From Acidobacteriota bacterium (GTDB lineage Bacteria > Acidobacteriota > Polarisedimenticolia > J045), in NCBI GenBank assembly GCA_046331425.1, contig JAXLQU010000013.1:24458-88457 (forward strand): a stretch of DNA of 64,000 nt, read 5' to 3'. Below are positions 1 through 64,000 of this stretch, piece after piece. Within the stretch, counting starts at the first letter, position 1. Each line of letters begins with the position of its first letter. The translations under genes and the position numbers were made by a program. The notes beneath the pieces were generated by a model. It was not told the origin of the DNA and did no database searches. It saw only the letters and a list, made by a program, of their open reading frames with translations.

Positions 1-1
1 C

Positions 2-535
2 TCGATCAAGGGCGCCGGCAGCAAGCAGTCGTTGTGCGCGCCGCTGGAGTTGACGATCGACTCGGCAACAACCTGCCACGTCGACATGCTCGCCGTCGAT
101 GCGCAGGGCGGTTACTACTACCCGGGCACTCCGGTGATCGCATCGATTCCTTGCAGCTTCACGGCGCTGGATGCAAACAAGGTTCAAGTCAATCTCGATG
201 ACGCCGGGCTGACCGATGCACTCGGCGCACTCACCGCGAAGCTGCGCGCCGGTGCCGGCACAACGGTTGACTCACTCACCGTGACCAACGACACCACGTT
301 GGTCTGGCCGCGTGCCGACATGCTGCGCTCGCCGTTCTGGATGCGTGCGTCGGCAACGCTTGCGACCACGACGCCCAAAGGGCCGAAGCAAAAGCTCGCG
401 ACGTTCGTGTTGGGGAAGAAGGTCAAGAAACTCCCCGCAGAAGGGACGCCGTTCGACTGGTCGACACCGAAGTACTTGACCTGCCCGGCCGGCAGCGGCT
501 ACTCCGATGACGGTGGTTACGGCACGGGTTACTAG
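2..535 (+). CDS. Hypothetical protein, 5'-partial. The reading frame is open to the window start; the track places a TTG start at 32.
   Basis: ORF 32..535 and an open frame upstream of it; Gly/Tyr-rich C-terminus; no recognisable domain. Confidence 0.35.
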   Translation, partial: SIKGAGSKQSLCAPLELTIDSATTCHVDMLAVDAQGGYYYPGTPVIASIPCSFTALDANKVQVNLDDAGLTDALGALTAKLRAGAGTTVDSLTVTNDTTLVWPRADMLRSPFWMRASATLATTTPKGPKQKLATFVLGKKVKKLPAEGTPFDWSTPKYLTCPAGSGYSDDGGYGTGY

Positions 536-560
536 CAGGCACGACCTTTCGTCCCTTGTT

Positions 561-1595
561 TCAGCGCGGTTTCGGGCCGAACAAGTAGTGCCCCACGCGC
601 CACTGCTGTCCGTGGTCGTAGGCGAACGACTCCTCGCACCCGATGAAGAACAGCCGCCAACGTTGTACCGCGCGCTTGGCGTCGCCGGCGTTTGACGCGG
701 CTGCGAATAGGTTCGACACCTCGCGGCGTTGTTGATCCAGACGGTTTAGCCACGCACGCAGCGTCTTGGCGTAATGCTGCCCGTCTACGATCCAGCGCGC
801 CTGCAGCGTCAAGTCGTTTTGATAGTTCAAGTACAGATCATCGCTGGGCATCATCCCGCCCGAGAAAAACTCGGACGACATCCAGGCGCCATCGTCGGCA
901 TCGAAGGTGTAGAAGTAGTCGCGGTTGGTAAACACGTGCACGAACAGCCGCCCTTCAGGGGTGAGCCAGCGAGCGATGCGCGCGAACAGGGCCTCGGTGT
1001 TGCGCGTGTGCTCGAGCATTTCGATCGACACGACACGGTCGTACGTCTCGTGCGTGTCGAACTCTGCAGCGTTGGCGGTGATGACCTGCACGTTTGCGAG
1101 TTGTCGCTCGCGAGCCCGCGCCTGAATGTACTCGCGCTGGCCGTGGGAATTGGACAGCGCGGTGATCCGGGCGTTGGGATAGCGCGCCGCAGCCCACAGC
1201 GTAATCGAGCCCCACCCGCAGCCCAGATCGAAGATTCTCATCCCGTCTTCGATCTGCGCGCGCCGTGCGGTAAGGTCCAGCATCGCTTCTTCGGCGGCGC
1301 CGAGTGTGGTCACGCCGTTGGGCCAGTAACAGCACGAGTACTTTTTCATCGGGCCGAGCACCAAATGGAAGAACTCTGCCGGCACCTCGTAGTGCTGGCG
1401 ATTGGCGGCGTCGGTGTCGATTGCGATCGGGCCGCTGCGAAGCTGCGCGAGCAACGCCGCTGCCCGTTGCTGCTGCTGTTCGACGGTCCCCTGGCGCAGG
1501 TCGTTGAGCGTCTGGGCCAGCAAACGGCGAATTCCGATGCGAATCAGCGCATCGGGAATGTACCCGGCCTCTGCCCAGTCGGTGGCAAGACTCAT
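561..1595 (-). CDS. cfa: Cyclopropane-fatty-acyl-phospholipid synthase family SAM-dependent methyltransferase (mycolic acid cyclopropane synthase, CMAS, fold)
   Basis: 344 aa. SAM-binding motif IFDLGCGWGS, YDRVVSIEMLEH and FFSGGMMPS, all typical of Cfa/CMAS. Sits at the end of a conserved five-gene cluster. Confidence 0.88.
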   Translation of the reverse strand: MSLATDWAEAGYIPDALIRIGIRRLLAQTLNDLRQGTVEQQQQRAAALLAQLRSGPIAIDTDAANRQHYEVPAEFFHLVLGPMKKYSCCYWPNGVTTLGAAEEAMLDLTARRAQIEDGMRIFDLGCGWGSITLWAAARYPNARITALSNSHGQREYIQARARERQLANVQVITANAAEFDTHETYDRVVSIEMLEHTRNTEALFARIARWLTPEGRLFVHVFTNRDYFYTFDADDGAWMSSEFFSGGMMPSDDLYLNYQNDLTLQARWIVDGQHYAKTLRAWLNRLDQQRREVSNLFAAASNAGDAKRAVQRWRLFFIGCEESFAYDHGQQWRVGHYLFGPKPR

Positions 1596-1643
1596 CGGTG
1601 CGATTCTCGTTGAGGCGTCATCGTGACAACGCCGTGAGGAGGG

Positions 1644-2423
1644 TCACAACTTCGCCGCGCGCGGAAACCACGGCACGAAGATGCTGGTTGTTTGCTGGTA
1701 GCGGCGATAGGCGTCGCCGCGGCTTTCCAACATGTGCTGTTCGGTAACCGGAATGCCGGTGACCTTCCAAAGGAAGTACAGCATCAGCGCAGGGCCAAGC
1801 AGCGTGAGCCATCCCAACGGCGCGGTGATTCCAATCGCGACATAGGTAAACCAGTGCAGCCATTCGAAGAAGTAGTTGGGATGGCGCGAATAGCGCCACA
1901 GGCCGGTGTTGCAGACTTTGCCCTTGTTGGCGGGGTTGGTGCGAAACGCGTTGAGCTGCGCGTCGGCGATCGCTTCACCGAGAACGGCGGTCAGCCACAG
2001 CACGACGCCCACAGCGTCGAAGATATCCAGCGGCTCGATGCGGCGCATCGCGATGAGCATCGGCAGCGCAAACAGCACCACGGTTACAGCCTGAAACTGA
2101 TAGAAGAAAAAGAAGAAGGTCTGCGCGTTGTCTTTGTGCTGCTCGCGCAGCGTCTCGTACCGTTTGTCCTCGGGCATGGTGAGGACACGCTTCAAGATGT
2201 ACGAGCCCAGCCGAAACGACCAAATCGCGCCCAGCGTTGCTACCAGCGCACGACGCGGCTCGTAGCCGCTGCTCAGGACTCCAAAGGCGAGTGCCGTGAG
2301 CCCAATGCCGTACGGCCACGCGATGTCGACGATCGACGCGTTACCGGTAAGGCGTTGAACCAGCCACAACAGTCCGAATACGGTGATGGCGGCGAGCAGG
2401 CCGCCCAAGATCAATGTAAGCAC
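1644..2423 (-). CDS. DUF1295 family membrane protein (steroid 5-alpha-reductase / ICMT-like fold)
   Basis: 259 aa polytopic protein with RHPNYFFEWLHW and GLWRYSRHPNY motifs. These genes commonly neighbour cfa. Confidence 0.8.
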   Translation of the reverse strand: MLTLILGGLLAAITVFGLLWLVQRLTGNASIVDIAWPYGIGLTALAFGVLSSGYEPRRALVATLGAIWSFRLGSYILKRVLTMPEDKRYETLREQHKDNAQTFFFFFYQFQAVTVVLFALPMLIAMRRIEPLDIFDAVGVVLWLTAVLGEAIADAQLNAFRTNPANKGKVCNTGLWRYSRHPNYFFEWLHWFTYVAIGITAPLGWLTLLGPALMLYFLWKVTGIPVTEQHMLESRGDAYRRYQQTTSIFVPWFPRAAKL

Positions 2424-2424
2424 G

Positions 2425-2952
2425 CTAGCCTCGCGGCACTTCTTCCGTCGTGTGTGCGCCCCATCGAACCAACAGCGGCATGGCGATGGCCCAGATGAGC
2501 GCGACGAGTATCAAGCTAAGTATCGGCGACCGGCCCAACGATATCGCGCCGAGCCCAGCACCCGCAAAGTAGGAAAACGGCGCGGCGATGGCGCCGAGCG
2601 TTGCGGCGAGCACGGGCCTGCCTTTCAAGAACGAGAAACCGAACGGCACCGCGGTGGCGAACATCCCCCACAGGACCGACCACCACGGCGGCATCCAGAC
2701 ACCCGCCAACAGCGGTGTGTTGAGAGAGAGCATTCCTGCCTGGACCAACGCCAGGTCGGCAAACGGGCCGAGCAGCGCGGCAAGCACGCCGAATCGCAGC
2801 GTCGATGTGAAGCGGCCGGAAAGGATGGCGTTGATCAACAGGACAGGAACACCAGCCAGTGCGGCGGCGGTGCTCTGGCCACGAGCCGCGAGCATTGCTA
2901 CGGCGAACCAACCAAGCTGCGCCATGATGATCGACAAGACGCGGCGGATCAT
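2425..2952 (-). CDS. DUF2878 family membrane protein
   Basis: 175 aa, hydrophobic throughout. Its stop abuts the DUF1295 start (2423/2425). Standard member of cfa-associated clusters. Confidence 0.65.
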   Translation of the reverse strand: MIRRVLSIIMAQLGWFAVAMLAARGQSTAAALAGVPVLLINAILSGRFTSTLRFGVLAALLGPFADLALVQAGMLSLNTPLLAGVWMPPWWSVLWGMFATAVPFGFSFLKGRPVLAATLGAIAAPFSYFAGAGLGAISLGRSPILSLILVALIWAIAMPLLVRWGAHTTEEVPRG

Positions 2953-3074
2953 CGCGGCACTGTTTCGTCGTGCGGCCTCGTCATTGCGGCACCGTGCCGT
3001 CGTGCGCTCTGGTCATTGCAGCACCGTGCCGTCGCGCGAGCTTGTCAATGCGGCGTCTTTCGGCGTGGCTCGCA

Positions 3075-3832
3075 TCAGGAATTGCCGCGGCCAGGATGCG
3101 GAACGATCGGCACCCGCTTGATCCAGAGCTTGAGCGCTTGCCAGTGAATCGCGCCAACCACTTTGGCGGTCATCAACGGGAAACTAGCGAGGCATCCCGC
3201 CAGCGACGCGCCGGTTATCTCCCGTCGCGTGAGGGTCACCGACGATTCGAACAGAGGACCTTCGGCTTGATCACTGTCGATCTGAACCGTGAGACGCTCG
3301 CCCGGCTTGGAGACACGGAAACGATAGTTGGCCTGCAGGCTCATGAACGGCGAGACATGGAATTGCTTCTTTTGATCGAAGCGCATGAGGCCATCGGCTG
3401 GCTGCTGATGGCGAGCATCGAGTAAGTACAGATGCCGTTCGTGCCAGGGCGTGTTGTGCACCTCGGCGATGACCGCTTGCAGCTCCGTGGCGTCGGCATC
3501 GTAGAGATAGAAAAACTCACCGGGTTGAAGACATGTCCGAAGTGACGGAGGTTGGTGAGCAGGTGGACTGGGCCGGTTGGCCGGAAGCCGGCGTTCTTCT
3601 CGCAGAAATCGCGCGCGGCAACGTCGAGCGGCGTGGTGGCCTCGCCGAAATGGTCGCTGCGCTTGAAGCGAACGGGCGCGGGGCGATGTGTCGACCACAA
3701 CCATCGGCGCTTGAAGACAACGTCGAGTTCGCAAAGGTCGAGCATCGTCATGTAGACGCTGTAGGAAAACTTGTGCTCGACCGGCCGCAGTCGGCGATGG
3801 CGTACGCGGCCGACGTAGAGCGCGCTGTTCAC
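3075..3832 (-). CDS. DUF1365 family protein with a 1-nt frameshift near 3511-3520. The N-terminal part lies in the frame of ORF 3341..4495 and the C-terminal part in the frame of ORF 3075..3734.
   Basis: N-terminal segment NSALYVGRVRHRRLRPVEHKFSY...HFGHVFNPVSF and C-terminal segment FFYLYDADATELQAVIAEVHNTPWHERHLYLL...FHVSPFM lie in different frames. Adding one A to the A5 run at 3511-3515 restores NPVSFFYLYD. A GTG start at 3832 overlaps the stop of the upstream gene (GTGA). Confidence 0.7.
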
Positions 3833-5148
3833 GGAATGGACTCGGTGATGGCAGTCAGGTCGAGGCCGAAGTAGCGCGTGGCAGCCAAGGCGCTGTCGAC
3901 GCCGTCCTCGTGAAAGCCGTATTTCCAATAGGCGCCGCAGTAGTGGACACGATCGGCGCCGCTGATTTCGGCGTGACGCGCTTGCGCGGCGATTGTTTGC
4001 GGCGTGTACACCGGGTGATGGTAGCGCAGTCGTTTGAGGATCTTGCGTGGGTCGATGCGCTCTTCGCAGTTGAGCGAAACCAACAGCGGCGTCGGGCACG
4101 GGATTGCCTGCAGCAGGTTCATCCAATAGGTCACGGCCACGCGCTCCTGCGCGGCAGCCGGGACGAGGTAGTTCCAACTGGCCCAGGCGCGGCGCGAGCG
4201 CGGCATGAGCGAGGCGTCGGTGTGCAGCGTGACATCGTTGAGCTGGTACGGGATGGCGCCGAGCACCTCGCGCTCCGCTTGGGTTGGGGCACTCAACAGG
4301 GCGAGTGCTTGGTCGCTGTGTGTGGCCAGCACCACGTGATCGAACCGCTCTTCGTCGCCGTTGGCGAACGTAAGTTGCACGTGATCGGAATGGCGGGTGA
4401 CGCGCTGCACCTTGGCTGTGAGACGGATTCGCGCTTGAAACGGTGCGATCAGCGCCTGGACGTAGCGGCGCGAACCGCCCGTTATGAAGCGCCACTGCGG
4501 CGCATTACGTACGTCCAGCACGCCGTGGTGATTGAAAAAGCGCACGAAGTGTCGCGCGGGGAAGTGATTCATCATCTCGGGCGCGGCCGACCAGATCGCT
4601 GCGCCGATCGGCCGTGCGTACTGCTCGATGAACTGCGGTGAGTAGCGGCGGGCGCGGAGATAGTCGGCAAGTCCGGTCGATTCGTCGATTGCCGCGCTGT
4701 CGCTGCCAGGGTTAAGCAGTTCGTGATATTCGCGGCCGAATCGCAGGATGTCGCGCAGCAATCGCCAGAATCGCGGACGCAAGGCGTTGCTTGGTTGTGC
4801 GAATACGCCGCGCAGCGTTTCCCCACCATATTCCAGCCCGACGATCCCGCGGGTGTTGGCGCTGCGCGCGCGGTCATCGCGCACGCTGAAGCTCATCGAT
4901 GTCGCCTGCGACGCCACGCCGAGTGCTCGTAGGAGCGCGATGAAGTTCGGGTACGCGCGCTGATTGAAAACGATGAACCCCGTATCGACGACGTACTGCT
5001 GCCCCTCGACCTCGACGTCCTGCGTGTGCGTGTGCCCGCCCACGTAATCATTCGCCTCGAAAACGGCCAGATCGTGCCGCGCCGCCAACACCCGCGCCGC
5101 CACCAACCCCGAGATCCCCGTCCCCACCACCGCCACCCTCATCCACAC
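3829..5148 (-). CDS. NAD(P)/FAD-dependent oxidoreductase (amine oxidase-like flavoprotein of the cfa cluster)
   Basis: 439 aa. N-terminal Rossmann motif VAVVGTGISGLVAA. Conserved first gene of amine-oxidase/DUF1365/cfa clusters. Confidence 0.85.
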   Translation of the reverse strand: MWMRVAVVGTGISGLVAARVLAARHDLAVFEANDYVGGHTHTQDVEVEGQQYVVDTGFIVFNQRAYPNFIALLRALGVASQATSMSFSVRDDRARSANTRGIVGLEYGGETLRGVFAQPSNALRPRFWRLLRDILRFGREYHELLNPGSDSAAIDESTGLADYLRARRYSPQFIEQYARPIGAAIWSAAPEMMNHFPARHFVRFFNHHGVLDVRNAPQWRFITGGSRRYVQALIAPFQARIRLTAKVQRVTRHSDHVQLTFANGDEERFDHVVLATHSDQALALLSAPTQAEREVLGAIPYQLNDVTLHTDASLMPRSRRAWASWNYLVPAAAQERVAVTYWMNLLQAIPCPTPLLVSLNCEERIDPRKILKRLRYHHPVYTPQTIAAQARHAEISGADRVHYCGAYWKYGFHEDGVDSALAATRYFGLDLTAITESIP

Positions 5149-5166
5149 CTCACCACTTCACGCCGC

Positions 5167-5345
5167 AATCCGGGGACGGTCTACCTAAAGCGCTGTTAGC
5201 CGCGTGCACCTCGTCATAATTCGGGGACGGTCTACCTAAAGCGCTGTTAGCCGCGTGCACCTTGTCACAACGACCGTCGCTCACTCGCGTCGTGAGGTAG
5301 CGGGCTTGTCGGCTTACTCCGCTTTAGGTAAACCGTCCCCGAATT
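5167..5345. repeat. MITE-like element, copy 1, carrying an extra tandem left-end half copy
   Basis: A 51-bp direct tandem: 5167-5216 (aatccggggacggtctacctaaagcgctgttagccgcgtgcacctcgtca) and 5218-5267. TIR-L 5218-5243 (aattcggggacggtctacctaaagcg) is the reverse complement of TIR-R 5320-5345 (cgctttaggtaaaccgtccccgaatt). Confidence 0.7.
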
Positions 5346-5476
5346 GGCGGGGAGGTTACTTCAGTTCGCGGTGGAACTCTCGCTCGATGTCGGTGCGGAT
5401 GATGCGCACTGGATCGCGGCCGAGCTCGCTTCTCGCTCGTATCGCCCAGACGGTTCGACCGGACTAGAATGCCGGC

Positions 5477-6682
5477 ATGACTCAGACGCAGAAGTTTATC
5501 GAGCAAGAAGAACGGTACGGGGCGCACAACTATCACCCGCTGGATGTGGTGCTCACCAAAGGACAAGGGGCGTGGGTGTGGGACGTCGAGGGGCGCAAAT
5601 ACCTCGACTGCCTGGCTGCTTATAGTGCGGTGAATCAAGGCCACAACCATCCGCGGCTGGTCAAGGCGCTCAAAGATCAACTCGACAAGTTGGCGCTTAC
5701 GTCGCGCGCGTTTCGCAACGATCAACTCGGCGCGTTCTGCGAGGAGCTGTCGAAGGTCTGCGGGTTGCCGCGCGTGCTGCCGATGAATAGCGGCGCCGAA
5801 GCGGTGGAGACCGCGATCAAGGCGGTGCGCAAGTGGGGCTACACACTGAAGAAGGTCAAAGACGGCAAGGCCGATGTCATCGTGGCCGATGACAACTTCC
5901 ACGGCCGCACCATCACCATCGTCGGCTTCAGCAGCGAGGCGCAGTATCGCTCGGGGTTCGGGCCGTTCGCGCCCGGCTTCACCAGCGTGCTCTTCGGCGA
6001 TGCCAACGCGGTAGAGCGCGCGATCACACCCAACACGGTCGCCGTGTTGATCGAGCCGGTGCAGGGCGAAGCGGGAATCATCATTCCGCCGGCCGGTTAC
6101 CTGAAACAGTTGCGCGAGATCTGCACACGACATCGCGTGCTGTTGATCCTTGATGAAATTCAGTCGGGGTTGGGTCGCACGGGAAAGATGTTTGCGCACC
6201 ATCACCATGGAATTGCGCCCGACGGACTGATCGTCGGCAAGGCGCTGTCGGGTGGTTTGTATCCGGTCTCGGCCTTCGTGGCCACCGACGAAATCATGGA
6301 TGTGTTCAAGCCCGGCGATCACGGCTCGACCTACGGCGGCAACCCGCTGGCCGCGGCGGTCGCGCGCGAAGCGTTGCGCGTGTTGGTCGACGAGGGCTTG
6401 GTGGAAAACAGCGCCGCGATGGGACAACGCCTGCGCGACGGCATCATGAGCCTGCCTCGCACCAAGCTCGACAAGATCAAGCAGCTTCGGCAGATCGGCT
6501 TGTGGATTGGCCTGGAGTTGAAGCACGAGTTGGGCGGTGCGCGCCCTTACTGCGTGTCGCTGATGCAGCGCGGCATGCTGTGCAAGGACACTCACAAGCA
6601 CACCATTCGCTTGGCCCCGCCATTGGTGGTAACCGCTTCGGAGGTCGATTGGGCGGTCGAGCAGTTGGCCGCTGTGCTGTAG
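5477..6682 (+). CDS. rocD: Ornithine--oxo-acid aminotransferase (class III PLP-dependent aminotransferase)
   Basis: 401 aa. OAT-type sequence throughout: N-terminal EERYGAHNYHPL, DEIQSGLGRTG, PLP-lysine context LIVGKALSGG. Confidence 0.85.
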   Translation: MTQTQKFIEQEERYGAHNYHPLDVVLTKGQGAWVWDVEGRKYLDCLAAYSAVNQGHNHPRLVKALKDQLDKLALTSRAFRNDQLGAFCEELSKVCGLPRVLPMNSGAEAVETAIKAVRKWGYTLKKVKDGKADVIVADDNFHGRTITIVGFSSEAQYRSGFGPFAPGFTSVLFGDANAVERAITPNTVAVLIEPVQGEAGIIIPPAGYLKQLREICTRHRVLLILDEIQSGLGRTGKMFAHHHHGIAPDGLIVGKALSGGLYPVSAFVATDEIMDVFKPGDHGSTYGGNPLAAAVAREALRVLVDEGLVENSAAMGQRLRDGIMSLPRTKLDKIKQLRQIGLWIGLELKHELGGARPYCVSLMQRGMLCKDTHKHTIRLAPPLVVTASEVDWAVEQLAAVL

Positions 6683-6748
6683 CGATTTTCTGCACGCCGG
6701 CCGCAGCGAGGCTTTGGCGCATGCGGCTAGCAACGTAGAATTCGGCGC

Positions 6749-7678
6749 ATGAACACACGTGTCGTGCTTCAGGCTCGATGCAGCTCGTCGCGGCTGCCAG
6801 GCAAGGTGTTGCTGCCTGTCGCAGGGATGCCGTCGGTGGTGTTGTCGGCCAAACGCGCGGCGACGTCGGGGTTGGATGTGTTGATGGCCACCTCCACCGA
6901 TCCTAGCGACGATCACTTGGTGGATGTCGTGAAGAGCGCCGGCTTTCCTGTGATGCGTGGCCCGCTCGACGACGTCTTGCTGCGGTACGTCATGGCCACC
7001 GAAGATCTGGACGACGACGACATTGTGGTGCGATTGACTGCCGACAACGTGGTGCCCGACGGTCCGTATATCGACACGCTGATTGCAGCGTTGCACAAGC
7101 GCGAGGAGCCGTACCTCGGGCCGAGCCATCCTGCCGACGGAATGCCGCATGGTCTGTCGGTGGAAGTATTCACCGCGCGCGCATTGCGTGAGGCTGATCG
7201 ACTGACGCCGCGTCCTGAAGATCGCGAGCACGTCACGCCGTTCTTGCGCCGACGCTACGCCAAAGCGGTGTTTCGCCCCGAGTGGGCGGGCGATTTGTCA
7301 TCGGCGCACTTGGGATGCACGGTCGACACGCGTGCCGACTACGAGCGTGTCGCGCGCTTGATGGAAGGCGTGCGCAACCCACTGACCGCTTCGGCGAAGG
7401 AACTCTGCGTGCGCCTCGCCGTGCAGGAAGAGTTGGTGTTGTGTACCGCGTTCGTTGAATCGCTCAGCGATGCCGCGGCCGAGGCCGCACTGCAATCCGC
7501 GATCGACGAAGGTGTCGTGCAGTTCGTCGTGCACCCCGACCACACGCGCACGCAACAACTGCTCGCGCGCCTGCTCGCCCAGCGCTACGAAGGCCACTCC
7601 TTCATCCGCGTCACCGACGCCACCGACGTCCCCCCCGAAGCGCTAATCCGGGGACGGTTTACCTATTACTTCCGATAG
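6749..7678 (+). CDS. Cytidylyltransferase (CTP_transf_3; SpsF/PseF-like CMP-nonulosonate synthetase candidate). Its C-terminus runs into the MITE TIR.
   Basis: N-terminal VLQARCSSSRLPGKVLLPVAGMP, typical of SpsF/FlmC/PseF-like acylneuraminate cytidylyltransferases. The last ~12 codons (EALIRGRFTYYFR) are encoded by the inverted repeat at 7645-7668. Confidence 0.65.
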   Translation: MNTRVVLQARCSSSRLPGKVLLPVAGMPSVVLSAKRAATSGLDVLMATSTDPSDDHLVDVVKSAGFPVMRGPLDDVLLRYVMATEDLDDDDIVVRLTADNVVPDGPYIDTLIAALHKREEPYLGPSHPADGMPHGLSVEVFTARALREADRLTPRPEDREHVTPFLRRRYAKAVFRPEWAGDLSSAHLGCTVDTRADYERVARLMEGVRNPLTASAKELCVRLAVQEELVLCTAFVESLSDAAAEAALQSAIDEGVVQFVVHPDHTRTQQLLARLLAQRYEGHSFIRVTDATDVPPEALIRGRFTYYFR

Positions 7679-7841
7679 CGCGCGCGCCTGTCACAGCGCG
7701 TAGCTCCATGGCCGGGTGAAGCGTGGTTCGGCCCCGCAGCGAGGCCGGCCGGCGCATCGCCTCGCGCGCCTCCCGCCACCCTCCCTCCCCCGTCCGGCTT
7801 ACCAACGCGCAGCCCTGCTTTAGGTAGACCGTCCCCGAATT
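7645..7841. repeat. MITE-like element, copy 2 (197 bp) with ~24-bp terminal inverted repeats
   Basis: 7645-7668 aatccggggacggtttacctatta. 7818-7841 ctttaggtagaccgtccccgaatt is its reverse complement. Same TIR family as 5218-5345; the internal sequence is only partly related. Confidence 0.7.
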
Positions 7842-7882
7842 GGGCGGATGGCTTTGGACTAGGGCGGAACTTAGGTTGGAGG

Positions 7883-9073
7883 GTGCGGAGGACTGTGAGC
7901 GTGGCGCGGAAGACGCTGGGGTATGGGCGGCAACTCGTTGATGAGGAAGACGTTGCGGCGGTGGTCGAGGTGCTGCGCGGCGACTCGCTGACCTGCGGGC
8001 CGGCGATCGAGGCGTTCGAGCGGGCCCTGGCGGACACCTGCGGAGCCCGGCACGTGGTCGCGGTCAGCAACGGGACCTCGGCGCTACGCCTTATATATCG
8101 TGTCGCCGGGGTGGGGCCCGGCACCCGGGTCGGCGTCCCGGCCATCACCTTCGCCGCCACCGCCACGCAGGCGCTCGCACTCGGCGCCGAGGTGGTGCTG
8201 CTGGACGTCGATCCCACCACGCTGCTCCTCACCCCCGAAATCCTCGACGCCTGCCGCGAGCCTCTCGACTTCGTCGTGCCGGTGCACATGGCGGGACGTC
8301 TGTGCGACATGCAGGCGCTGGCCGACATCGCGCAACGCCGCGGTATCACGTTGCTCGAAGACGCCGCGCACGCACTCGGCTCGACACTCATCGATGGCAC
8401 ACGCTGCGGCGATCTAGCTTTCAGTCGCGGCGCAACGTTCAGCTTTCATCCGGTGAAGAACATCACCACTGCTGAAGGCGGCGCCGTGGCCGTCAACGAC
8501 GATGCGTGGGCCGCGCGGCTGAAGAGCCTGCGCCACCACGGTGTCGCACGCGACTCATTCCACGGCACGCTCGCCGCGCACGATGGCGGCGCCCCTTGGT
8601 ATCACGAGTTTCACGACATCTCCGGCAATGATCGCCTCTCCGACCTGCACGCCGCACTCGGCCTCTCGCAGCTTCGAAAGCTCGCGCGATTCAAAGCCGA
8701 ACGCGCCAACATTCATCAGCGCTATTGCGATGCGTTCTCCGCGCTCGATGGCGTAACGCTGCCGCCCGCCGCTCCGGGTCAACTCCCCTGCTGGCATCTG
8801 TTCCAACTACAACTCGACTGGAAGCAACTACAAATCACGCGCCGCGAGTTCTTCGCGCGCGCCGCCGCCGATGGGCTGCAGCTTCAAGTGCACTACATCC
8901 CGCTGCATCACCAACCGGTGCTGGCCTCATGCGCGCGCGCAAGCTCACTAGCCGGCGCCGACCACGCCTACCAACGATTGGTCACGCTCCCCTGCTTCCC
9001 CGGCTTTACCAGCTCACAACACTCGCACGTCATCGACTTCATCCTCTCGCTGTGCGAAAGGGTCACGGCATGA
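7883..9073 (+). CDS. pseC: UDP-4-amino-4,6-dideoxy-N-acetyl-beta-L-altrosamine transaminase (DegT/DnrJ/EryC1 family)
   Basis: 396 aa. N-terminal LGYGRQLVDEEDVAAVVEVLRGDSLTCGPAIEAFE, typical of PseC/DegT. PLP-lysine context SFHPVKNITTAEGG. An alternative GTG start at 7895 follows GGAGGA. Confidence 0.85.
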   Translation: MRRTVSVARKTLGYGRQLVDEEDVAAVVEVLRGDSLTCGPAIEAFERALADTCGARHVVAVSNGTSALRLIYRVAGVGPGTRVGVPAITFAATATQALALGAEVVLLDVDPTTLLLTPEILDACREPLDFVVPVHMAGRLCDMQALADIAQRRGITLLEDAAHALGSTLIDGTRCGDLAFSRGATFSFHPVKNITTAEGGAVAVNDDAWAARLKSLRHHGVARDSFHGTLAAHDGGAPWYHEFHDISGNDRLSDLHAALGLSQLRKLARFKAERANIHQRYCDAFSALDGVTLPPAAPGQLPCWHLFQLQLDWKQLQITRREFFARAAADGLQLQVHYIPLHHQPVLASCARASSLAGADHAYQRLVTLPCFPGFTSSQHSHVIDFILSLCERVTA

Positions 9074-10137
9074 GCTCCTCCTCGAAGCCACTCGACAACA
9101 AGACCGTGCTGATCACCGGCGGCACCGGTTCGTTCGGCCGCGCCTTCCTCCGCATGGCGCTCACCGAACAATCGCCGCGCAAGCTCATCGTCTTCTCGCG
9201 CGACGAGTGCAAGCAGTGGGAGATGCAGCAGCAAGACCCGCTGTTTCGCGACGAGCGGCTGCGCTACTTTCTGGGCGACGTGCGCGACAGCGACCGCCTG
9301 CTGCGCGCCTTCCGCGACGTCGATTACGTGGTGCACGCCGCCGCACTGAAGCACGTGCCCGCCGCCGAATACAACCCCACCGAGTTCATCAAAACCAACA
9401 TCCACGGCGCGATGAACGTTATCGACGCCGCACTCGATCGCAACGTCGAGAAAGTGATTGCACTCTCCACCGACAAAGCCACCAACCCAATCAATCTCTA
9501 CGGCGCCACCAAGTTGTGCAGCGATAAGCTGTTCGTGCACGGCAACGCCTACAGCGGCGCACATCCGCGCCCCTCGTTCGCCGTGGTGCGCTACGGCAAT
9601 GTGCTCGGCTCGCGCGGCAGCATCGTGCAGCACTGGAAGGCCAAGCTCGACGCCGGAGAACGCGAGCTGCCGCTCACCGACCCACGCATGACACGCTTTT
9701 GGATCACCCTCGACGACGCGGTGCGATTCACGATCAACGCCTTCAGCCAAATGCTCGGCGGCGAGATCTTCGTGCCGCGCATCCCCAGCATGTCGCTCAC
9801 CGATCTCGGCCGCGCGATCGACCCCACCGCCCGTTTCAAAGAGATCGGCATTCGCCCCGGTGAAAAGCTGCACGAGCTTCTGATAGGCGAAGACGACGCG
9901 CGGCGCACGCTGCGCTTCGACAAGCACTACGTGATTGCCCCCGAAGGACTCGGCGAACGATTCGCCACACTCGCCACGCTGCAACAATCCGGCGGCGTTC
10001 GTCTTCCCGACGGCTTCGAGTACAGCTCCGACAAGAACGACGAATGGCTCGACACCGCCGCGTTGCGACGCTTGCTCGAGCACTCCGGCGCACTCGACCA
10101 CACCAACGCGGTGCCGACAGCACGATGCGCGCCCTGA
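9070..10137 (+). CDS. pseB: UDP-N-acetylglucosamine 4,6-dehydratase (inverting), PseB/FlaA1 family
   Basis: 355 aa. TGGTGSFG Rossmann motif, YGATKLCSDKLF catalytic motif, FSRDECKQWEM. ATG 9070 overlaps the pseC stop (ATGA). Confidence 0.88.
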   Translation: MSSSSKPLDNKTVLITGGTGSFGRAFLRMALTEQSPRKLIVFSRDECKQWEMQQQDPLFRDERLRYFLGDVRDSDRLLRAFRDVDYVVHAAALKHVPAAEYNPTEFIKTNIHGAMNVIDAALDRNVEKVIALSTDKATNPINLYGATKLCSDKLFVHGNAYSGAHPRPSFAVVRYGNVLGSRGSIVQHWKAKLDAGERELPLTDPRMTRFWITLDDAVRFTINAFSQMLGGEIFVPRIPSMSLTDLGRAIDPTARFKEIGIRPGEKLHELLIGEDDARRTLRFDKHYVIAPEGLGERFATLATLQQSGGVRLPDGFEYSSDKNDEWLDTAALRRLLEHSGALDHTNAVPTARCAP

Positions 10138-11086
10138 TTCGATGCGATGCCGGCCGCGAACTCGACTCGGCCACGCGATGCGCTGCCGCACCCTGGCGTC
10201 GTCGCTCAAAGCCTCCGGTTGGCAGGTCGACTGGGCCTGCCGCGCCTCAGCCGAACTGCTGCAAGTGCTCGGCCGCCACCCCGATCTGTCGCTCCCCGGC
10301 GAGCCATCGTTCGCGCCGCTCCCCAGCAGCGAAGCCGAGGCACTCGGCAACTTCGCGCGCGGCGCCGAGTGGGTTGTCGTCGATCACTACGGTGCCGATA
10401 CCGCGTGGCTCACGCGCCTGCGCGAGGCAGGCCGCGGCGCGCAGATCTTGCTGCTGGACGATCATCAAACGCGCGACGGCGCCGACCTACGACTCGCGCC
10501 AATGCAGCCACACTCACCGCACACTCTGTCGGGCCTCGAGTACCTGATGCTGCGCGCGCCGTTCTGCGGCATGCGCAATCACCCCGCGCAGCCTCGGAGC
10601 GGCTTCGTGATTTGCATCGGCGGCACTGACCCGCAGCACCTCACTCGCGCCGCGGTAGAACAACTGATCACGCTTGGCGGGCAACTCCCCGAACTCACCG
10701 TGCTCAGCGGCGACACGCTCCTGGATAGTCTGCTCACGCGCTGGCCCGTTCCCGCGCGGCGCCACACGTGGCTCGATGCCGATCCTCTTGCACGCCTGCT
10801 TGCACAGACACAAGCAGCGCTGGTCGCCACATCGGGAGTTGCCTTCGAGGCGTTGGCAATGGGCACGCCAATCGTCGGCTTGCAGTGGGCGGACAATCAA
10901 ACGCAACACGCGCAGCGTTTGTTGGAAGCCGGTATTCCTGTCACGCCAAACGTGCAGATGTCGGCCACACTCCTGCATCGTGGTTGTGCGGTGGCGGCGC
11001 GCCTCTCCGATGGCGGCGGCGTCAAACGCGTGGTGCAAGCGATGACGGCACACGTCGAGGTGACCAAGACATGGGCCTCGCGCTAA
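10125..11086 (+). CDS. pseG: UDP-2,4-diacetamido-2,4,6-trideoxy-beta-L-altropyranose hydrolase PseG (GT28-like) with a 1-nt frameshift near 10173-10177
   Basis: N-terminal MRALIRCDAGRELDS is in frame 0 (ATG 10125, overlapping the pseB end). GHAMRCRTLASSLKASGWQVDW and the rest (...GIGGTDPQH...ALAMGTPIVG) are in the frame of ORF 9935..11086. One extra G in the GG run near 10175 would join them. Confidence 0.7.
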
Positions 11087-11733
11087 CGATCCTCAGCGAT
11101 GCGGGCCACTGGCTCGAGCCGGCGTTGGAAACGCTGGCCGACGAGTGGCGCGCGCAAGGGCACACCGTGCGACGCGTGCATACCGCCGCTGCACTCCCGC
11201 ACGGCGATCTGTGCTTCATGCTCGGCTGCGGGCAAATCGTGTCGCCCGAGCTGCTCGCGCATCACACACACAACTTGGTGACACACGAAAGCGCGCTGCC
11301 GCATGGGCGCGGATGGTCGCCGTTGACGTGGCAGGTCTTGGAAGGCCAACGGCAGATCCCCGTCGTGCTGTTTGAAGCGGCGCCACGCGTGGACGAAGGG
11401 CCGATCTATCTGCGCACCACCATCGCGCTCAACGGCAACGAGCTCGTCGATGAACTTCGCGCCGCACAAACCCAAGCCACCTTCTCGCTGTGCCGCGAGT
11501 TCGTCGCCAAGTACCCTGAGGTCCTGAGCCACGCCCAAGCGCAGAACGGCGTCCCCTCGCGCTACCCACGACGAATCCCGGCAACCAGCGAGCTTTTCCT
11601 CGACCAAACACTGGAAGAAGCGTTCGACCTGCTACGCGTCTGCGACCCAGAGCGATACCCCGCCTTCTTCGATCGCGACGGCCAGCGCTACTACCTGACG
11701 CTCAGCAAGGAGCCTCCATGCCGCAGCCGCTGA
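11071..11733 (+). CDS. Sugar N-formyltransferase-like protein (Formyl_trans_N domain only), sitting where pseH normally lies
   Basis: 220 aa. HESALPHGRGWSPLTWQVLEG matches the formyltransferase HxSLLPxxRG core (FMT/PurN/ArnA-N/WbtJ-like). Its start overlaps the pseG end by 16 nt. Confidence 0.65.
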   Translation: MGLALTILSDAGHWLEPALETLADEWRAQGHTVRRVHTAAALPHGDLCFMLGCGQIVSPELLAHHTHNLVTHESALPHGRGWSPLTWQVLEGQRQIPVVLFEAAPRVDEGPIYLRTTIALNGNELVDELRAAQTQATFSLCREFVAKYPEVLSHAQAQNGVPSRYPRRIPATSELFLDQTLEEAFDLLRVCDPERYPAFFDRDGQRYYLTLSKEPPCRSR

Positions 11734-12887
11734 TGATCGAGTCGCGGCCAATCGGTGCCGGGCATCCTGCGTTGATCGTTGCGGAGTTGTCGGCCAATCA
11801 CGGCGGCAGTCTCGATCGCGCGCTCGAGTTGGTTCGATTGGCGCACGACGCCGGCGCCGACGCAATCAAATTGCAAACCTATCGCCCCGACACCATGACA
11901 ATCGATTGCACTGCGCCGTGGTTTCGCGTGCAGGGCGGCTTGTGGCACGGCCGCACACTGTGGGACTTGTACACCGAAGCGCACACGCCGTGGGAATGGC
12001 ACGAGCCGTTGTTCGCCGAAGCGCGACGCTGCGGCCTGCTCGCCTTCAGCACACCGTTCGATGCCACGTCGGTCGACTTCTTGGAGCGCTTCAACTTGCC
12101 CTGCTACAAGATCGCCAGCTTCGAAGTCGGTGATTTACCGCTGCTCGAGCGTGTCGCTGAAACGAAGCGGCCCGTAATAGTCAGCACCGGCATGGCGTCG
12201 CTCGATGAAATCGAGCAAGCGGTCGCGACATTGCGAAACGGTGGCTGCCCCAACGTGATTCTGCTGAGCTGCGTCTCTGCCTACCCTGCCGAACCGCGTG
12301 ACTTCAAGCTGCGCAACCTGCCAATGCTCGCCGATCGGTTTGATGTTCACGCAGGACTCTCCGATCACAGCAGCGGATCGCTGGTCGCCGTGACCGCCAC
12401 CGCGCTCGGCGCCCGCGTGATCGAGAAGCACTTCTGTCGCCGGCGCAGCGACGGTGGCCCCGATGCCGCATTCAGCGCCGAACCCGAGGAGTTTGCCGAT
12501 CTCGTGCGTGCCGTGCGCAACACTGAATCGATGCTTCAGCCGAGCAGACTCGGTCCGTCATTGGCGGAAGAAGGAAGCTTGGTGTTTCGCCGCTCGCTGT
12601 TTGCGGTGCGCGACATTGCGCCGGGCGAGTTGTTCACCAGCGAGAACGTGCGCGTGATCCGCCCCGGATTTGGCCTGCCTCCGGGCGATCTGCCGCGCGT
12701 CCTGGGAAGAACCGCCGCGACCGCGCTCCAACGCGGAACCCCGCTCGCTTGGGAGCATGTGTCGGGCCGCGATCGCCGCGACGACGCTCACGGTGTCGTT
12801 GCGGGCACTACCAACGCTGCCAGTGCGAGCGCCGGCACAAGCGGCGACCTCGCCATCAACTCCCGCGGTTGGTCATCACGTCGATGA
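11718..12887 (+). CDS. pseI: Pseudaminic acid synthase (NeuB family) with an unusual low-complexity C-terminal tail
   Basis: 389 aa. ALIVAELSANHGGSLDRALELVRLAHDAGADAIKLQTY and the SAF-like C-terminal region are as in NeuB/PseI. About 45 extra residues at the C-terminus (…DRRDDAHGVVAGTTNAASASAGTSGDLAINSRGWSSRR). Confidence 0.88.
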   Translation: MPQPLMIESRPIGAGHPALIVAELSANHGGSLDRALELVRLAHDAGADAIKLQTYRPDTMTIDCTAPWFRVQGGLWHGRTLWDLYTEAHTPWEWHEPLFAEARRCGLLAFSTPFDATSVDFLERFNLPCYKIASFEVGDLPLLERVAETKRPVIVSTGMASLDEIEQAVATLRNGGCPNVILLSCVSAYPAEPRDFKLRNLPMLADRFDVHAGLSDHSSGSLVAVTATALGARVIEKHFCRRRSDGGPDAAFSAEPEEFADLVRAVRNTESMLQPSRLGPSLAEEGSLVFRRSLFAVRDIAPGELFTSENVRVIRPGFGLPPGDLPRVLGRTAATALQRGTPLAWEHVSGRDRRDDAHGVVAGTTNAASASAGTSGDLAINSRGWSSRR

Positions 12888-13564
12888 GCGACGTTCTCAT
12901 CTTCGGCGCGCAGCGCGACATCATGCTGCCTGCGTTTCATGCGCTCACCGCTAACATACCCTGCGTGTTGGTGCGCCGCCCCGAAGATCTCTCCATTGCG
13001 TTGCTCGAGCGCGTCAAACCGCGCCTGGTGGTGCTCCCCGACTGGAGTTGGATCGTCCCCGACGATCTACTCGCGCGCGCAACCTTCATCGGCTTCCACG
13101 CTTCCGCCCTGCCCGACTACCGCGGCGGCTCGCCGTTGCAACATCAAATCTTGGACGGCCTCAACGAAACCAAGCTGACGATGTTTCGCATGGCCGCCGG
13201 TCTCGACAACGGACCGATCCTGCTCGATGCACCGCTCTCGCTGGCTGGCACCATCAGCGAGATCTGGCAGCGCATCGCCGCGTTGGTGCCACCAATGGTG
13301 ACCCGCTTGCTTCACGGCGATGTCGAGGAGAAACCCCAACCAATCGGCGGCTTCGTGCGCAAGCGCCGCACCCCCGATCAAAGCGAACTGACCGACCCCG
13401 CGCTGTCGCTCTCGCGTTGGTACGACATGCTTCGTGCGCTCGACGACCCCTACCCCAACGCGTTCGTGCGCGTTGGCGGCAAGCGAATCGCGTTCCGCAA
13501 GCCGCGCCTCAGCGGCGACGCGCTGATCGCCGAAGCAGTCATTCGCGAGGAGCCGTCGAAATGA
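12884..13564 (+). CDS. Second formyltransferase-domain protein (Formyl_trans_N-like)
   Basis: 226 aa. HASALPDYRGGSPLQHQILDG is again the formyltransferase core. It is a paralogue of 11071..11733. ATG 12884 overlaps the pseI stop (ATGA). Confidence 0.6.
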   Translation: MSDVLIFGAQRDIMLPAFHALTANIPCVLVRRPEDLSIALLERVKPRLVVLPDWSWIVPDDLLARATFIGFHASALPDYRGGSPLQHQILDGLNETKLTMFRMAAGLDNGPILLDAPLSLAGTISEIWQRIAALVPPMVTRLLHGDVEEKPQPIGGFVRKRRTPDQSELTDPALSLSRWYDMLRALDDPYPNAFVRVGGKRIAFRKPRLSGDALIAEAVIREEPSK

Positions 13565-14298
13565 TCCACTCGCACGGACCGGTGCTGGTGATTGCCGCGC
13601 ATCCCGACGACGAAGTGCTCGGCTGCGGCGGCACCATCGCGCGCCTCGCTGCCGAGGGGCGCGATGTACAGATTGCGATTTTGGTGGAGGGGCTCACCTC
13701 TCGCGATGATCAACGCGACGCCGCCAAGCACGCAGCCGCACTGGCCGAGCTGCGCGCCACCGCGCAGCGTGTCGCCACATCGCTCGGCGCGCGAGCACTT
13801 CACACCTTCGGCCTCCCCGACAACCGGCTCGACACCGTACCGATGCTCGATGTCGTCAAGATCTGCGAATCACTGATCGAGACGATTCAACCCAGCGTGA
13901 TCTTCACGCACCACGCCGGCGATTTGAACGTCGATCACCGCGTCATTTCGCAAGCGGTGCTCACCGCAACACGGCCGATTGCCTCGCGCCCTGTACTGCA
14001 GGTGATCGCCTTCGAAGTGGCCAGCAGCACCGAGTGGTCGTTCCAACAGATAGCGCCACCATTCAGCCCCAACCTGTTCGTCGACATCGCCGCCACGCTC
14101 CCGCAGAAGATCGCCGCGATGAAGGCGTACGACGGCGAGTACCGCCCGTTCCCTCACCCGCGATCTGCCGAAGCGCTCGAAGCGCAAGCCAAGCGCTGGG
14201 GATCGACCGCGGGCCTGATGGCGGCTGAGGCGTTTCAGATTGTGCGCTCGATTGTTCGATGTGAAGTGCTGGCGTCTGCTGCGAGCAACCAGAGTTGA
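13561..14298 (+). CDS. PIG-L/LmbE family N-acetyl-sugar deacetylase
   Basis: 245 aa. VLVIAAHPDDEVLGCGGTIA and HHAGDLNVDHR are the PIG-L zinc-site motifs. ATG 13561 overlaps the previous stop (ATGA). Confidence 0.8.
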   Translation: MIHSHGPVLVIAAHPDDEVLGCGGTIARLAAEGRDVQIAILVEGLTSRDDQRDAAKHAAALAELRATAQRVATSLGARALHTFGLPDNRLDTVPMLDVVKICESLIETIQPSVIFTHHAGDLNVDHRVISQAVLTATRPIASRPVLQVIAFEVASSTEWSFQQIAPPFSPNLFVDIAATLPQKIAAMKAYDGEYRPFPHPRSAEALEAQAKRWGSTAGLMAAEAFQIVRSIVRCEVLASAASNQS

Positions 14299-14304
14299 GT
14301 TGCT

Positions 14305-14548
14305 TAGGAGTGAGTCGTCAGGACGTAGGTCCGGCCGTCGTCACGGCGCCTGTTTCGCGGCTCGTCTCTGAGGATTCCGGGATATAGTCTCGTGTCGCTC
14401 TGCCGTGTAAGCAGTCGGACATAGCACGGCGGACAAAACTGCTGCGACGGAAGGAAGACCATGCGGTTGTGGAGCTTCCAATATCTCGCGTGCGAAACGT
14501 CGGTCTTTCTCAGGCCGTCGATTTCCAATTAGGCCGACATGGCATGAG
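14305..14548 (+). repeat. Conserved leader module, copy 1: promoter-like -10, ~160-nt 5' leader and a 23-codon uORF
   Basis: About 75% identical to 19037-19280. GGGATATAGTCT at 14376-14387. uORF ATG 14449 (MRLWSFQYLACETSVFLRPSISN*) preceded by GGAAGGAAG. Ends in TTAGGCCGAC just before ATG 14545. Confidence 0.6.
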
Positions 14549-14975
14549 CCACGAAGTGTTCTTCATTCTGGACGCTTGCTTTCAAGGCGACCTCTGCAAG
14601 CTGTCGCGCAGGGGACATGTTTGGCTGCTCAAGTCGTCAGCAAACGAAGTGCTCGCTCGGTCCGTCTGGAGCCGCGAGACCGAGGACCATTCGCCGGAGC
14701 GCGGGGTAACAACGTTTGACGGCTCGGAGGACTCTCTCGAAGACTTCTACCGTTTTCTGGGCAAGATCGACCTACACCACGGCGAGTACTCGGCGCCCAA
14801 GCCGTGGGATGTTATCCATGTCAGTGGCGTGCCGTTCGACCTCGTGCAGCCTAATCGCATGGCGCAGGAACTCGGGCTCCATGCGATTGTGTCAGAGGTC
14901 GAGGAGCAAGGGTTTGCGATCAGACGAGCCGCCCAACAAGACGATGCACCTGACGGTGCTTCGCACCGCAAGTGA
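14545..14975 (+). CDS. Hypothetical protein downstream of leader module copy 1. The track ORF starts at GTG 14469 inside the conserved module.
   Basis: 143 aa from ATG 14545 (MSHEVFFILDACFQGDL...). No recognisable domain. Start is ambiguous because the upstream in-frame region is conserved at DNA level with copy 2. Confidence 0.4.
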
Positions 14976-15014
14976 TCGCCAAGGCGTTGGACCGAAACGG
15001 AGAGCAGCAGGCAG

Positions 15015-15473
15015 ATGCGTCTTGAAACGGAAGATGGCCTCTCACTCGAGCTTCGAATTCTCGGCTATCAGTTTCCAGACATGCGAACCAACAGTCAGGA
15101 CTCGAACTGGCTCATCATCGAGGGCGAGGTCGCGCATCCGCGCGGCGCCTGGACGTTCCGCGATCCTTGCCTGCTCGCTTACGAGGTGTCCCGACTCGCT
15201 GACTGGCTTGGTTCGCTCGCGCGCGGGACACCCACCTCGGGCGAGAAGAGTTTCATGGAGCCGAACATCAGCTTCAGGTCGGTGGAATCGCCGACGGGGC
15301 CCAACGTTCGCGTTTACTTCGAACTGGAGGCCCGCCCGCCTTGGGCCCCGTCGGACGTCGTGGATGAGGAACAGTGCTGGATCGATTTCCCGGTTTCCGA
15401 GTTGGAGCTCCACAGAGCTGCACTCTCCCTGCTCGATCAGCTGAAGAAATACCCGCAGAGAGCGGCGCAATAA
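15015..15473 (+). CDS. Hypothetical protein (152 aa)
   Basis: ORF with plausible start. No recognised domain. Confidence 0.4.
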   Translation: MRLETEDGLSLELRILGYQFPDMRTNSQDSNWLIIEGEVAHPRGAWTFRDPCLLAYEVSRLADWLGSLARGTPTSGEKSFMEPNISFRSVESPTGPNVRVYFELEARPPWAPSDVVDEEQCWIDFPVSELELHRAALSLLDQLKKYPQRAAQ

Positions 15474-15625
15474 CGGAGGGGTGCGGCCTAGCTCGCCGTT
15501 GCAGTCGGACGGGCGCGTCGGTCGCGGTGCTCCCTCGTGCGCGCGCAGATGAACGGCAGAGCATCGTTCGCCAAGCGAACGTAGCTCGTCGTACCCTACG
15601 CCGTGATCTGCTGGAGGCTGCGTCC

Positions 15626-15841
15626 ATGTCGGGTGAATTCACTGCGGTGTTTGAGCGAGACGGAGAATGGGTTATCGCATTCTGCCCAGAAGTCCCAGGC
15701 GCAAACGGGCAGGGTCCAACCGAAGAAGAAGCCGCTACCAGTTTGGCGGAAGCGATACGACTGATCCTCGAGGACCGACGTGAAGATGGACTCAGAGGAG
15801 TACCTTCCGGCGCAACAATCGGAAAGGTCATGGTCAAGTGA
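15626..15841 (+). CDS. hicB: HicB-family antitoxin (UPF0150 / HicB_lk_antitox domain only)
   Basis: 71 aa. MSGEFTAVFERDGEWVIAFCPEVPGANGQGPTEEEAATSLAEAIRLILE matches the HicB N-terminal domain. ATG 15626. Confidence 0.72.
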   Translation: MSGEFTAVFERDGEWVIAFCPEVPGANGQGPTEEEAATSLAEAIRLILEDRREDGLRGVPSGATIGKVMVK

Positions 15842-16029
15842 AGCGCGGGGATCTGCTGAGGCTCCTTCGGATACACGGTTGCTAGTTGAAACGCGAGGGT
15901 GCCGCGCACTCACTCTGGTGTAACCCTCGAACAGGTTCTGTGGAAGCAGTGCCGAGACATCAAGAGATATCGAATCAGCTTGCACGCAACATCTGTCTCG
16001 GGCTTTCTGTTCTGGAGCCAGGGAGGTGA
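15838..16029 (+). pseudogene. hicA: hicA toxin gene interrupted by an in-frame TAG at 15883-15885
   Basis: GTG 15838 overlaps the hicB stop (GTGA). Translation VKRGDLLRLLRIHGC*LKREGAAHSLWCNPRTGSVEAVPRHQEISNQLARNICLGLSVLEPGR matches the HicA consensus (…GW.L.RqkGSH…PHPKKDL…ILKQAGL) apart from the amber codon at codon 16. Confidence 0.62.
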
Positions 16030-16459
16030 ACACTGCGATGTCGACCCAATGCCTCACACCGGTGGGCCTCGTTGTGCGTGGTGCAACTGGTGCGCTACGC
16101 TCGGCCCGCAGGTTAGGCATGCGTTAGACGCGCGATGGGTCGACGCGGCGCCCACTGCGTTGAGCAGTTGCATACTCCGCGGTGAACTTTCGGAGAAGTC
16201 AGATGACCGAGTCGCTCAAGGACGCATTTCGTGACGCGTCGAAGCCTCCCGGACAAAGTGAAGAACCGCGCTCGTCGCGCTTCTCGTGCGCTGTGAATGA
16301 AAGAAGACGACACGCTGATATGGTTCTGTTCACGGGCACACGACGAGTGCTTGCAGCTCTTGTCCAGCAGGCAAGGCGTCCAGCCACCCGTGCCGCCCGC
16401 CCCGCGGTCCGCAGGTGGGCGAGACTGTTAGGCCTCATGCAACGCACCGAGTACCGCGC

Positions 16460-16801
16460 ATGAAATTCCACTGCGAATGCGGACACACCATCGTTGACGC
16501 CGAAAGCCATTGGGCCAAGGGCCATCTCATCGCTGACGAAGACTACTTCTCGCTACTCGATGCGATCGATGAGGCGGTAGAATCGGGCGGCGCAACTGCC
16601 AAGGAAAAAGAAGCAACCTGCATGAAGGTTCGATCCCTGCACTCCAAGACTATGCGTTCCGCCTGGCAGTGTGATGCGTGTGCTCGCCTCTATATCGACA
16701 TGCCGGACGGCACGCTGCGATGCTTTGTGCCCAGTGACCCGAGTACTGCAAGCGGCGCATTCGCTTCCAGACTGAGGAGATCATCACGTGACGAATCCTG
16801 A
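16460..16801 (+). CDS. Hypothetical small Cys-rich (zinc-ribbon-like) protein
   Basis: MKFHCECGHTIVD…CDACARLYIDMPDGTLRC: paired C/H clusters. No family assigned. Confidence 0.35.
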   Translation: MKFHCECGHTIVDAESHWAKGHLIADEDYFSLLDAIDEAVESGGATAKEKEATCMKVRSLHSKTMRSAWQCDACARLYIDMPDGTLRCFVPSDPSTASGAFASRLRRSSRDES

Positions 16802-17300
16802 ATCGCAGCTTGCCAGCTACTTCGCGAAGTACGAGCCCTCGATAGCCAAGTTTGGAAAGGCGTTGCGCGCGAAGCTGCGTGCTCGCCTGCCCGGCCTGTT
16901 CGAGATCGTCTACGTGTACGAAAACCAGGACGCGCTCGTGATCTCGTACTCTCCAACCAAGTGGGGCCACGAGGGAGTGTGCTCGATCGCGCTCTACCCG
17001 AGTAGCGTGAAGCTGCACTTCGGGCAGGGCGCTTCGTTGTCGAAGTCGGATCCAAACAAGCTGTTGAAAGGCAGCGGCAAGACGGTGCGTCACATCGAGC
17101 TGAACGCGGTCTCGGACTTCGACCGCGCCGAGATAGAGGTGTTGATGGCGGCCGCTTTGAAGCTCGCGAAAGTGAAGCTGGATCCAAGCGCGGAGGGCGA
17201 GGTGATCATCAAAGCGGAGGAACAAAAGCAGCGCGCCGCGAAACGAAAGCAGCCCACCCAGCCGCCACGCGCGAGGCGGAAGAAGCCCGGCGCTGACTAG
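16788..17300 (+). CDS. DUF1801 (YdhG-like) domain protein
   Basis: 170 aa. IALYPSSVKLHFGQGASL…GKTVRHIELN resembles DUF1801. Lys/Arg-rich tail. Confidence 0.65.
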   Translation: MTNPESQLASYFAKYEPSIAKFGKALRAKLRARLPGLFEIVYVYENQDALVISYSPTKWGHEGVCSIALYPSSVKLHFGQGASLSKSDPNKLLKGSGKTVRHIELNAVSDFDRAEIEVLMAAALKLAKVKLDPSAEGEVIIKAEEQKQRAAKRKQPTQPPRARRKKPGAD

Positions 17301-17465
17301 CTGGCCGCGACTGCGATCATGAACTCGTTCGACAGCGGGCTTGATGGCGGCTGAGGCGTTCGAGATTGTCCGCTCGAGCACTCGCTGATGTACCCCCCTT
17401 GACCTGACGCACCGTCCGGGTGTTTAACGTGACGTCGGCCTGCTGCCAGGCGACAGGGGGCGATC

Positions 17466-18272
17466 ATGAAACGTGGACTCGTTGGATTAGTCGTGCTCGC
17501 GGCACTCTTCCCAGTCTCTTGTGCCATCACTAACTACCCAGTCATCACCGACGATCGTGGTGATTTCTCCGGCGTGATTCGGACCGGGCACAAGGCCTAT
17601 ATCCGCCCCGATCCATTCGGCTCGGTAGCCACGGTCTGGTCCGACGGTTCCGAGGAGTTGTTCACGATGGTGTCTCAGAACAACTATGGCGACCAAGTGC
17701 TGTACGGCTTCAACAACTTCGACCCCACGGCTTCCGTGATTTTCTTGGATCAGACCTACTGTGATTGGCGCTACGAAGGCTGCGAGTTCCTCCGCGCATG
17801 GAACCCACATCAGGACAATATCGACGACATCTTTGATTACGAGTACTTTCCAGATTGCTCAGGCGCACGCTCCCTGTCCGACCTCGTCTCCTACTCATCG
17901 CGCCTCGGCGAATGCGGTGACGGACTCTTCGCCGGGAATCAAGACCTGGCAGCAGAGTTTGCCAACCTCGCTACCACCACCTGGCGCGGCGGCACCGCGT
18001 ACATCGTTCCGTGCAACGCGAACACGATGTCGATCACGTTGGATGGCACGCAGCTCCCCATCTACGGGCAAGTCAACAGCATGCTCACGCCCGACCTCAA
18101 CTTCGTGTCGTCGATTACGCCCAACGTGCGCCACTCGCTGCGCTGGCTCTTGAACTGGACCGAGCAACACGGCCCGATCACACCGGCGACCATTCGCTAC
18201 GGCTCGTTCAGCATGGACGTGAGCATCAAGTTCCACGAGGCTGGCATTCGCTACAACCTGAGCCGCTTCTAG
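17466..18272 (+). CDS. Secreted cysteine-rich lipoprotein of unknown function
   Basis: Signal peptide MKRGLVGLVVLAALFPVSCA (lipobox-like). Eight further Cys (CDWRYEGCEF, DCSGA, ECGDG, PCNAN). Confidence 0.55.
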   Translation: MKRGLVGLVVLAALFPVSCAITNYPVITDDRGDFSGVIRTGHKAYIRPDPFGSVATVWSDGSEELFTMVSQNNYGDQVLYGFNNFDPTASVIFLDQTYCDWRYEGCEFLRAWNPHQDNIDDIFDYEYFPDCSGARSLSDLVSYSSRLGECGDGLFAGNQDLAAEFANLATTTWRGGTAYIVPCNANTMSITLDGTQLPIYGQVNSMLTPDLNFVSSITPNVRHSLRWLLNWTEQHGPITPATIRYGSFSMDVSIKFHEAGIRYNLSRF

Positions 18273-18286
18273 ACCGTAGCCGCGAA

Positions 18287-18913
18287 GTGAGCACGCTGTT
18301 CCCGCTGTGGTCGGATCTGCGCCGCCTGAAAGACGAGCGGCAGCTCTTGATCGTTGCCGTTGTCAGCGTGATGGCTCTGTTGCTCCCCTTCTATGCTCCA
18401 ATCCGGCCGACTGCGTTGGGGCGCATGCTGATTGGCTTTGGATTGCCGCTTCTTTCCCTGCCGATTACCGGGATGAGCCTGCGCGACGTCGGCTTCCGTT
18501 TGGGCTCGCCGCGACGATGGCTGCGCGATGTCGGCTTGTTGTATGTGGGCATGCTTCCGTTTCTGTTGCTGCTGACCAAGAGCAGCGCCGTGCGGCGACA
18601 CTACTCGATGAGCAGCACCATCACGAGCGGCGACTTTTGGACTGACCAACTTTGGACGATCGGCACACTGTTGTCTTGGGAGTTTGTCTGCCGCGGCTAC
18701 TTGATGCTGAGTTTCGAGAAGCGCATCGGCGCCGCGGCGCTTGCGGTGCAACTCGTTCCGTTTGTTCTGCTGCACATTGCTAAGCCATTGTCCGAGGTGT
18801 TGGTTGCAGTGCCGTTTGGGATTGTCGCGGGGGTATTGTCGTTGCGCGAACGGAGTTTCTTGCCGGGTGCGGTGCTGCACTCGGCTTTGGCGGTGACGTT
18901 TGCGATGTTTTAG
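18287..18913 (+). CDS. CPBP family intramembrane metalloprotease (CAAX protease / Abi family)
   Basis: Motif 1 SWEFVCRGYL (EExxxR), motif 2 FVLLHIAKP (FxxxH) and motif 3 VLHSALAV. Polytopic. GTG 18287; ATG alternatives lie downstream. Confidence 0.68.
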   Translation: MSTLFPLWSDLRRLKDERQLLIVAVVSVMALLLPFYAPIRPTALGRMLIGFGLPLLSLPITGMSLRDVGFRLGSPRRWLRDVGLLYVGMLPFLLLLTKSSAVRRHYSMSSTITSGDFWTDQLWTIGTLLSWEFVCRGYLMLSFEKRIGAAALAVQLVPFVLLHIAKPLSEVLVAVPFGIVAGVLSLRERSFLPGAVLHSALAVTFAMF

Positions 18914-19036
18914 TTGGGGCGTTGGGTGAGGTTGGGGAATGCGCGATGGTTGATGGACGGTGTCGGCGTTCGGTGCGGCGATTGGTAGATGTGGCGTGTT
19001 GCGATGCGGCGAGAGGATCGGGCGCCGGGATACTTG

Positions 19037-19280
19037 ATGGTGACCCGTCAAGTCAGGAGGCTGGCCCTCGATTCGGCCCCGGGGTCCTGGCTGATTCTCC
19101 CAGGACTTGGGTTATAGTCTGGCGTCGCTCTGCAGCGTAGCCAGCCAGACAAGACGGCGGATAACACCAGAGCGTCGGGGGGAAGTCCATGCGGTTGTGG
19201 AGCTTCCGAAATCTCGAGAAAAACGCGTCGGTCTTTCTCAGTCCGTCGATTTCAGGTTAGGCGGACGAATGCACCGAGAT
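19037..19280 (+). repeat. Conserved leader module, copy 2
   Basis: GGGTTATAGTCT at 19102-19113. uORF ATG 19189 (MRLWSFRNLEKNASVFLSPSISG*) preceded by GGGGGAAG. Ends in TTAGGCGGACGA just before ATG 19269. Confidence 0.6.
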
Positions 19281-19958
19281 GCTGTGAGGCGAGTCAAAGT
19301 TCTGGACGGACTCTACTACTCCTTTCGTTTGCTTGAGTACTTCCACGGCATTCTCTATCCGTCCTGCTGCAGCATCCGGTCGAGCGTAACAGGCCTAGTT
19401 CCTGCCATCGCGTCCGCGTGGGGCTTCATTGACGCACTTCACCGGGCTCGACAGCTGTCTCAACTTGTCCCGGGTCTTGGCCGCCGACATCTCGAACTGC
19501 GCCGATTCCTCGCTGAGACAGAGCTTGCCGAGACTTACCGTCACTATATCCAACACTTGCGACGTGAATTGGCTGACGAATCCGCCCACGATTTTCCCGT
19601 GTGGGGTTCCATCTCGTGGGCTGACCCCGAGGTCCTGACACTGAGTCATACAGCCGTGATTGGAACGGTTCCGCCGGATGTATCCGTCACTATGACAAGC
19701 GCGGTATTCGACTGGGTTGAGAATCGCTGGGTATCTCGGGTCAGCCTTGGAATTCGCGGCTCGGTCTTCAACTTCGACCCCCTATTCCAGGAGGCGCAGA
19801 AGTTTGAGAATTTCGTAGTCCCGTGGATGGCCGAGAAAGGGAACATTGAGCTTGTGTACGGGGACGCGGTCCCGGTCGTGAGTTGCGGTTTCATCATTGG
19901 TGTTGAGCCGCCTAACTCGGCGATGCAGCCGCCGGGCGCTGACGCGCCTGGCGGCTGA
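19269..19958 (+). CDS. Hypothetical protein downstream of leader module copy 2. The frame is open back to 19107.
   Basis: About 229 aa from ATG 19269 (MHRDAVRRVKVLDG...). No recognisable domain. Confidence 0.4.
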   Translation: MHRDAVRRVKVLDGLYYSFRLLEYFHGILYPSCCSIRSSVTGLVPAIASAWGFIDALHRARQLSQLVPGLGRRHLELRRFLAETELAETYRHYIQHLRRELADESAHDFPVWGSISWADPEVLTLSHTAVIGTVPPDVSVTMTSAVFDWVENRWVSRVSLGIRGSVFNFDPLFQEAQKFENFVVPWMAEKGNIELVYGDAVPVVSCGFIIGVEPPNSAMQPPGADAPGG

Positions 19959-19990
19959 TCGCTGCTCGTTCGGCGGCTAGAGTCTCGTGC

Positions 19991-20965
19991 ATGCCTAGAA
20001 CGGCAGGTGTCCTTCCGCGCCATCTGATCAAACACCTAGAGTGGCACCCTAGCACTCGGAGGAGCGCTCGCGTGTATCAATCAGAATTCGAGGAGCGTTC
20101 GTACGAGGCGCCCCTCTACAACCAACTCGAGCGTGCGAACTCCGACATTTACACTCCTGGGCAGGTGCTCGAGAATCGGCTTGGATTTGATCGTGGGTTG
20201 TTCCTCGCGGAGTCAGCGTTGTGGCAGACTCTCGGCTACGATGGCCCGCTCAGAGGCGCTGCATTGGCGTACTACCACTGGCCCGTTGGCTGGGGTCCAC
20301 CACGACCTCGCACTCAGTTGCCCCGGTTCCGTCTGAACCTCTTCCTACAGGCAAAGAGACCTATCTACTACCGGCGGAAGCCTCGCTCTCTGGCGAGTCT
20401 GGATAGGGTCCGCTCGCCGCTATGGGCCTTCCGAGTAACGGGACACCAACAGCGATTGCTCGAAGTCCTTTCTGCGAAGACCCAGGGGCGTGCGCACGTA
20501 GCGTATGCGTCACCGGCGTTCCACACGTACGCCGCGCTCTTCGCTCACACGAAGGGTCGAACCATCGTCGAGAACTCGACCTTTCCATCGGCTGCGGCGC
20601 TGGCCGGCCATGACATGTGGTACTACGACGGACCCGGCGCCAGAGGAGCGGCAAACCCGAATCCGGAGTCGATAGAAGAGCAGCCGCTGCTGACCAGGCT
20701 TCGTGGGCTTGCCAGCGACGCTCCGATCAACGAGGGCGGCGACCTTGCGTGGCTTGACTCCTTGGCCGAGCGAGTGGTGGCCTCGGTAAAAGCAGCTGAA
20801 ACGCCTGTAAACGTCAGTACCGCGCAATTCCTCGACGACCTGCAGACCCTCGATCGGCTGGTGGAGTCCTATGACATTCGACCCAGTCTTCGGGCATACG
20901 CTCAGGTGAGGTTGTTCAGCATTCGCTTCGATCTCAGTTGGCTTGTCCTTGCGCAAGCCGCCTAA
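19991..20965 (+). CDS. Hypothetical protein (324 aa)
   Basis: Long ORF with no competing frame. No domain recognised. Confidence 0.45.
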   Translation: MPRTAGVLPRHLIKHLEWHPSTRRSARVYQSEFEERSYEAPLYNQLERANSDIYTPGQVLENRLGFDRGLFLAESALWQTLGYDGPLRGAALAYYHWPVGWGPPRPRTQLPRFRLNLFLQAKRPIYYRRKPRSLASLDRVRSPLWAFRVTGHQQRLLEVLSAKTQGRAHVAYASPAFHTYAALFAHTKGRTIVENSTFPSAAALAGHDMWYYDGPGARGAANPNPESIEEQPLLTRLRGLASDAPINEGGDLAWLDSLAERVVASVKAAETPVNVSTAQFLDDLQTLDRLVESYDIRPSLRAYAQVRLFSIRFDLSWLVLAQAA

Positions 20966-21099
20966 CTACGCGTGCAGCTGACGCTCAACGTTGATATGAC
21001 TTCGGATGTCAATCGAAGCGCGGCTGTTTCCTATTCGGTGGTTTCCTCCGGTTGAAGCAGGGACGAGCAAGAGGCGGGGCCAGTAATCGCGAGGGTTGA

Positions 21100-22460
21100 T
21101 CCTGCTGATATCCGTGGGTTGGTTACCACCTTACTTGTTTCCGTCGGACGCCTGCCTCGCTCTAGGCACGAGGGTTGGCCGAAGCTGCCTCTCAACGCGT
21201 TCGAGGATTGCGTCAAACCGGGGCCGCGCCTCTCGCTCATCCCTGCTGCTCCGTTCCATTCACTGCCTCACGCTGCAATCGGAACTTGTTTTGCGATCGC
21301 CCACATGTATGCCAGCATCTCGCGCGCGATCGCGGTCACCACGACGTTGGGATGCTTGCCGCCACTGATCAGTCGTCGATATCGTTTGCAGAGTCTCAAC
21401 TGCGCCTTCCATGCGATCGCATGGATCGGCTTTGGAAGTGAATCGATCCGCTTCTGAATGTGCTCGGAGACCTTGGCTGGATAGCGATAAGCCCAGGCCC
21501 CTTCCGTCAGCACACGTTGTACGCGTGAATTGCCCATCTTGGTGTTCCCGCCTTGTCGTCGCCTCTGACCGCTGGAGTGCTCGCTAGGGATCAAGCCGAC
21601 AAACGCCGCCAGTTGTCGCGGCGAGTCGAAGCGCGTCAGATCACCAATCTCGGCGACAGTGGTGACGGCCACGGTCTGTTGGACGCCACGCAGTGCCATC
21701 AACGATTGCACCACCGGATTCAATCGCCAGGTGGGGAGTTGCTCGACCAACTCAGCCTCTAGTCGTTTCAATCGCTCGATCTGCTCGTCGACGGCACGCA
21801 GCATTTCTTGGTACACGATCTGTTGAACCGGCGTGGGGCAAACGACTCGCGCCAAGTAGCGCAGATGCGCTTCATTCCAGCGAGCTTTGCCGGTGTAGTT
21901 CAAACCCAGGCGCAGCAGAAATGACTTCAGTCGACGCCTGGCATTCTTGAGATCGCTCAGCGTCGCCTCGCGGGCGCGTGAGAGATCGCGCATCGCCTCA
22001 TCGTGAACTGACGGCACATAGATCGAGGTGAGATCGCCCGATCGCGCCAAGCGCGCGAGCTCGGTAGCATCGTGCCGGTCGGTCTTGACTCGATCGCCAG
22101 ATTTCTTTGGAATCAGCGAAGGCGCGATCACGCGGCATTCGAAGTTCTTGCCCGTGAGGTAGCGATAGAGCACGTAGCCGCAAGGCCCGGCCTCGTAGAC
22201 AAACACCAACGTCGAGGCCTTGGACTGCAGCCTCCGAATCAGCTTGTCGATGTCGCACTGCCGCGTGCCGATCTGACCGACGAACAGCACCTCGGTCCAC
22301 GGATCGCTCGGGGTATAGGCCACAGCAATCTGATCTTTGTGAACGTCCAAACCGACGAACATCGTGGTAGTTTTCTGCATGGCCGACGTCCGGGATTCAC
22401 CAGTGGCAAACAAACGAGCGTGCGGCTCTGATCTCGATGAGACTAGCCCGCGATTGGTAC
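21100..22460 (-). mobile_element. IS110-family insertion sequence. Ends are approximate because this family has no clear TIRs.
   Basis: Contains a complete IS110/DEDD transposase gene. A partial second copy of its first ~45 codons occurs at 26684-26823. Confidence 0.6.
21268..22380 (-). CDS. IS110 family transposase
   Basis: [22 protein letters not shown] (DEDD_Tnp_IS110 N-terminus) and a C-terminal Transposase_20 region (…[19 protein letters not shown]…). The track ORF extends to 22476 but the family start [11 protein letters not shown] is at about 22380. Confidence 0.85.
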
Positions 22461-22563
22461 CGGGGTCGGCTTGCATCGCTTCCCGAAGTCAGCTTTTCTA
22501 GACGGCAAATAAGTCGTCTTTTAGTTCGAAGGCGGTCACTTTCGTAACGGGAAGGCCTATCAC

Positions 22564-23811
22564 ATGCTTACAGCACTCGTCTCCCTCCTTCTTGCCTCAA
22601 CTCCTGCGCCATCGGCGTTGGACTATGATGCGTTGGCCTCATCGATGGAGTCTGCCCTTCGAGCACACTACGAACATCTCCACGCGCATCCGGAACTGGG
22701 TAAGAAGGAGACTGCCACGGCTGCTTACATCAGATCCAAATTGGCTTCGTTCGGCTACGAGCTGATCTCCCCGCCAGAGGCTCTACCGACTGCTGTAATA
22801 GCCGTATTCGATTCGGGCTCGCCAGGGGCGACGACTTGCCTCCGCGCTGAGATTGACGCGCGCCCCCAACAGGAAGCTACTTCACTGTCGTACGCATCCC
22901 AGACGCCGGGTGTGATGCACAGCTGCGGCCACGATGCGCATACTGCCATCTTGCTAGGCATAGCACAGCTACTGCCGTCGCTGAAGTCGTCTCTGCACGG
23001 AAAGGTCGTTCTACTATTTCAGCCTGCGGAGGAAACGGCTGGGGGTGCAGACGATGTCGTCGCCAGCGGTCTCCTGACGCAACTCGGCGTTCGATCCATG
23101 CTGGCGCTCCACGTAGCGCCCGGGCTGCCCGTAGGTGCGCTACAGGTGTCCCCTGGCCCGATTCTCGCTGCAAGCAGCTACTTCACCGTTACGGTGCAAG
23201 GCAAGGAGTCGCATGCCGCCGCGCCTTTCGAAGGTTCAGATATTCCGCAGTGCACTGCTCAACTGGCCGCCGAATTGCCAACCTTCCTCGCGAGAAAGCT
23301 TGACATCCTCTGGCATCCGACCCTCGTGAGTGTTACGCGTGTTGACGTTGGTAATGACAAGGCATCGAATGTACTGGTTGGCGAGGGAACTATCAAAGGG
23401 ACCATACGTAGCTTTGATGACATCGACGCAAGTGTGGCCGGCGGGCGATCGATTAGGGGGCTTGTCGAATACTACGCAACCACGACGGCTGCTCGCTGCG
23501 GGGCTTCTGCTCAGCTCGAGATTCGAAAGGGCCCGCCAGCAACCGTTAACAACAGCACACTATATTCACGCCTACTTCCTTCACTGCAATCTAACTGGCC
23601 CGGGCAGATTGACGCCCAGCCGCGTGGAATGTTCGCTGAAGACTTCGCGTTCTATACCGACGTCATACCCTGTTTGTATTTGAGCCTCGGCATCGCCAAG
23701 GACACATTGGGCGCCGTGCCCGTTCACAACAGCATGTTCACCGTCCATCCCATGGCTTTGAGGGAGGGCGTGAAGGCCCTCCTCATCCTTGCAAGTGCGG
23801 CGAACGAATAG
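22564..23811 (+). CDS. M20-family amidohydrolase/peptidase (N-acyl-amino-acid amidohydrolase-like) with an N-terminal signal sequence
   Basis: 415 aa. HAHPELGKKE, MHSCGHDAHT and LLFQPAEE motifs are characteristic of M20D amidohydrolases. Confidence 0.78.
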   Translation: MLTALVSLLLASTPAPSALDYDALASSMESALRAHYEHLHAHPELGKKETATAAYIRSKLASFGYELISPPEALPTAVIAVFDSGSPGATTCLRAEIDARPQQEATSLSYASQTPGVMHSCGHDAHTAILLGIAQLLPSLKSSLHGKVVLLFQPAEETAGGADDVVASGLLTQLGVRSMLALHVAPGLPVGALQVSPGPILAASSYFTVTVQGKESHAAAPFEGSDIPQCTAQLAAELPTFLARKLDILWHPTLVSVTRVDVGNDKASNVLVGEGTIKGTIRSFDDIDASVAGGRSIRGLVEYYATTTAARCGASAQLEIRKGPPATVNNSTLYSRLLPSLQSNWPGQIDAQPRGMFAEDFAFYTDVIPCLYLSLGIAKDTLGAVPVHNSMFTVHPMALREGVKALLILASAANE

Positions 23812-23923
23812 AGCGAGCAGTGCTGCCTAACAAGTTAAGGCTTTTTGTCGCGCGCAGCCGCGATAACGAGCCGATTTGAGCTCAATTCATCCGCAGCTTA
23901 GGCATGCGCTAGAATGACAAGAG

Positions 23924-24700
23924 ATGAAGGAAAACGCTGAAGAACTCCATGCGCGCCGTGTCCTGGAGGCACACGCCTTCAAGGTCGACCGAATCTCCCG
24001 GGAACCAGGTGCTCGTCGAGCTGACTACCGAATTCGCGCCGGCGTCGAGGAGACGATCCTGGAAGTCACCGACAAGAAGGAGACGCAGTTCATCCTTGAC
24101 TTGCACGCGGAAGCGGCCACGAACCGTCTTGCTACGGCAGATCGAGAGGTCATGTACTGGAACGGGATCGATAGGGTGATAAAAGAAAAGACGGAGCAGT
24201 TGCGTCAGACTCCAGGCCAGCCCGATGCGTTCCGCGTGCTCTGGCTCTCCGCTCTGCATGGCGACGGCGACTTCATCATGAATGTTGGTACGCGGACCGC
24301 GTACGGATTGCAGGACCTCCTGGTTCAAACGAGTCGCGAGATGCCATACGCGAAGCCCTGCTTCTATTACAACCGCAACACGTTTTACGCTGTCCCGGAA
24401 TTGGACGGGATCATTCTTGTAAATCAGACGGGAGGCCAACTCTGCATCAATGGGTTTTCTCCGCGCTGCAATCTGTTCCGAGGGACTGCACTCGCACGAG
24501 TGTTTCCGCCGAATACCGTGCTGGATCCAGAGGTATGGGAACGGGACGGACGCGCATTCATCTTGGATGGGGAGATGGATCGAACAGACCCAAAGGCGAA
24601 GTGGCGCAGAATATTCGAAAAGTACGGCGCGAAGACCACCGCGTTCAACATGAGTCAGTTCGTCGGGTTGGTGTCGATCCCGGAGGACGCGCGGGATTGA
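23924..24700 (+). CDS. Hypothetical protein (258 aa). Its N-terminus may have a PD-(D/E)xK-like nuclease fold.
   Basis: ADYRIRAGVEETILEVTDKKE resembles a D…E.K nuclease core. This is weak. Local GC is slightly lower. Confidence 0.4.
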   Translation: MKENAEELHARRVLEAHAFKVDRISREPGARRADYRIRAGVEETILEVTDKKETQFILDLHAEAATNRLATADREVMYWNGIDRVIKEKTEQLRQTPGQPDAFRVLWLSALHGDGDFIMNVGTRTAYGLQDLLVQTSREMPYAKPCFYYNRNTFYAVPELDGIILVNQTGGQLCINGFSPRCNLFRGTALARVFPPNTVLDPEVWERDGRAFILDGEMDRTDPKAKWRRIFEKYGAKTTAFNMSQFVGLVSIPEDARD

Positions 24701-24895
24701 GGCCGCAAGGCAACTAACGGCCTTTTGGCCCGCAGTCGCAATAAAGAGCCGAGTTGAGCGCAATCCATGGCCCTCGTCAGCGTGAATGCTCTGGGTGGTC
24801 GGCGACAACTACTCTTGCCTGTCGTGTTGCCGGGTCAGGCGGTCCGACCACCCTCACAAGCTACTCATAGGCCTGAGTAAAATTACTCTCGCCAA

Positions 24896-25280
24896 TGAGC
24901 AAAAAGGACTCTCCCTCGTTTCAGCGCCCATATGCCCGTGTGCTGAGTGACCGACTGGCTGAGCCCCGGCGGCTGATCCAGTTCGTCGTTGGACCACGCC
25001 AGGTGGGGAAGACACGCTGGTCCAGCACGTGATGAACGGGACAGTGACGCCCTCGCCGGAAGATTCGAAACGATCCGCCTTGGCCACTGGTCCCTCGCCG
25101 AGATGCGGGATGCCTTCGGCTGTAGCCTTGAGCGGTGTCTGCGAACTGTTTTATTGGCGCGAGCGCAGTTGCGAGGTGGACCTCGTGCTCCGGGCCGGCC
25201 GCTTCGTCGTCGCCATCGAAGTCAAGAGCGGCCGCGCGCCGGATGAATTCGTGACCAGGCCGGTGGAGCACTGGCTGTAG
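24896..25280 (+). pseudogene. AAA+ ATPase (DUF4143 family) remnant: N-terminal Walker-A segment and C-terminal segment with the middle deleted
   Basis: 24896-25033 MSKKDSPSFQRPYARVLSDRLAEPRRLIQFVVGPRQVGKTRWSST* (Walker A, GPRQVGKT). 25029..25280 …ELFYWRERSCEVDLVLRAGRFVVAIEVKSGRAPD is the DUF4143 C-terminus. The ~250 residues in between are missing. Confidence 0.55.
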
Positions 25281-25374
25281 GCTTGAGCGCCGAGCGCGGC
25301 CGCGACTTCATCGCCGAGGAGAGGAGTTTGACCCCAGGGATTGCGCACGAAGCTCCGCCATAGGAGGGTTTGTC

Positions 25375-25947
25375 GTGTCTCGAACATTGAAGCAAGTGCT
25401 GTTCGCTGGAGCGGTCGTCGTCGTGCTTGCGTCAGCGTGGTGGTTACTTAGGGCGCCAGTACAGCATGATATGGGCCCTAGCCAACCCGGCTTGCTCGAG
25501 TTGCAGTCGACGAAAACATCCAAGGGGCAAAGTGCAGCCATGAAACTAACGACCTACTTGTTATTCAACGGAAACTGTAAGCCGGCAATGCAGTTCTACC
25601 ATTCCGTGTTTGGCGGCGATCTGACGCTGACCACCGTGGGCGAGTCACCAATGAAGGGTGCATTCCCGCCGGCGCTTCATGCGAGGGTTGTCAATGCACG
25701 CCTTAGTAGCGATGTTGTCGACATCTCCGCATCCGACTGGCTCCGTCCCACTGGCACGCTCGTCAATGGGAATAGTGTCGCCATGTACATCAGCGGAGGA
25801 ACTCCAGATGCCACGACAGCGCTGTTTCAAAAGCTCTCGGATGGCGCGGAAGTAACCGATGCGCTCAGCGAACAGCCGTTTGGTCTGTACGGCGCCCTGA
25901 TCGACAAGTTTGGAATTCGCTGGAGATTTCACGCGGAAGCGCAATAG
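25375..25947 (+). CDS. VOC/glyoxalase-fold protein (PhnB-like) with an N-terminal hydrophobic extension
   Basis: Core MKLTTYLLFNGNCKPAMQFYHSVFGG…EQPFGLYGALIDKFGIRW is PhnB/3-demethylubiquinone-methyltransferase-like. An alternative start is at 25540. Confidence 0.62.
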   Translation: MSRTLKQVLFAGAVVVVLASAWWLLRAPVQHDMGPSQPGLLELQSTKTSKGQSAAMKLTTYLLFNGNCKPAMQFYHSVFGGDLTLTTVGESPMKGAFPPALHARVVNARLSSDVVDISASDWLRPTGTLVNGNSVAMYISGGTPDATTALFQKLSDGAEVTDALSEQPFGLYGALIDKFGIRWRFHAEAQ

Positions 25948-26234
25948 GGCTATCGGCGAATGGCCGACCCATCCTGCAAGAAATGCGCTTTGGCTTTGGT
26001 GTGATGGCGAGGCCGAGAATGCAGCAACCGTACAGCAGCGATGTTGGACTCTTCCGAGTGCCGCTTTCGTTGACCCTGCGAGGGCACGCCTGGGCGGCGA
26101 GCATGCACTCTGTTGGGGTGTTCGAGAAATCAGGGGAGCTTCCATCCTCCTGGGAAATTACGGATGGGACGCTGCACTTACGCTACGGTCGGCGTCGCCG
26201 CTGGATCGCAGTTTGAGTGGTGCAGGAGGTGCTC

Positions 26235-26582
26235 ATGAAGTTCTCATCGCACGAGGCTTATTTCGAGAGTGTTTCACCCGAGGCGCGGGCCCTTTTGACA
26301 AGCATCCAGGCCAGGGTCGAGTTGTTGCTACCTGATGTGTCGCGCTGCATCAGCTACAACATGCCGGCGTTCAAGGCGAAGCGCGTCTTCTTTTTCTTTG
26401 CGGCGTTTAAGAACCACATCGGAGTCTATCCGCCGGTTCGAAACGATGCTGCTTTGCTCAAGGAGCTTGCGCCGTATCGCGGCGAGAAAGGGAACCTGAC
26501 GTTCCCGTTCAAGCAGCCGCTGCCGATTGAACTGATCGGCCGCGTGGCCGTCGAGTTGCATCGAGAGTACGAGCAGAAGTAA
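26235..26582 (+). CDS. DUF1801 (YdhG-like) domain protein
   Basis: ISYNMPAFKAKRVFFFFAAFKNHIGVYP is the DUF1801 signature. ATG 26235 follows AGGAGG. Confidence 0.65.
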   Translation: MKFSSHEAYFESVSPEARALLTSIQARVELLLPDVSRCISYNMPAFKAKRVFFFFAAFKNHIGVYPPVRNDAALLKELAPYRGEKGNLTFPFKQPLPIELIGRVAVELHREYEQK

Positions 26583-26683
26583 CGAGTGCAGCGCAGCGGA
26601 ATCTAGCGCAGGTCGGACTCGCCTTCAGCGCCAGTCGTGCTGGTGGTTATCGACGGGGCAATCACCTAGCGCGCGAACTCCTT

Positions 26684-26823
26684 TCATGTGAGGCACCAGT
26701 TGAGCAGGCCGCTGCTCTGGCCGAAGAGCACTGCCTCGGCCCCTGGATTGCGCGCGATGGAGACCACCGCGATCTGTGCGTTGCGAAAATCACAACCGAC
26801 AAACCCGTGGTAGTTTTCTGCAC
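26684..26823 (-). pseudogene. Degenerate N-terminal fragment of an IS110-family transposase gene (second, truncated copy)
   Basis: The minus strand reads GTGCAGAAAACTACCACG (16/18 nt identical to the first six codons, MQKTTT, of 21268..22380). With one frameshift it continues FVGCDFRNAQIAVVSIARNPGAEAVLFGQSSG, aligning to [31 protein letters not shown]. It is cut off after ~45 codons. Confidence 0.55.
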
Positions 26824-27100
26824 GGCTAACCTAGACTGCACAAGCGCCCAGAGCGGCTGCTCTCATTTCTATCGACCCCGAGGGAGGCTCACCATGCTTC
26901 AGCGCTCCTCAACGATGCCGTCTGGGAACTTTCAGCGCACTTCAGCGCACTTCCGCGCAGCGTTCAACCATCCGGAATTCAAACAGACTCTTGCCCACTC
27001 TTCATCGTCCACAGTGGCATCGCCGCATCTGTTCACTCGGCTCAATCGTTGAGCCGCTTAAGAGACGCCCCTCTTCAACCATCGCGTATTGGAGCTTGAT

Positions 27101-27487
27101 ATGAAGCGAGTCACTGGCATCGGCGGCATCTTCTTCAAGGCAAAGGACGCGCCTGCGCTGCAGGCTTGGTACAAACGTCACCTCGGCATCGATGTCCAGG
27201 AGTGGGGCGGTGCCGCGTTCGTTTGGGCCGACTCGGATGGAAAGCCCACTGGCGGAACGACCGTTTGGTGCATTGGTCCGGCGGATGGAGATCAGTTTGC
27301 TCCAAGCAAAGCGTCGTTCATGGTGAACTACCGCGTTGAAGACCTTCACGCTGTGGTCGCGGCGCTGAAAGCGGAGGGGTGCAACGTCCTCGACAAGACC
27401 GATGACTCCGAGTACGGCAAGTTTGCGTGGGTCATCGATCCTGAAGGAAACAAGGTCGAGTTGTGGCAACCACCTGCCGGTCAATGA
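27101..27487 (+). CDS. VOC family (glyoxalase/bleomycin-resistance fold) protein
   Basis: MKRVTGIGGIFFKAKD…WVIDPEGNKVELWQ is the typical VOC pattern. Confidence 0.7.
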   Translation: MKRVTGIGGIFFKAKDAPALQAWYKRHLGIDVQEWGGAAFVWADSDGKPTGGTTVWCIGPADGDQFAPSKASFMVNYRVEDLHAVVAALKAEGCNVLDKTDDSEYGKFAWVIDPEGNKVELWQPPAGQ

Positions 27488-28269
27488 AACGCGCCTACGC
27501 TCCTTGCAGAGGTGCAGCGGAATCGCCCATCGCACGCCGTGCTTTTGCTCTGCTTTCGTTCGTCGCGATACTTGCAATCACGGCGTGCAGGCCGCAGACA
27601 TCGCGCAGCTCTCCGCCGATTCTTCTATTCAACGGAGCCGGTGCATCACCAAACGATGTTTCCGCGCTCGAGTCCGTCCTGAAACGCGGTCAGCTTGACT
27701 ATTCCACCGTAGACTCTCGGCAGTTGAATGACATGAGCGAGTCGCGATTGATGTCATACCGGCTGTTGATCGTTCCGGGCGGGGACTTCATCGCCATCAG
27801 CAAAGGCCTAACGCCGACTACAACGGCGAAGATTCATGACGCTGTACAGAATGGACTGAACTATTTAGGGATCTGCGCAGGCGGCTTTTTTGCGGGACAT
27901 TTCGCCCCCAACAGCCTCAATCTCGCGTCGGGTGTGCAGTTCCAGTTTTACTCCGACGAGAGGCGAGGGATCCGCAAGAGTGCGGTTGCGATCTCAAGTG
28001 TTGACAAGCCTTCGCTCGAACACTACTGGGAGGATGGCCCGCAGTTCACGGGCTGGGGTGCGGTGGTTGGCAAGTATCCCGACGGCACTCCTGCCGTCGT
28101 CGAGGGCGCCTCCGGCAAGGGATGGGTAGTTCTCTGCGGCGTCCATCCTGAAGCGCCAGAGTCGTGGCGACGTGGGATGACGTTCACTACCTCTGCCAGC
28201 GACAGCAATGCCTTCGCTCTGACGCTTGTCGACGCCGCATTGCACCGTAAGGAATTGCCTCACTATTAG
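27484..28269 (+). CDS. BPL_N / class-I glutamine amidotransferase-like domain lipoprotein
   Basis: LLFNGAGASPNDVSALESVL…YRLLIVPGG…YLGICAGGFFA resembles the BPL_N domain. Signal with AITAC lipobox. ATG overlaps the previous stop. Confidence 0.55.
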   Translation: MKRAYAPCRGAAESPIARRAFALLSFVAILAITACRPQTSRSSPPILLFNGAGASPNDVSALESVLKRGQLDYSTVDSRQLNDMSESRLMSYRLLIVPGGDFIAISKGLTPTTTAKIHDAVQNGLNYLGICAGGFFAGHFAPNSLNLASGVQFQFYSDERRGIRKSAVAISSVDKPSLEHYWEDGPQFTGWGAVVGKYPDGTPAVVEGASGKGWVVLCGVHPEAPESWRRGMTFTTSASDSNAFALTLVDAALHRKELPHY

Positions 28270-28533
28270 TGAGCGACTCGCTTCGAAGTGAGCATCCAAG
28301 CTCGATGGTGACGCCATAGCCGTAGCGGTGGACAGGCGGTGAGGCTTTCGGTTCGAAATTCGGGGTCGTCCATCGAACCGACGAAGGCGATGACCATGTT
28401 CCGATGGCCCGAATCGGCTATTCCCCAACTCATGGCATCATACGAGGCAAATCTTCGGGTTGGTCGAACACGGCCTCGAATGATCGACCACTCGCTGTTC
28501 TACGCGACGACGTTTCGGCTACGGGAGACTCTC

Positions 28534-29187
28534 ATGCGTGCGTTCGTGCTCTCTGTCATCACATTGCTGTTCGCGGTCCCCTGCCACTCGCAAGAAACCT
28601 CGACTCCACGAGCGCCATTGCCTGATGCGGAGAAGTTGTCAGTTCCAGTTCCTGCAGTGCCTCAAATCTCGAAGTGGGAACTCGACCCAGAAAACTCCTC
28701 GGCCGGATTTGTCTGTAGGCACGTGTTCAGCAAGGTGCGCGGCATGTTCCCCCAGCCCTCTGGAACCCTCCTGCTGGACGAAACCACGCTCGCCAATTCC
28801 AAAATCACCGCGGCAATTGCTGTCAGCGGAATCACGACCGGCGTTGAGGAGCGCGATACACATCTGAAGAGCGCAGACTTCTTCGACGTCGCCAAGTACC
28901 CCACCATCACCTTCGTCTCGACGAGTTTTTCAAAGTCCAGCGCCACCTCGTACTCGGTAACGGGCAACTTGACCATGCACGGCGTGACCAAGCCGGTGAC
29001 GTTAGCGGTTACAGCCTCCCCTCCTTTCAACCATGCGGGGGGCATACGCCGTGGCATCGAAGCCACCACGTCCGTCAATCGAAAAGATTTCGGCCTTCGG
29101 TGGGAATTTCCAGGCGAGGGCGCCGGTATCGTCGTGGGCGACATCATCCAAATCACCATCGATGCAGAGTTGGTGCTTCTTCCCTAG
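28534..29187 (+). CDS. YceI family periplasmic protein
   Basis: Signal peptide. WELDPENSSAGFVCRHVFSKVRGMF…VTGNLTMHGVTKPV is the YceI pattern. Confidence 0.75.
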   Translation: MRAFVLSVITLLFAVPCHSQETSTPRAPLPDAEKLSVPVPAVPQISKWELDPENSSAGFVCRHVFSKVRGMFPQPSGTLLLDETTLANSKITAAIAVSGITTGVEERDTHLKSADFFDVAKYPTITFVSTSFSKSSATSYSVTGNLTMHGVTKPVTLAVTASPPFNHAGGIRRGIEATTSVNRKDFGLRWEFPGEGAGIVVGDIIQITIDAELVLLP

Positions 29188-29250
29188 CCGCCGCATCGCC
29201 TCTCCCGGTGGCGAAGCTCGGGAGAGCGAGGCAGAAAGGCACAGGCAAAC

Positions 29251-29814
29251 ATGAAAAACGCCAAAGAGTTGAAAGCACAGCAGCGCGAAGAACTGCTCGG
29301 CATCTTGAGCGCCCGCTTCGAGAGGCACAAAAACCGTCACAAGGGGATTGAATGGAACAAGGTGCAGGCGAAGCTGGAGTCGAACCCTCTGAAGCTATGG
29401 TCTCTGAGTGAAATGGAACGAACCGGCGGCGAGCCGGACGTTGTTGGCCATGACAAGAAGACGGGCGAGTTCATTTTCTATGACTGCTCCGCCGAAAGCC
29501 CCAAGGGGCGCCGAAGCGTCTGTTACGACCGCGAGGGCCTCGACTCGAGAAAAGAGTTCAAGCCGGAGAACAACGCCATAGAGATGGCGGAGGCCATGGG
29601 AGTCGAACTTCTGACCGAAGAGCAGTATCGAGAACTGCAGAGTTTTGGAGAGTTCGATACCAAAACGTCGAGCTGGGTGCAGACCCCCTCTGCCATCAGA
29701 AAACTCGGAGGCGCTCTTTTCGCCGATCGTCGCTACGACGCTGTCTTCGTGTATCACAACGGCGCGCCTTCGTACTATGCTGCGCGAGGTTTCCGTGCGT
29801 CGCTGAAGGTTTGA
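29251..29814 (+). CDS. DUF4256 domain protein
   Basis: 187 aa. N-terminal MKNAKELKAQQREELLGILSARFERHKNRHKGIEWNKV is as in DUF4256. Confidence 0.6.
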   Translation: MKNAKELKAQQREELLGILSARFERHKNRHKGIEWNKVQAKLESNPLKLWSLSEMERTGGEPDVVGHDKKTGEFIFYDCSAESPKGRRSVCYDREGLDSRKEFKPENNAIEMAEAMGVELLTEEQYRELQSFGEFDTKTSSWVQTPSAIRKLGGALFADRRYDAVFVYHNGAPSYYAARGFRASLKV

Positions 29815-29859
29815 GTTGTGCGCAGTCGTGTTGTCGCGATGGATGACAGGAGTCCTGTG

Positions 29860-30342
29860 ATGCGAAAGGTGACGTTGGCAGTAATGGCTGTGGTGCTCCT
29901 CATGCTGGGACAGGCGCAGTCGGAGTCTTCCAAGTCCCATCCGGTTGACGTTGGATTCGGTCATGTTGCTTGGTTCGATATCACGACAACCGATCTGGCG
30001 AAGTCCAAGGAGTTCTACGCGAAACTCTTCGGCTGGGCTTTCAGTCCGGTGCAAGGAACAGATCTGGCCGTGGAGATCGTCGCAAGCGGGACATCGATCG
30101 GAACGATACGGGTCGCGGAAGGCGCGATTAGTGCGTACAACGGCGTGGTCTACGTTCAGGTCAGCGACATTCAGGCAAGCTGCAAGAAGGCGACAGAACT
30201 TGGTGCGAAGGTTGTACCGGGGTTTCCCTTCGATCTGCCGAGCGGAACCGGCGCCATCGGGCTGTTCTTGGATCCAGCCGGTCACCCAATGGGGATGTAT
30301 TCCAGAACGCCGATCGCGCCTGCGAAGCCCGCGGGCAAGTAA
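29860..30342 (+). CDS. VOC family protein with signal peptide
   Basis: MRKVTLAVMAVVLLML… followed by a glyoxalase-like core (HVAWFDITTTDLAKSKEFYAKLFGW). Confidence 0.65.
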   Translation: MRKVTLAVMAVVLLMLGQAQSESSKSHPVDVGFGHVAWFDITTTDLAKSKEFYAKLFGWAFSPVQGTDLAVEIVASGTSIGTIRVAEGAISAYNGVVYVQVSDIQASCKKATELGAKVVPGFPFDLPSGTGAIGLFLDPAGHPMGMYSRTPIAPAKPAGK

Positions 30343-30481
30343 GGTTGACGTCAACCACTGCGTTTCTTTTTGGGCAAGGCTTCGAGGCTGGGTGTCGTGA
30401 AAAGATTCATCTGCCGTTCGTGCGGAAGGATCCTGCTTTGCGGCGATCCGACAGCCTAGAGAAAGCACTCTCGGAGGCGCG

Positions 30482-30916
30482 ATGGAGCCAATCATCGACC
30501 ACCTGCAAATTACCGTGAGAGACATGGCGGTTGCCGTACCGTTTTACGACAAGCTCATGCCGCTACTCGGCTTCAGCCTGCAGAAAAGATCAGCCGCGAC
30601 CATCGCAGCGCACGACTTTCACGTGGTTGAGTACAGCCATCCGCGGCTCGCGTTTGCCATCAGCTCCGCGCGATCGGCGTTCCAACAAGAGCACGTTCAT
30701 CGAAGGCGACCTGGCTCGCTGCATCATCTTGCGTTTCGTGTCAAAGCGCGCGAGGAGGTCGATGCGATGCACGAAGCGGTCGTTGGAATCGGAGCGGTGA
30801 TCGTGGCGCCGCCACGCGAGTATCCGGAGTACACGCCTGCGGGGTACTACGCGTTTTTCTTCAAAGACCTCGAGGGGATCAAGTACGAAGTCGTGTGTCA
30901 CGCGGAATCTGGCTGA
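30482..30916 (+). CDS. VOC family protein
   Basis: IDHLQITVRDMAVAVPFYDKLM…HHLAFRV is a glyoxalase-fold signature. Confidence 0.68.
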   Translation: MEPIIDHLQITVRDMAVAVPFYDKLMPLLGFSLQKRSAATIAAHDFHVVEYSHPRLAFAISSARSAFQQEHVHRRRPGSLHHLAFRVKAREEVDAMHEAVVGIGAVIVAPPREYPEYTPAGYYAFFFKDLEGIKYEVVCHAESG

Positions 30917-30958
30917 TGCTCTCCGGCCACCTCAACTCGATGTCTTGCTAGGAGTCAC

Positions 30959-31558
30959 ATGGCTTGGTACTCATACACGCTTGCGTTTGCCATTCCGGCT
31001 GACGATGCGGCCAAGATATCGGACGCCGCTGCACTTCAGAGTGCTTGGTCGGAAGGGACACCGTTCATCCATACGGCTTCGAGGAACGGAACGCTTTTGG
31101 CAACGCTGCAGGCGATATGCACGCAGTGGCAGCGCGGCGATGGCTTGTATCTTCATCGGAACTTCGCCAGGCTGGAGCGCAACGACATCGACGCCGCGCT
31201 TGCGGAAGTGAAAGCGCTCCTCGACAGCATCGACAACAACCCCTCGATCGTCGTGGAGGCCACCAAGGTCTCCTACACACCAACCATCACGCTTCACTCC
31301 GCAGGGTTCCAACCGCTTCAGGCCGAGATGGTTTACCCCAGCGATGCCGTCATCAAGGATGGCTACGTTTACTTGCACACAGAAGACCAGGTCCGAAAGC
31401 TATTGGGCGAGGCGGTTGCATCGCAGAACCCTTGCCCCGTCGGCGACGACGATGGCGAAAGCCTCGAGTACGTCTTCGGTTTCTTGAAATCGCATCTTCG
31501 GCTACTGCAAATGGCGGCCGAGGAGAAACTTGTCGTTGTTTATGGTGAGCTGAACTAG
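30959..31558 (+). CDS. Hypothetical protein (199 aa)
   Basis: ORF only. Confidence 0.45.
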   Translation: MAWYSYTLAFAIPADDAAKISDAAALQSAWSEGTPFIHTASRNGTLLATLQAICTQWQRGDGLYLHRNFARLERNDIDAALAEVKALLDSIDNNPSIVVEATKVSYTPTITLHSAGFQPLQAEMVYPSDAVIKDGYVYLHTEDQVRKLLGEAVASQNPCPVGDDDGESLEYVFGFLKSHLRLLQMAAEEKLVVVYGELN

Positions 31559-31616
31559 AACCTGCCGCGACGTGCCAGGCTGTTGAGAGCGTGGGTTCTG
31601 TTTTGTTGGAGAGATC

Positions 31617-32144
31617 ATGAGTCATACGCCTATCTCGCCCGATGATTCCCAACTCGCACGGCTGATTGCCGAGGACCTCGGGGTTGCTCGTAGCTACCGC
31701 CACATCGGCAAGCAGGTGTCGTGCTCGAGCCCGTTGCAACTGACGTCTGCGGCGGTCAAGTGGTACGAGGTTTTTCCGCCCGATCGACCGATCCCGGAGG
31801 CTGTCAGACAACTCGCACGCAGCCCGCTTTTGAGTGGTGCCGTAGACGTCAGGGGGCTCGGGTTCGTGATTCTTCACCGCTGCAACGCTGACTTCTACTT
31901 CTTGATTGCTTGCACGTGGCGCAATGAGAATGAGGTGTGGGAAACGGTTTGGTACAAGAACGGCAACGCGATGCCGGAGTTTGCACCGTTTTCGCGAGAC
32001 GAATCCCACAAGCCGACCTTCTGCGTGTGGGAACTTGTGCCGCTCTGGCATGAGCAGCAGGCGTGGATCCGCTTTCTCTTGTCGGCGCGCGACGCCATGG
32101 CGGCCCGGCATTGGCTCGACGACGTGTATCAGGGACAAGCATGA
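31617..32144 (+). CDS. Hypothetical protein (175 aa)
   Basis: ORF only. Confidence 0.45.
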   Translation: MSHTPISPDDSQLARLIAEDLGVARSYRHIGKQVSCSSPLQLTSAAVKWYEVFPPDRPIPEAVRQLARSPLLSGAVDVRGLGFVILHRCNADFYFLIACTWRNENEVWETVWYKNGNAMPEFAPFSRDESHKPTFCVWELVPLWHEQQAWIRFLLSARDAMAARHWLDDVYQGQA

Positions 32145-32251
32145 GAAATGTGCGAGCACGTCGGTGGGACAACACGGCGCTAAGCCGTCGATTACAGTCG
32201 ACCACCGACCGCCTCGGTAGCGGCTGAAGTCGTGCCCTAGTTACGTTCACG

Positions 32252-32776
32252 ATGCGCATTCATGTCACAGGCGCTTCTGGTTCCGGCACGTCGACGCTGG
32301 GCGCCGCGCTCGCGGCGAGGCTCGGCTACTTGCACCTCGACGCAGATGACTATTACTGGATACCGACGACTCCGCCGTTCACAACCAAGCGCGCCGCGCC
32401 CGAACGACTCTCACGTGTGCTTGCCGATTTGAACTCAAGCGAAGACTCGATCCTTGCGGGGTCGATCGTTGGTTGGGGCGCCGAGTTGGAGAACTGTTTC
32501 GACCTCATTGTTTTTCTGTATGTCGAGGCTGACGTGCGGGTCGAGCGCTTGAAGAAGAGGGAACTCGAACTGTTTGGCCATGCGAATCCCGCGTTTCTCG
32601 AGTGGGCAGCGCAGTACGACGAGGGACTATTGGAAGGTCGTAGCCTTGCAAAGCACCGAGCCTGGCTTGCTGCCAGGACCTGCCCTGTCGTCGAGATTCG
32701 TGGAGTTCATGCGGTCGACGACCTGGTTGCCTTGGTGTTGCGTGCGGCCAACAAGGAGAGTCGCGAGATGCCTTAG
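32252..32776 (+). CDS. P-loop NTPase (adenylate/shikimate-kinase-like AAA family ATPase)
   Basis: MRIHVTGASGSGTSTLGAALAARLG has a Walker A at the N-terminus. About 174 aa. Confidence 0.62.
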   Translation: MRIHVTGASGSGTSTLGAALAARLGYLHLDADDYYWIPTTPPFTTKRAAPERLSRVLADLNSSEDSILAGSIVGWGAELENCFDLIVFLYVEADVRVERLKKRELELFGHANPAFLEWAAQYDEGLLEGRSLAKHRAWLAARTCPVVEIRGVHAVDDLVALVLRAANKESREMP

Positions 32777-32915
32777 GAGCGAGGTATTAAGTCGACACCT
32801 CGCTCGACTTCAAATCGCCGGCCGAGCATGAGAGGATTTGCGCACCCTGCCCGATGGCGGCATCAAAAGGGCGTCCGCTCTGCTTACGGAGCCCAGAAAA
32901 AGGAGGCCGTGAGGT

Positions 32916-34163
32916 ATGCCGACGAGTACACAAACCTTCGCGACGCAAGGGCAAACACCATCGATCGGGATTGTGGGTGGCGGCCCTGCTTCATTGACGC
33001 TGGCCATCGCCCTGGCGCGTCGCGGGATGAACACGACGGTGTTCGAAAGAGACGTCCATCCCGATATCGCGCCGCGCTTTCATCCCGATCGCTCGTACAC
33101 GATCGATACGTCTGGTCACGGGCTCCGTGCGCTGCGCCACATCGACGCCACCGCTCACTTCGACGAGCGAATGAACCGCTTCAAGGGGATCAAGATCCTG
33201 GGAAAGTACTCGGAGGATTGGAACGAGCCTGCCTGGACGGCGTCGCGCGGCGACTACCAGCGAGCGCTCGTGGCGATTATCAACGCCCGGCACCCTGATC
33301 GGGTTGCGCTCCACTTCGAGGCCAACGTCGCCGCAGTAGACATCCACAAGGGAACTGTAACAACGCAGCAGAAGTCTGAAGCCGCTACCACCCACTCCTT
33401 CGATCTTGTAGTAGGCGGGGACGGCGCGGGCTCCGTCGTGCGCCACGCACTGGAGCAACAGTGGCCTGGGTTTACTGTCACCACGAAGTCGTATCCCATG
33501 TACTGCACGGTGGTTGAACTGGATCGAGTTGATAGCCAGCTCGACCGACACTACTTGCACATGTTCTCGATCTATCCCTTCGTTGTCGCCGGTGCGATTC
33601 GGGGCGACGCGGGCCCTGACTCCAACAGGTGGTTCTGCGCGGTGTGCACGAATCGCGAGTTGAAGTTCGCATCGCCGCGCGAGGCGAACGACTATCTGCG
33701 GGCGCGGAGCCCGCGCGTGCTCGAGTTCGCTACCGAGAAGGCCGTCGCCGAGTTTGCTCAGCGCAAGTGCTATCACATCGGTCGCTCCTTGACGTGCTCG
33801 CAGCTCCATGGAGGGAAGGCCGTGCTCGTCGGCGATGCCGCAGCCGCGTTCCCACCCATCGGTCAGGGTCTTAACGCCGCCCTGGAGTCTTCAATGCTGC
33901 TGGATCAGACGATTGGAGAAGTCGGCGGCTCGCCCGCAAGCTTGCTCGACGCTGCGAGCGCTTTCACCACGAAGTGGAAGCCGGAGGCGGAAGCGGCGGC
34001 CTGGATAGCCGAACGGCATCTTGCTGAGAATCGATGGCACAATTTGCGGGCTCAGGTGACTCGGATGCTATTCGGCCTCAGTGTCGTTGGCGAAACCAAA
34101 CGCTCCGACATCTCCTACACGGAGGTCAAACGTAAGGCGCAGCGTTGTTGGCCCTTGTGGTGA
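32916..34163 (+). CDS. FAD-dependent aromatic-ring monooxygenase (kynurenine 3-monooxygenase / salicylate hydroxylase-like)
   Basis: IGIVGGGPASLTLAIALARRG, DLVVGGDGAGSVVR and GKAVLVGDAAAAFPPIGQGLN are the three classic flavin-monooxygenase motifs. Confidence 0.8.
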   Translation: MPTSTQTFATQGQTPSIGIVGGGPASLTLAIALARRGMNTTVFERDVHPDIAPRFHPDRSYTIDTSGHGLRALRHIDATAHFDERMNRFKGIKILGKYSEDWNEPAWTASRGDYQRALVAIINARHPDRVALHFEANVAAVDIHKGTVTTQQKSEAATTHSFDLVVGGDGAGSVVRHALEQQWPGFTVTTKSYPMYCTVVELDRVDSQLDRHYLHMFSIYPFVVAGAIRGDAGPDSNRWFCAVCTNRELKFASPREANDYLRARSPRVLEFATEKAVAEFAQRKCYHIGRSLTCSQLHGGKAVLVGDAAAAFPPIGQGLNAALESSMLLDQTIGEVGGSPASLLDAASAFTTKWKPEAEAAAWIAERHLAENRWHNLRAQVTRMLFGLSVVGETKRSDISYTEVKRKAQRCWPLW

Positions 34164-34191
34164 GAATCGGGGCTTTGAGTTGAAGAGAGTG

Positions 34192-34308
34192 ATGCGAGTT
34201 GCCGCCCTTTACGATATCCACGCGAATCAACCTGCTCTCGACGCGGTACTTCAAGAGGTGCGCTGCGCGGGGGTTGATTGTTTCGTGATCGGGGGGCATG
34301 TCAGATGA
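34192..34308 (+). pseudogene. N-terminal fragment (38 codons) of a metallophosphoesterase gene
   Basis: MRVAALYDIHANQPALDAVLQEVRCAGVDCFVIGGHVR* matches the calcineurin-like phosphoesterase N-terminus. It stops where the GNAT gene begins. Confidence 0.45.
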
Positions 34309-34751
34309 CAACTCGAGACGCTCCGAGACAGGCTGTTCGCGCAGACATCTCTGGCATGCATCGAGTTCGCATGGCGGTGCGTGAGAATCGCTTGGTTTCG
34401 ACCGTCATCACCGAGGCTGACTACATCCGCGAGATCGAAGTGACCGGCCGAGGTTGGGTTGCGGAAGATCGCGGCGTTGTCGTGGGCTTCGCCATCGGCA
34501 ACAAAGTCACCGGCAACATCTGGGCGTTGTTCGTCGATCCTGACCACGAGGGCCGTGGTCATGGTCGTCGCTTGCACGACACAATGGTCCGGTGGCTGTT
34601 TGACGAGGGGCTCACGAGGTTGCAGCTAAGCACCGACCCCAATACGCGCGCGAGGCGATTCTATGAGCGTGCCGGCTGGTCGTTTGTGCGTGTGCTTCCC
34701 AGTGGGGAGGCCGAGTTTCAGCTTCTCAGGTCGATGATTAGGAGCCTCTAG
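34305..34751 (+). CDS. GNAT family N-acetyltransferase
   Basis: VVGFAIGNKVTGNIWALFVDPDHEGRGHGRRLHD…FYERAGW is the GNAT acetyl-CoA-binding motif region. Start is uncertain (34278 or 34305). Confidence 0.65.
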   Translation: MTTRDAPRQAVRADISGMHRVRMAVRENRLVSTVITEADYIREIEVTGRGWVAEDRGVVVGFAIGNKVTGNIWALFVDPDHEGRGHGRRLHDTMVRWLFDEGLTRLQLSTDPNTRARRFYERAGWSFVRVLPSGEAEFQLLRSMIRSL

Positions 34752-34970
34752 GCTCGAAGGAAGTCTGCCCAGAATGCGCGATCGAAGGGGAGATTTTCGT
34801 CAATTCCGGCCGCTGAGCGCTCAGTCCGGCCGGTCATCGGACAAAAGCTAGGCGCCATCGCGGCCTCTCGATACGTTCCCACGCGCACCACGAGTCACGG
34901 AGATAACACCAAGCATGCCACTCGAGCTCGACGAGTTTGCGGCGCAGCACGCGGACAAAGAGGAGATCTC

Positions 34971-35330
34971 ATGACACGACAGTTTTGGTCTGACCTTGTT
35001 CCAAGTTTGATCGTTGCACTTGGAGTCGTCGCAGCGACATACGTCGCGTCGTTGACCACCGAGTCTGGTTGGTTGGTGATGATGGGGCCGCTCTTGCTGG
35101 CGCTTGCCGTTGTGAGCGCAGACCTGTTGGCTGCGCGACTTCGGGGCGGATCGTTAGCCCCGAGTCCGGCGGCGTTGATTCTCTCGGGCACATCTGTCCT
35201 GGCCAGCGCGATCGTGGCGTTCCGCGACCCGAGTGACGTTGCGACGCTCATCCCGATCGTTGGCGCCGGGTCGTGGGTCACGCTGCTGATGCTTCCCGAC
35301 AACCGACGCAAAGCATGCCGTAGCATCTAG
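34971..35330 (+). CDS. Small hydrophobic membrane protein, hypothetical
   Basis: 119 aa with three predicted TM helices. Sits in the intergenic gap. Confidence 0.35.
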   Translation: MTRQFWSDLVPSLIVALGVVAATYVASLTTESGWLVMMGPLLLALAVVSADLLAARLRGGSLAPSPAALILSGTSVLASAIVAFRDPSDVATLIPIVGAGSWVTLLMLPDNRRKACRSI

Positions 35331-35535
35331 TGCCGGCTCGTTCGCGAGACCTCGCTCGGCAATGGACCGTACGTGTTTCCCGGGCCGACGTGGCCGACTT
35401 CATGTTGAATCAGTTGGAATCCGACCTGTATCTTCGAGCCGCACCGAGCGTCGATCGAGCGGCGCAAGTCTCGCCGGGTCGAACCAGGCACGACTCCTGA
35501 AGCGACCCGGGAGTGCGACCGAAAGGAGCTGGAAC

Positions 35536-36372
35536 ATGAATTACCTCGAGGAGATCGACTACACGGTTGCTGGATTCTCCGAGCTGTTCGACGAGCTTCC
35601 GCTTTGGTCGGCGCCGTTTGGGTTGATGCTGCTCGATCGCGTTCCAGTGAAGGCGGGCGCCACGATACTGGATGTTGGAACCGGGACCGGGTTACTTGCG
35701 CTCGAGCTTGCCGAGCGTTGCGGCCCAACCACGAAGGTCATTGCGGTCGACCCGTGGAAGGATGCAATGGATCGGCTTCGTCGCAAGATCGGTCAGCGGC
35801 GACTCGAGAACATTCAACTGTTCGAGCAGGATGTTGTGACAATCGAGCTGCCCGATGCGTCGGTCGACATCGTCGTGTCGAATCTTGGCGTCAACAACTT
35901 CGACAACCCTGGTGCAGTGCTCCGCACATGCTATCGCGTTGCCAAACCTGGTGCCGAGCTGCTGCTGACAACCAATGTCGTGGGTCACATGGCTGAGTTT
36001 TACGACGTGTATCGGTCGGTCTTGATTGAACTTGGGCAGTCCGGTCGCTTGGCGGCGCTGGATGCGCAGATCAATCACCGCGGTACCGTCGATTCGGTGT
36101 CGGAGTTGGTGCACGCAGCCGGGTTCAACGTCGTCGATGTCGTCACGAGTTCGTTTCGGATGAGATTCGCCAGCGGGTCGTCGTTGCTGCGCCATTTCTT
36201 CATTCGACTTGGCTTTGTGCAGGGATGGAAGTCGGTGGTAGCCGAGGATCTCGCGCAGCCGGTATTCGATAGACTCGAGCAGCGGCTGAACGCCGTCGCA
36301 AAAGAGCGTGGCGAGCTTGCGCTGACGATCCCGATGGCGTGCTTGGTGGCGCGTAAGCCGGCGGCTCGTTAG
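35536..36372 (+). CDS. Class I SAM-dependent methyltransferase
   Basis: ILDVGTGTGLLALELAERCG (motif I), VDIVVSNLGVNNF. ATG 35536 follows AAGGAG. Confidence 0.75.
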   Translation: MNYLEEIDYTVAGFSELFDELPLWSAPFGLMLLDRVPVKAGATILDVGTGTGLLALELAERCGPTTKVIAVDPWKDAMDRLRRKIGQRRLENIQLFEQDVVTIELPDASVDIVVSNLGVNNFDNPGAVLRTCYRVAKPGAELLLTTNVVGHMAEFYDVYRSVLIELGQSGRLAALDAQINHRGTVDSVSELVHAAGFNVVDVVTSSFRMRFASGSSLLRHFFIRLGFVQGWKSVVAEDLAQPVFDRLEQRLNAVAKERGELALTIPMACLVARKPAAR

Positions 36373-36478
36373 CAAACAAAGTACGCGGCGGCCCTCGAGA
36401 TTCAGCCGCGCAGTCGGTTATAGTCCATCGGCACTCTGCAGCACCGCATGTCAAAGGGGATCGATTGGGGGATAGCCT

Positions 36479-36895
36479 ATGACCATTACCGGCGGTTGCC
36501 TCTGCGGCGCAGTTCGTTACGAAGTTCACGGGTCGTTTCTGCGGGCCGGTCATTGCCATTGCTCGCGCTGTCGCCGTCACTCCGGCACCGCGGTCTGCAC
36601 GCAGGGCCGTGTCAAACGCGAGGACTTCCGTTTGATTTCCGGCGCCGGGTTCATACGCTGCTATCAACCATCCGGCGGCAGCGTCAAAGCGTTTTGCCTG
36701 ATGTGTGGATCGAGCCTGTTCGGCGGCACATGGCCGGAAGGACCCGAGGTGTCGATTCGCTTGGGGAGTGTGGACGGCGACCCTGGAATTCGGCCGCAGT
36801 TTCATACGTTCGTTGGGTCGAAGGCTCCGTGGGACGAGATTCTGGATGACCTTCCGCAGTATGAGGAATCGCGGCCGCCGGAAAGCTTGCCGTGA
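36479..36895 (+). CDS. GFA family protein (CENP-V / glutathione-dependent formaldehyde-activating domain)
   Basis: ITGGCLCGAVRYEV…GHCHCSRCRR…CLMCGSSLF is the Cys-rich GFA signature. Confidence 0.75.
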   Translation: MTITGGCLCGAVRYEVHGSFLRAGHCHCSRCRRHSGTAVCTQGRVKREDFRLISGAGFIRCYQPSGGSVKAFCLMCGSSLFGGTWPEGPEVSIRLGSVDGDPGIRPQFHTFVGSKAPWDEILDDLPQYEESRPPESLP

Positions 36896-37041
36896 ACACG
36901 CGATGTCTGGTGCCTTTTTTATGGTTACGTCGCTTGCCGGCGCGTTCGCCGGACCAAGCCGCTTGCGCATGCGCGAACGATCTTCAGCATCGTCGGACTT
37001 ATGAAAAGAGTTGTTAACCCCTCAGGGGCTTCGCGATAGTA

Positions 37042-37479
37042 TTGGCAGGCGTCGTTGTGTTGGGGAGGGGCTCTGTGAGAACACGATGTCTTTTGCCGGT
37101 ACTGATCACAGTCTGGCTTGGTTGTGCGTCATCCGAGGTCTATCGCCCTGTTCGCCCCGTCACAGTGGAGCGATTCGAACTCGCCGACACCAGCCTGCAG
37201 TGCACGCCACTGACTGCGCCAACACTCATCGGTGCTCCTCGTTCGACGACCCCCGAGTCGATCGCGAGTCAAAGACATACTGAGGGCGTTGCGGTCGTCA
37301 AAGCCCTCGTTGGAAACGGTGGCACCGTGAAGTCAGTCACGATCACAGAAGCATCCAATGACGATTTTGCTGCGCACGTCGCGGGCGCAGTTTTCCAGTA
37401 CCGGTATGGACCGGCGCTATGCAACGGGAGACCTGTCGAGTTCATTGTCAGCGTTCGGTCGACCTTTCGAGTCTCTTGA
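37042..37479 (+). CDS. TonB C-terminal-domain-like lipoprotein
   Basis: EGVAVVKALVGNGGTVKSVTITEASNDDFAAHVAGAVFQYRYGPALCNGRPVEF resembles TonB_C. N-terminal signal with Cys. Confidence 0.45.
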   Translation: MAGVVVLGRGSVRTRCLLPVLITVWLGCASSEVYRPVRPVTVERFELADTSLQCTPLTAPTLIGAPRSTTPESIASQRHTEGVAVVKALVGNGGTVKSVTITEASNDDFAAHVAGAVFQYRYGPALCNGRPVEFIVSVRSTFRVS

Positions 37480-38291
37480 ACGCTCAACTGACCATCGAAG
37501 AAATCTGGCGTCGATACGACGCCATCGAGGCGCGCCTCACCGCTCCCGTCAGCGAGCGCATGCTCGATCTCGCCAACCTCCAGTCCGGCATGCATCTGCT
37601 CGACCTCGCGACCGGTCGCGGAGAACCGGCGATTCGCGCCGCGCATCGCGTCGCGCCGCATGGCTCCGTCGTCGGGATCGAGCCCTCCGACACGATGCTG
37701 CAAATGGCGAGGCAGCGCGCCGACCGCGAAGGGATCACCAACCTCGATCTACGCGCTGCTAGCGCGGAGTCGCTTACGGGAATCCCGCACAACCACTTCC
37801 ACGCAACCACGATTCGCTGGGGCCTGATGTACATGACGCAGCCGGTTACAGCGCTGGAAAATGCGCACCGCGCACTGTCGTCCGCCGGTGTGCTGGTCGC
37901 AGCGCTGTGGGCTGAGCCCGAGCGCGTGCCGTACTTCACGCTGCCGCGACAGCTCTTGCAGCGATACAAACCGCTGACGCCGATCGACCCTGAAGCGCCG
38001 GGGACGTTTCGCTACGCAACCATCGAGCGTATCGAACGCGACCTCGCGAGCGCGGGCTTCGCGCTCGATCACGTCGAAGAGCTGGATGTCCCGGTGTTCG
38101 AAGCGCAAACCGCGGAGGAGATGGTTGCGTGGGTGCGCGCGTTTGGGATGACGCCGTTGTTGAACGACTTGCCGGAGGATCGGCAGATAGCATGGGAGCA
38201 GGAGTTCACCCATGAAATGGAGGGCAGTCGGGTGAACGGTGTGATGCGCTTGGGCGGCGTGACGCGGATCGTTCGCGCGGTGCCGCGTTAG
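37477..38291 (+). CDS. Class I SAM-dependent methyltransferase
   Basis: LLDLATGRGEPAIRAA… and VLVAALWAEPE. Start is uncertain (TTG 37477; the track ORF is 37419). Confidence 0.62.
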
Positions 38292-38638
38292 CTGTGAGAC
38301 GGTCGAGCTCTCATGGGCGACGGTCATCGCTGATTAGGAAGTCCCGCCGGCACTGAGCCCCGCACGTTCGCCCGTTCACAATCAGTGCAAGTGCGACTAC
38401 GCTTCGCCCATGGCATTTGACGCTGGGCTTTGCGAACGAATTCGCGACGTCATCAATGACCGACCTGGAAACTTGGATGTCGATCTGCCTGGAGTTCGTA
38501 GCGACGTTGCCGCGCAAGGCGCCGAAGTGAGCATGTAGCGCCGACGTCGTCGCGATCATTACGGCGACGCACGAATGGGCGGCGCTCTCAGGTAGTCGGC
38601 CGCTGGGAAAGAAGTGAATCGATTCGGAGGTCACACCG

Positions 38639-39181
38639 GTGAACTTTGAGATTGAGCACGCCACACACGTCCTGCGCCGCACACCGGCAACACTCGTCGC
38701 GCTTCTGGATGAGCTGCCCGAACCGTGGATTCGCGGCAACGAAGGCCCCGACACCTTCAGCCCGTTCGACGTCGTGGGCCATTTGATCGATGGCGAAGAA
38801 ACCGACTGGATCCCGCGGGCCAAGATCATCTTGGCCCAGGCTCCCAACTCTCAATTCGAACCGTACGATCGCTTTCGACACAAGACTCGCAATCTGGGCC
38901 GCTCGATGCATTCACTACTCACGGAGTTCTCACAAGTGCGGTTGGCGAACCTCGAGTTGCTCAACTCGTGGAAGCTCTCCCCCGCTCAGTTGGAGCTGCA
39001 GGGCGTGCATCCGACGCTCGGCCGCGTGTCGCTGCATCAGCTATTGGCGACATGGGTCGCGCATGACCTTGGGCACATCGCGCAGATCAGCCGCGTGATG
39101 GCCAAGCAATACCGCGACGCTGTCGGACCTTGGATTCAGTTTCTTCCGGTACTTACCGACCGTGAGCGCCCCGCGTCATAA
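38639..39181 (+). CDS. DinB/YfiT-like family protein (DinB_2)
   Basis: 180 aa. FDVVGHLIDGEETDW… and HDLGHIAQISR are His-rich DinB-fold motifs. Confidence 0.7.
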   Translation: MNFEIEHATHVLRRTPATLVALLDELPEPWIRGNEGPDTFSPFDVVGHLIDGEETDWIPRAKIILAQAPNSQFEPYDRFRHKTRNLGRSMHSLLTEFSQVRLANLELLNSWKLSPAQLELQGVHPTLGRVSLHQLLATWVAHDLGHIAQISRVMAKQYRDAVGPWIQFLPVLTDRERPAS

Positions 39182-39463
39182 CCTCGATGCAAGCCGCGAC
39201 ACGCGCGCCCGGCTCGAAGAGAACGAAATGTCGCATCACACCGTCGGAAGGGTTGATGCCGACTTGGTTTGGGTCAACCCAATCGAAGGCAGTTGCGATA
39301 GAACGATTCTCGAGTCGAAGCTTCGCCTGCTGGCAGACATATTCGACCGTAACGTTCATTGCAACGAAGCCGAAATCCACGACGAAGTGGCAACGGCTGG
39401 ATCTGGTGCCTGCGTAGTTGGAATAGACTTCGATCTCACGAGCACGAAACGCACGGGAGTCCA

Positions 39464-41008
39464 ATGCCGCATCGCAGCTTCCTCTTCTTACTGATCCTCA
39501 CCGCCTTCGGTCATCCGGCTCCGGCACAAACCGAACCTTCAACAACGGCGCCCAAGACGAATCGTATCACCCGAGACACAGTGCTCCGCTCGGCCGATCT
39601 GCGCGCCGACCTCGCCGTTTTGCAACGAGCGTACGAGGCGCTGCATCCTGGGCTTTATCGTTACAGCACGCAGGCGCAGGTCAGATCGCGATTCAGAGAT
39701 CTCGACACGTACTTCTCAACCGACCGTACCTTGGCCGAAGCGTTCCTCGCTCTCACGCGGCTGACCGCCAGCATCAAGTGCGGCCACAGCTACCCCAATT
39801 TCTACAATCAAACAGAGCCGATTGCGGAGGCGCTGTTCGAGGGACGCAACAAACTCCCGTTCGCGTTTCGATGGATCTTAGGTCGAATGATCGTAACGGA
39901 TGATCGTTCGCCACAAGCACTGCCACGCGGTACCGCGGTTTTGTCCATCAATGGCGTGGACACGTCGAAGATCCTTCAGTCGCTCATGCCATTGGCACGT
40001 GCCGACGGTGGCAACGACGCCAAGCGAGTCACGTATCTGGAGGTACGAGGCAAGGAACGGTACTTCGCGTTTGACATTCTTTTTCCGCTCGTCTTCCCGG
40101 TACACGAACCTTCCTTCACGCTCGTCGTACGGCGGCCAGGCGCTCGCGCAGCCGAAACGGTGCAGGTCCCTGCAATCGACGGCGCCGAGCGTCGTGCCGC
40201 TGCTGATCCCAAAACGGAGCTTGCTCCGGACGCGCCGCTCTGGTCATACGAAGAACAGGATGGATTTGGCGTCCTTCGCATGCCGACTTGGGCGCTCTAC
40301 AACAGCAAGTGGGACTATCGCGCGTGGATGGAAACACTCTTTGCCGACTTGGAGACGCGTAACGTCAGCGACTTGGTGGTTGACTTGCGCGACAACGAAG
40401 GCGGCTTGAATGCCGGCAATCAGATCCTGGCGCATCTGATCGACCAGCCACTTCGGCTGCCTCGCTATCAGAGGCATGTGCGGTATCGACGCGTGCCGGA
40501 GGATCTTGTGCCGGTACTGGATACGTGGGATCCGTCGTTTCTCGACTGGGGCGCTGCTGCAATCGAGTCTTCCTACGCTACGTTCTATCGCGTCACCACG
40601 TGGGACGACGAGGACGGTGACGAGATCGTCAAGCCCGCGGCGCCGCGCTATCGCGGGCGAGTGTGGGTGTTGGTGGGGGCGGTGAACAGCTCGGCAACAT
40701 TCCAATTCGCCCTGGCGGTGAAGCAAAGCGGCGTTGCGACATTGATCGGCCAATCGACCGGTGGGAATCGACGCGGGATCAACGGCAGTGCCTTCTTCTT
40801 CGTGCGTTTGCCAAAGACCGGGTTGGAAGTCGACTTGCCTCTGGTAGCTGGCTTCCCCGACACGCCACAACCGGATGCCGGGGTGGTGCCCGATGTTGTT
40901 GTGAAGCCAAGCGCTGCCGACATTGCTGCGGGAATCGATTCGGAGCTTGCGGCAGCGCGATCGCAAATGCGCCCCCAGGCAATTCGCACCAAGCCGCGCA
41001 TAAGATGA
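39464..41008 (+). CDS. S41 family peptidase (C-terminal processing / tail-specific protease-like) with signal peptide
   Basis: Signal MPHRSFLFLLILTAFG. DLRDNEGGLNAGNQILAHL and the LIGQSTGGNRRG (serine) region are typical of S41. Confidence 0.72.
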   Translation: MPHRSFLFLLILTAFGHPAPAQTEPSTTAPKTNRITRDTVLRSADLRADLAVLQRAYEALHPGLYRYSTQAQVRSRFRDLDTYFSTDRTLAEAFLALTRLTASIKCGHSYPNFYNQTEPIAEALFEGRNKLPFAFRWILGRMIVTDDRSPQALPRGTAVLSINGVDTSKILQSLMPLARADGGNDAKRVTYLEVRGKERYFAFDILFPLVFPVHEPSFTLVVRRPGARAAETVQVPAIDGAERRAAADPKTELAPDAPLWSYEEQDGFGVLRMPTWALYNSKWDYRAWMETLFADLETRNVSDLVVDLRDNEGGLNAGNQILAHLIDQPLRLPRYQRHVRYRRVPEDLVPVLDTWDPSFLDWGAAAIESSYATFYRVTTWDDEDGDEIVKPAAPRYRGRVWVLVGAVNSSATFQFALAVKQSGVATLIGQSTGGNRRGINGSAFFFVRLPKTGLEVDLPLVAGFPDTPQPDAGVVPDVVVKPSAADIAAGIDSELAAARSQMRPQAIRTKPRIR

Positions 41009-41015
41009 GAGCGAA

Positions 41016-41543
41016 ATGAAAGTCGCCGTTGTGGCCTATCCGCGGCTCGCCGCAGCCGACCGTGAGCGAATCGAGTCGTTCCGACAGCGGCACGATCCCC
41101 AGGCGTCTCGACTTGGCGTGCATTTCACCTTGGTGTTCCCGTGCGAGATGCAGCCAGACCACGTGAGTCAGGAAATCGCGAGCGTGGCCCAAGAGACATC
41201 GCCCATTACGTTTGTTGTCCGTAGGGCGGAACTGGTACGTGATGTGTTCGGAAGCGGCAGTCACGTCTTTCTCACGCCGGGCGATGGCAGCTCGCAGCTC
41301 ACCGAGCTACATGACCGCCTTTATGCCGGCGTGTTCCGCGAGCATCTCCGCGCGGACATACCGTTCACTCCGCACATGACCGTCGCCGCCGCGGAGGACG
41401 TCGAGTCGGGCGAGCGGTTGGTGATCGAACTGGACATCGGCTCACGATTGATCGCCGGTGTAGTTGATTGCATCGAGCTAGTCGATGTGGGCACGCCGCG
41501 CGTCGAGACGATCGCGGCGTACCCACTCGGACTCCGCGTGTGA
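41016..41543 (+). CDS. 2H phosphoesterase superfamily protein (LigT / 2'-5' RNA ligase-like)
   Basis: Two H-x-T motifs: HFTLVF and HMTVAA. Confidence 0.65.
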   Translation: MKVAVVAYPRLAAADRERIESFRQRHDPQASRLGVHFTLVFPCEMQPDHVSQEIASVAQETSPITFVVRRAELVRDVFGSGSHVFLTPGDGSSQLTELHDRLYAGVFREHLRADIPFTPHMTVAAAEDVESGERLVIELDIGSRLIAGVVDCIELVDVGTPRVETIAAYPLGLRV

Positions 41544-41559
41544 AACGTCGGCAGCGCCG

Positions 41560-42372
41560 CTAGGCTCGCGTGATCACCACCTCGAGGTAGTCACTGGGCA
41601 CCACCAACGAATTGGCCCCTCCGCGATTCATGTTGTTAAGCAAGTCGAGCAGATCATGCTCCAGAATCAGTGCCTGGCCTTCAGGCAGCGCTGCGAAGGC
41701 CTTGTGCATCGGCCCATACCATTTGCGAAACGTATCGACGAAATGCTCGGCCGATCGGTAACGAAAGTTGTGGACGCGGGGCGTCACGGAAATCGCCGCG
41801 GCCCGCGCGCCGAACAGCTCACGCAGATGCGACTCCACACCCCACAGTGCTGGTGACTGGACGCCGGCCGGTGGCGGCACGTGGCGACCGAGTGTTTTGA
41901 ACATCTGCCCGACGAAGCTCTCCGGCGTCCAGTTGGCAAGGCCAATGCGGCCGCCGGGTCGACACACGCGCGCCAGCTCGGACGCTGCGAGTTGGTGATT
42001 GGGGCAGAACATCACGCCGAACGTCGACAGCACAGCATCGAACTGCGCCTCTGCGTACGGCAAGTCCTCCGCGTCGGCGACTTGAAACTTTACGTCGAGG
42101 CGCTCCGCGGCGGCGCGCGCCGCCCCGCGCTCGAGCAACGTCGAGACGTAGTCGGTGGAGGTGACGCGACTACCGCGGCGGGCAGCAGCAAGCGTGGCGT
42201 TGCCGTTGCCGGCTGCGACGTCGAGCACGCGCTCATCCCATCGCAGGTCGCACGCTTCGGCTAGCAGCTCGCCGACGAGTTGAATCGTGGTGCCAATGAC
42301 CGCGTAGTCGCCGCTGGCCCAGGCTGTTTGTTGACGCGCTTTGACGGCAAGAAGATCGATCGTAGTGCTCAT
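41560..42372 (-). CDS. Class I SAM-dependent methyltransferase
   Basis: VLDVAAGNGNATLAAARRG, FDAVLSTFGVMF, PGGRIGLANW. Family start MSTTIDLL is at 42372 (the track ORF runs to 42501). Confidence 0.75.
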   Translation of the reverse strand: MSTTIDLLAVKARQQTAWASGDYAVIGTTIQLVGELLAEACDLRWDERVLDVAAGNGNATLAAARRGSRVTSTDYVSTLLERGAARAAAERLDVKFQVADAEDLPYAEAQFDAVLSTFGVMFCPNHQLAASELARVCRPGGRIGLANWTPESFVGQMFKTLGRHVPPPAGVQSPALWGVESHLRELFGARAAAISVTPRVHNFRYRSAEHFVDTFRKWYGPMHKAFAALPEGQALILEHDLLDLLNNMNRGGANSLVVPSDYLEVVITRA

Positions 42373-42960
42373 GGCGTTGTGCTCCCTTTGGTTTCGTTCG
42401 ACGCAGTCTTGGTTTGTCAGGTGATTGGCGGCTGTGTTTGCCTTTTTCTGCAAGGACAATGACTCGGCCAACGACATCTCGCCTTGCCCGGGCGTCGGCA
42501 ATACTTGACTGGGCGTCCAATCGTGCGGCTCGACCCACGGTGCCGATTTCGTCAGCGAGGCCTGGCGCAGTGCGAGCAGTTCCTATTGAGGGTGGGCGCT
42601 GACTCAGACCTGCCTCGATGATCGGGAGTGCAACCAAGTGCAAACAGTCAGCACCTGTCTTTGGTTCGGCGAACAGGTAGCTGACGCCCCGCACTTCTAC
42701 GTTCGTCTCTTCCCTGGCTCCCGGATCATCGACGGAACTGTCAGACGGAACGGTAGTGCCTGTCGAGTTGAGCCTCCCGTGGATCCTGGTCACTTCGGAA
42801 CGGAGGGGGAGCATGGACTCAGCGATGATGTGATTGGCACCCTTGATCTTCGTGTTGAAAACCCTCAGAGTTCCTCGAGTCCGCAGTTTGATCGGCCCGC
42901 TGCGGGTGACCAAAGACTCACTCGTTGGAAGTCCGGTTCGAGCGACAGTAAGGAGAGCCT

Positions 42961-43152
42961 ATGAGTCAGAGCGACAAGACCACACCGCCCGCCAAGCGAC
43001 CGAAGAATGCGCGCCTTGGTATGGGGATGGGAGCCGGCATCGCGTTAGGCGTCGCGCTGGGTGTCTCCATGCATAACATCGGGGTCGGCGTCGCGATTGG
43101 GATCGGGGTCGGACTCGTGATCGGCATCGCCTTCAGGCAAGCATCGAAGTAG
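42961..43152 (+). CDS. Small glycine-zipper membrane protein
   Basis: 63 aa. GMGMGAGIALGVALGVS…GVGVAIGIGVGLVIGIAF. SD GGAGAG upstream. Confidence 0.5.
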   Translation: MSQSDKTTPPAKRPKNARLGMGMGAGIALGVALGVSMHNIGVGVAIGIGVGLVIGIAFRQASK

Positions 43153-43230
43153 AGGAGGCAGTTCTCCTCTAACAAACGCGGCGGGGCGCAAGCCCTGCGA
43201 TACGCTCGCATCGCACCCTGAATTCCTTGT

Positions 43231-44208
43231 CTACGGTGAGGGCTTGTGAGCGCCCACCCGCTGCGCAACCTGTATCGCCAGCTCTTGTAGTTTTTCGCGG
43301 AGGGCGGTCGGTTCGAGCACATCGATCTCGGGACCAACACCAAGTAGCGTGAGTGCGGCATGATCGACGCTTTCGATAGGGAGCGATACGCGCACCCAAC
43401 CATCCGGGTCGGGAGACTCTGCCTGCTCGACCGCTTTCGCCGCGTACGAACCAAGTCGCGATATGCGCTCCAGCCCAACGGGCGAGGCTCGTAGCAATGC
43501 TGCTTGGGGGCGAAGCGATGACTCGAAGCGCTCCAACGCGGTTGCCCAGTGGCTTGGTAGATCGAAATCGGCGGGTCGCTCGAAGGCTTCGTTTCGCACG
43601 ACCTGCGACCGAATGTTCGACACCTTGAAGATGCGACACTCGCTGTCGCTGCGCGCGACCAAGTACCAAGCGCCGGCCTTCAGCACCAAACCAAGCGGCT
43701 CGACCACCCAGTCGCGTGTACCTCGCCAGCTTTGATAGGTCATCGCCACCACGTTCTGGTCCAACACCGCGCGCGCGATTGCCGGTAGATGTTTGGCCGA
43801 TTCTGCCGCGCGGTACCAATCAATGGGATCTAGATGAAATCGCGCGGTCATGAGTGCGGCTTCTTTGCTCGAAGCCGCAGGCAACGACGCAAGCACCTTC
43901 CGGCCCGCCTTCGCAGCGGCCGACCCTAAGCCAAGCGCTTCCGCAGGGCCTGGCATGCCGATCATGAAAAGAGCCTCGGCTTCGTCGCTCGCCAACCCCG
44001 TGAGGTTGGTGCGATACCCATCCATCAACTGGAATCCGCCGCCCGGCCCGCGATCGCTCTGCACCGGAATCCCCATTGCGCTGAGCTCGTCGATATCGCG
44101 ATAGATGGTGCGCACCGATACCCCGAACTCCTCGGCCAACGCCTCGGCGGTCAGGCGACCGCGGAGCTGCAAGAGGATCAGGATCGATAGCAGGCGGCTG
44201 GCGCGCAC
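43231..44208 (-). CDS. YafY family transcriptional regulator (HTH plus WYL domain)
   Basis: N-terminal MRASRLLSILILLQLRGRLTAEALAEEFGVSVRTIYRDIDELSAMGIPV; WYL-like region …AGAWYLVARS…. Confidence 0.8.
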   Translation of the reverse strand: MRASRLLSILILLQLRGRLTAEALAEEFGVSVRTIYRDIDELSAMGIPVQSDRGPGGGFQLMDGYRTNLTGLASDEAEALFMIGMPGPAEALGLGSAAAKAGRKVLASLPAASSKEAALMTARFHLDPIDWYRAAESAKHLPAIARAVLDQNVVAMTYQSWRGTRDWVVEPLGLVLKAGAWYLVARSDSECRIFKVSNIRSQVVRNEAFERPADFDLPSHWATALERFESSLRPQAALLRASPVGLERISRLGSYAAKAVEQAESPDPDGWVRVSLPIESVDHAALTLLGVGPEIDVLEPTALREKLQELAIQVAQRVGAHKPSP

Positions 44209-44306
44209 AAAGTGATCTTAGCCGATCAATCCTGACGGTAGGTGTCAGTTGTCGTGTCGTATCTTCGGCAGTCTTGAATACCCAGCCCCCCAGGAGGAGT
44301 GTGCCG

Positions 44307-44927
44307 ATGAGTAGCGATCCTGTAGAGATGCAGCGCAGGAGATTTCTTCAGTCCGCGGCCGGTTTGGCGATTGGCCAGATCGCGCTCGACGCAGTGAGTG
44401 CATTCGCGAACGAACCAAACCAACCCCCCAGCAAGGAGACCAAAGCCGTGGGCGCGACCGTCGGGAAAACACCAGGCAAGCCCGGAGACTTCAACTTTCT
44501 CGCAGGCTCGTGGAAGATCAGTCATCGCCAACTCAAGAAGCCCGGCACCGATGAGTGGGATCTGTTCCAGGGCGAAGCGACCTGCTGGACGATTCTCGGC
44601 GGCGTTGGAAGCATCGAGGAACTGCGCATTCCCGCGCGCAACTTCAGTGGCCTCGGTCTTCGGCTGCTCGATGTCGACAACAAGGTTTGGTACGACTACT
44701 GGGTCAACGCTCGCAGCGGCGTGTTGACGCCGCCCGGTATGCCTGGATCGTTCGAGAACGGCGCAGGGATCTTCATCGCCGATGATGTCGATGGCGACAC
44801 GCCGATCAAGGTGCGCGGTGTGTGGGATCGCATTACGCCGACGTCGTGCCGTTGGCACCAAGCGATTTCACGCGATGGCGGGAAGTCGTGGGAAGAGAAC
44901 TGGTTCATGGATTGGACTCGCGTCTGA
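44307..44927 (+). CDS. DUF1579 domain protein with twin-arginine (Tat) signal
   Basis: MSSDPVEMQRRRFLQSAAGLAIG is a Tat motif. FLAGSWKISHRQ…ISRDGGKSWEENWFMDWTR is DUF1579. Divergent from the YafY regulator gene. Confidence 0.62.
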   Translation: MSSDPVEMQRRRFLQSAAGLAIGQIALDAVSAFANEPNQPPSKETKAVGATVGKTPGKPGDFNFLAGSWKISHRQLKKPGTDEWDLFQGEATCWTILGGVGSIEELRIPARNFSGLGLRLLDVDNKVWYDYWVNARSGVLTPPGMPGSFENGAGIFIADDVDGDTPIKVRGVWDRITPTSCRWHQAISRDGGKSWEENWFMDWTRV

Positions 44928-45964
44928 CGAGAGCGGAGCGGATGGCCGCGATGGAGCGTGCGCCGCGAACTCGAGGGTTGGTGGCAACGACCTGACCTGG
45001 CACTGCGGGCCCGTGGGCTGTTGACTGCGAGTGTGTTCACGGTGAAGCTGCCGCGTCGTTGCAGTCGCGTTGTGAAGCAGTCGGCAATCACTCGAACGAT
45101 GGTGTCGTCGTGGTGGAGCCTTGGTTTGAACCCGGTGTATTGGACCCGACGCGCATCCACACGATGACGATCGAGGCGCGACCTTCGAGTGGTTCGAGTT
45201 GGCCGCGCGGAGGCGGACGGTCGATCGCCTCGGCTATTGTTCGACGACGAGATTCAAGCGCGTGGCGCGATTCGTCATGCGCGCGAGGTGCATGAGCTTG
45301 GGTTGCTCACGACGGCGGAGATGCTGGAGTGCTTCGAGTCCGCAGGACTGGCTGCAACGCACGAGGCTCCGGGGTTGTCGGGGCGCGGGCTTTTCATCGC
45401 GAGAGCGACTTCCGTGTGACTTCCTTGCGGCCACGACGGATGGCTTTCGGCGCGAAGATGTCGCTAACGACATCCACCGAGCGCTCTCGTTACAGTTGGA
45501 GGGCTCCCCATCAGACCTCGATTTCATTCGAAAAGAAGAGCGCCAGCTTTCGGTGGCCGAATCGACTCCGGTCTCCAGCACTCGAGCGAGGGTGCGCGAT
45601 CAACCATCGTGTGATGCTCGCCACACTCTGATCCGGTCGAAGTCGATTGCGCAACTGATGATCGTTGCGGGAATCGCCTCGAGATCTCTCAGTCGATACT
45701 TGTCTCGTAGTAGCACGTTGATCGTTGGCTCGTCCATGCCAAGGGCACTGATCAAGCAGGCAGAGAATGCATCAAAGTGCTTGGGACCGAAGATACCGTC
45801 AGGCACGTCGACCCGTAGGGTCAGAGACGAACCCGGCCACGTGTCATCGACCTGAGTGCCCAGAACTTCTTTAGCGCTGCGGGGTTCCCACTGACCTTCC
45901 GGCATGACTCCTCCCAACTCGCCGGAATACTACGAGATTCCGGGGGCCGCGTGGAGCATGCCAT

Positions 45965-47566
45965 TCACAGCAGGATCATGTCGCAAAGCTCGTCGAGCCC
46001 CGCGAACATACCCGGCCCCAAGTCATGCAACCGCTCGATGCGCGTCCCGACCGGCTCCCACGTTTGCACCTCGATCGGCTCGAACGGCAGCGACTTACGA
46101 AAGTACATCGTGTACGCGTAGCGTCGTACCAGATCGCGATCGGGGTGGAATAGCTCCGTGCCGTCGGCCAAGCGCGCGAGCGTGTCGAAGTACTCGATGC
46201 GCGACGATGGCGACAGCACGATTCCGGGTTTGCCGTAATGCACCTGAGCGCCCGTGGTCATGACTGTCTTGCCTTGCAGCGCCATCTCCAACCCGACCGT
46301 CGATGTGTTGACCAGTCCAATGTCGATCAGCCGGTAGAGCACGAAGGGGCTGATCGGATCATCGGGTGCAATCAGCCGAACGTTGGCGGGCAGCGACTCG
46401 TACCGCTTGGCGAGCATCGTGGCGATGCGCCAGTCCTGCGGCGTCTGCTCGACGAAACGGCTTTCTGCGGGATGTGCCTTGACCAGTAGCAATACATCGT
46501 GGTGCTCCGCCGCCCACGCCACCAACGATTCGAGCCATTCGAACATGTCCTCGAACGCGCCTTGTGTTTCGGGCTCGGCAGCGTCGAACGCCACGTTGGC
46601 GAATGCGCCGAGGATGCGACGCCAGCGCGTGCTGGCTAGGTCGTGCCGTTGCATGAACGCCGCTTGATCTTGATTGATCTGTTCGAAGTACTGCGTAAAG
46701 TCGGCGCGGTTGTCCTCGCGCGTGGCGAGATACTCGTCGAGCTGCCGCTCCTCGTCGGCACTCAGCGGAACGTCGCTCCATGCAGGCCAGATGTCGTCGC
46801 AGTGCAGGCGACGCTCCATGTTCTTTTGGCAGATCAGAGTATTGGCGCGCCAGCCGCCGCCGTAGATCACGCTGGGGATGTTCATCGCCCGCGCCAGCGC
46901 GCTCCAGGGTCCCCACGTCGCGTACACGCCGTGCGAGCTGAACACCGTGTCGGGGCGCAGCGTTTCGAACATGCGCCGCGCTCCTTCGGTCATCAGCAGG
47001 GCGGTGGCCAGGTTGCGCCGCATCATCGACGCCATTTGCGGGTCTTCAAGATTGAGCCGCCCGGCGCGAAAGTAACGCAACGTCGAGCCAAACACGAAGC
47101 GGCCCAGCGCGATGCCGGCGTGGTGGACATCGAGAATTCGATCCAATGGAGTTTGCTGCGCAAGTCGCTTCAGCGCGGCGGAGGTGGGTGCATCGAGCCA
47201 CTCGCTGGTTTTGAGCACCGGCAGGCCGAGCCCTTGCAGTTGCTCATCACCGTGATGCACGCAGCTTTGACACATCGACACGCTATCGTGATCGAAGGTG
47301 CGGGCATCACACGCCTCGTACCCGTCGCAGAGCACGAGCGCCACATCGGCACCGCGTTGGCGCAGGGCGTGTGCAATGAACCCTTCGCGCACAGCGAACA
47401 GCTCGCTCGCGCCGACAAGCATCGGGATCAGCACGCGTGGCCGTTGACCAATCGAAAGCGCTGACGGACGCTCCGGCATGCCGGCCGCCATCAGGCGCGC
47501 GAACTCGTTGCGCCAGGCGGCCGCGCCTCGAACCTCGCGCATCGTGGTCAGCGTTTGGGTCATCAT
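45965..47566 (-). CDS. Capsule-polysaccharide-biosynthesis-like protein (KpsS/KpsC-type domain, tentative), coupled to the upstream four-domain gene
   Basis: 533 aa from ATG 47566, which overlaps the upstream stop 47565-47563 (ATGA). The track ORF is extended to 48157 through a spurious N-terminus. Family assignment is by weak resemblance only. Confidence 0.45.
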   Translation of the reverse strand: MMTQTLTTMREVRGAAAWRNEFARLMAAGMPERPSALSIGQRPRVLIPMLVGASELFAVREGFIAHALRQRGADVALVLCDGYEACDARTFDHDSVSMCQSCVHHGDEQLQGLGLPVLKTSEWLDAPTSAALKRLAQQTPLDRILDVHHAGIALGRFVFGSTLRYFRAGRLNLEDPQMASMMRRNLATALLMTEGARRMFETLRPDTVFSSHGVYATWGPWSALARAMNIPSVIYGGGWRANTLICQKNMERRLHCDDIWPAWSDVPLSADEERQLDEYLATREDNRADFTQYFEQINQDQAAFMQRHDLASTRWRRILGAFANVAFDAAEPETQGAFEDMFEWLESLVAWAAEHHDVLLLVKAHPAESRFVEQTPQDWRIATMLAKRYESLPANVRLIAPDDPISPFVLYRLIDIGLVNTSTVGLEMALQGKTVMTTGAQVHYGKPGIVLSPSSRIEYFDTLARLADGTELFHPDRDLVRRYAYTMYFRKSLPFEPIEVQTWEPVGTRIERLHDLGPGMFAGLDELCDMILL

Positions 47567-50500
47567 GGCGTCACCTCGCGGCGCACACAGGCAGTGATCG
47601 AGACCGGATAGGCCTCGTCCTGGCAGTTCATTTCGTCTGGTTTCAGATCTTCCGCGGCGGCGCCGATCAGAAAGCCGATCGCAGCCACGAGGTTCCCGCG
47701 GGCACGCACATCGGCACGAGCGCCGGGACACAGATCGTTGACCAGCCGCGTGATCGAGTCGACCGTGAATCGCCAGTGATCCTCCGGTTCGCGGCTCACC
47801 TTGATGATCGACGGCACCGTCAGCAGCAGCGTTCCACCCGGCTTGAGCGACTGGTACACCTCGGCAACAGCGGTCACGACGTCGTGAATGTGCGGCAGCG
47901 TTTGCGTCAGGATGAAGGTGTCGTAGGCGCGACGCGGAAGCGAGCCTGGTTTGTTGAGATCGGCGATGCGTGTGGCGCGCGGGTTGGTGGTTGACACGTC
48001 GATCACCTCGACGCGCGACACACGGTTTCCACCGAAACGGCGCGCGTACTCGTCGCCACCGATCTCGGCAACCTCGCCGCGAATCTCGCCGCTGTGTTGT
48101 TCGAGGAACTGCTCGATGTAGACGCGATCGATGGGTGTACCGCGATCGAAGCCCCACTTGCTGCTAACCGGGTGCATCGAGCGCAACTGGCCCCAGTCGA
48201 TAGGGCTGCGGGTGGATGGAGCAGAGAGCGGTGCGGGTATCGGCGCCAGCGTTAACGGCTGTGCTGGCTTGGCGAGATGCACCTTTGGCGTTTGGAGCGC
48301 GGCGCCTGGCGCGGTTGATTTCGCGGGCGATCGATGCGGCACGGCATCGAGAAACCGTGCCCGCGACGCCCCAACCTCGGCGGCGATCTGCGTTGCTCTG
48401 TGAAGTAGACGCGCGCTCAGTGCCTCGCGGCTTTCCATCATTTGCAGCAAGCAGCGTTCGAACTCGAGCGGCGTGGTCGTGTCGATCGGCACCGGAAGGC
48501 CGCGCATGTCAAACAGCGCGGCAAGGCCAAGCATCTTCTGCTGATAGTGCGCCCCGCGATACAACCCGAGATATGGAACGCCCGAGGAGAGCGCAAACAC
48601 CGCGCTGTGATAGCTGATACCAAACGCCAACTGCGCTCCCGCCATCAATGCCTTGGCCTCGGCGGGCGTCAGCTCGTTGCGCAGCACCACGAACTCTCCG
48701 CGATACGCAACGCGGGACGACAACAGCTCGAGATGCTCGCGCTCATCGGTCCCCGCGAAATGCATCGGTACGCCAATCACCGGCAGACCGGTGCCTGCAA
48801 TCGCCGCATCGATGCACGAGGCAAAGTAAGCAGGCGCGTGATCGTCGGCGTGGTCGAGATAGTGGCGATACTGAAACGCAATGTACGGCTGATCGGCGGC
48901 TACGCCTGCCTCCTGCAGGATCGACTGCACACGAGCGCGCGGCGCCGGCTCGAGGCTGATCGCGTCGTCGCCAACGGTTGACAGCGCGGCGCTCACACCC
49001 AACTCGCGCAGGTACGCCTCGCTGTGCGCCTCGCGAACCGTTATCTCGGTTACGCGTGACAGTGCAGTGCGCAGCAGTACCTCATCGGGAGCGGCGATGC
49101 AGCGATCGATCCCCTGCCCGGTCACGAACAGCGGCTTGGCTGAGATCAGGTAGTCGAGGCACTTCTCGTAGAAGTACGACTGCCAGTGCGACGAGAGGTT
49201 CGCGCCGCCGCAGTCGATCACCCCATCGGCAGTAAGCAGCGCGATCACGCCTTGGCGATATGGCTCAGGCAGCCACGCTGGAAACTGCCCGCTGATGATC
49301 TGCTCGCGATCCAGCACAAACTGACGCGCGGCAAGCAGTACGCGCTTGGCCGGCACCTCGTCTGGAAACACCTGCGCCAGTTCACGCGCCACGAACCTTT
49401 GCAGTGAACGCTCGATCGGAACATCGATTTGAGCAGCGACCGAACCGCACGCCTCGGGATTCTCGGCAAGCACCGTGATCGCGGCCGAGGGGTCACGCCG
49501 GCGCAAATCACAAACCGTGGCGATGAGCATCGCGTCATCACCCAGGTTCTGGGCGCTGATCCCGCTCAACACCACGATCCTTCGCCCGGTGCGCGGTGCT
49601 TCCGCGGGCGCAAGCACCTGTTGTATTCGGCGCTCCAGCTCGAGCGCGTCGAACGGCTGCACGATCAGGCGCGGCAACCGCATCGCGCTCCGCTGCCCTA
49701 GCTCGCTGCGACGTTGCGGTTCGATCGCGCCGCTGGATGTGGTGAACGCTGCGGTGACGCCGTAACTCACGAGCAGCTCGATGGCTGTTTCGGAGATATC
49801 GCCCGGCCCGCCGTGCGGAAACGCGAACAGGCGCGGCCGACGCCCCAGCTCTCGCTCCAAGTCGTTCAGCGACCCTTCGATCTCTTGTTGCGCATGCAGA
49901 CGATCGAGTGCACCCAACGACGAGTGGAACTGCGTGTGCGCCCCCATCTCGACGAGTCCATCGGCGGCAATCTCTCGCAGCATCGCCCAATTGCAGCTCA
50001 GATCCGATAGCCGACGCCGTGTCTGCGCGAGGAACTCCTCGAGCAAGGCATCGAGCGCCGCGTTGCGCTGTTCGGGCGGGAGTTTTTTGTACGGCTCCTG
50101 CAGTCCGGAACGCCCCGCCGCCACCAGCACTTCCCACCAAAACGGCGTCTTCGGTCCAACGTGCCCAGTCGGTACGAACAGCACGGCCGGAACGCGGTGC
50201 TTGCGTAGGATCGGCCAGGCGTGCAGGTAGAAATCGCGATACGCATCATCGAAGGTCAAGAGCACGCGCGGCCGCGGGTCCGACGTGGGCGCCCCGTGCA
50301 AGAACTCCTCCGCCGACACAACGCGATACTGTTGACACAAGTGCCGCAAATGCGACTCGAACAGAGCCGGCGTGATCGCCAGTTGATAAGGGTCCTCGCC
50401 GACACTCGGGTGCACACGATGGTAGTTCAAGACAACCGTGCTCGGTTCGGGCGTAGCGTTCGGCGCTGCTTCGCGTTGCGGTCGCTGCTCGATCCACGTC

Positions 50501-51444
50501 AGTTGCTCGTTCTGTTTGGTTGCGAGCGCGGCACCACCATGCTGGTCGGTCAGCTCGTGGTAGCGGCGGTAGATCACGCGATGCGCATGCAGAAAGTCTT
50601 TGTTCGACTCGGCGCTCATGCGGCGTGGATTTGTGGCATCCACACCGCTGGTAACGACGCGACTGTCGGTTACCTGCACCGCCGCGCGCAGGCGAATCCA
50701 AAAGTCCCAGTCTTCGTTGGCGCGCAGCATCGCGTCGAAGCCGCCAATCGCATCGATCAACGCCCGCTCGTGCAACACCGCCTGTACCGGAGTGACGTTC
50801 TCCTCCAGCAACTCGCTCAGCTCGAAGGCGCGCCATGGCAGCGGCTTGAAGAAGTCTGGGCCAACGCCCTGCTCGGCGGGGCGGCGAATCAGTGCGACGG
50901 CGCGCGCGGCGCGCGCGTTGGTTGAGACAAGCAAGTGCACCAGGTGACCGACATGGTGCGGATAGAGCCGATCGTCGTCATCGAGATAGCCGATGTACTC
51001 ACCACGCGCCGCCTTCGCGCCGCTGTTGCGCGCCGCGGCCAAGTACTTGTTGCGCTCATGCTCGATCAATTGAATCGGCAGCCGATCACGGAACTCGGCG
51101 ATTACCTGATTGACCGCGCACCCTGCATCGTTCACGACCACCGCTTCGATCGGGCGATAGAGCTGCGAGGCGACGCTCTCCAACGCGCGGCGCAGCAACT
51201 CGGGCCGATTGAAGGTGGGGATGACGATCGAAACCAGCGGCCCCGAATCGAGGTGCGCTCCGCCTGCACTCCACGCGAGTGCCAAGCGGCGTGCATCGCG
51301 CCACAGTTCCGATTCGGCCGCAGCCGCGATTGCAGCCACCTGCGCGTCGCCCTCTTCGACCGAACCGGCGAGCGCTTCCCACAGCACGATATCGCGCCGT
51401 CCTGCTTCTAGTTGATTGATCACGGTGTTCACATGGCAAGTCAT
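47563..51444 (-). CDS. Four-domain polysaccharide-modifying protein: GT2 glycosyltransferase, polysaccharide deacetylase (NodB), polysaccharide pyruvyl transferase, class I SAM methyltransferase
   Basis: 1293 aa. VSIVIPTFNRPELLRRALESV…YLDDDD (GT2). RVLLTFDDAYRDFY…AVLFVPTG (NodB). RIVVLSGISAQNLGDDAMLIATVCDL (PS_pyruv_trans). VAEIGGDEYARRFG…LKPGGTLLLTVP (methyltransferase). Confidence 0.8.
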   Translation of the reverse strand: MTCHVNTVINQLEAGRRDIVLWEALAGSVEEGDAQVAAIAAAAESELWRDARRLALAWSAGGAHLDSGPLVSIVIPTFNRPELLRRALESVASQLYRPIEAVVVNDAGCAVNQVIAEFRDRLPIQLIEHERNKYLAAARNSGAKAARGEYIGYLDDDDRLYPHHVGHLVHLLVSTNARAARAVALIRRPAEQGVGPDFFKPLPWRAFELSELLEENVTPVQAVLHERALIDAIGGFDAMLRANEDWDFWIRLRAAVQVTDSRVVTSGVDATNPRRMSAESNKDFLHAHRVIYRRYHELTDQHGGAALATKQNEQLTWIEQRPQREAAPNATPEPSTVVLNYHRVHPSVGEDPYQLAITPALFESHLRHLCQQYRVVSAEEFLHGAPTSDPRPRVLLTFDDAYRDFYLHAWPILRKHRVPAVLFVPTGHVGPKTPFWWEVLVAAGRSGLQEPYKKLPPEQRNAALDALLEEFLAQTRRRLSDLSCNWAMLREIAADGLVEMGAHTQFHSSLGALDRLHAQQEIEGSLNDLERELGRRPRLFAFPHGGPGDISETAIELLVSYGVTAAFTTSSGAIEPQRRSELGQRSAMRLPRLIVQPFDALELERRIQQVLAPAEAPRTGRRIVVLSGISAQNLGDDAMLIATVCDLRRRDPSAAITVLAENPEACGSVAAQIDVPIERSLQRFVARELAQVFPDEVPAKRVLLAARQFVLDREQIISGQFPAWLPEPYRQGVIALLTADGVIDCGGANLSSHWQSYFYEKCLDYLISAKPLFVTGQGIDRCIAAPDEVLLRTALSRVTEITVREAHSEAYLRELGVSAALSTVGDDAISLEPAPRARVQSILQEAGVAADQPYIAFQYRHYLDHADDHAPAYFASCIDAAIAGTGLPVIGVPMHFAGTDEREHLELLSSRVAYRGEFVVLRNELTPAEAKALMAGAQLAFGISYHSAVFALSSGVPYLGLYRGAHYQQKMLGLAALFDMRGLPVPIDTTTPLEFERCLLQMMESREALSARLLHRATQIAAEVGASRARFLDAVPHRSPAKSTAPGAALQTPKVHLAKPAQPLTLAPIPAPLSAPSTRSPIDWGQLRSMHPVSSKWGFDRGTPIDRVYIEQFLEQHSGEIRGEVAEIGGDEYARRFGGNRVSRVEVIDVSTTNPRATRIADLNKPGSLPRRAYDTFILTQTLPHIHDVVTAVAEVYQSLKPGGTLLLTVPSIIKVSREPEDHWRFTVDSITRLVNDLCPGARADVRARGNLVAAIGFLIGAAAEDLKPDEMNCQDEAYPVSITACVRREVTP

Positions 51445-51989
51445 GTGCCATGCGCAGCGCGTTCGATTGTTCTTGATTGAAACAAGTCACCAGACGAAAC
51501 CTGCGATTGCCGCGTGCCCCGAGTGCCCGCGCGGCGGTTCCCCGACTACGGCGTCAACCACTGGACGATGGGCCGAGAGTTGGGCCGACGGTTTGGACCG
51601 CGGATCAGCCCCTCATGGGGCTGGACCAAAATCCCATCCGGGAGGAACGACCCGGGCCGGACAGCGTTGAACTTTGCCGGCCTGGTTCGGTCTTTGAACC
51701 GGCACGCAGCTTTCCATCTCGCACCCCAAAACGCGTGAAATTGACGTTTGCGGAAGAGCCGTCTCGCAGTACCTGATAGTCAGTCACGACACACCGAGTC
51801 GGCGAGTTGAGTCGTCACCTCCACTCCTCAGTTGGTGTTCTTGGAATTCCCCCTCTCCGTTGTACCGGCGCCCCCTCAGGCGCCGTTTTTTTTGAGATTC
51901 GAGGCTGGCGGCTTGATCCATGTCATGAGTAACACCCTCCCGATCACCGTACCGTCTTCGTTCCTTCGGTTGTTCTTTGGGAGACCGCC

Positions 51990-53237
51990 ATGATTTCTGC
52001 CCAAACGCTCCGCGCCAACGCCTCTCTGCTGAAACTCGATCTGTACTGCAAGGGACTGCGGATGGCCGACTCGTGTTTCATCGAGGAAGACGGCGGGCGC
52101 AAGATCCTCCGCACGCGCGCCGGGCTGGGCAGTGGCCTGGAATTGATTCTCCCGGGAAACATGTGGACCAATGTCCCAGTCTCCGAAGCGTTCGCGGCAG
52201 AAAGTCCCTATGTCCTCGAGAAAATCGGTGGCCGTTACAACCTGACATGGAGCGGAGAGTCGATCGTCGACGTCACGCTTTCGCCGCGACCCGAATGGTA
52301 CGACGCACACACCACCAGCGGGAAGGTGATGACCAAGGTTGGAACGCTGCAAGGAACGTATCTCGGCGTCTATCCCGCCAAGGTCTGCGAGTATTGGCTC
52401 AAGAAACCCGAGCGCGACAACTGCAAGTTCTGCTCGGTTGGTTTGAACTTGGGCGTGGACGATGCCGACGAGAAGTCGGTCAATGAAGTCATGGAGGTGG
52501 TGCGAGCGGCGCGCCGTGAATCGGGAATTACATACGTCGATTTCAACACCGGCCACTACGAGGGTGATACGTACCTCGACATTCTCGAGCCGTACATTCG
52601 ACGGATCAAAGCCGAGGTCGGGTTGTTGGTTGGTGTGCAAACGCCGCCGCATCGGGATCTGAAGCGCTACGACAAGCTACGTGAGATAGGTGTCAATCGC
52701 GTCTCGTTCTGCTTTGAAATCTTCGACCGGGAGAAGTTCATCGAGGTTTGCCCGGGCAAGCACACCGAGTACGGCCTGGACTACTACCTCGAAGCAATTC
52801 GCTACTGTGCGACGCTCGGCTCCAAGGGTCCGAAGAGCGAACCGTGGGTCACCAACGGCGAGATCATTGCTGGACTCGAGCCGGCCGAATCGTCGATTGC
52901 CGCAATCGATTGGATTACGTCGGTCGGCGCGATTCCCACCGTGTGCGTCTTCCGCCCGCTGAAAGGGACCGATCTGGAAGACACGCCGCCGCCCAAGACC
53001 GAAGAAATGGTGCCGGTGTTTCGACGCCTGTATGAAGCCTGCATGGAGCGCGGCCTACCGATCGGCTGCGCCCCCAATGTGCATGTGAGCCTGGTGATGC
53101 TCCCCGAAGAATGCCGCGGCCTCAGCGACAAGAGCTTCTACTGGCAGCGTCTGAAGCTGGCTGCCATGGCGAAGATCTTCGGCATGCAGTTCGAGCGCAA
53201 GCTGGCTGCGATCGAAACCAAGAGCTCGGCTGCGTAG
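51990..53237 (+). CDS. Radical-SAM-like TIM-barrel protein with a non-canonical Cys motif (CX12CX2C), tentative
   Basis: VCEYWLKKPERDNCKFCSVG. Downstream ITYVDFNTGHY, GVNRVSFCFEIFD and NGEIIAGLEPAE resemble the radical-SAM core strands. Family is uncertain. Confidence 0.4.
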   Translation: MISAQTLRANASLLKLDLYCKGLRMADSCFIEEDGGRKILRTRAGLGSGLELILPGNMWTNVPVSEAFAAESPYVLEKIGGRYNLTWSGESIVDVTLSPRPEWYDAHTTSGKVMTKVGTLQGTYLGVYPAKVCEYWLKKPERDNCKFCSVGLNLGVDDADEKSVNEVMEVVRAARRESGITYVDFNTGHYEGDTYLDILEPYIRRIKAEVGLLVGVQTPPHRDLKRYDKLREIGVNRVSFCFEIFDREKFIEVCPGKHTEYGLDYYLEAIRYCATLGSKGPKSEPWVTNGEIIAGLEPAESSIAAIDWITSVGAIPTVCVFRPLKGTDLEDTPPPKTEEMVPVFRRLYEACMERGLPIGCAPNVHVSLVMLPEECRGLSDKSFYWQRLKLAAMAKIFGMQFERKLAAIETKSSAA

Positions 53238-53255
53238 CGCGATCGGTCGTTTCGG

Positions 53256-54797
53256 TTACTTGAGCGTCTTGACGTTCAGCTGATTCGATGTGGCCGATTC
53301 AGCGCTGTCGCTGTACGAGGTCAACGCAAACGAGTATCGCTTGCCCGGTGACAGCCCGGTGATCTTCCCGCTTGTCGTGTTCGCTGGGAAACTCTGGTGA
53401 AGCGTCCAATCGGTCCCGGTCCAGCGATAGACGTGAAACCCGATCTCACCAGAGGCCCCATCCGACCATCCGACATTCACCGCTCGCCGCGCTCGCTTGT
53501 TGGTGTGCAGGTTCGTCGGCGCGCCGAGTAGCTGGACGGCGCTGCGGAAATTGGCAACCGTCAGCGCGGTGTTGTTGATGGTCTGGTGGTTGTCCCGCTG
53601 CCCAGCGATGCCGGTGGGGGTGCCGAAGTACGAAACGGCCGGGTTACTGAAGTGCGGTGACTTGGGACAGCCCAGCGTGCATTGCGTCGTGTAGGACATG
53701 ATCGTGCGATACGAACCGTCGACGAAGTGGCCGTAGGAGTAGGCGTAACTGGTGCCGCTTCCCGAGTTGGCCGGATCGTGATTGCACCCTTGGTTGTGAC
53801 CGGTCTCGTGGGCCAGCGTCAGGTTGCTCGCAGCACAATCGCGCAACACCACATTGAAGGCGTAGCTGCCGAAGTTGGATTCCACCTGCGTCATCAACCA
53901 ACCGATACCGCAGTACCCGCTGGTGTTGACGATCATCGACACGACGTCGGCGCCGTATTGATTGCGTAGCGCCGCAACGGTGGGATCGTTGGTCAGCCAG
54001 TTGAGGTCGGCGTTGGCATCGCCCGCTTCGGTGTAGGCAATTTCCTCTGTGTGCGCCAAGCGAAGCCGCGTGGTGATCTGGCTGTTGGCGTAGGCGGTGT
54101 TGGTCAAGTCGATCGCGCTTTGAACGGTCGCCTCGATCGCAGCGGTGCCGCCGGCTGCGGCGCGCGCGTCATCGGTGTAGAGGATCAGCATGTCGATGAA
54201 GTCGGCGCTGTCGGAGTAGGCGGTGGTTGGTTCGGCCGCCGCGACGGCGCGTTGTTGCGGTGCCGATACTGGATCGGCGCATTCGCGGAAGCGGTCTTGG
54301 TTGATTTCCGACATCAGGTACTGCCCGGCAGCGACCGGGCGAATCTCGTAGATCTCGCCGTCGGGTGTGTGGATGATGCCGGCGAGCAGCCCTCCACGCA
54401 CACTCAACGTCGCTTCGCCTTCGCGGAGATCGGCGAGCTTGATCGTGCCACGCCAGGTGTAGTCGCTCGCGCCGCGTACCTCGTAGTCGCTGCGTTGAAT
54501 GCGCCAGGTCTTGCCGCTGAAGACATCGACGTCGATCGCGCTGCGCAGCGGATCGAGCGCACTGAAGTCGATCTCGACCGAGCGTTCCCGTAACGCAGCG
54601 CTCGACGGTGTGTAGGACATCTCCCGCAGCGAGGTCATGCCGGAGGAATGAAACAGCGACACTGGCGGAAGCTCTTCAACGTCGCCCGCACGCTTGTCGG
54701 TTTGTGGCGGCAGAGCCCATGCGGCCGACACCAAAGAAACGAGTGCGACAAAGATCTGCCCGGTGCGAACGCATCCGGAGATGTGCGAGCGGTACAT
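53256..54797 (-). CDS. Secreted zinc metalloprotease (metzincin, reprolysin/M12B-like) with C-terminal fibronectin type III domain
   Basis: Signal peptide. HETGHNQGCNHD is HExxHxxGxxHD. C-terminal FHVYRWTGTDWTL…SPGKRYSF (FN3). Confidence 0.7.
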   Translation of the reverse strand: MYRSHISGCVRTGQIFVALVSLVSAAWALPPQTDKRAGDVEELPPVSLFHSSGMTSLREMSYTPSSAALRERSVEIDFSALDPLRSAIDVDVFSGKTWRIQRSDYEVRGASDYTWRGTIKLADLREGEATLSVRGGLLAGIIHTPDGEIYEIRPVAAGQYLMSEINQDRFRECADPVSAPQQRAVAAAEPTTAYSDSADFIDMLILYTDDARAAAGGTAAIEATVQSAIDLTNTAYANSQITTRLRLAHTEEIAYTEAGDANADLNWLTNDPTVAALRNQYGADVVSMIVNTSGYCGIGWLMTQVESNFGSYAFNVVLRDCAASNLTLAHETGHNQGCNHDPANSGSGTSYAYSYGHFVDGSYRTIMSYTTQCTLGCPKSPHFSNPAVSYFGTPTGIAGQRDNHQTINNTALTVANFRSAVQLLGAPTNLHTNKRARRAVNVGWSDGASGEIGFHVYRWTGTDWTLHQSFPANTTSGKITGLSPGKRYSFALTSYSDSAESATSNQLNVKTLK

Positions 54798-54924
54798 GGG
54801 TACGTCCCTTCCCCGTTCCCCGTGCGGTGTTGTCCTGAATGTAGGGCCTGAGTGGAGAGTCGAGTAGCGTCCTGTAGAAATCAGGGCGGGCAGCCGCCAA
54901 GGACAGCCGCCCGCGCCCGAGTGA

Positions 54925-56499
54925 TTACTTGGTCTTCGCGGTCAACTCGTTGGAGATCGCTGAGAGGCCGGCCCCGTTGAACGCGCGCACGATCAGCGTC
55001 ACCGTTGCTCGTCGTCCCAACCCGGTCACGGTGGTGGTCGTGACGTTGGCGCTCACACTCTTTGCTAGCGTCCAACCGCCCGCCGACCACTTGTACAAGT
55101 TGTAGCCGTTCTCATTCGTGGCATTGTCGTTCCATCTCACTTGCAAGCCGCCGTTGACAGCCGATACCAGCCGCAGTTGAGACGGGAGCCACGGAACTCC
55201 CGACCCGTTCGATCCGCCGCCGCTACTGCCGCCGCCCGTCGTCGTTTGCTGCTTGAAGTTGGCGACGGTCGCGGCGACGTTGTTGAGTACCAAGTGATTG
55301 TCGCGCGCAGTCGCTACGCCTGTCGGGTAACCCGAATAGCTGACAGCCGGATTGGAGAAGTACGGGACGCGGGTGCAGCCAGACGCGCACTGTGAGTTGT
55401 ACGACATCACGGTGCGGAACACGCCGTCGACGAAGTGACCTCTGTTGTACGCATACATCCCGCTGCCGCCTGCGTTGGCAGGGTCGTGATCGCAGCCCAT
55501 GTTGTGACCGGACTCATGCGCCAGCGTCAGGTTCGCCGCCACACATGCGCGCGCCACGACGTTGTAGGCGTTGGGCGCAAAGGCAGTGGTGAGCGAACTC
55601 ATCAAGTACCCAATGCCGCAGTAGTCGCATGACTCCACGACAAACGACACAAGATCGGCTTTGTACTGCTCGCGCAGTGCTGCGATTGTCGTGTCGTTGC
55701 GCACCGCGGTGAGATCGGCCGAGGCGCTGCCGGTTTCGGCGTAGGAGTACTCGCCCTTGTAGACCAATCGCATGCGAGTGGTAACGCCGCTGTTGGCGTA
55801 GGCGGTATTGGCCAAATCGACGGCGCTCTGTACCGTCGCCTCGATTGCAGCGGTGCCGCCGGCGGCAGCCCGCGTGTCGTCGGTGTACAGCACCATGATG
55901 TCGATCGTGCCGTCGCTGTCGTTCATGGCGATCGGTTCGCCTGCAACTTGCGGCGCCATCTCGGAGGAGAGTGGCTCGCGTGGGTCGGCGCATTCACGGA
56001 AGAGATTCGGTGCAAGCTCGGTGAGCAGATGCTTGCCACCGCCAATCGCGCGCAGTTCGTAGGCGTCTCCTTCGGGCGTGTTGATCAAACCGGCCACGGC
56101 GCCGTGATGCACTGTGAAGGTGGCCTCGCCCTGACGACCATCCTCGAGCTGGATGCTGCCGCGCCAGGTGTAGTCGTCTAGATCGCGAATCTCGAGGGTG
56201 CGTCGCTCGGCCACGAACTGCTTGCCGCCCAATAAGGGCAACTGCATGCCGCGGCGCGCCGGATTGAACGCCTCTAGGTCGATGCGAACCATCCGCTCAT
56301 GGATCGCGGCTGGCGAGCTGACGAGCGGCGTGTCGCCTAGCATCTGTGGATCTTCGAGCGCAAACAGCGCTCGAGTTCTGCGTTGCGGATCACGTTCGAA
56401 AGAGTCGGGTGGTAGAGCGAACGCTGCCGATGCTGTCGCGGCTAGTAGAACCGAAAGCGCGCCTCGGCGAACGTATGCGAAGCTGTTTGAGTAGTGCAT
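54925..56499 (-). CDS. Secreted zinc metalloprotease (metzincin, reprolysin/M12B-like) with C-terminal FN3 domain. Paralogue of 53256..54797.
   Basis: HESGHNMGCDHD. Co-linear similarity with the neighbour throughout (…ILYTDDARAAAGGTAAIEATVQSA…). Confidence 0.7.
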   Translation of the reverse strand: MHYSNSFAYVRRGALSVLLAATASAAFALPPDSFERDPQRRTRALFALEDPQMLGDTPLVSSPAAIHERMVRIDLEAFNPARRGMQLPLLGGKQFVAERRTLEIRDLDDYTWRGSIQLEDGRQGEATFTVHHGAVAGLINTPEGDAYELRAIGGGKHLLTELAPNLFRECADPREPLSSEMAPQVAGEPIAMNDSDGTIDIMVLYTDDTRAAAGGTAAIEATVQSAVDLANTAYANSGVTTRMRLVYKGEYSYAETGSASADLTAVRNDTTIAALREQYKADLVSFVVESCDYCGIGYLMSSLTTAFAPNAYNVVARACVAANLTLAHESGHNMGCDHDPANAGGSGMYAYNRGHFVDGVFRTVMSYNSQCASGCTRVPYFSNPAVSYSGYPTGVATARDNHLVLNNVAATVANFKQQTTTGGGSSGGGSNGSGVPWLPSQLRLVSAVNGGLQVRWNDNATNENGYNLYKWSAGGWTLAKSVSANVTTTTVTGLGRRATVTLIVRAFNGAGLSAISNELTAKTK

Positions 56500-56795
56500 G
56501 TGTCGATACCCGTCACGATGACTCCCCGTTGCGTTGCGTAATGTAGGTTCGCTGGAGCGGATGGCCCAGGGGAGCTCGGGGTCGTGGGTCTACACTGGGC
56601 ATCCCAGACGCCACCAGCATCGAGCGCTACTTCGGGACATCACGATTCGCAAAACCACGACTCCTGGCGCGTCGTTCCTACGGCGTTCTCGCCGGGCCTG
56701 GCCGTACGATGTCCCCGCGAGTTGATTTCCGGTCTAGACTGCGATACGTGCCCAGTTCGATCTAATCACCGTACTTTCGCTCGCGGAGACACACG

Positions 56796-57026
56796 ATGAC
56801 TCGAATCGCGCCACGGATCACCGTCGATCCGAAGATCCGCTTTGGCACGCCGGTAATCGAAGGAACTCGAATCCCGATCGAAGTGATCGTCGGCAAGCTC
56901 GCGAGCGGCATGAGTGCCGATGCTGTGGCCGACGCGTATGGCGTCGGTCTGCAGGATGTCCTGGCCGCGCTTGCCTACGCCGCAGACGTAATTTCACACG
57001 AGCGCGTGCGCGCGGTCAGCGAGTAA
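56796..57026 (+). CDS. DUF433 domain protein (putative antitoxin)
   Basis: ITVDPKIRFGTPVIEGTRIPIEVIVGKLASGMSADAVADAYGV is the DUF433 signature. Confidence 0.68.
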   Translation: MTRIAPRITVDPKIRFGTPVIEGTRIPIEVIVGKLASGMSADAVADAYGVGLQDVLAALAYAADVISHERVRAVSE

Positions 57027-57245
57027 TTGACTCGTTTCCTTGTCGATGAGGATCTGCCCCGCCAACTGGCGGTGGCGCTGCGCGCGTCCGGGAGCGACGC
57101 GGTGCACATACGGGATGCCGGTCACGGCGGCGCGACGGACGACGAGATATTTGCGCTGGGAATCCGTGAGGGCCGCGCGCTTATCACTGCGGACCTTGAC
57201 TTCGCCGACTTGCGCCGATTCCCTCGTGTTCGGATTCGACGCTAA
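57027..57245 (+). CDS. DUF5615 (PIN-like) family protein, shorter than usual. Putative toxin partner of DUF433.
   Basis: MTRFLVDEDLPRQLAVALRASGSDAVHIRDAGHGGATDDEIFALGIREGRALITADLDF matches DUF5615. Only 72 aa versus ~110 typical. Confidence 0.58.
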   Translation: MTRFLVDEDLPRQLAVALRASGSDAVHIRDAGHGGATDDEIFALGIREGRALITADLDFADLRRFPRVRIRR

Positions 57246-57272
57246 CTCAAACAACCCGACAGATCGCTGCCG

Positions 57273-57638
57273 CTACTTCAGATTGAAATGCGGGTTCTCG
57301 ATAATCCCCAATGCATTTCCGAACGGATCTTTCACCGTTGCGACCTTGATCCCGCCGCCCACTTCCCTCACCGCAATCACCGACTGCGCACCCAACTGCA
57401 GCAAGCGCGCATACGCGGCATCGGCATCGACCACACCCCAGTACGCGATGCCGCCGCCCAATCCGGAAAGCCCGCCCTCGGGGTCGGGATCCAGTCCCAA
57501 CTCGAAGCCGTGCACGTTGAAACCAACGTAGAACGGCTCATCGAAGTAAGGGTCGATACCGAGAACATCGCTGTACCAAGCCTTGGCGCGATCGAGATCG
57601 GGTGCGTGGTACAAGGCGGTGCGCAGTCCCAAGAACAT
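57273..57638 (-). CDS. VOC family protein
   Basis: 121 aa. Glyoxalase-fold (…KDPFGNALGIIE…). Confidence 0.68.
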   Translation of the reverse strand: MFLGLRTALYHAPDLDRAKAWYSDVLGIDPYFDEPFYVGFNVHGFELGLDPDPEGGLSGLGGGIAYWGVVDADAAYARLLQLGAQSVIAVREVGGGIKVATVKDPFGNALGIIENPHFNLK

Positions 57639-57822
57639 CGAGGCTCCTTTCGACGCTGTTCGGCGTAGGGCAGGTTCGTTCCGGCAGACCGCGCGATGAT
57701 ACGACCGGGTCAGGCCGCCGCGGAAAACCTCGCTTTACGGACCCGCGGGGGCGGGGTAGATTGCCCACCGGCCGGCGCTTCCGGCCCCCCTTCAACCACC
57801 TCGCGAGCCAATCGAAAAGACC

Positions 57823-58545
57823 ATGGGACGTATCTTCGAAACCAGAAAACATGTGATGTTCGCCCGTTGGGACCGAATGGCGAAGCAGTTCGCCCGGATC
57901 GCCAAGGAAATCACCATCGCGGTGAAAGCGGGCGGGCCGGACGCTGCCTCCAACCCTGCGCTGCGACGCGTGATTCAAAACGCGCGCTCGGTAAACATGC
58001 CAAAGGACAAGGTCGAGGCGGCGGTTCGTCGCGCCTCGGGTCAAGAAGCGGCCGACTACGAACAGATTGTCTACGAGGGGTATGCGCCACACGGTATTCC
58101 GGTGATGGTCGATACGGCGACCGATAACCCCACACGCACCGTCGCCAATCTGCGCAAGCATTTCAACAAGGGCGGCGGCAACTTGGGCAATTCCGGGTCG
58201 GTCGCCTTCATGTTCAAACACATGGGCGTGTTTCGCTTGAACCCTGCCGGCGTCAACCAAGACGAGCTCGAGTTGGAGCTGATCGACTTCGGTTTGGAAG
58301 AGATGGGCGAGAGCACCGGCGAGAAAGGCGAGCCGCAGTTGGTGATTCGTTGCGCGTTCGGCGATTTCGGCCATCTGCAGCGTGCGCTCGAAGAGCGCAA
58401 CATCGTGCCGCTATCGGCAGAACTGGAGTACGTCAGCGCCACGCCGACCGAGCTTCCCGAAGCGCAAGCGTCGGAAGTGTTGAGTTTGATCGACACGCTG
58501 GAGCAGGACGACGACGTGCAGAAGGTATTCCACAGCTTGGCGTGA
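57823..58545 (+). CDS. yebC: YebC/PmpR family DNA-binding transcriptional regulator
   Basis: 240 aa. [37 protein letters not shown] is the hallmark of this family. Confidence 0.85.
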
Positions 58546-58556
58546 CGGCGCGCGGC

Positions 58557-59252
58557 TCATGACTCGGCGGCGGCGAGCGCGGCCTTGACGTGAATCTTGG
58601 TGGTGTCGAGAAGTGCGACGCCCTCGACGGTCGAATCGCCCAGAATCAGTGGCAGCTCGGTCCCGCCCAGGATGATTCCGTCGATTCTGTCCTGAGCTTT
58701 CATGCGCTCGATGATCGCGAGCAGTGTTTCGCGGGTTTCCGGCAGGAAGACGCCGTTGACCAGCTCGTCGAAGTACTTCTCGTGAATGAAGTCCTGTTCG
58801 GCGGCCGTGGGTATGACGATCGGCAACCCAGCCTTGGAGAAGACGCGCGGGTAGAACTCGGCCTGCATCGTGAAGCGCGTTCCGAGCAGCCCCGCCCGGG
58901 TGACCCCCGCGGCGCGCGCGTGATCGCAAGTGGCTTGCACGATGCTCAGCAGTGGAACCGGCGAGGCCTGCTGCAGTCGATCGAACACGATGTGCGGGGT
59001 GTTGGCAGCCAGCAGTGCAAAATCGGCACCGGCGTCGGCCAGGCGTTGCAGTTCGATCAACAGGTAATCGGTGACAGCATCGAGGTTGCCGGCGTCGAAG
59101 TACTGCCGAAGCCGATCCAGATCGACGCTGTTGATCACGATCGCGGGGTAACCGCTGTTGGCGTGAGCACGACGGTATTCAGCCACCATCGATCGGTAGT
59201 AGTCGATGGTCGACTCCGGGCCAATGCCGCCAATGATGCCGATCGTTTTCAT
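58557..59252 (-). CDS. Aspartate/glutamate racemase family protein
   Basis: MKTIGIIGGIGPESTIDYYR… and GADFALLAANTPH… are the Asp/Glu racemase motifs. Confidence 0.78.
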   Translation of the reverse strand: MKTIGIIGGIGPESTIDYYRSMVAEYRRAHANSGYPAIVINSVDLDRLRQYFDAGNLDAVTDYLLIELQRLADAGADFALLAANTPHIVFDRLQQASPVPLLSIVQATCDHARAAGVTRAGLLGTRFTMQAEFYPRVFSKAGLPIVIPTAAEQDFIHEKYFDELVNGVFLPETRETLLAIIERMKAQDRIDGIILGGTELPLILGDSTVEGVALLDTTKIHVKAALAAAES

Positions 59253-59303
59253 GATCGTCGCTGGCCCATGGGCCGATCTCCGTACCGTCGCTTGGAATGG
59301 TGG

Positions 59304-60119
59304 CTACTTGATGCGAATCGTTTTTGGATCGAACGTCGGTTTTGGATACGCCAGCTTCATCCCCTCCAGCGTATCGACCAAGATTTTCAAGATCGCCCAA
59401 TCGCGATACCACTTCTTGTTGGCCGGCACGACATACCAAGGCGCGAAGTCGGTCGATGTCTCACCCGCCGCGTCTTGAAACGCCTGCATGTACTTATCCC
59501 ACAGCTCGCGTTCCTTCAGATCGCCGGGGTTGAACTTCCACTGATTCGCCCGATCGTCCAAGCGCGCCTGCAAGCGTTGCTTCTGCTTCTCCTGGCTGAT
59601 GTGCAGGAAGAACTTGACGATGGTGGTCCCTTCCTCGGCCAGCATTCGCTCGAAGTCGCGAATTTGAGCGAACCGCCGGCGCCACACGCGCTCCGGTACG
59701 AACTCGTGAACCCGCACTACCAACACGTCCTCATAGTGACTGCGATTGAAGATGGTCAGCTCGCCTCGCCCGGGCACCTGCGCATGCACGCGCCATAGAT
59801 AGTCGTGATCGAGTTCCACCGGCGTGGGGGCCTTGAAGCTGGCGACCCGCACGCCGACAGGGTTGACGCCATCGAAGACGCGGCGAATCGTGCCGTCCTT
59901 GCCGCCGGTGTCCATCGCTTGCAGCACCACCAGCAGCTTGTGCTTGTGCTCGGCGTACATCAGCTCTTGCAGTTGTTCCAAGCGGTCGTTGAGCTTCAGG
60001 GCTGCGGCCTTCGCTTCGGCTTTGTCCCCTTTCCATCCCGGAGTGCTGTCGGGGTCGACCGCAGCGATGCGAAACCGTTTGCCCGACCTAACCTGTAGCG
60101 ACGATAGCGGCTTGTTCAT
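59304..60119 (-). CDS. ppk2: Polyphosphate kinase 2 family protein (PPK2)
   Basis: GMDTGGKDGTIRRVF is the Walker A of PPK2. …IFNRSHYEDVLVVRVH…. Family start MNKPLSS is at 60119 (the track ORF runs to 60278). Confidence 0.85.
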   Translation of the reverse strand: MNKPLSSLQVRSGKRFRIAAVDPDSTPGWKGDKAEAKAAALKLNDRLEQLQELMYAEHKHKLLVVLQAMDTGGKDGTIRRVFDGVNPVGVRVASFKAPTPVELDHDYLWRVHAQVPGRGELTIFNRSHYEDVLVVRVHEFVPERVWRRRFAQIRDFERMLAEEGTTIVKFFLHISQEKQKQRLQARLDDRANQWKFNPGDLKERELWDKYMQAFQDAAGETSTDFAPWYVVPANKKWYRDWAILKILVDTLEGMKLAYPKPTFDPKTIRIK

Positions 60120-60277
60120 CGATCGATCCCTTGCCGTGAGCGGAGCGGCCTGGCCCGGGTTGGCCCGGGTGCCGGCCCACAGTCTACCGGGGGAGAGGCA
60201 ACGAAATAGCGATCTGAAAAACTGTGTGAAATCCCCGCCCTCCAGCCCCGTTAGGTAAGGCGACGGAGGACGAAGCA

Positions 60278-61516
60278 ATGAAGAAGTGGTTGATAGGTGG
60301 TGGGCTCTTGGTGGTTGGATCGCTGGTGGCGTTTGGCTTCATTGCCTCCGGCAAGCCCAAGGGGACCGATGTCTTCGTCCATTTGGTGAAGACCGGCGCA
60401 ATCCGATCCGAGGTCACCGGGACCGGTGAAATTCAGGCCCGCACGCGAGTGAACGTTGGCGCACAGATCCCTGGAACGATCATTGCGATCCCGGTCAAAG
60501 AAGGGGAAGAGGTGAAGAAGGGTCAACTGCTGCTGCAGATCGACCCCGAGCGATATCGGCAAGAGGTGCAGCGCCTCGAGGCCGAACTGCGAATGACGCG
60601 CGTCTCGGTAGCGCAGGAGCGAAATCGACTTTCGACGTTGAAGGCGCGATACGACCGCACCCAACAGCTCAAGGCGCAAGGGCTCGTTTCGGAAGATTCG
60701 TACGACCAAACCAAACTCGACTACGACGCGTCCCGCTTTCAACTCGAGTCGCTCGAAGAGACGGTGTCTCAAACGGAAGCAGCGCTTGGAAAATCGCGCG
60801 ATGACCTGAGCAAGACCACGATCTTCTCGCCGATCGACGGCCGCGTGACCGCACTCAACACCGAAGTCGGCGAGCAGGTGATCGTCGGCACGACCAACAT
60901 TCCAGGCTCGGTAATGCTGGTCGTCAGCGACATGAGCGAGCTTCTAGCCGAAGTCGATGTCGACGAATCGCAAATTGCCAAGGTAATCGTCGGTCAGACC
61001 GTGAACGTCAAGATCGACGCAATCGACGATGTGACCTATGCGGGCCGCGTGGCGGAGATTCGCAACTCGGCGCGAAAGAAGGGTGAGGCAAACGTGTTTG
61101 GCGTGAAGGTGCTGCTCACGGCACCTGACAATCGGCTGCGCCCTGGGATGACCGCCAAGGCGCGTGTTGAAATCGAGACGCGACCGGCGGCGCTGCGGGT
61201 GCCGATTCAATCGGTGATCGAGCGCGCTGAATCGGCGTTGGGTAGCCCGACCGGTGGCGAACCGGGCGAGAAGCGAGTCGACACCGTGATCTTGATGCAA
61301 GACGGCAAGGCCAAAGCGGTGCGTGTGCAGACCGGCCTGACCGACGATGACTTCGTTGAAGTCTTGGCCGGCGTGCGCGAGGGCGACACGGTCGTCACCG
61401 GCCCTTACCGCACGCTGCGCAAGCTGAAGGACGGCGAGGCGGTGCTCGAGAAGAAGGAAGGCGAGGACGACGACAAGACGAAGGACAACGGCGGCGCGAG
61501 CGTCGAGGTGTCGTGA
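60278..61516 (+). CDS. macA: Efflux RND-type periplasmic adaptor subunit (MacA-like membrane-fusion protein)
   Basis: N-terminal TM. Biotinyl/lipoyl-like hairpin region, coiled-coil and beta-barrel (…[12 protein letters not shown]…). Confidence 0.78.
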
Positions 61517-62256
61517 TGAGCGCCCTGGCATTGGCCGGCACCACGACAGTTCCCGTGATCGACGCTCACGGCCTGACGCGCGTCTACGACATGGGCGGGC
61601 AATCGCAGGTTGCGGCGCTGGCCGGCGTGGACGTGCGCGTCGAGCGCGGTGAGTACGTGGCGATCATGGGACCGTCGGGGTCGGGAAAATCGACGTTGAT
61701 GAACTTGATCGGATGCCTCGATTCGCCTACCGCCGGCCGCTACGTGCTGAACGGCCACGATGTCAGTGCGCTCGACGACCGGCAGTTGGCTCGCATTCGC
61801 AACAAGGAGATCGGCTTCATCTTTCAGACTTTTCAGTTGTTGGCCCGCACCTCGGCGTTGAAGAACGTGGAGCTGCCGTTGATCTACGCGGGTGTGCGTC
61901 GTGCCGAACGGGTTGCCCGCGCGAAGGCGGCGTTGGAGGCAGTTGGCCTGGCCGACCGCATGGAGCACAAGCCGAACGAGTTGTCGGGTGGTCAGCGGCA
62001 GCGTGTGGCGATTGCGCGTGCGCTGGTCAACGACCCAGCACTGCTTCTAGCCGATGAACCAACCGGCAACTTGGATTCGAAGACAGGCGAGGAGATCTTG
62101 AGTTTGTTCGAGGCGCTGTGGGGCCGCGGCCACACCATCGTGATGGTGACGCATGAGGAAGACGTGGCCGAGCGAGCACATCGCGTGGTGCGTTTGAGAG
62201 ACGGAGCACTCTTGAGTGATTTGCCCACGAGTCGCGCAGCTGCTGCTAGCGCTTAG
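61513..62256 (+). CDS. macB: MacB-type ABC transporter ATP-binding protein
   Basis: GPSGSGKST (Walker A), [15 protein letters not shown] (signature), [12 protein letters not shown] (Walker B). Confidence 0.85.
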
Positions 62257-62357
62257 GGCGGGACAGGTGTCGGCGAGTAATGGCGCCGCTTGACTGCAGA
62301 TTGTCTCGGCGGTGCCTGTCCCGGTTTCTTACGAAGTAGACCAGGAGCAACACCATC

Positions 62358-63572
62358 ATGATTCTCGAATCGTTTCGAATTGCGATCGGCGCCATTTGGG
62401 TCAACAAGATGCGGTCGCTGTTGACCACGCTGGGGATCGTGATCGGTGTGTCGGCTACGGTCGCGGTGGTTTCGTTGGTGCAGGGGTTCTTTGCGGTCAT
62501 CGAGCGGCAGTTCGAGGGCCTGGGGACCAACGCCATGCACATCTCGCCCAGCCGCCCGCCGGGCACCGAGGGGCAAAAGCTGGGGCGGATCGTACTCGAC
62601 TGGAGCGACGGCCTGGCGCTGAAAGATTCGATCGAGACCATTGACGAGATCGTGCCGGAGTTCTTCGAGTCGGCCGTTGCCAAGCATGGTGAGGAGCAAG
62701 CGCGCACCTTCTTGGTGGGAACTACCGCACGCTATCAAGACGTGCGCGGCTTTTACGTGGGGAAGGGGCGGTTCTTCTCGCAGGTCGATGATCGCTCGCG
62801 ATCACGCGTCTGTGCGATCGGATCGAAACTGGTCGAGACACTCAAGATCGATGGCGAGCCGGTCGGCCAGACGATTTCGCTGCAGAACGAGGAGTTTCGA
62901 ATTGTCGGCGTGATGGAAAAGCAGGGCGAATTGCTCGGCGAGTCGTTCGACGATTTCGTGCTGATTCCGTATTCGACCGCTGCAACGATTTATGGGCCGG
63001 AGAGCACCGAGCAGATCGGGCTGACGTTGACCACTACCAGCCCGGAGAACGTCGAACAGACGCGCGATCGAATCACCGACCTGCTGCGACGCCGGCACGG
63101 CCTGAACAGCGAACAACCCGATGACTTCGAGATCACCTCGCAGGAACAGTTGATGGGCGTGCTGGGCAAGATCATCGGCGGTTTCACCGCGGTGCTGGGA
63201 GGGATCGTCAGCATCTCGTTGGTGGTCGGCGGTATCGGGATCATGAACATCATGCTGGTGTCGGTGACGGAGCGGATGCGCGAGATCGGCCTGCGCAAGG
63301 CGATCGGCGCGCCGAAGAACCTGATCCTGCTGCAGTTCCTGATCGAGTCGGTGACGATCAGCCTGGTGGGTGGCGTAATCGGGATCATCTTCGGTGTGGC
63401 GTTCGGGTACGGCCTGGCGGCTGTGATTCCCGATTGGCCTGGAGCATTCATTCCGATCTGGGCGCTGGGGTTGTCGTTTGGTTTCGCGAGCCTGATCGGC
63501 GCGATCTTCGGGATTTACCCGGCGTACCGTGCGGCGCAACTCGACCCGATCGAGTCGCTACGCTACGAGTGA
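62358..63572 (+). CDS. ABC transporter permease (FtsX/MacB-type, with MacB periplasmic domain)
   Basis: N-terminal TM, large periplasmic domain, C-terminal FtsX helices (…ERMREIGLRKAIGA…). Confidence 0.8.
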   Translation: MILESFRIAIGAIWVNKMRSLLTTLGIVIGVSATVAVVSLVQGFFAVIERQFEGLGTNAMHISPSRPPGTEGQKLGRIVLDWSDGLALKDSIETIDEIVPEFFESAVAKHGEEQARTFLVGTTARYQDVRGFYVGKGRFFSQVDDRSRSRVCAIGSKLVETLKIDGEPVGQTISLQNEEFRIVGVMEKQGELLGESFDDFVLIPYSTAATIYGPESTEQIGLTLTTTSPENVEQTRDRITDLLRRRHGLNSEQPDDFEITSQEQLMGVLGKIIGGFTAVLGGIVSISLVVGGIGIMNIMLVSVTERMREIGLRKAIGAPKNLILLQFLIESVTISLVGGVIGIIFGVAFGYGLAAVIPDWPGAFIPIWALGLSFGFASLIGAIFGIYPAYRAAQLDPIESLRYE

Positions 63573-63770
63573 CGACGCGGGAGCCAGCGACTCGGTAGAC
63601 CCGCGTTGTTGGCTCCTGGCACTTGGCTGTTTTGCGCTTTTTCCCCACGCTTTTCTTGGTCATTGCCTTCTGAATGTACTCGGTTGCCGACGGCACGTTG
63701 CAGGCGGTGCCGCCCATGCCGACCGTTACCACGCCGAGTTTCTTTGCAACGCGGTCATCAAGCGTGCCTT

Positions 63771-64000
63771 CTACAGCACGCGGCGTGGCGGAATAACAAC
63801 ACCGGCAACCAACATTCCGGTTCCCAACGCCACAGTCATGAGCAAGGTGGTGAACGCGGCATCGATGCCCGATGTCACCTGCTCCGCCAGCAGTGCGGTG
63901 ATGCTGCGAAAGCCGATGCTTCCCGGCACCAACATCAACATCGCGGGTACATAGACGATCGCCGACGGCTTGTTGCGCCATCGCGCGTAGCCGTTGGCGG
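63771..64000 (-). CDS. 3'-end of a membrane protein gene (ThrE/DUF3815-like exporter, tentative). It continues beyond the window.
   Basis: Minus-strand frame reads …ANGYARWRNKPSAIVYVPAMLMLVPGSIGFRSITALLAEQV…VLGTGMLVAGVVIPPRRVL* with stop at 63771-63773. It is not in the ORF track because the start lies outside the window. Confidence 0.35.
   Translation of the reverse strand, partial: ANGYARWRNKPSAIVYVPAMLMLVPGSIGFRSITALLAEQVTSGIDAAFTTLLMTVALGTGMLVAGVVIPPRRVL

Follow-up and report, generated by a model that had tools for sequence, protein, structure and literature searches.

In the synthesis of the rhizobial Nod factor, a sugar is transferred by a GT2 glycosyltransferase (NodC), de-N-acetylated in the cytoplasm by a CE4 enzyme (NodB) and methylated at its amine by a SAM-dependent enzyme (NodS). 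At the ends of other glycan chains, terminators are at work: WbdD adds methyl or methyl-phosphate, WbbB adds β-Kdo and WbbZ adds pyruvate (PMC10629545). The β-Kdo transferases share an invariant QXXXD motif, and in KpsC (Q156xxxD160) residue D160 is the nucleophile (PMC10148158). KpsS1 (GT118) and Gtr59, which belong to Pfam family PF05159, are transferases of nonulosonic acids (NulO) and are encoded beside NulO modules (PMC4487303, PMC12887879). In the pyruvyl transferase CsaB, PEP is bound by residues R148, H308 and K328 (PMC10435577).

Here we describe a gene pair in a window of 64,000 nucleotides (the whole stretch of DNA that was analyzed) from an Acidobacteriota bacterium. One gene encodes a protein of four enzyme modules and the other its partner. 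On balance, the pair probably forms a conserved bicistronic module at the cytoplasmic membrane face, which builds and decorates one position of a lipid-linked glycan, and this position is most likely a terminus or branch. The initial annotation of this DNA supposed that the four-module protein would build and decorate a surface glycan, which is a putative role. The features referred to below are as follows.

47563..51444, minus strand: four-domain open reading frame, 1293 aa, ATG start, stop codon within the coordinates
50545..51249, minus strand: GT2 (GT-A) glycosyltransferase module, residues ~66-300
49609..50439, minus strand: NodB/CE4 deacetylase module, residues ~336-612
48340..49593, minus strand: ketal pyruvyl transferase module (PS_pyruv_trans; CsaB/WcaK-like), residues ~618-1035
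48211..48339, minus strand: Pro/Ala-rich interdomain linker, residues 1036-1078, length differs among relatives
47566..48210, minus strand: class I SAM-dependent methyltransferase module, residues 1079-1293
47563..47566, minus strand: ATGA stop/start overlap joining both genes
45965..47566, minus strand: partner open reading frame, 533 aa, starting inside the ATGA at 47563-47566
47261..47329, minus strand: Cys4 cluster of the partner (C80, C86, C99, C102), invariant or nearly so in 41 family members
46583..46597, minus strand: N324-x-x-x-D328 motif of the partner, directly after a β-strand and 37 residues ahead of HP
46463..46474, minus strand: H365-P366-A-E368 of the partner, the conserved 'HP' motif of CMP-sugar transferases
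51990..53237, plus strand: gene of a variant radical-SAM protein (C133-x11-C145-x2-C148), oriented away from the four-domain gene
53256..56499, minus strand: two tandem secreted Mep72-like reprolysin+fn3 metzincins
5477..14298, plus strand: NulO synthesis cluster, pseudaminic/legionaminic type

The 1293-aa protein is identical to the NCBI MAG protein P0001 (Acidobacteriota bacterium) and has no predicted transmembrane segments. GC content at the three codon positions (~0.70/0.46/0.75) is even over the whole of 47563..51444, as expected if this is one genuine frame. Moreover, the gene is unbroken in independent assemblies from NCBI, JGI, Logan and ENA, indicating that it is neither a frameshift nor a chimera artefact; the split into separate genes that the initial annotation had considered is not seen. 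Its claim of a single frame with four catalytic modules is borne out by domain searches, which all four pass, and the boundaries it predicted agree approximately with the new estimates listed above. The assignment of the modules, in the order GT2, NodB/CE4 deacetylase, pyruvyl transferase (PvT) and class I SAM methyltransferase (MT), is supported. Conservation of motifs was checked in seven relatives of the protein (47-75% identity), in which DDDD, NEDW, D399/D400/H503/H507, R804/H946/K970 and E1127/D1149/D1162/D1175 are all invariant.

The GT2 module matches Pfam Glycos_transf_2 (PF00535) over residues 72-177 with 84.3 bits (cut-off 23.3). Its DXD-type metal/nucleotide motif is DDDD155-158, and the acidic 'ED' catalytic-base motif is provided by E244-D245 within N243-E-D-W246. 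Both line up with DDDD and EDWDF of the closest solved relative, the PglI-type Und-PP-glycan β-1,3-glucosyltransferase 9jma (E=1.2e-20). The module is predicted to be a soluble, non-processive glycosyltransferase. The CE4 module matches Polysacc_deac_1 (PF01522) over residues 390-565 with 64.4 bits (cut-off 23.1), and its closest solved relatives are IcaB (4wcj; E=6e-14) and PgaB. T397-F-D399-D400 (TFDD) and H503-T-x-x-H507, which are separated by an insert of ~100 aa, align with these structures, and the motifs for the catalytic Asp and for the Asp-His-His metal triad are both present. F-A-F-P543-H544-G is likewise present and invariant, while RxPY, DxxDW and the LxH acid were left without confident assignment.

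The PvT module is covered by PS_pyruv_trans (PF04230) at residues 633-962 over almost the whole model (positions 1-277 of 280), with 85.6 bits versus a cut-off of 25.3. It scores 76 bits against the CsaB model TIGR03609, far under the equivalog cut-off of 213. The invariant R804, H946 and K970, candidate counterparts of the PEP-binding residues of CsaB, are spaced by 142 and 24 residues, which is compatible with the 160 and 20 in CsaB; no alignment to CsaB or Pvg1p was obtained.

The methyltransferase module matches Methyltransf_11 only marginally (residues 1159-1207, 23.8 bits versus a cut-off of 21.2). However, the C-terminal 219 aa have 914 homologues at E<1e-10, more than 900 of which are stand-alone 'SAM-dependent methyltransferase' proteins with 42-52% identity, and for this large subfamily a search of NCBIfam returned no model. 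The AF2 model of the domain has a pLDDT of 94.8, and a Foldseek search with this model retrieved class I SAM methyltransferases for all of the best 50 PDB matches (probability 1.0); the family profile matches PDB methyltransferases with E about 1e-6. The glycine-rich motif I (E/DxGxGxG) is absent: the window protein has EIGGDEY at this place, its relatives have ELLNDDY and the subfamily consensus is EVxxxxY, the acidic residue (E1127) being invariant and the glycines variable. Strands 2 and 3 are followed by the conserved D1149, D1162 and D1175, at places where contacts to the SAM ribose and adenine are expected. The variable, glycine-poor motif I and the marginal Pfam score could mean that at least one module, most readily the methyltransferase, is catalytically dead and serves as scaffold or in acceptor binding. 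We consider this very improbable: the atypical motif I is common to the >900 stand-alone proteins of the subfamily, inactivity of all of which is hardly credible, the usual sites of SAM contact hold invariant acidic residues, and the other modules retain those catalytic motifs that could be checked.

How rare the fusion is was addressed by its phylogenetic distribution. Among 185,579 species genomes, the full-length protein was found in only few Acidobacteriota MAGs, and the source genome is of a soil-type Acidobacteriota. CE4 and PvT occur together in one protein in ~10 cluster representatives (at 90% or 50% identity) among billions of proteins. The initial annotation had called the fusion unusual; this holds for the added pyruvyl transferase and for the domain order, but not for the combination of GT2, MT and CE4, which is common. 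These three are fused in proteins of ~815 aa and encoded by separate adjacent genes in locus L090, and among the best 150 matches listed, dozens of representatives at 50% identity belong to the GT2–MT–CE4 family. We regard the four-domain protein as a reordered variant of this abundant family, into which a pyruvyl transferase was inserted.

The ATGA overlap with the start of the 533-aa gene, reported initially, is present and its arrangement is conserved. In 7 of 8 loci the partner lies directly downstream of the four-domain gene, touching or nearly touching it through an ATGA, GTGA or TGATG overlap or a 2-nt gap. In addition, the proteins P0126 and P0127 consist of a CE4 fragment fused to the partner, which argues for an evolutionary linkage of the two genes.

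The partner family carries no annotation beyond 'hypothetical'. The partner itself exceeds the cut-off of PF05159 (Capsule_synth) marginally (23.1 bits versus 20), and its AF2 model (pLDDT 92.9) has a GT-B fold. The family profile matches structures of KpsC with E=3.3e-7, the match being confined to the nucleotide-binding half, and WbbB with E=0.15; there is also a weak match (16 bits) to BFO_1060_trans, the NulO-transferase family of BFO_1060 from T. forsythia. In the profile-to-PDB match, H365-P366, which is invariant in 41 sequences, aligns with VKVHPD of KpsC. The QxxxD motif of the β-Kdo transferases is not found in the partner family, in which Asn replaces Gln (NxxxD). D328 is invariant, it occupies a position after the β-strand equivalent to that in KpsC, and it is 37 residues away from HP, as compared to 35 in KpsC. 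By its position, N324-x-x-x-D328 corresponds to Q156xxxD160 of KpsC. The Cys4 cluster probably represents a zinc site. The KpsS/KpsC-like resemblance proposed initially thus stands at the level of profiles, but 'probable NulO transferase' suits the partner better than 'capsule protein': it is a distant member of the KpsC/KpsS superfamily and a probable CMP-NulO glycosyltransferase.

Its genomic context favours nonulosonic acids over Kdo as donor sugar. Four independent contexts show relatives of the partner beside NulO synthesis clusters; in L003, L010, L015 and L096 a NeuB-containing cluster lies no more than 10 kb from a gene of the partner family, and in L003 a cluster like that at 5477..14298 adjoins the partner gene. 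No NulO genes were found within 10 kb in L005, L011, L013 and L097. The cluster of the window is non-adjacent, standing 32 kb from the partner. It encodes an Aminotran_3 protein, a CMP-sugar synthetase (CTP_transf_3), a DegT aminotransferase, a PseB-like dehydratase, a PseG-like protein, two formyltransferases, the NeuB synthase and a PIG-L protein, and it is likely the donor supply for the partner.

Tight coupling to a probable NulO transferase could also mean that CE4, MT and PvT have as their target the NulO residue or a precursor of it, e.g. for de-N-acetylation followed by N-methylation, and not the sugar added by GT2. Nonulosonic acids are known in diverse N-acyl and N-methyl variants, and NulO clusters already hold PIG-L deacetylases, formyltransferases and extra methyltransferases. 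However, proteins and loci without sign of NulO genes contain the GT2–MT–CE4 trio in abundance, the CE4 module is nearest to PgaB and IcaB, enzymes of GlcNAc polymers, and the PvT module resembles CsaB, whose substrate is ManNAc. Tailoring of the nonulosonic acid is therefore quite improbable as compared to decoration of the GT2-added sugar.

The flanking genes named in the initial annotation, a radical-SAM gene (200 bits to NF045502) and two secreted metzincins, were confirmed, but they are conserved as neighbours in closer relatives only. They are missing from L005 and L011, the two loci that are most distant, and thus lie outside the conserved core. This bears on the idea that the module completes an O-linked oligosaccharide on secreted proteins, i.e. 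the metzincins or lipoprotein paralogues, for which general O-glycosylation with terminal Pse/Leg in Tannerella forsythia is the model. In relatives at 53-74% identity the reprolysin+fn3 proteases are kept beside the pair, the NulO cluster of L003 is separated from the partner by a putative lipoprotein in four tandem paralogues, the pair of L011 is followed by a PEP-CTERM protein, and the partner's weak match is to the NulO-transferase family of this very species (PMC5420450). Nevertheless, we consider protein glycosylation unlikely, since the absence of proteases and radical-SAM gene from L005 and L011 suggests that the synteny may reflect relatedness alone and since no oligosaccharyltransferase was found nearby.

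Among the open reading frames of the window that were scanned, none encodes a flippase, a polymerase, an ABC exporter or an initiating transferase; the sole ABC system among them, at 60278-63572, is of the MacAB type. This is relevant to a special case of the bicistronic glycan module, in which the modifications made by the pair at the non-reducing end halt polymerisation and license ABC-transporter-dependent export of the glycan, as modelled on WbdD, WbbB and WbbZ. Methyl, pyruvate ketal and ulosonic acid are indeed three known or proposed terminator chemistries (PMC10629545, PMC12887879), here joined in two genes, the GT2 module appears soluble and non-processive, and the gene pair is frequently separate from a complete glycan locus. 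On the other hand, the scanned open reading frames of the window include neither a Wzm/Wzt-type ABC-2 transporter with carbohydrate-binding module nor a coiled-coil ruler, and Wzx flippases occur in loci of distant partner homologues, which points to Wzy-dependent or branch-adding roles. We give this capping function a small but appreciable chance.

For the favoured module, decorating one position of a lipid-linked glycan, we infer acceptor, sugars, reaction order and final glycoconjugate as follows. The GT2 module would extend an undecaprenyl-PP-linked oligosaccharide by a single sugar, probably an N-acetyl-hexosamine, in the manner of PglI-type GT2 enzymes. The CE4 module would remove the N-acetyl group from that sugar, using a metal bound by Asp-His-His, and the methyltransferase may then methylate the product, either at the freed amine according to the NodC/NodB/NodS logic or possibly at a hydroxyl. 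The pyruvyl transferase would attach a pyruvate ketal derived from PEP. Finally, the co-translated partner would transfer a nonulosonic acid, whose CMP-activated form would be supplied by the Pse/Leg-type cluster at 5.5-14.3 kb. The active site of the partner would resemble that of KpsC, with D328 as the candidate for the nucleophile and H365-P366 placed at the phosphate of CMP.

In comparison with known systems, the fusion follows the same enzyme logic as NodC/NodB/NodS, to which its matches are weak and at the family level only. Unlike the fusion, these are separate proteins without pyruvylation, and NodC is a processive membrane synthase. WbdD, WbbB, WbbY and WbbZ likewise combine several glycan activities per polypeptide or gene pair and add methyl, Kdo or pyruvate at the chain end (PMC10629545), but they differ in domain families and architecture and are tied to ABC transporters, of which none was found in the scanned window. 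With CsaB/WcaK, the PvT module shares PF04230 over its whole length, differing by its fusion to three other enzymes. The retaining β-Kdo transferases KpsC/KpsS (GT107) and WbbB (GT99) have in common with the partner the HP motif and, four positions behind a polar residue, an Asp. The partner differs by NxxxD instead of QxxxD, by the extra Cys4 cluster and by its single 533-aa module, and no similarity to their acceptor-binding half is detectable. Acinetobacter baumannii KpsS1/Gtr59 and T. forsythia Tanf_01245/BFO_1060 carry PF05159 or the HP motif (PMC4487303, PMC5420450, PMC12887879). The matches of the partner to these families are weak (23 bits to PF05159, the Pfam family shared with KpsS1/Gtr59; 16 bits to BFO_1060_trans), and the adjacency of the KpsS1, Gtr59 and Tanf_01245 genes to NulO modules is paralleled by the partner homologues in L003, L010, L015 and L096. 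A Cys4 cluster is unreported for KpsS1/Gtr59/Tanf_01245 in these three papers. In the uncharacterised GT2–MT–CE4 proteins of ~815 aa (P0256; P0232, a 'polysaccharide deacetylase family protein' from Vicinamibacterales), each domain has its homologue in the window protein (identities of 42% for MT, 27% for GT2 and 30% for CE4, whose long insert is also shared), but the domain order is different and the pyruvyl transferase is lacking, as compared to GT2–CE4–PvT–MT. Taken together, the four-enzyme fusion and its probable transferase partner represent an unusual arrangement of known enzymes rather than a new kind of system.

Reading-frame analysis yielded a single ORF of 1293 codons, for which the initial annotation had proposed a fusion of four catalytic modules, translationally coupled to a second gene. 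Along the whole ORF, GC content at the three codon positions stays constant (~0.70/0.46/0.75) and resembles that of other genes in the window, arguing for a single genuine frame. The encoded protein is identical to NCBI entry P0001 from an Acidobacteriota MAG, located on a 126-kb contig. All four modules scored above the Pfam cut-offs:

47563..51444, minus strand: four-domain ORF, ATG start, 1293 codons
Residues 72-177: Glycos_transf_2 (GT2 glycosyltransferase), 84.3 bits, cut-off 23.3
Residues 390-565: Polysacc_deac_1 (NodB-type deacetylase, CE4), 64.4 bits, cut-off 23.1
Residues 633-962: PS_pyruv_trans (pyruvyl transferase, PvT), 85.6 bits, cut-off 25.3
Residues 1159-1207: Methyltransf_11 (methyltransferase, MT), 23.8 bits, cut-off 21.2

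The proposed overlap with the downstream gene is likewise present, as the ATGA at 47563-47566 holds the stop codon of the 1293-codon ORF and the start codon of a 533-codon ORF ending at 45965, subsequently designated partner. NCBIfam supports the module assignments at family level only: the models for MftF, PglI and WcaA-type (GT2), PgaB, IcaB, CsaB and WcaK all remained below equivalog cut-offs. The closest solved relative of the GT2 module is the PglI-type Und-PP-glycan beta-1,3-glucosyltransferase 9jma (E=1.2e-20), with which the DDDD and EDWDF motifs align. For the CE4 module, the nearest solved relatives are IcaB (4wcj) and PgaB, and here the TFDD motif and the His pair align. No pyruvyl transferase was found when the PvT module was compared with PDB sequences in single-sequence and profile searches, and mapping of the CsaB/Pvg1p residues was not possible. 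The 1293-aa protein has no predicted transmembrane segment. Residues 1036-1078 form a Pro/Ala-rich linker between PvT and MT; linker lengths differ among relatives, and one of these (P0006) carries an insert of ~190 aa between GT2 and CE4.

The weak Pfam match of the MT module is backed by homologues and by structure prediction. The last 219 residues retrieved 914 proteins at E<1e-10 (42-52% identity); the majority stand alone, have 220-270 aa and are annotated as ‘SAM-dependent methyltransferase’. AlphaFold, given 40 of these homologues, produced a model with a pLDDT of 94.8, and the model's best 50 Foldseek matches in the PDB were all class I SAM methyltransferases. The subfamily lacks the usual glycine-rich motif I and possesses an invariant N-terminal segment, WGFDRG.P.DR.YIE.FL; no curated model, including in NCBIfam, covers the subfamily.

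A collection of 5.8 billion sequences contained at least seven end-to-end relatives with the same four modules (46-100% identity). Invariant in all seven are D155-D158 and N243-E-D-W246 in GT2, D399, D400, H503 and H507 in CE4, R804, H946 and K970 in PvT, and E1127, D1149, D1162 and D1175 in MT. A rival reading, which we consider unlikely, is that one or more modules are dead. Intact full-length homologues in independent assemblies (NCBI, JGI, ENA, Logan) exclude an assembly artefact and, together with the uniform GC content by codon position, rule out a frameshift or chimera. Among 185,579 species represented by one genome each, full-length relatives occurred in three Acidobacteriota MAGs only. 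In a HMMER scan of 1.84 billion 50%-identity representatives with residues 330-1293, i.e. leaving out GT2, only ~6 representatives among the matches listed joined CE4 and PvT, with or without MT (P0005, P0007, P0178-P0181), one of them being the 1423-aa four-domain protein of the compared locus L011. This protein and P0178-P0181 came from the GT2-less query and from partner contexts and thus extend beyond the first seven. A literature search for the four-domain combination found no description of it.

The claim that the fusion is unusual therefore stands with regard to the rare arrangement, but evolutionarily the protein is not isolated. All three domains of ~815-aa GT2–MT–CE4 proteins are homologous to the corresponding modules (MT 42%, CE4 30% and GT2 27% identity), and a long CE4 insert is common to both. 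This homology indicates that the four-domain protein is a reordered member of the GT2–MT–CE4 lineage that gained a pyruvyl transferase. The ~815-aa family is abundant and uncharacterised (e.g. P0256, P0232). GT2, MT and CE4 are encoded by adjoining separate genes in a Bacteroidetes MAG (L090, 9989-14523).

The pair formed by the four-domain gene and the partner gene lies among the following features:

44274-44927, plus strand: 217-aa ORF with a twin-arginine-type signal (RRRFLQSAAGLAIG) and no family match
51866-51893, plus strand: GC-rich terminator-like hairpin followed by T8, in the 51445-51989 intergenic stretch, ~100 nt ahead of the start of the radical-SAM gene
51990-53237, plus strand: radical-SAM gene of the ‘variant’ type C133-x11-C145-x2-C148 (NF045502 ‘variant_rSAM’), divergent from the four-domain gene
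53256-54797 and 54925-56499, minus strand: two tandem paralogous secreted metzincins with a Mep72-like reprolysin domain and C-terminal fn3

The radical-SAM gene and the metzincins, named as flanks by the initial annotation, do occur with the pair in relatives as distant as 53% identity, where one or two metzincin copies are kept beside the radical-SAM gene. However, they are absent from L005 and L011 and hence lie outside the conserved core; the L005 pair is embedded in a glycan cluster of the deoxy-sugar/heptose type. Fusions to radical-SAM domains occur in several GT2 relatives, but the radical-SAM protein of the window has no specific similarity to these domains and a functional link was dropped. 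Between the window and L003, the radical-SAM proteins are 80% identical, the adjoining four-domain proteins only 53%. In L011, a gene for a PEP-CTERM (exosortase-sorted) protein (11754-12449) directly follows the pair. The hairpin and its flanks are kept in relatives of 97% and 74% identity, and 1- and 2-nt indels argue against coding by an overlapping 45-aa ORF. An RNA element between the four-domain and radical-SAM genes was rejected, as Rfam gave no match and the predicted fold did not stand out from those of shuffled sequences (z=-1.08). Downstream of the partner gene, ~1 kb (44930-45964) contains no convincing ORF; a 218-aa candidate at 45199..45855 on the plus strand was discarded, being Arg-rich, with atypical GC content by codon position and no family match. 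The window ORFs that were scanned revealed no flippase, polymerase, initiating transferase or glycan ABC exporter.

A partner homologue directly follows the four-domain gene in 7 of the 8 loci in which the sequence continues, L007 being the exception, and the junctions consist of ATGA, GTGA or TGATG overlaps or a 2-nt gap. At least 57 proteins belong to the family, all without a name or labelled ‘hypothetical’, many with weak matches to PF05159. Across 41 aligned members the Cys4 set C80, C86, C99 and C102 is invariant or nearly so, and the motifs F322-x-N324-x-x-x-D328, H365-P366-x-E368 and G425-x-E427 are common to them. The AlphaFold model (pLDDT 92.9) has two Rossmann-like halves, and Foldseek matched it to GT-B enzymes (GT1 transferases, UDP-GlcNAc 2-epimerases) with E ~1e-8 and low TM-scores. 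Two proteins of 756-760 aa (P0126, P0127; L013, 10001-12283) provide an evolutionary link between the four-domain gene and its partner, since they fuse a degenerate N-terminal CE4 fragment, with TFDGG for TFDD and no match in the His-pair region, to a partner-family domain. No glycan genes surround them; MbnB/HvfC-like and anti-sigma genes adjoin.

Evidence on the donor comes from gene context. In three unrelated lineages (L010, L015, L096), partner homologues of 27-31% identity adjoin complete pseudaminic- or legionaminic-type clusters comprising a PseB-like dehydratase, a DegT aminotransferase, a CMP-sugar synthetase, PseG- or NeuC-like enzymes and NeuB. A cluster for nonulosonic acid (NulO) synthesis also adjoins the partner gene in L003, and its orthologue is present in the window:

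5477-14298, plus strand: NulO cluster orthologous to that of L003, with two formyltransferases and a PIG-L deacetylase
17466-18272, plus strand: 268-aa putative lipoprotein, signal peptide ending LFPVSC, no family match
21268-22476, minus strand: IS110-family transposase, located between cluster and pair

As cluster and pair adjoin in L003, the transposase may mark a rearrangement that separated them. The GC content of the window cluster (0.64-0.66) is higher than that of the rest of the window, and its formyltransferase pair and PIG-L gene suggest an N-formylated NulO, the cluster appearing complete. No NulO genes lie within 10 kb of the pair or partner in L005, L011, L013 and L097. KpsS1 (now GT118) and Gtr59, both PF05159 proteins, have been assigned to NulO transfer, and the same adjacency to NulO synthesis modules was noted for such genes (PMC4487303, PMC12887879). 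The partner also faintly matches BFO_1060, a NulO-transferase family of T. forsythia that has an HP motif as well (PMC5420450). Taken together, the partner is most probably a CMP-NulO glycosyltransferase. In L003, the NulO cluster and the partner gene are separated by four tandem paralogues of the 268-aa lipoprotein (10072-13374). These paralogues are possible glycosylation targets, and a less likely rival reading has the pair finishing a protein O-glycan.

In the mechanism we propose, GT2, soluble and non-processive, would transfer a single sugar to a lipid-linked glycan on the cytoplasmic side of the membrane; this sugar would be de-N-acetylated by CE4, as cytoplasmic CE4 enzymes such as NodB do, and methylated by MT, PvT would attach a PEP-derived ketal and the partner a nonulosonic acid. 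Reaction order, sugars and carrier are what we infer. Less probably, the pair may make a chain-terminating cap, or the modules may tailor the NulO itself.

Thus, the initial annotation described a real finding and interpreted it largely correctly: the locus combines known enzyme families in a new and rare arrangement and couples them to probable NulO transferases from a family that carries no annotation. The pair is a compact, clonable set of five predicted glycan-modifying activities in which substrate channelling is directly testable. It also connects two large families still lacking an assigned function, the MT subfamily of the GT2–MT–CE4 proteins and the ‘hypothetical’ KpsC-like Cys4 family, with a specific role that can be tested. 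Soils are rich in Acidobacteriota, whose surface glycans are, to our knowledge, almost unstudied. NulO transferases are, as far as we know, scarce and sought after for glyco-engineering, and a new family would, if true, be useful; the partner family is the part of the finding most likely to repay experiments. The understanding of such systems is unchanged, parts and logic being familiar.

The KpsS/KpsC-like resemblance claimed for the partner holds in part. The partner-family profile matched KpsC crystal-structure sequences (E=3.3e-7) across the HP motif and the subsequent TS..G.E..L.GKPV segment, and WbbB with E=0.15. KpsC has an invariant QXXXD motif, with Asp160 as nucleophile, and an HP motif (PMC10148158). 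This Asp precedes HP by 35 residues and follows a beta-strand by six in KpsC; the corresponding distances for D328 of the partner are 37 and six, the latter from strand 317-322. However, four positions before this Asp the partner has Asn instead of Gln, so that the defining KpsC feature is not strictly present and the partner was not filed as GT107. A joint reading, which we offer tentatively and consider rather unlikely, would have the partner and the four-domain enzyme build an undescribed glycan terminus (de-N-acetylated and methylated amino sugar, pyruvate ketal, NulO), the latter enzyme in one polypeptide, perhaps serving Acidobacteriota as a signal for chain end or export. The partner would then found a new glycosyltransferase family with Zn(Cys4), NxxxD/HP and double displacement, acting on Pse/Leg-type sugars, related to and standing outside GT107, GT118, GT99 and GT140.
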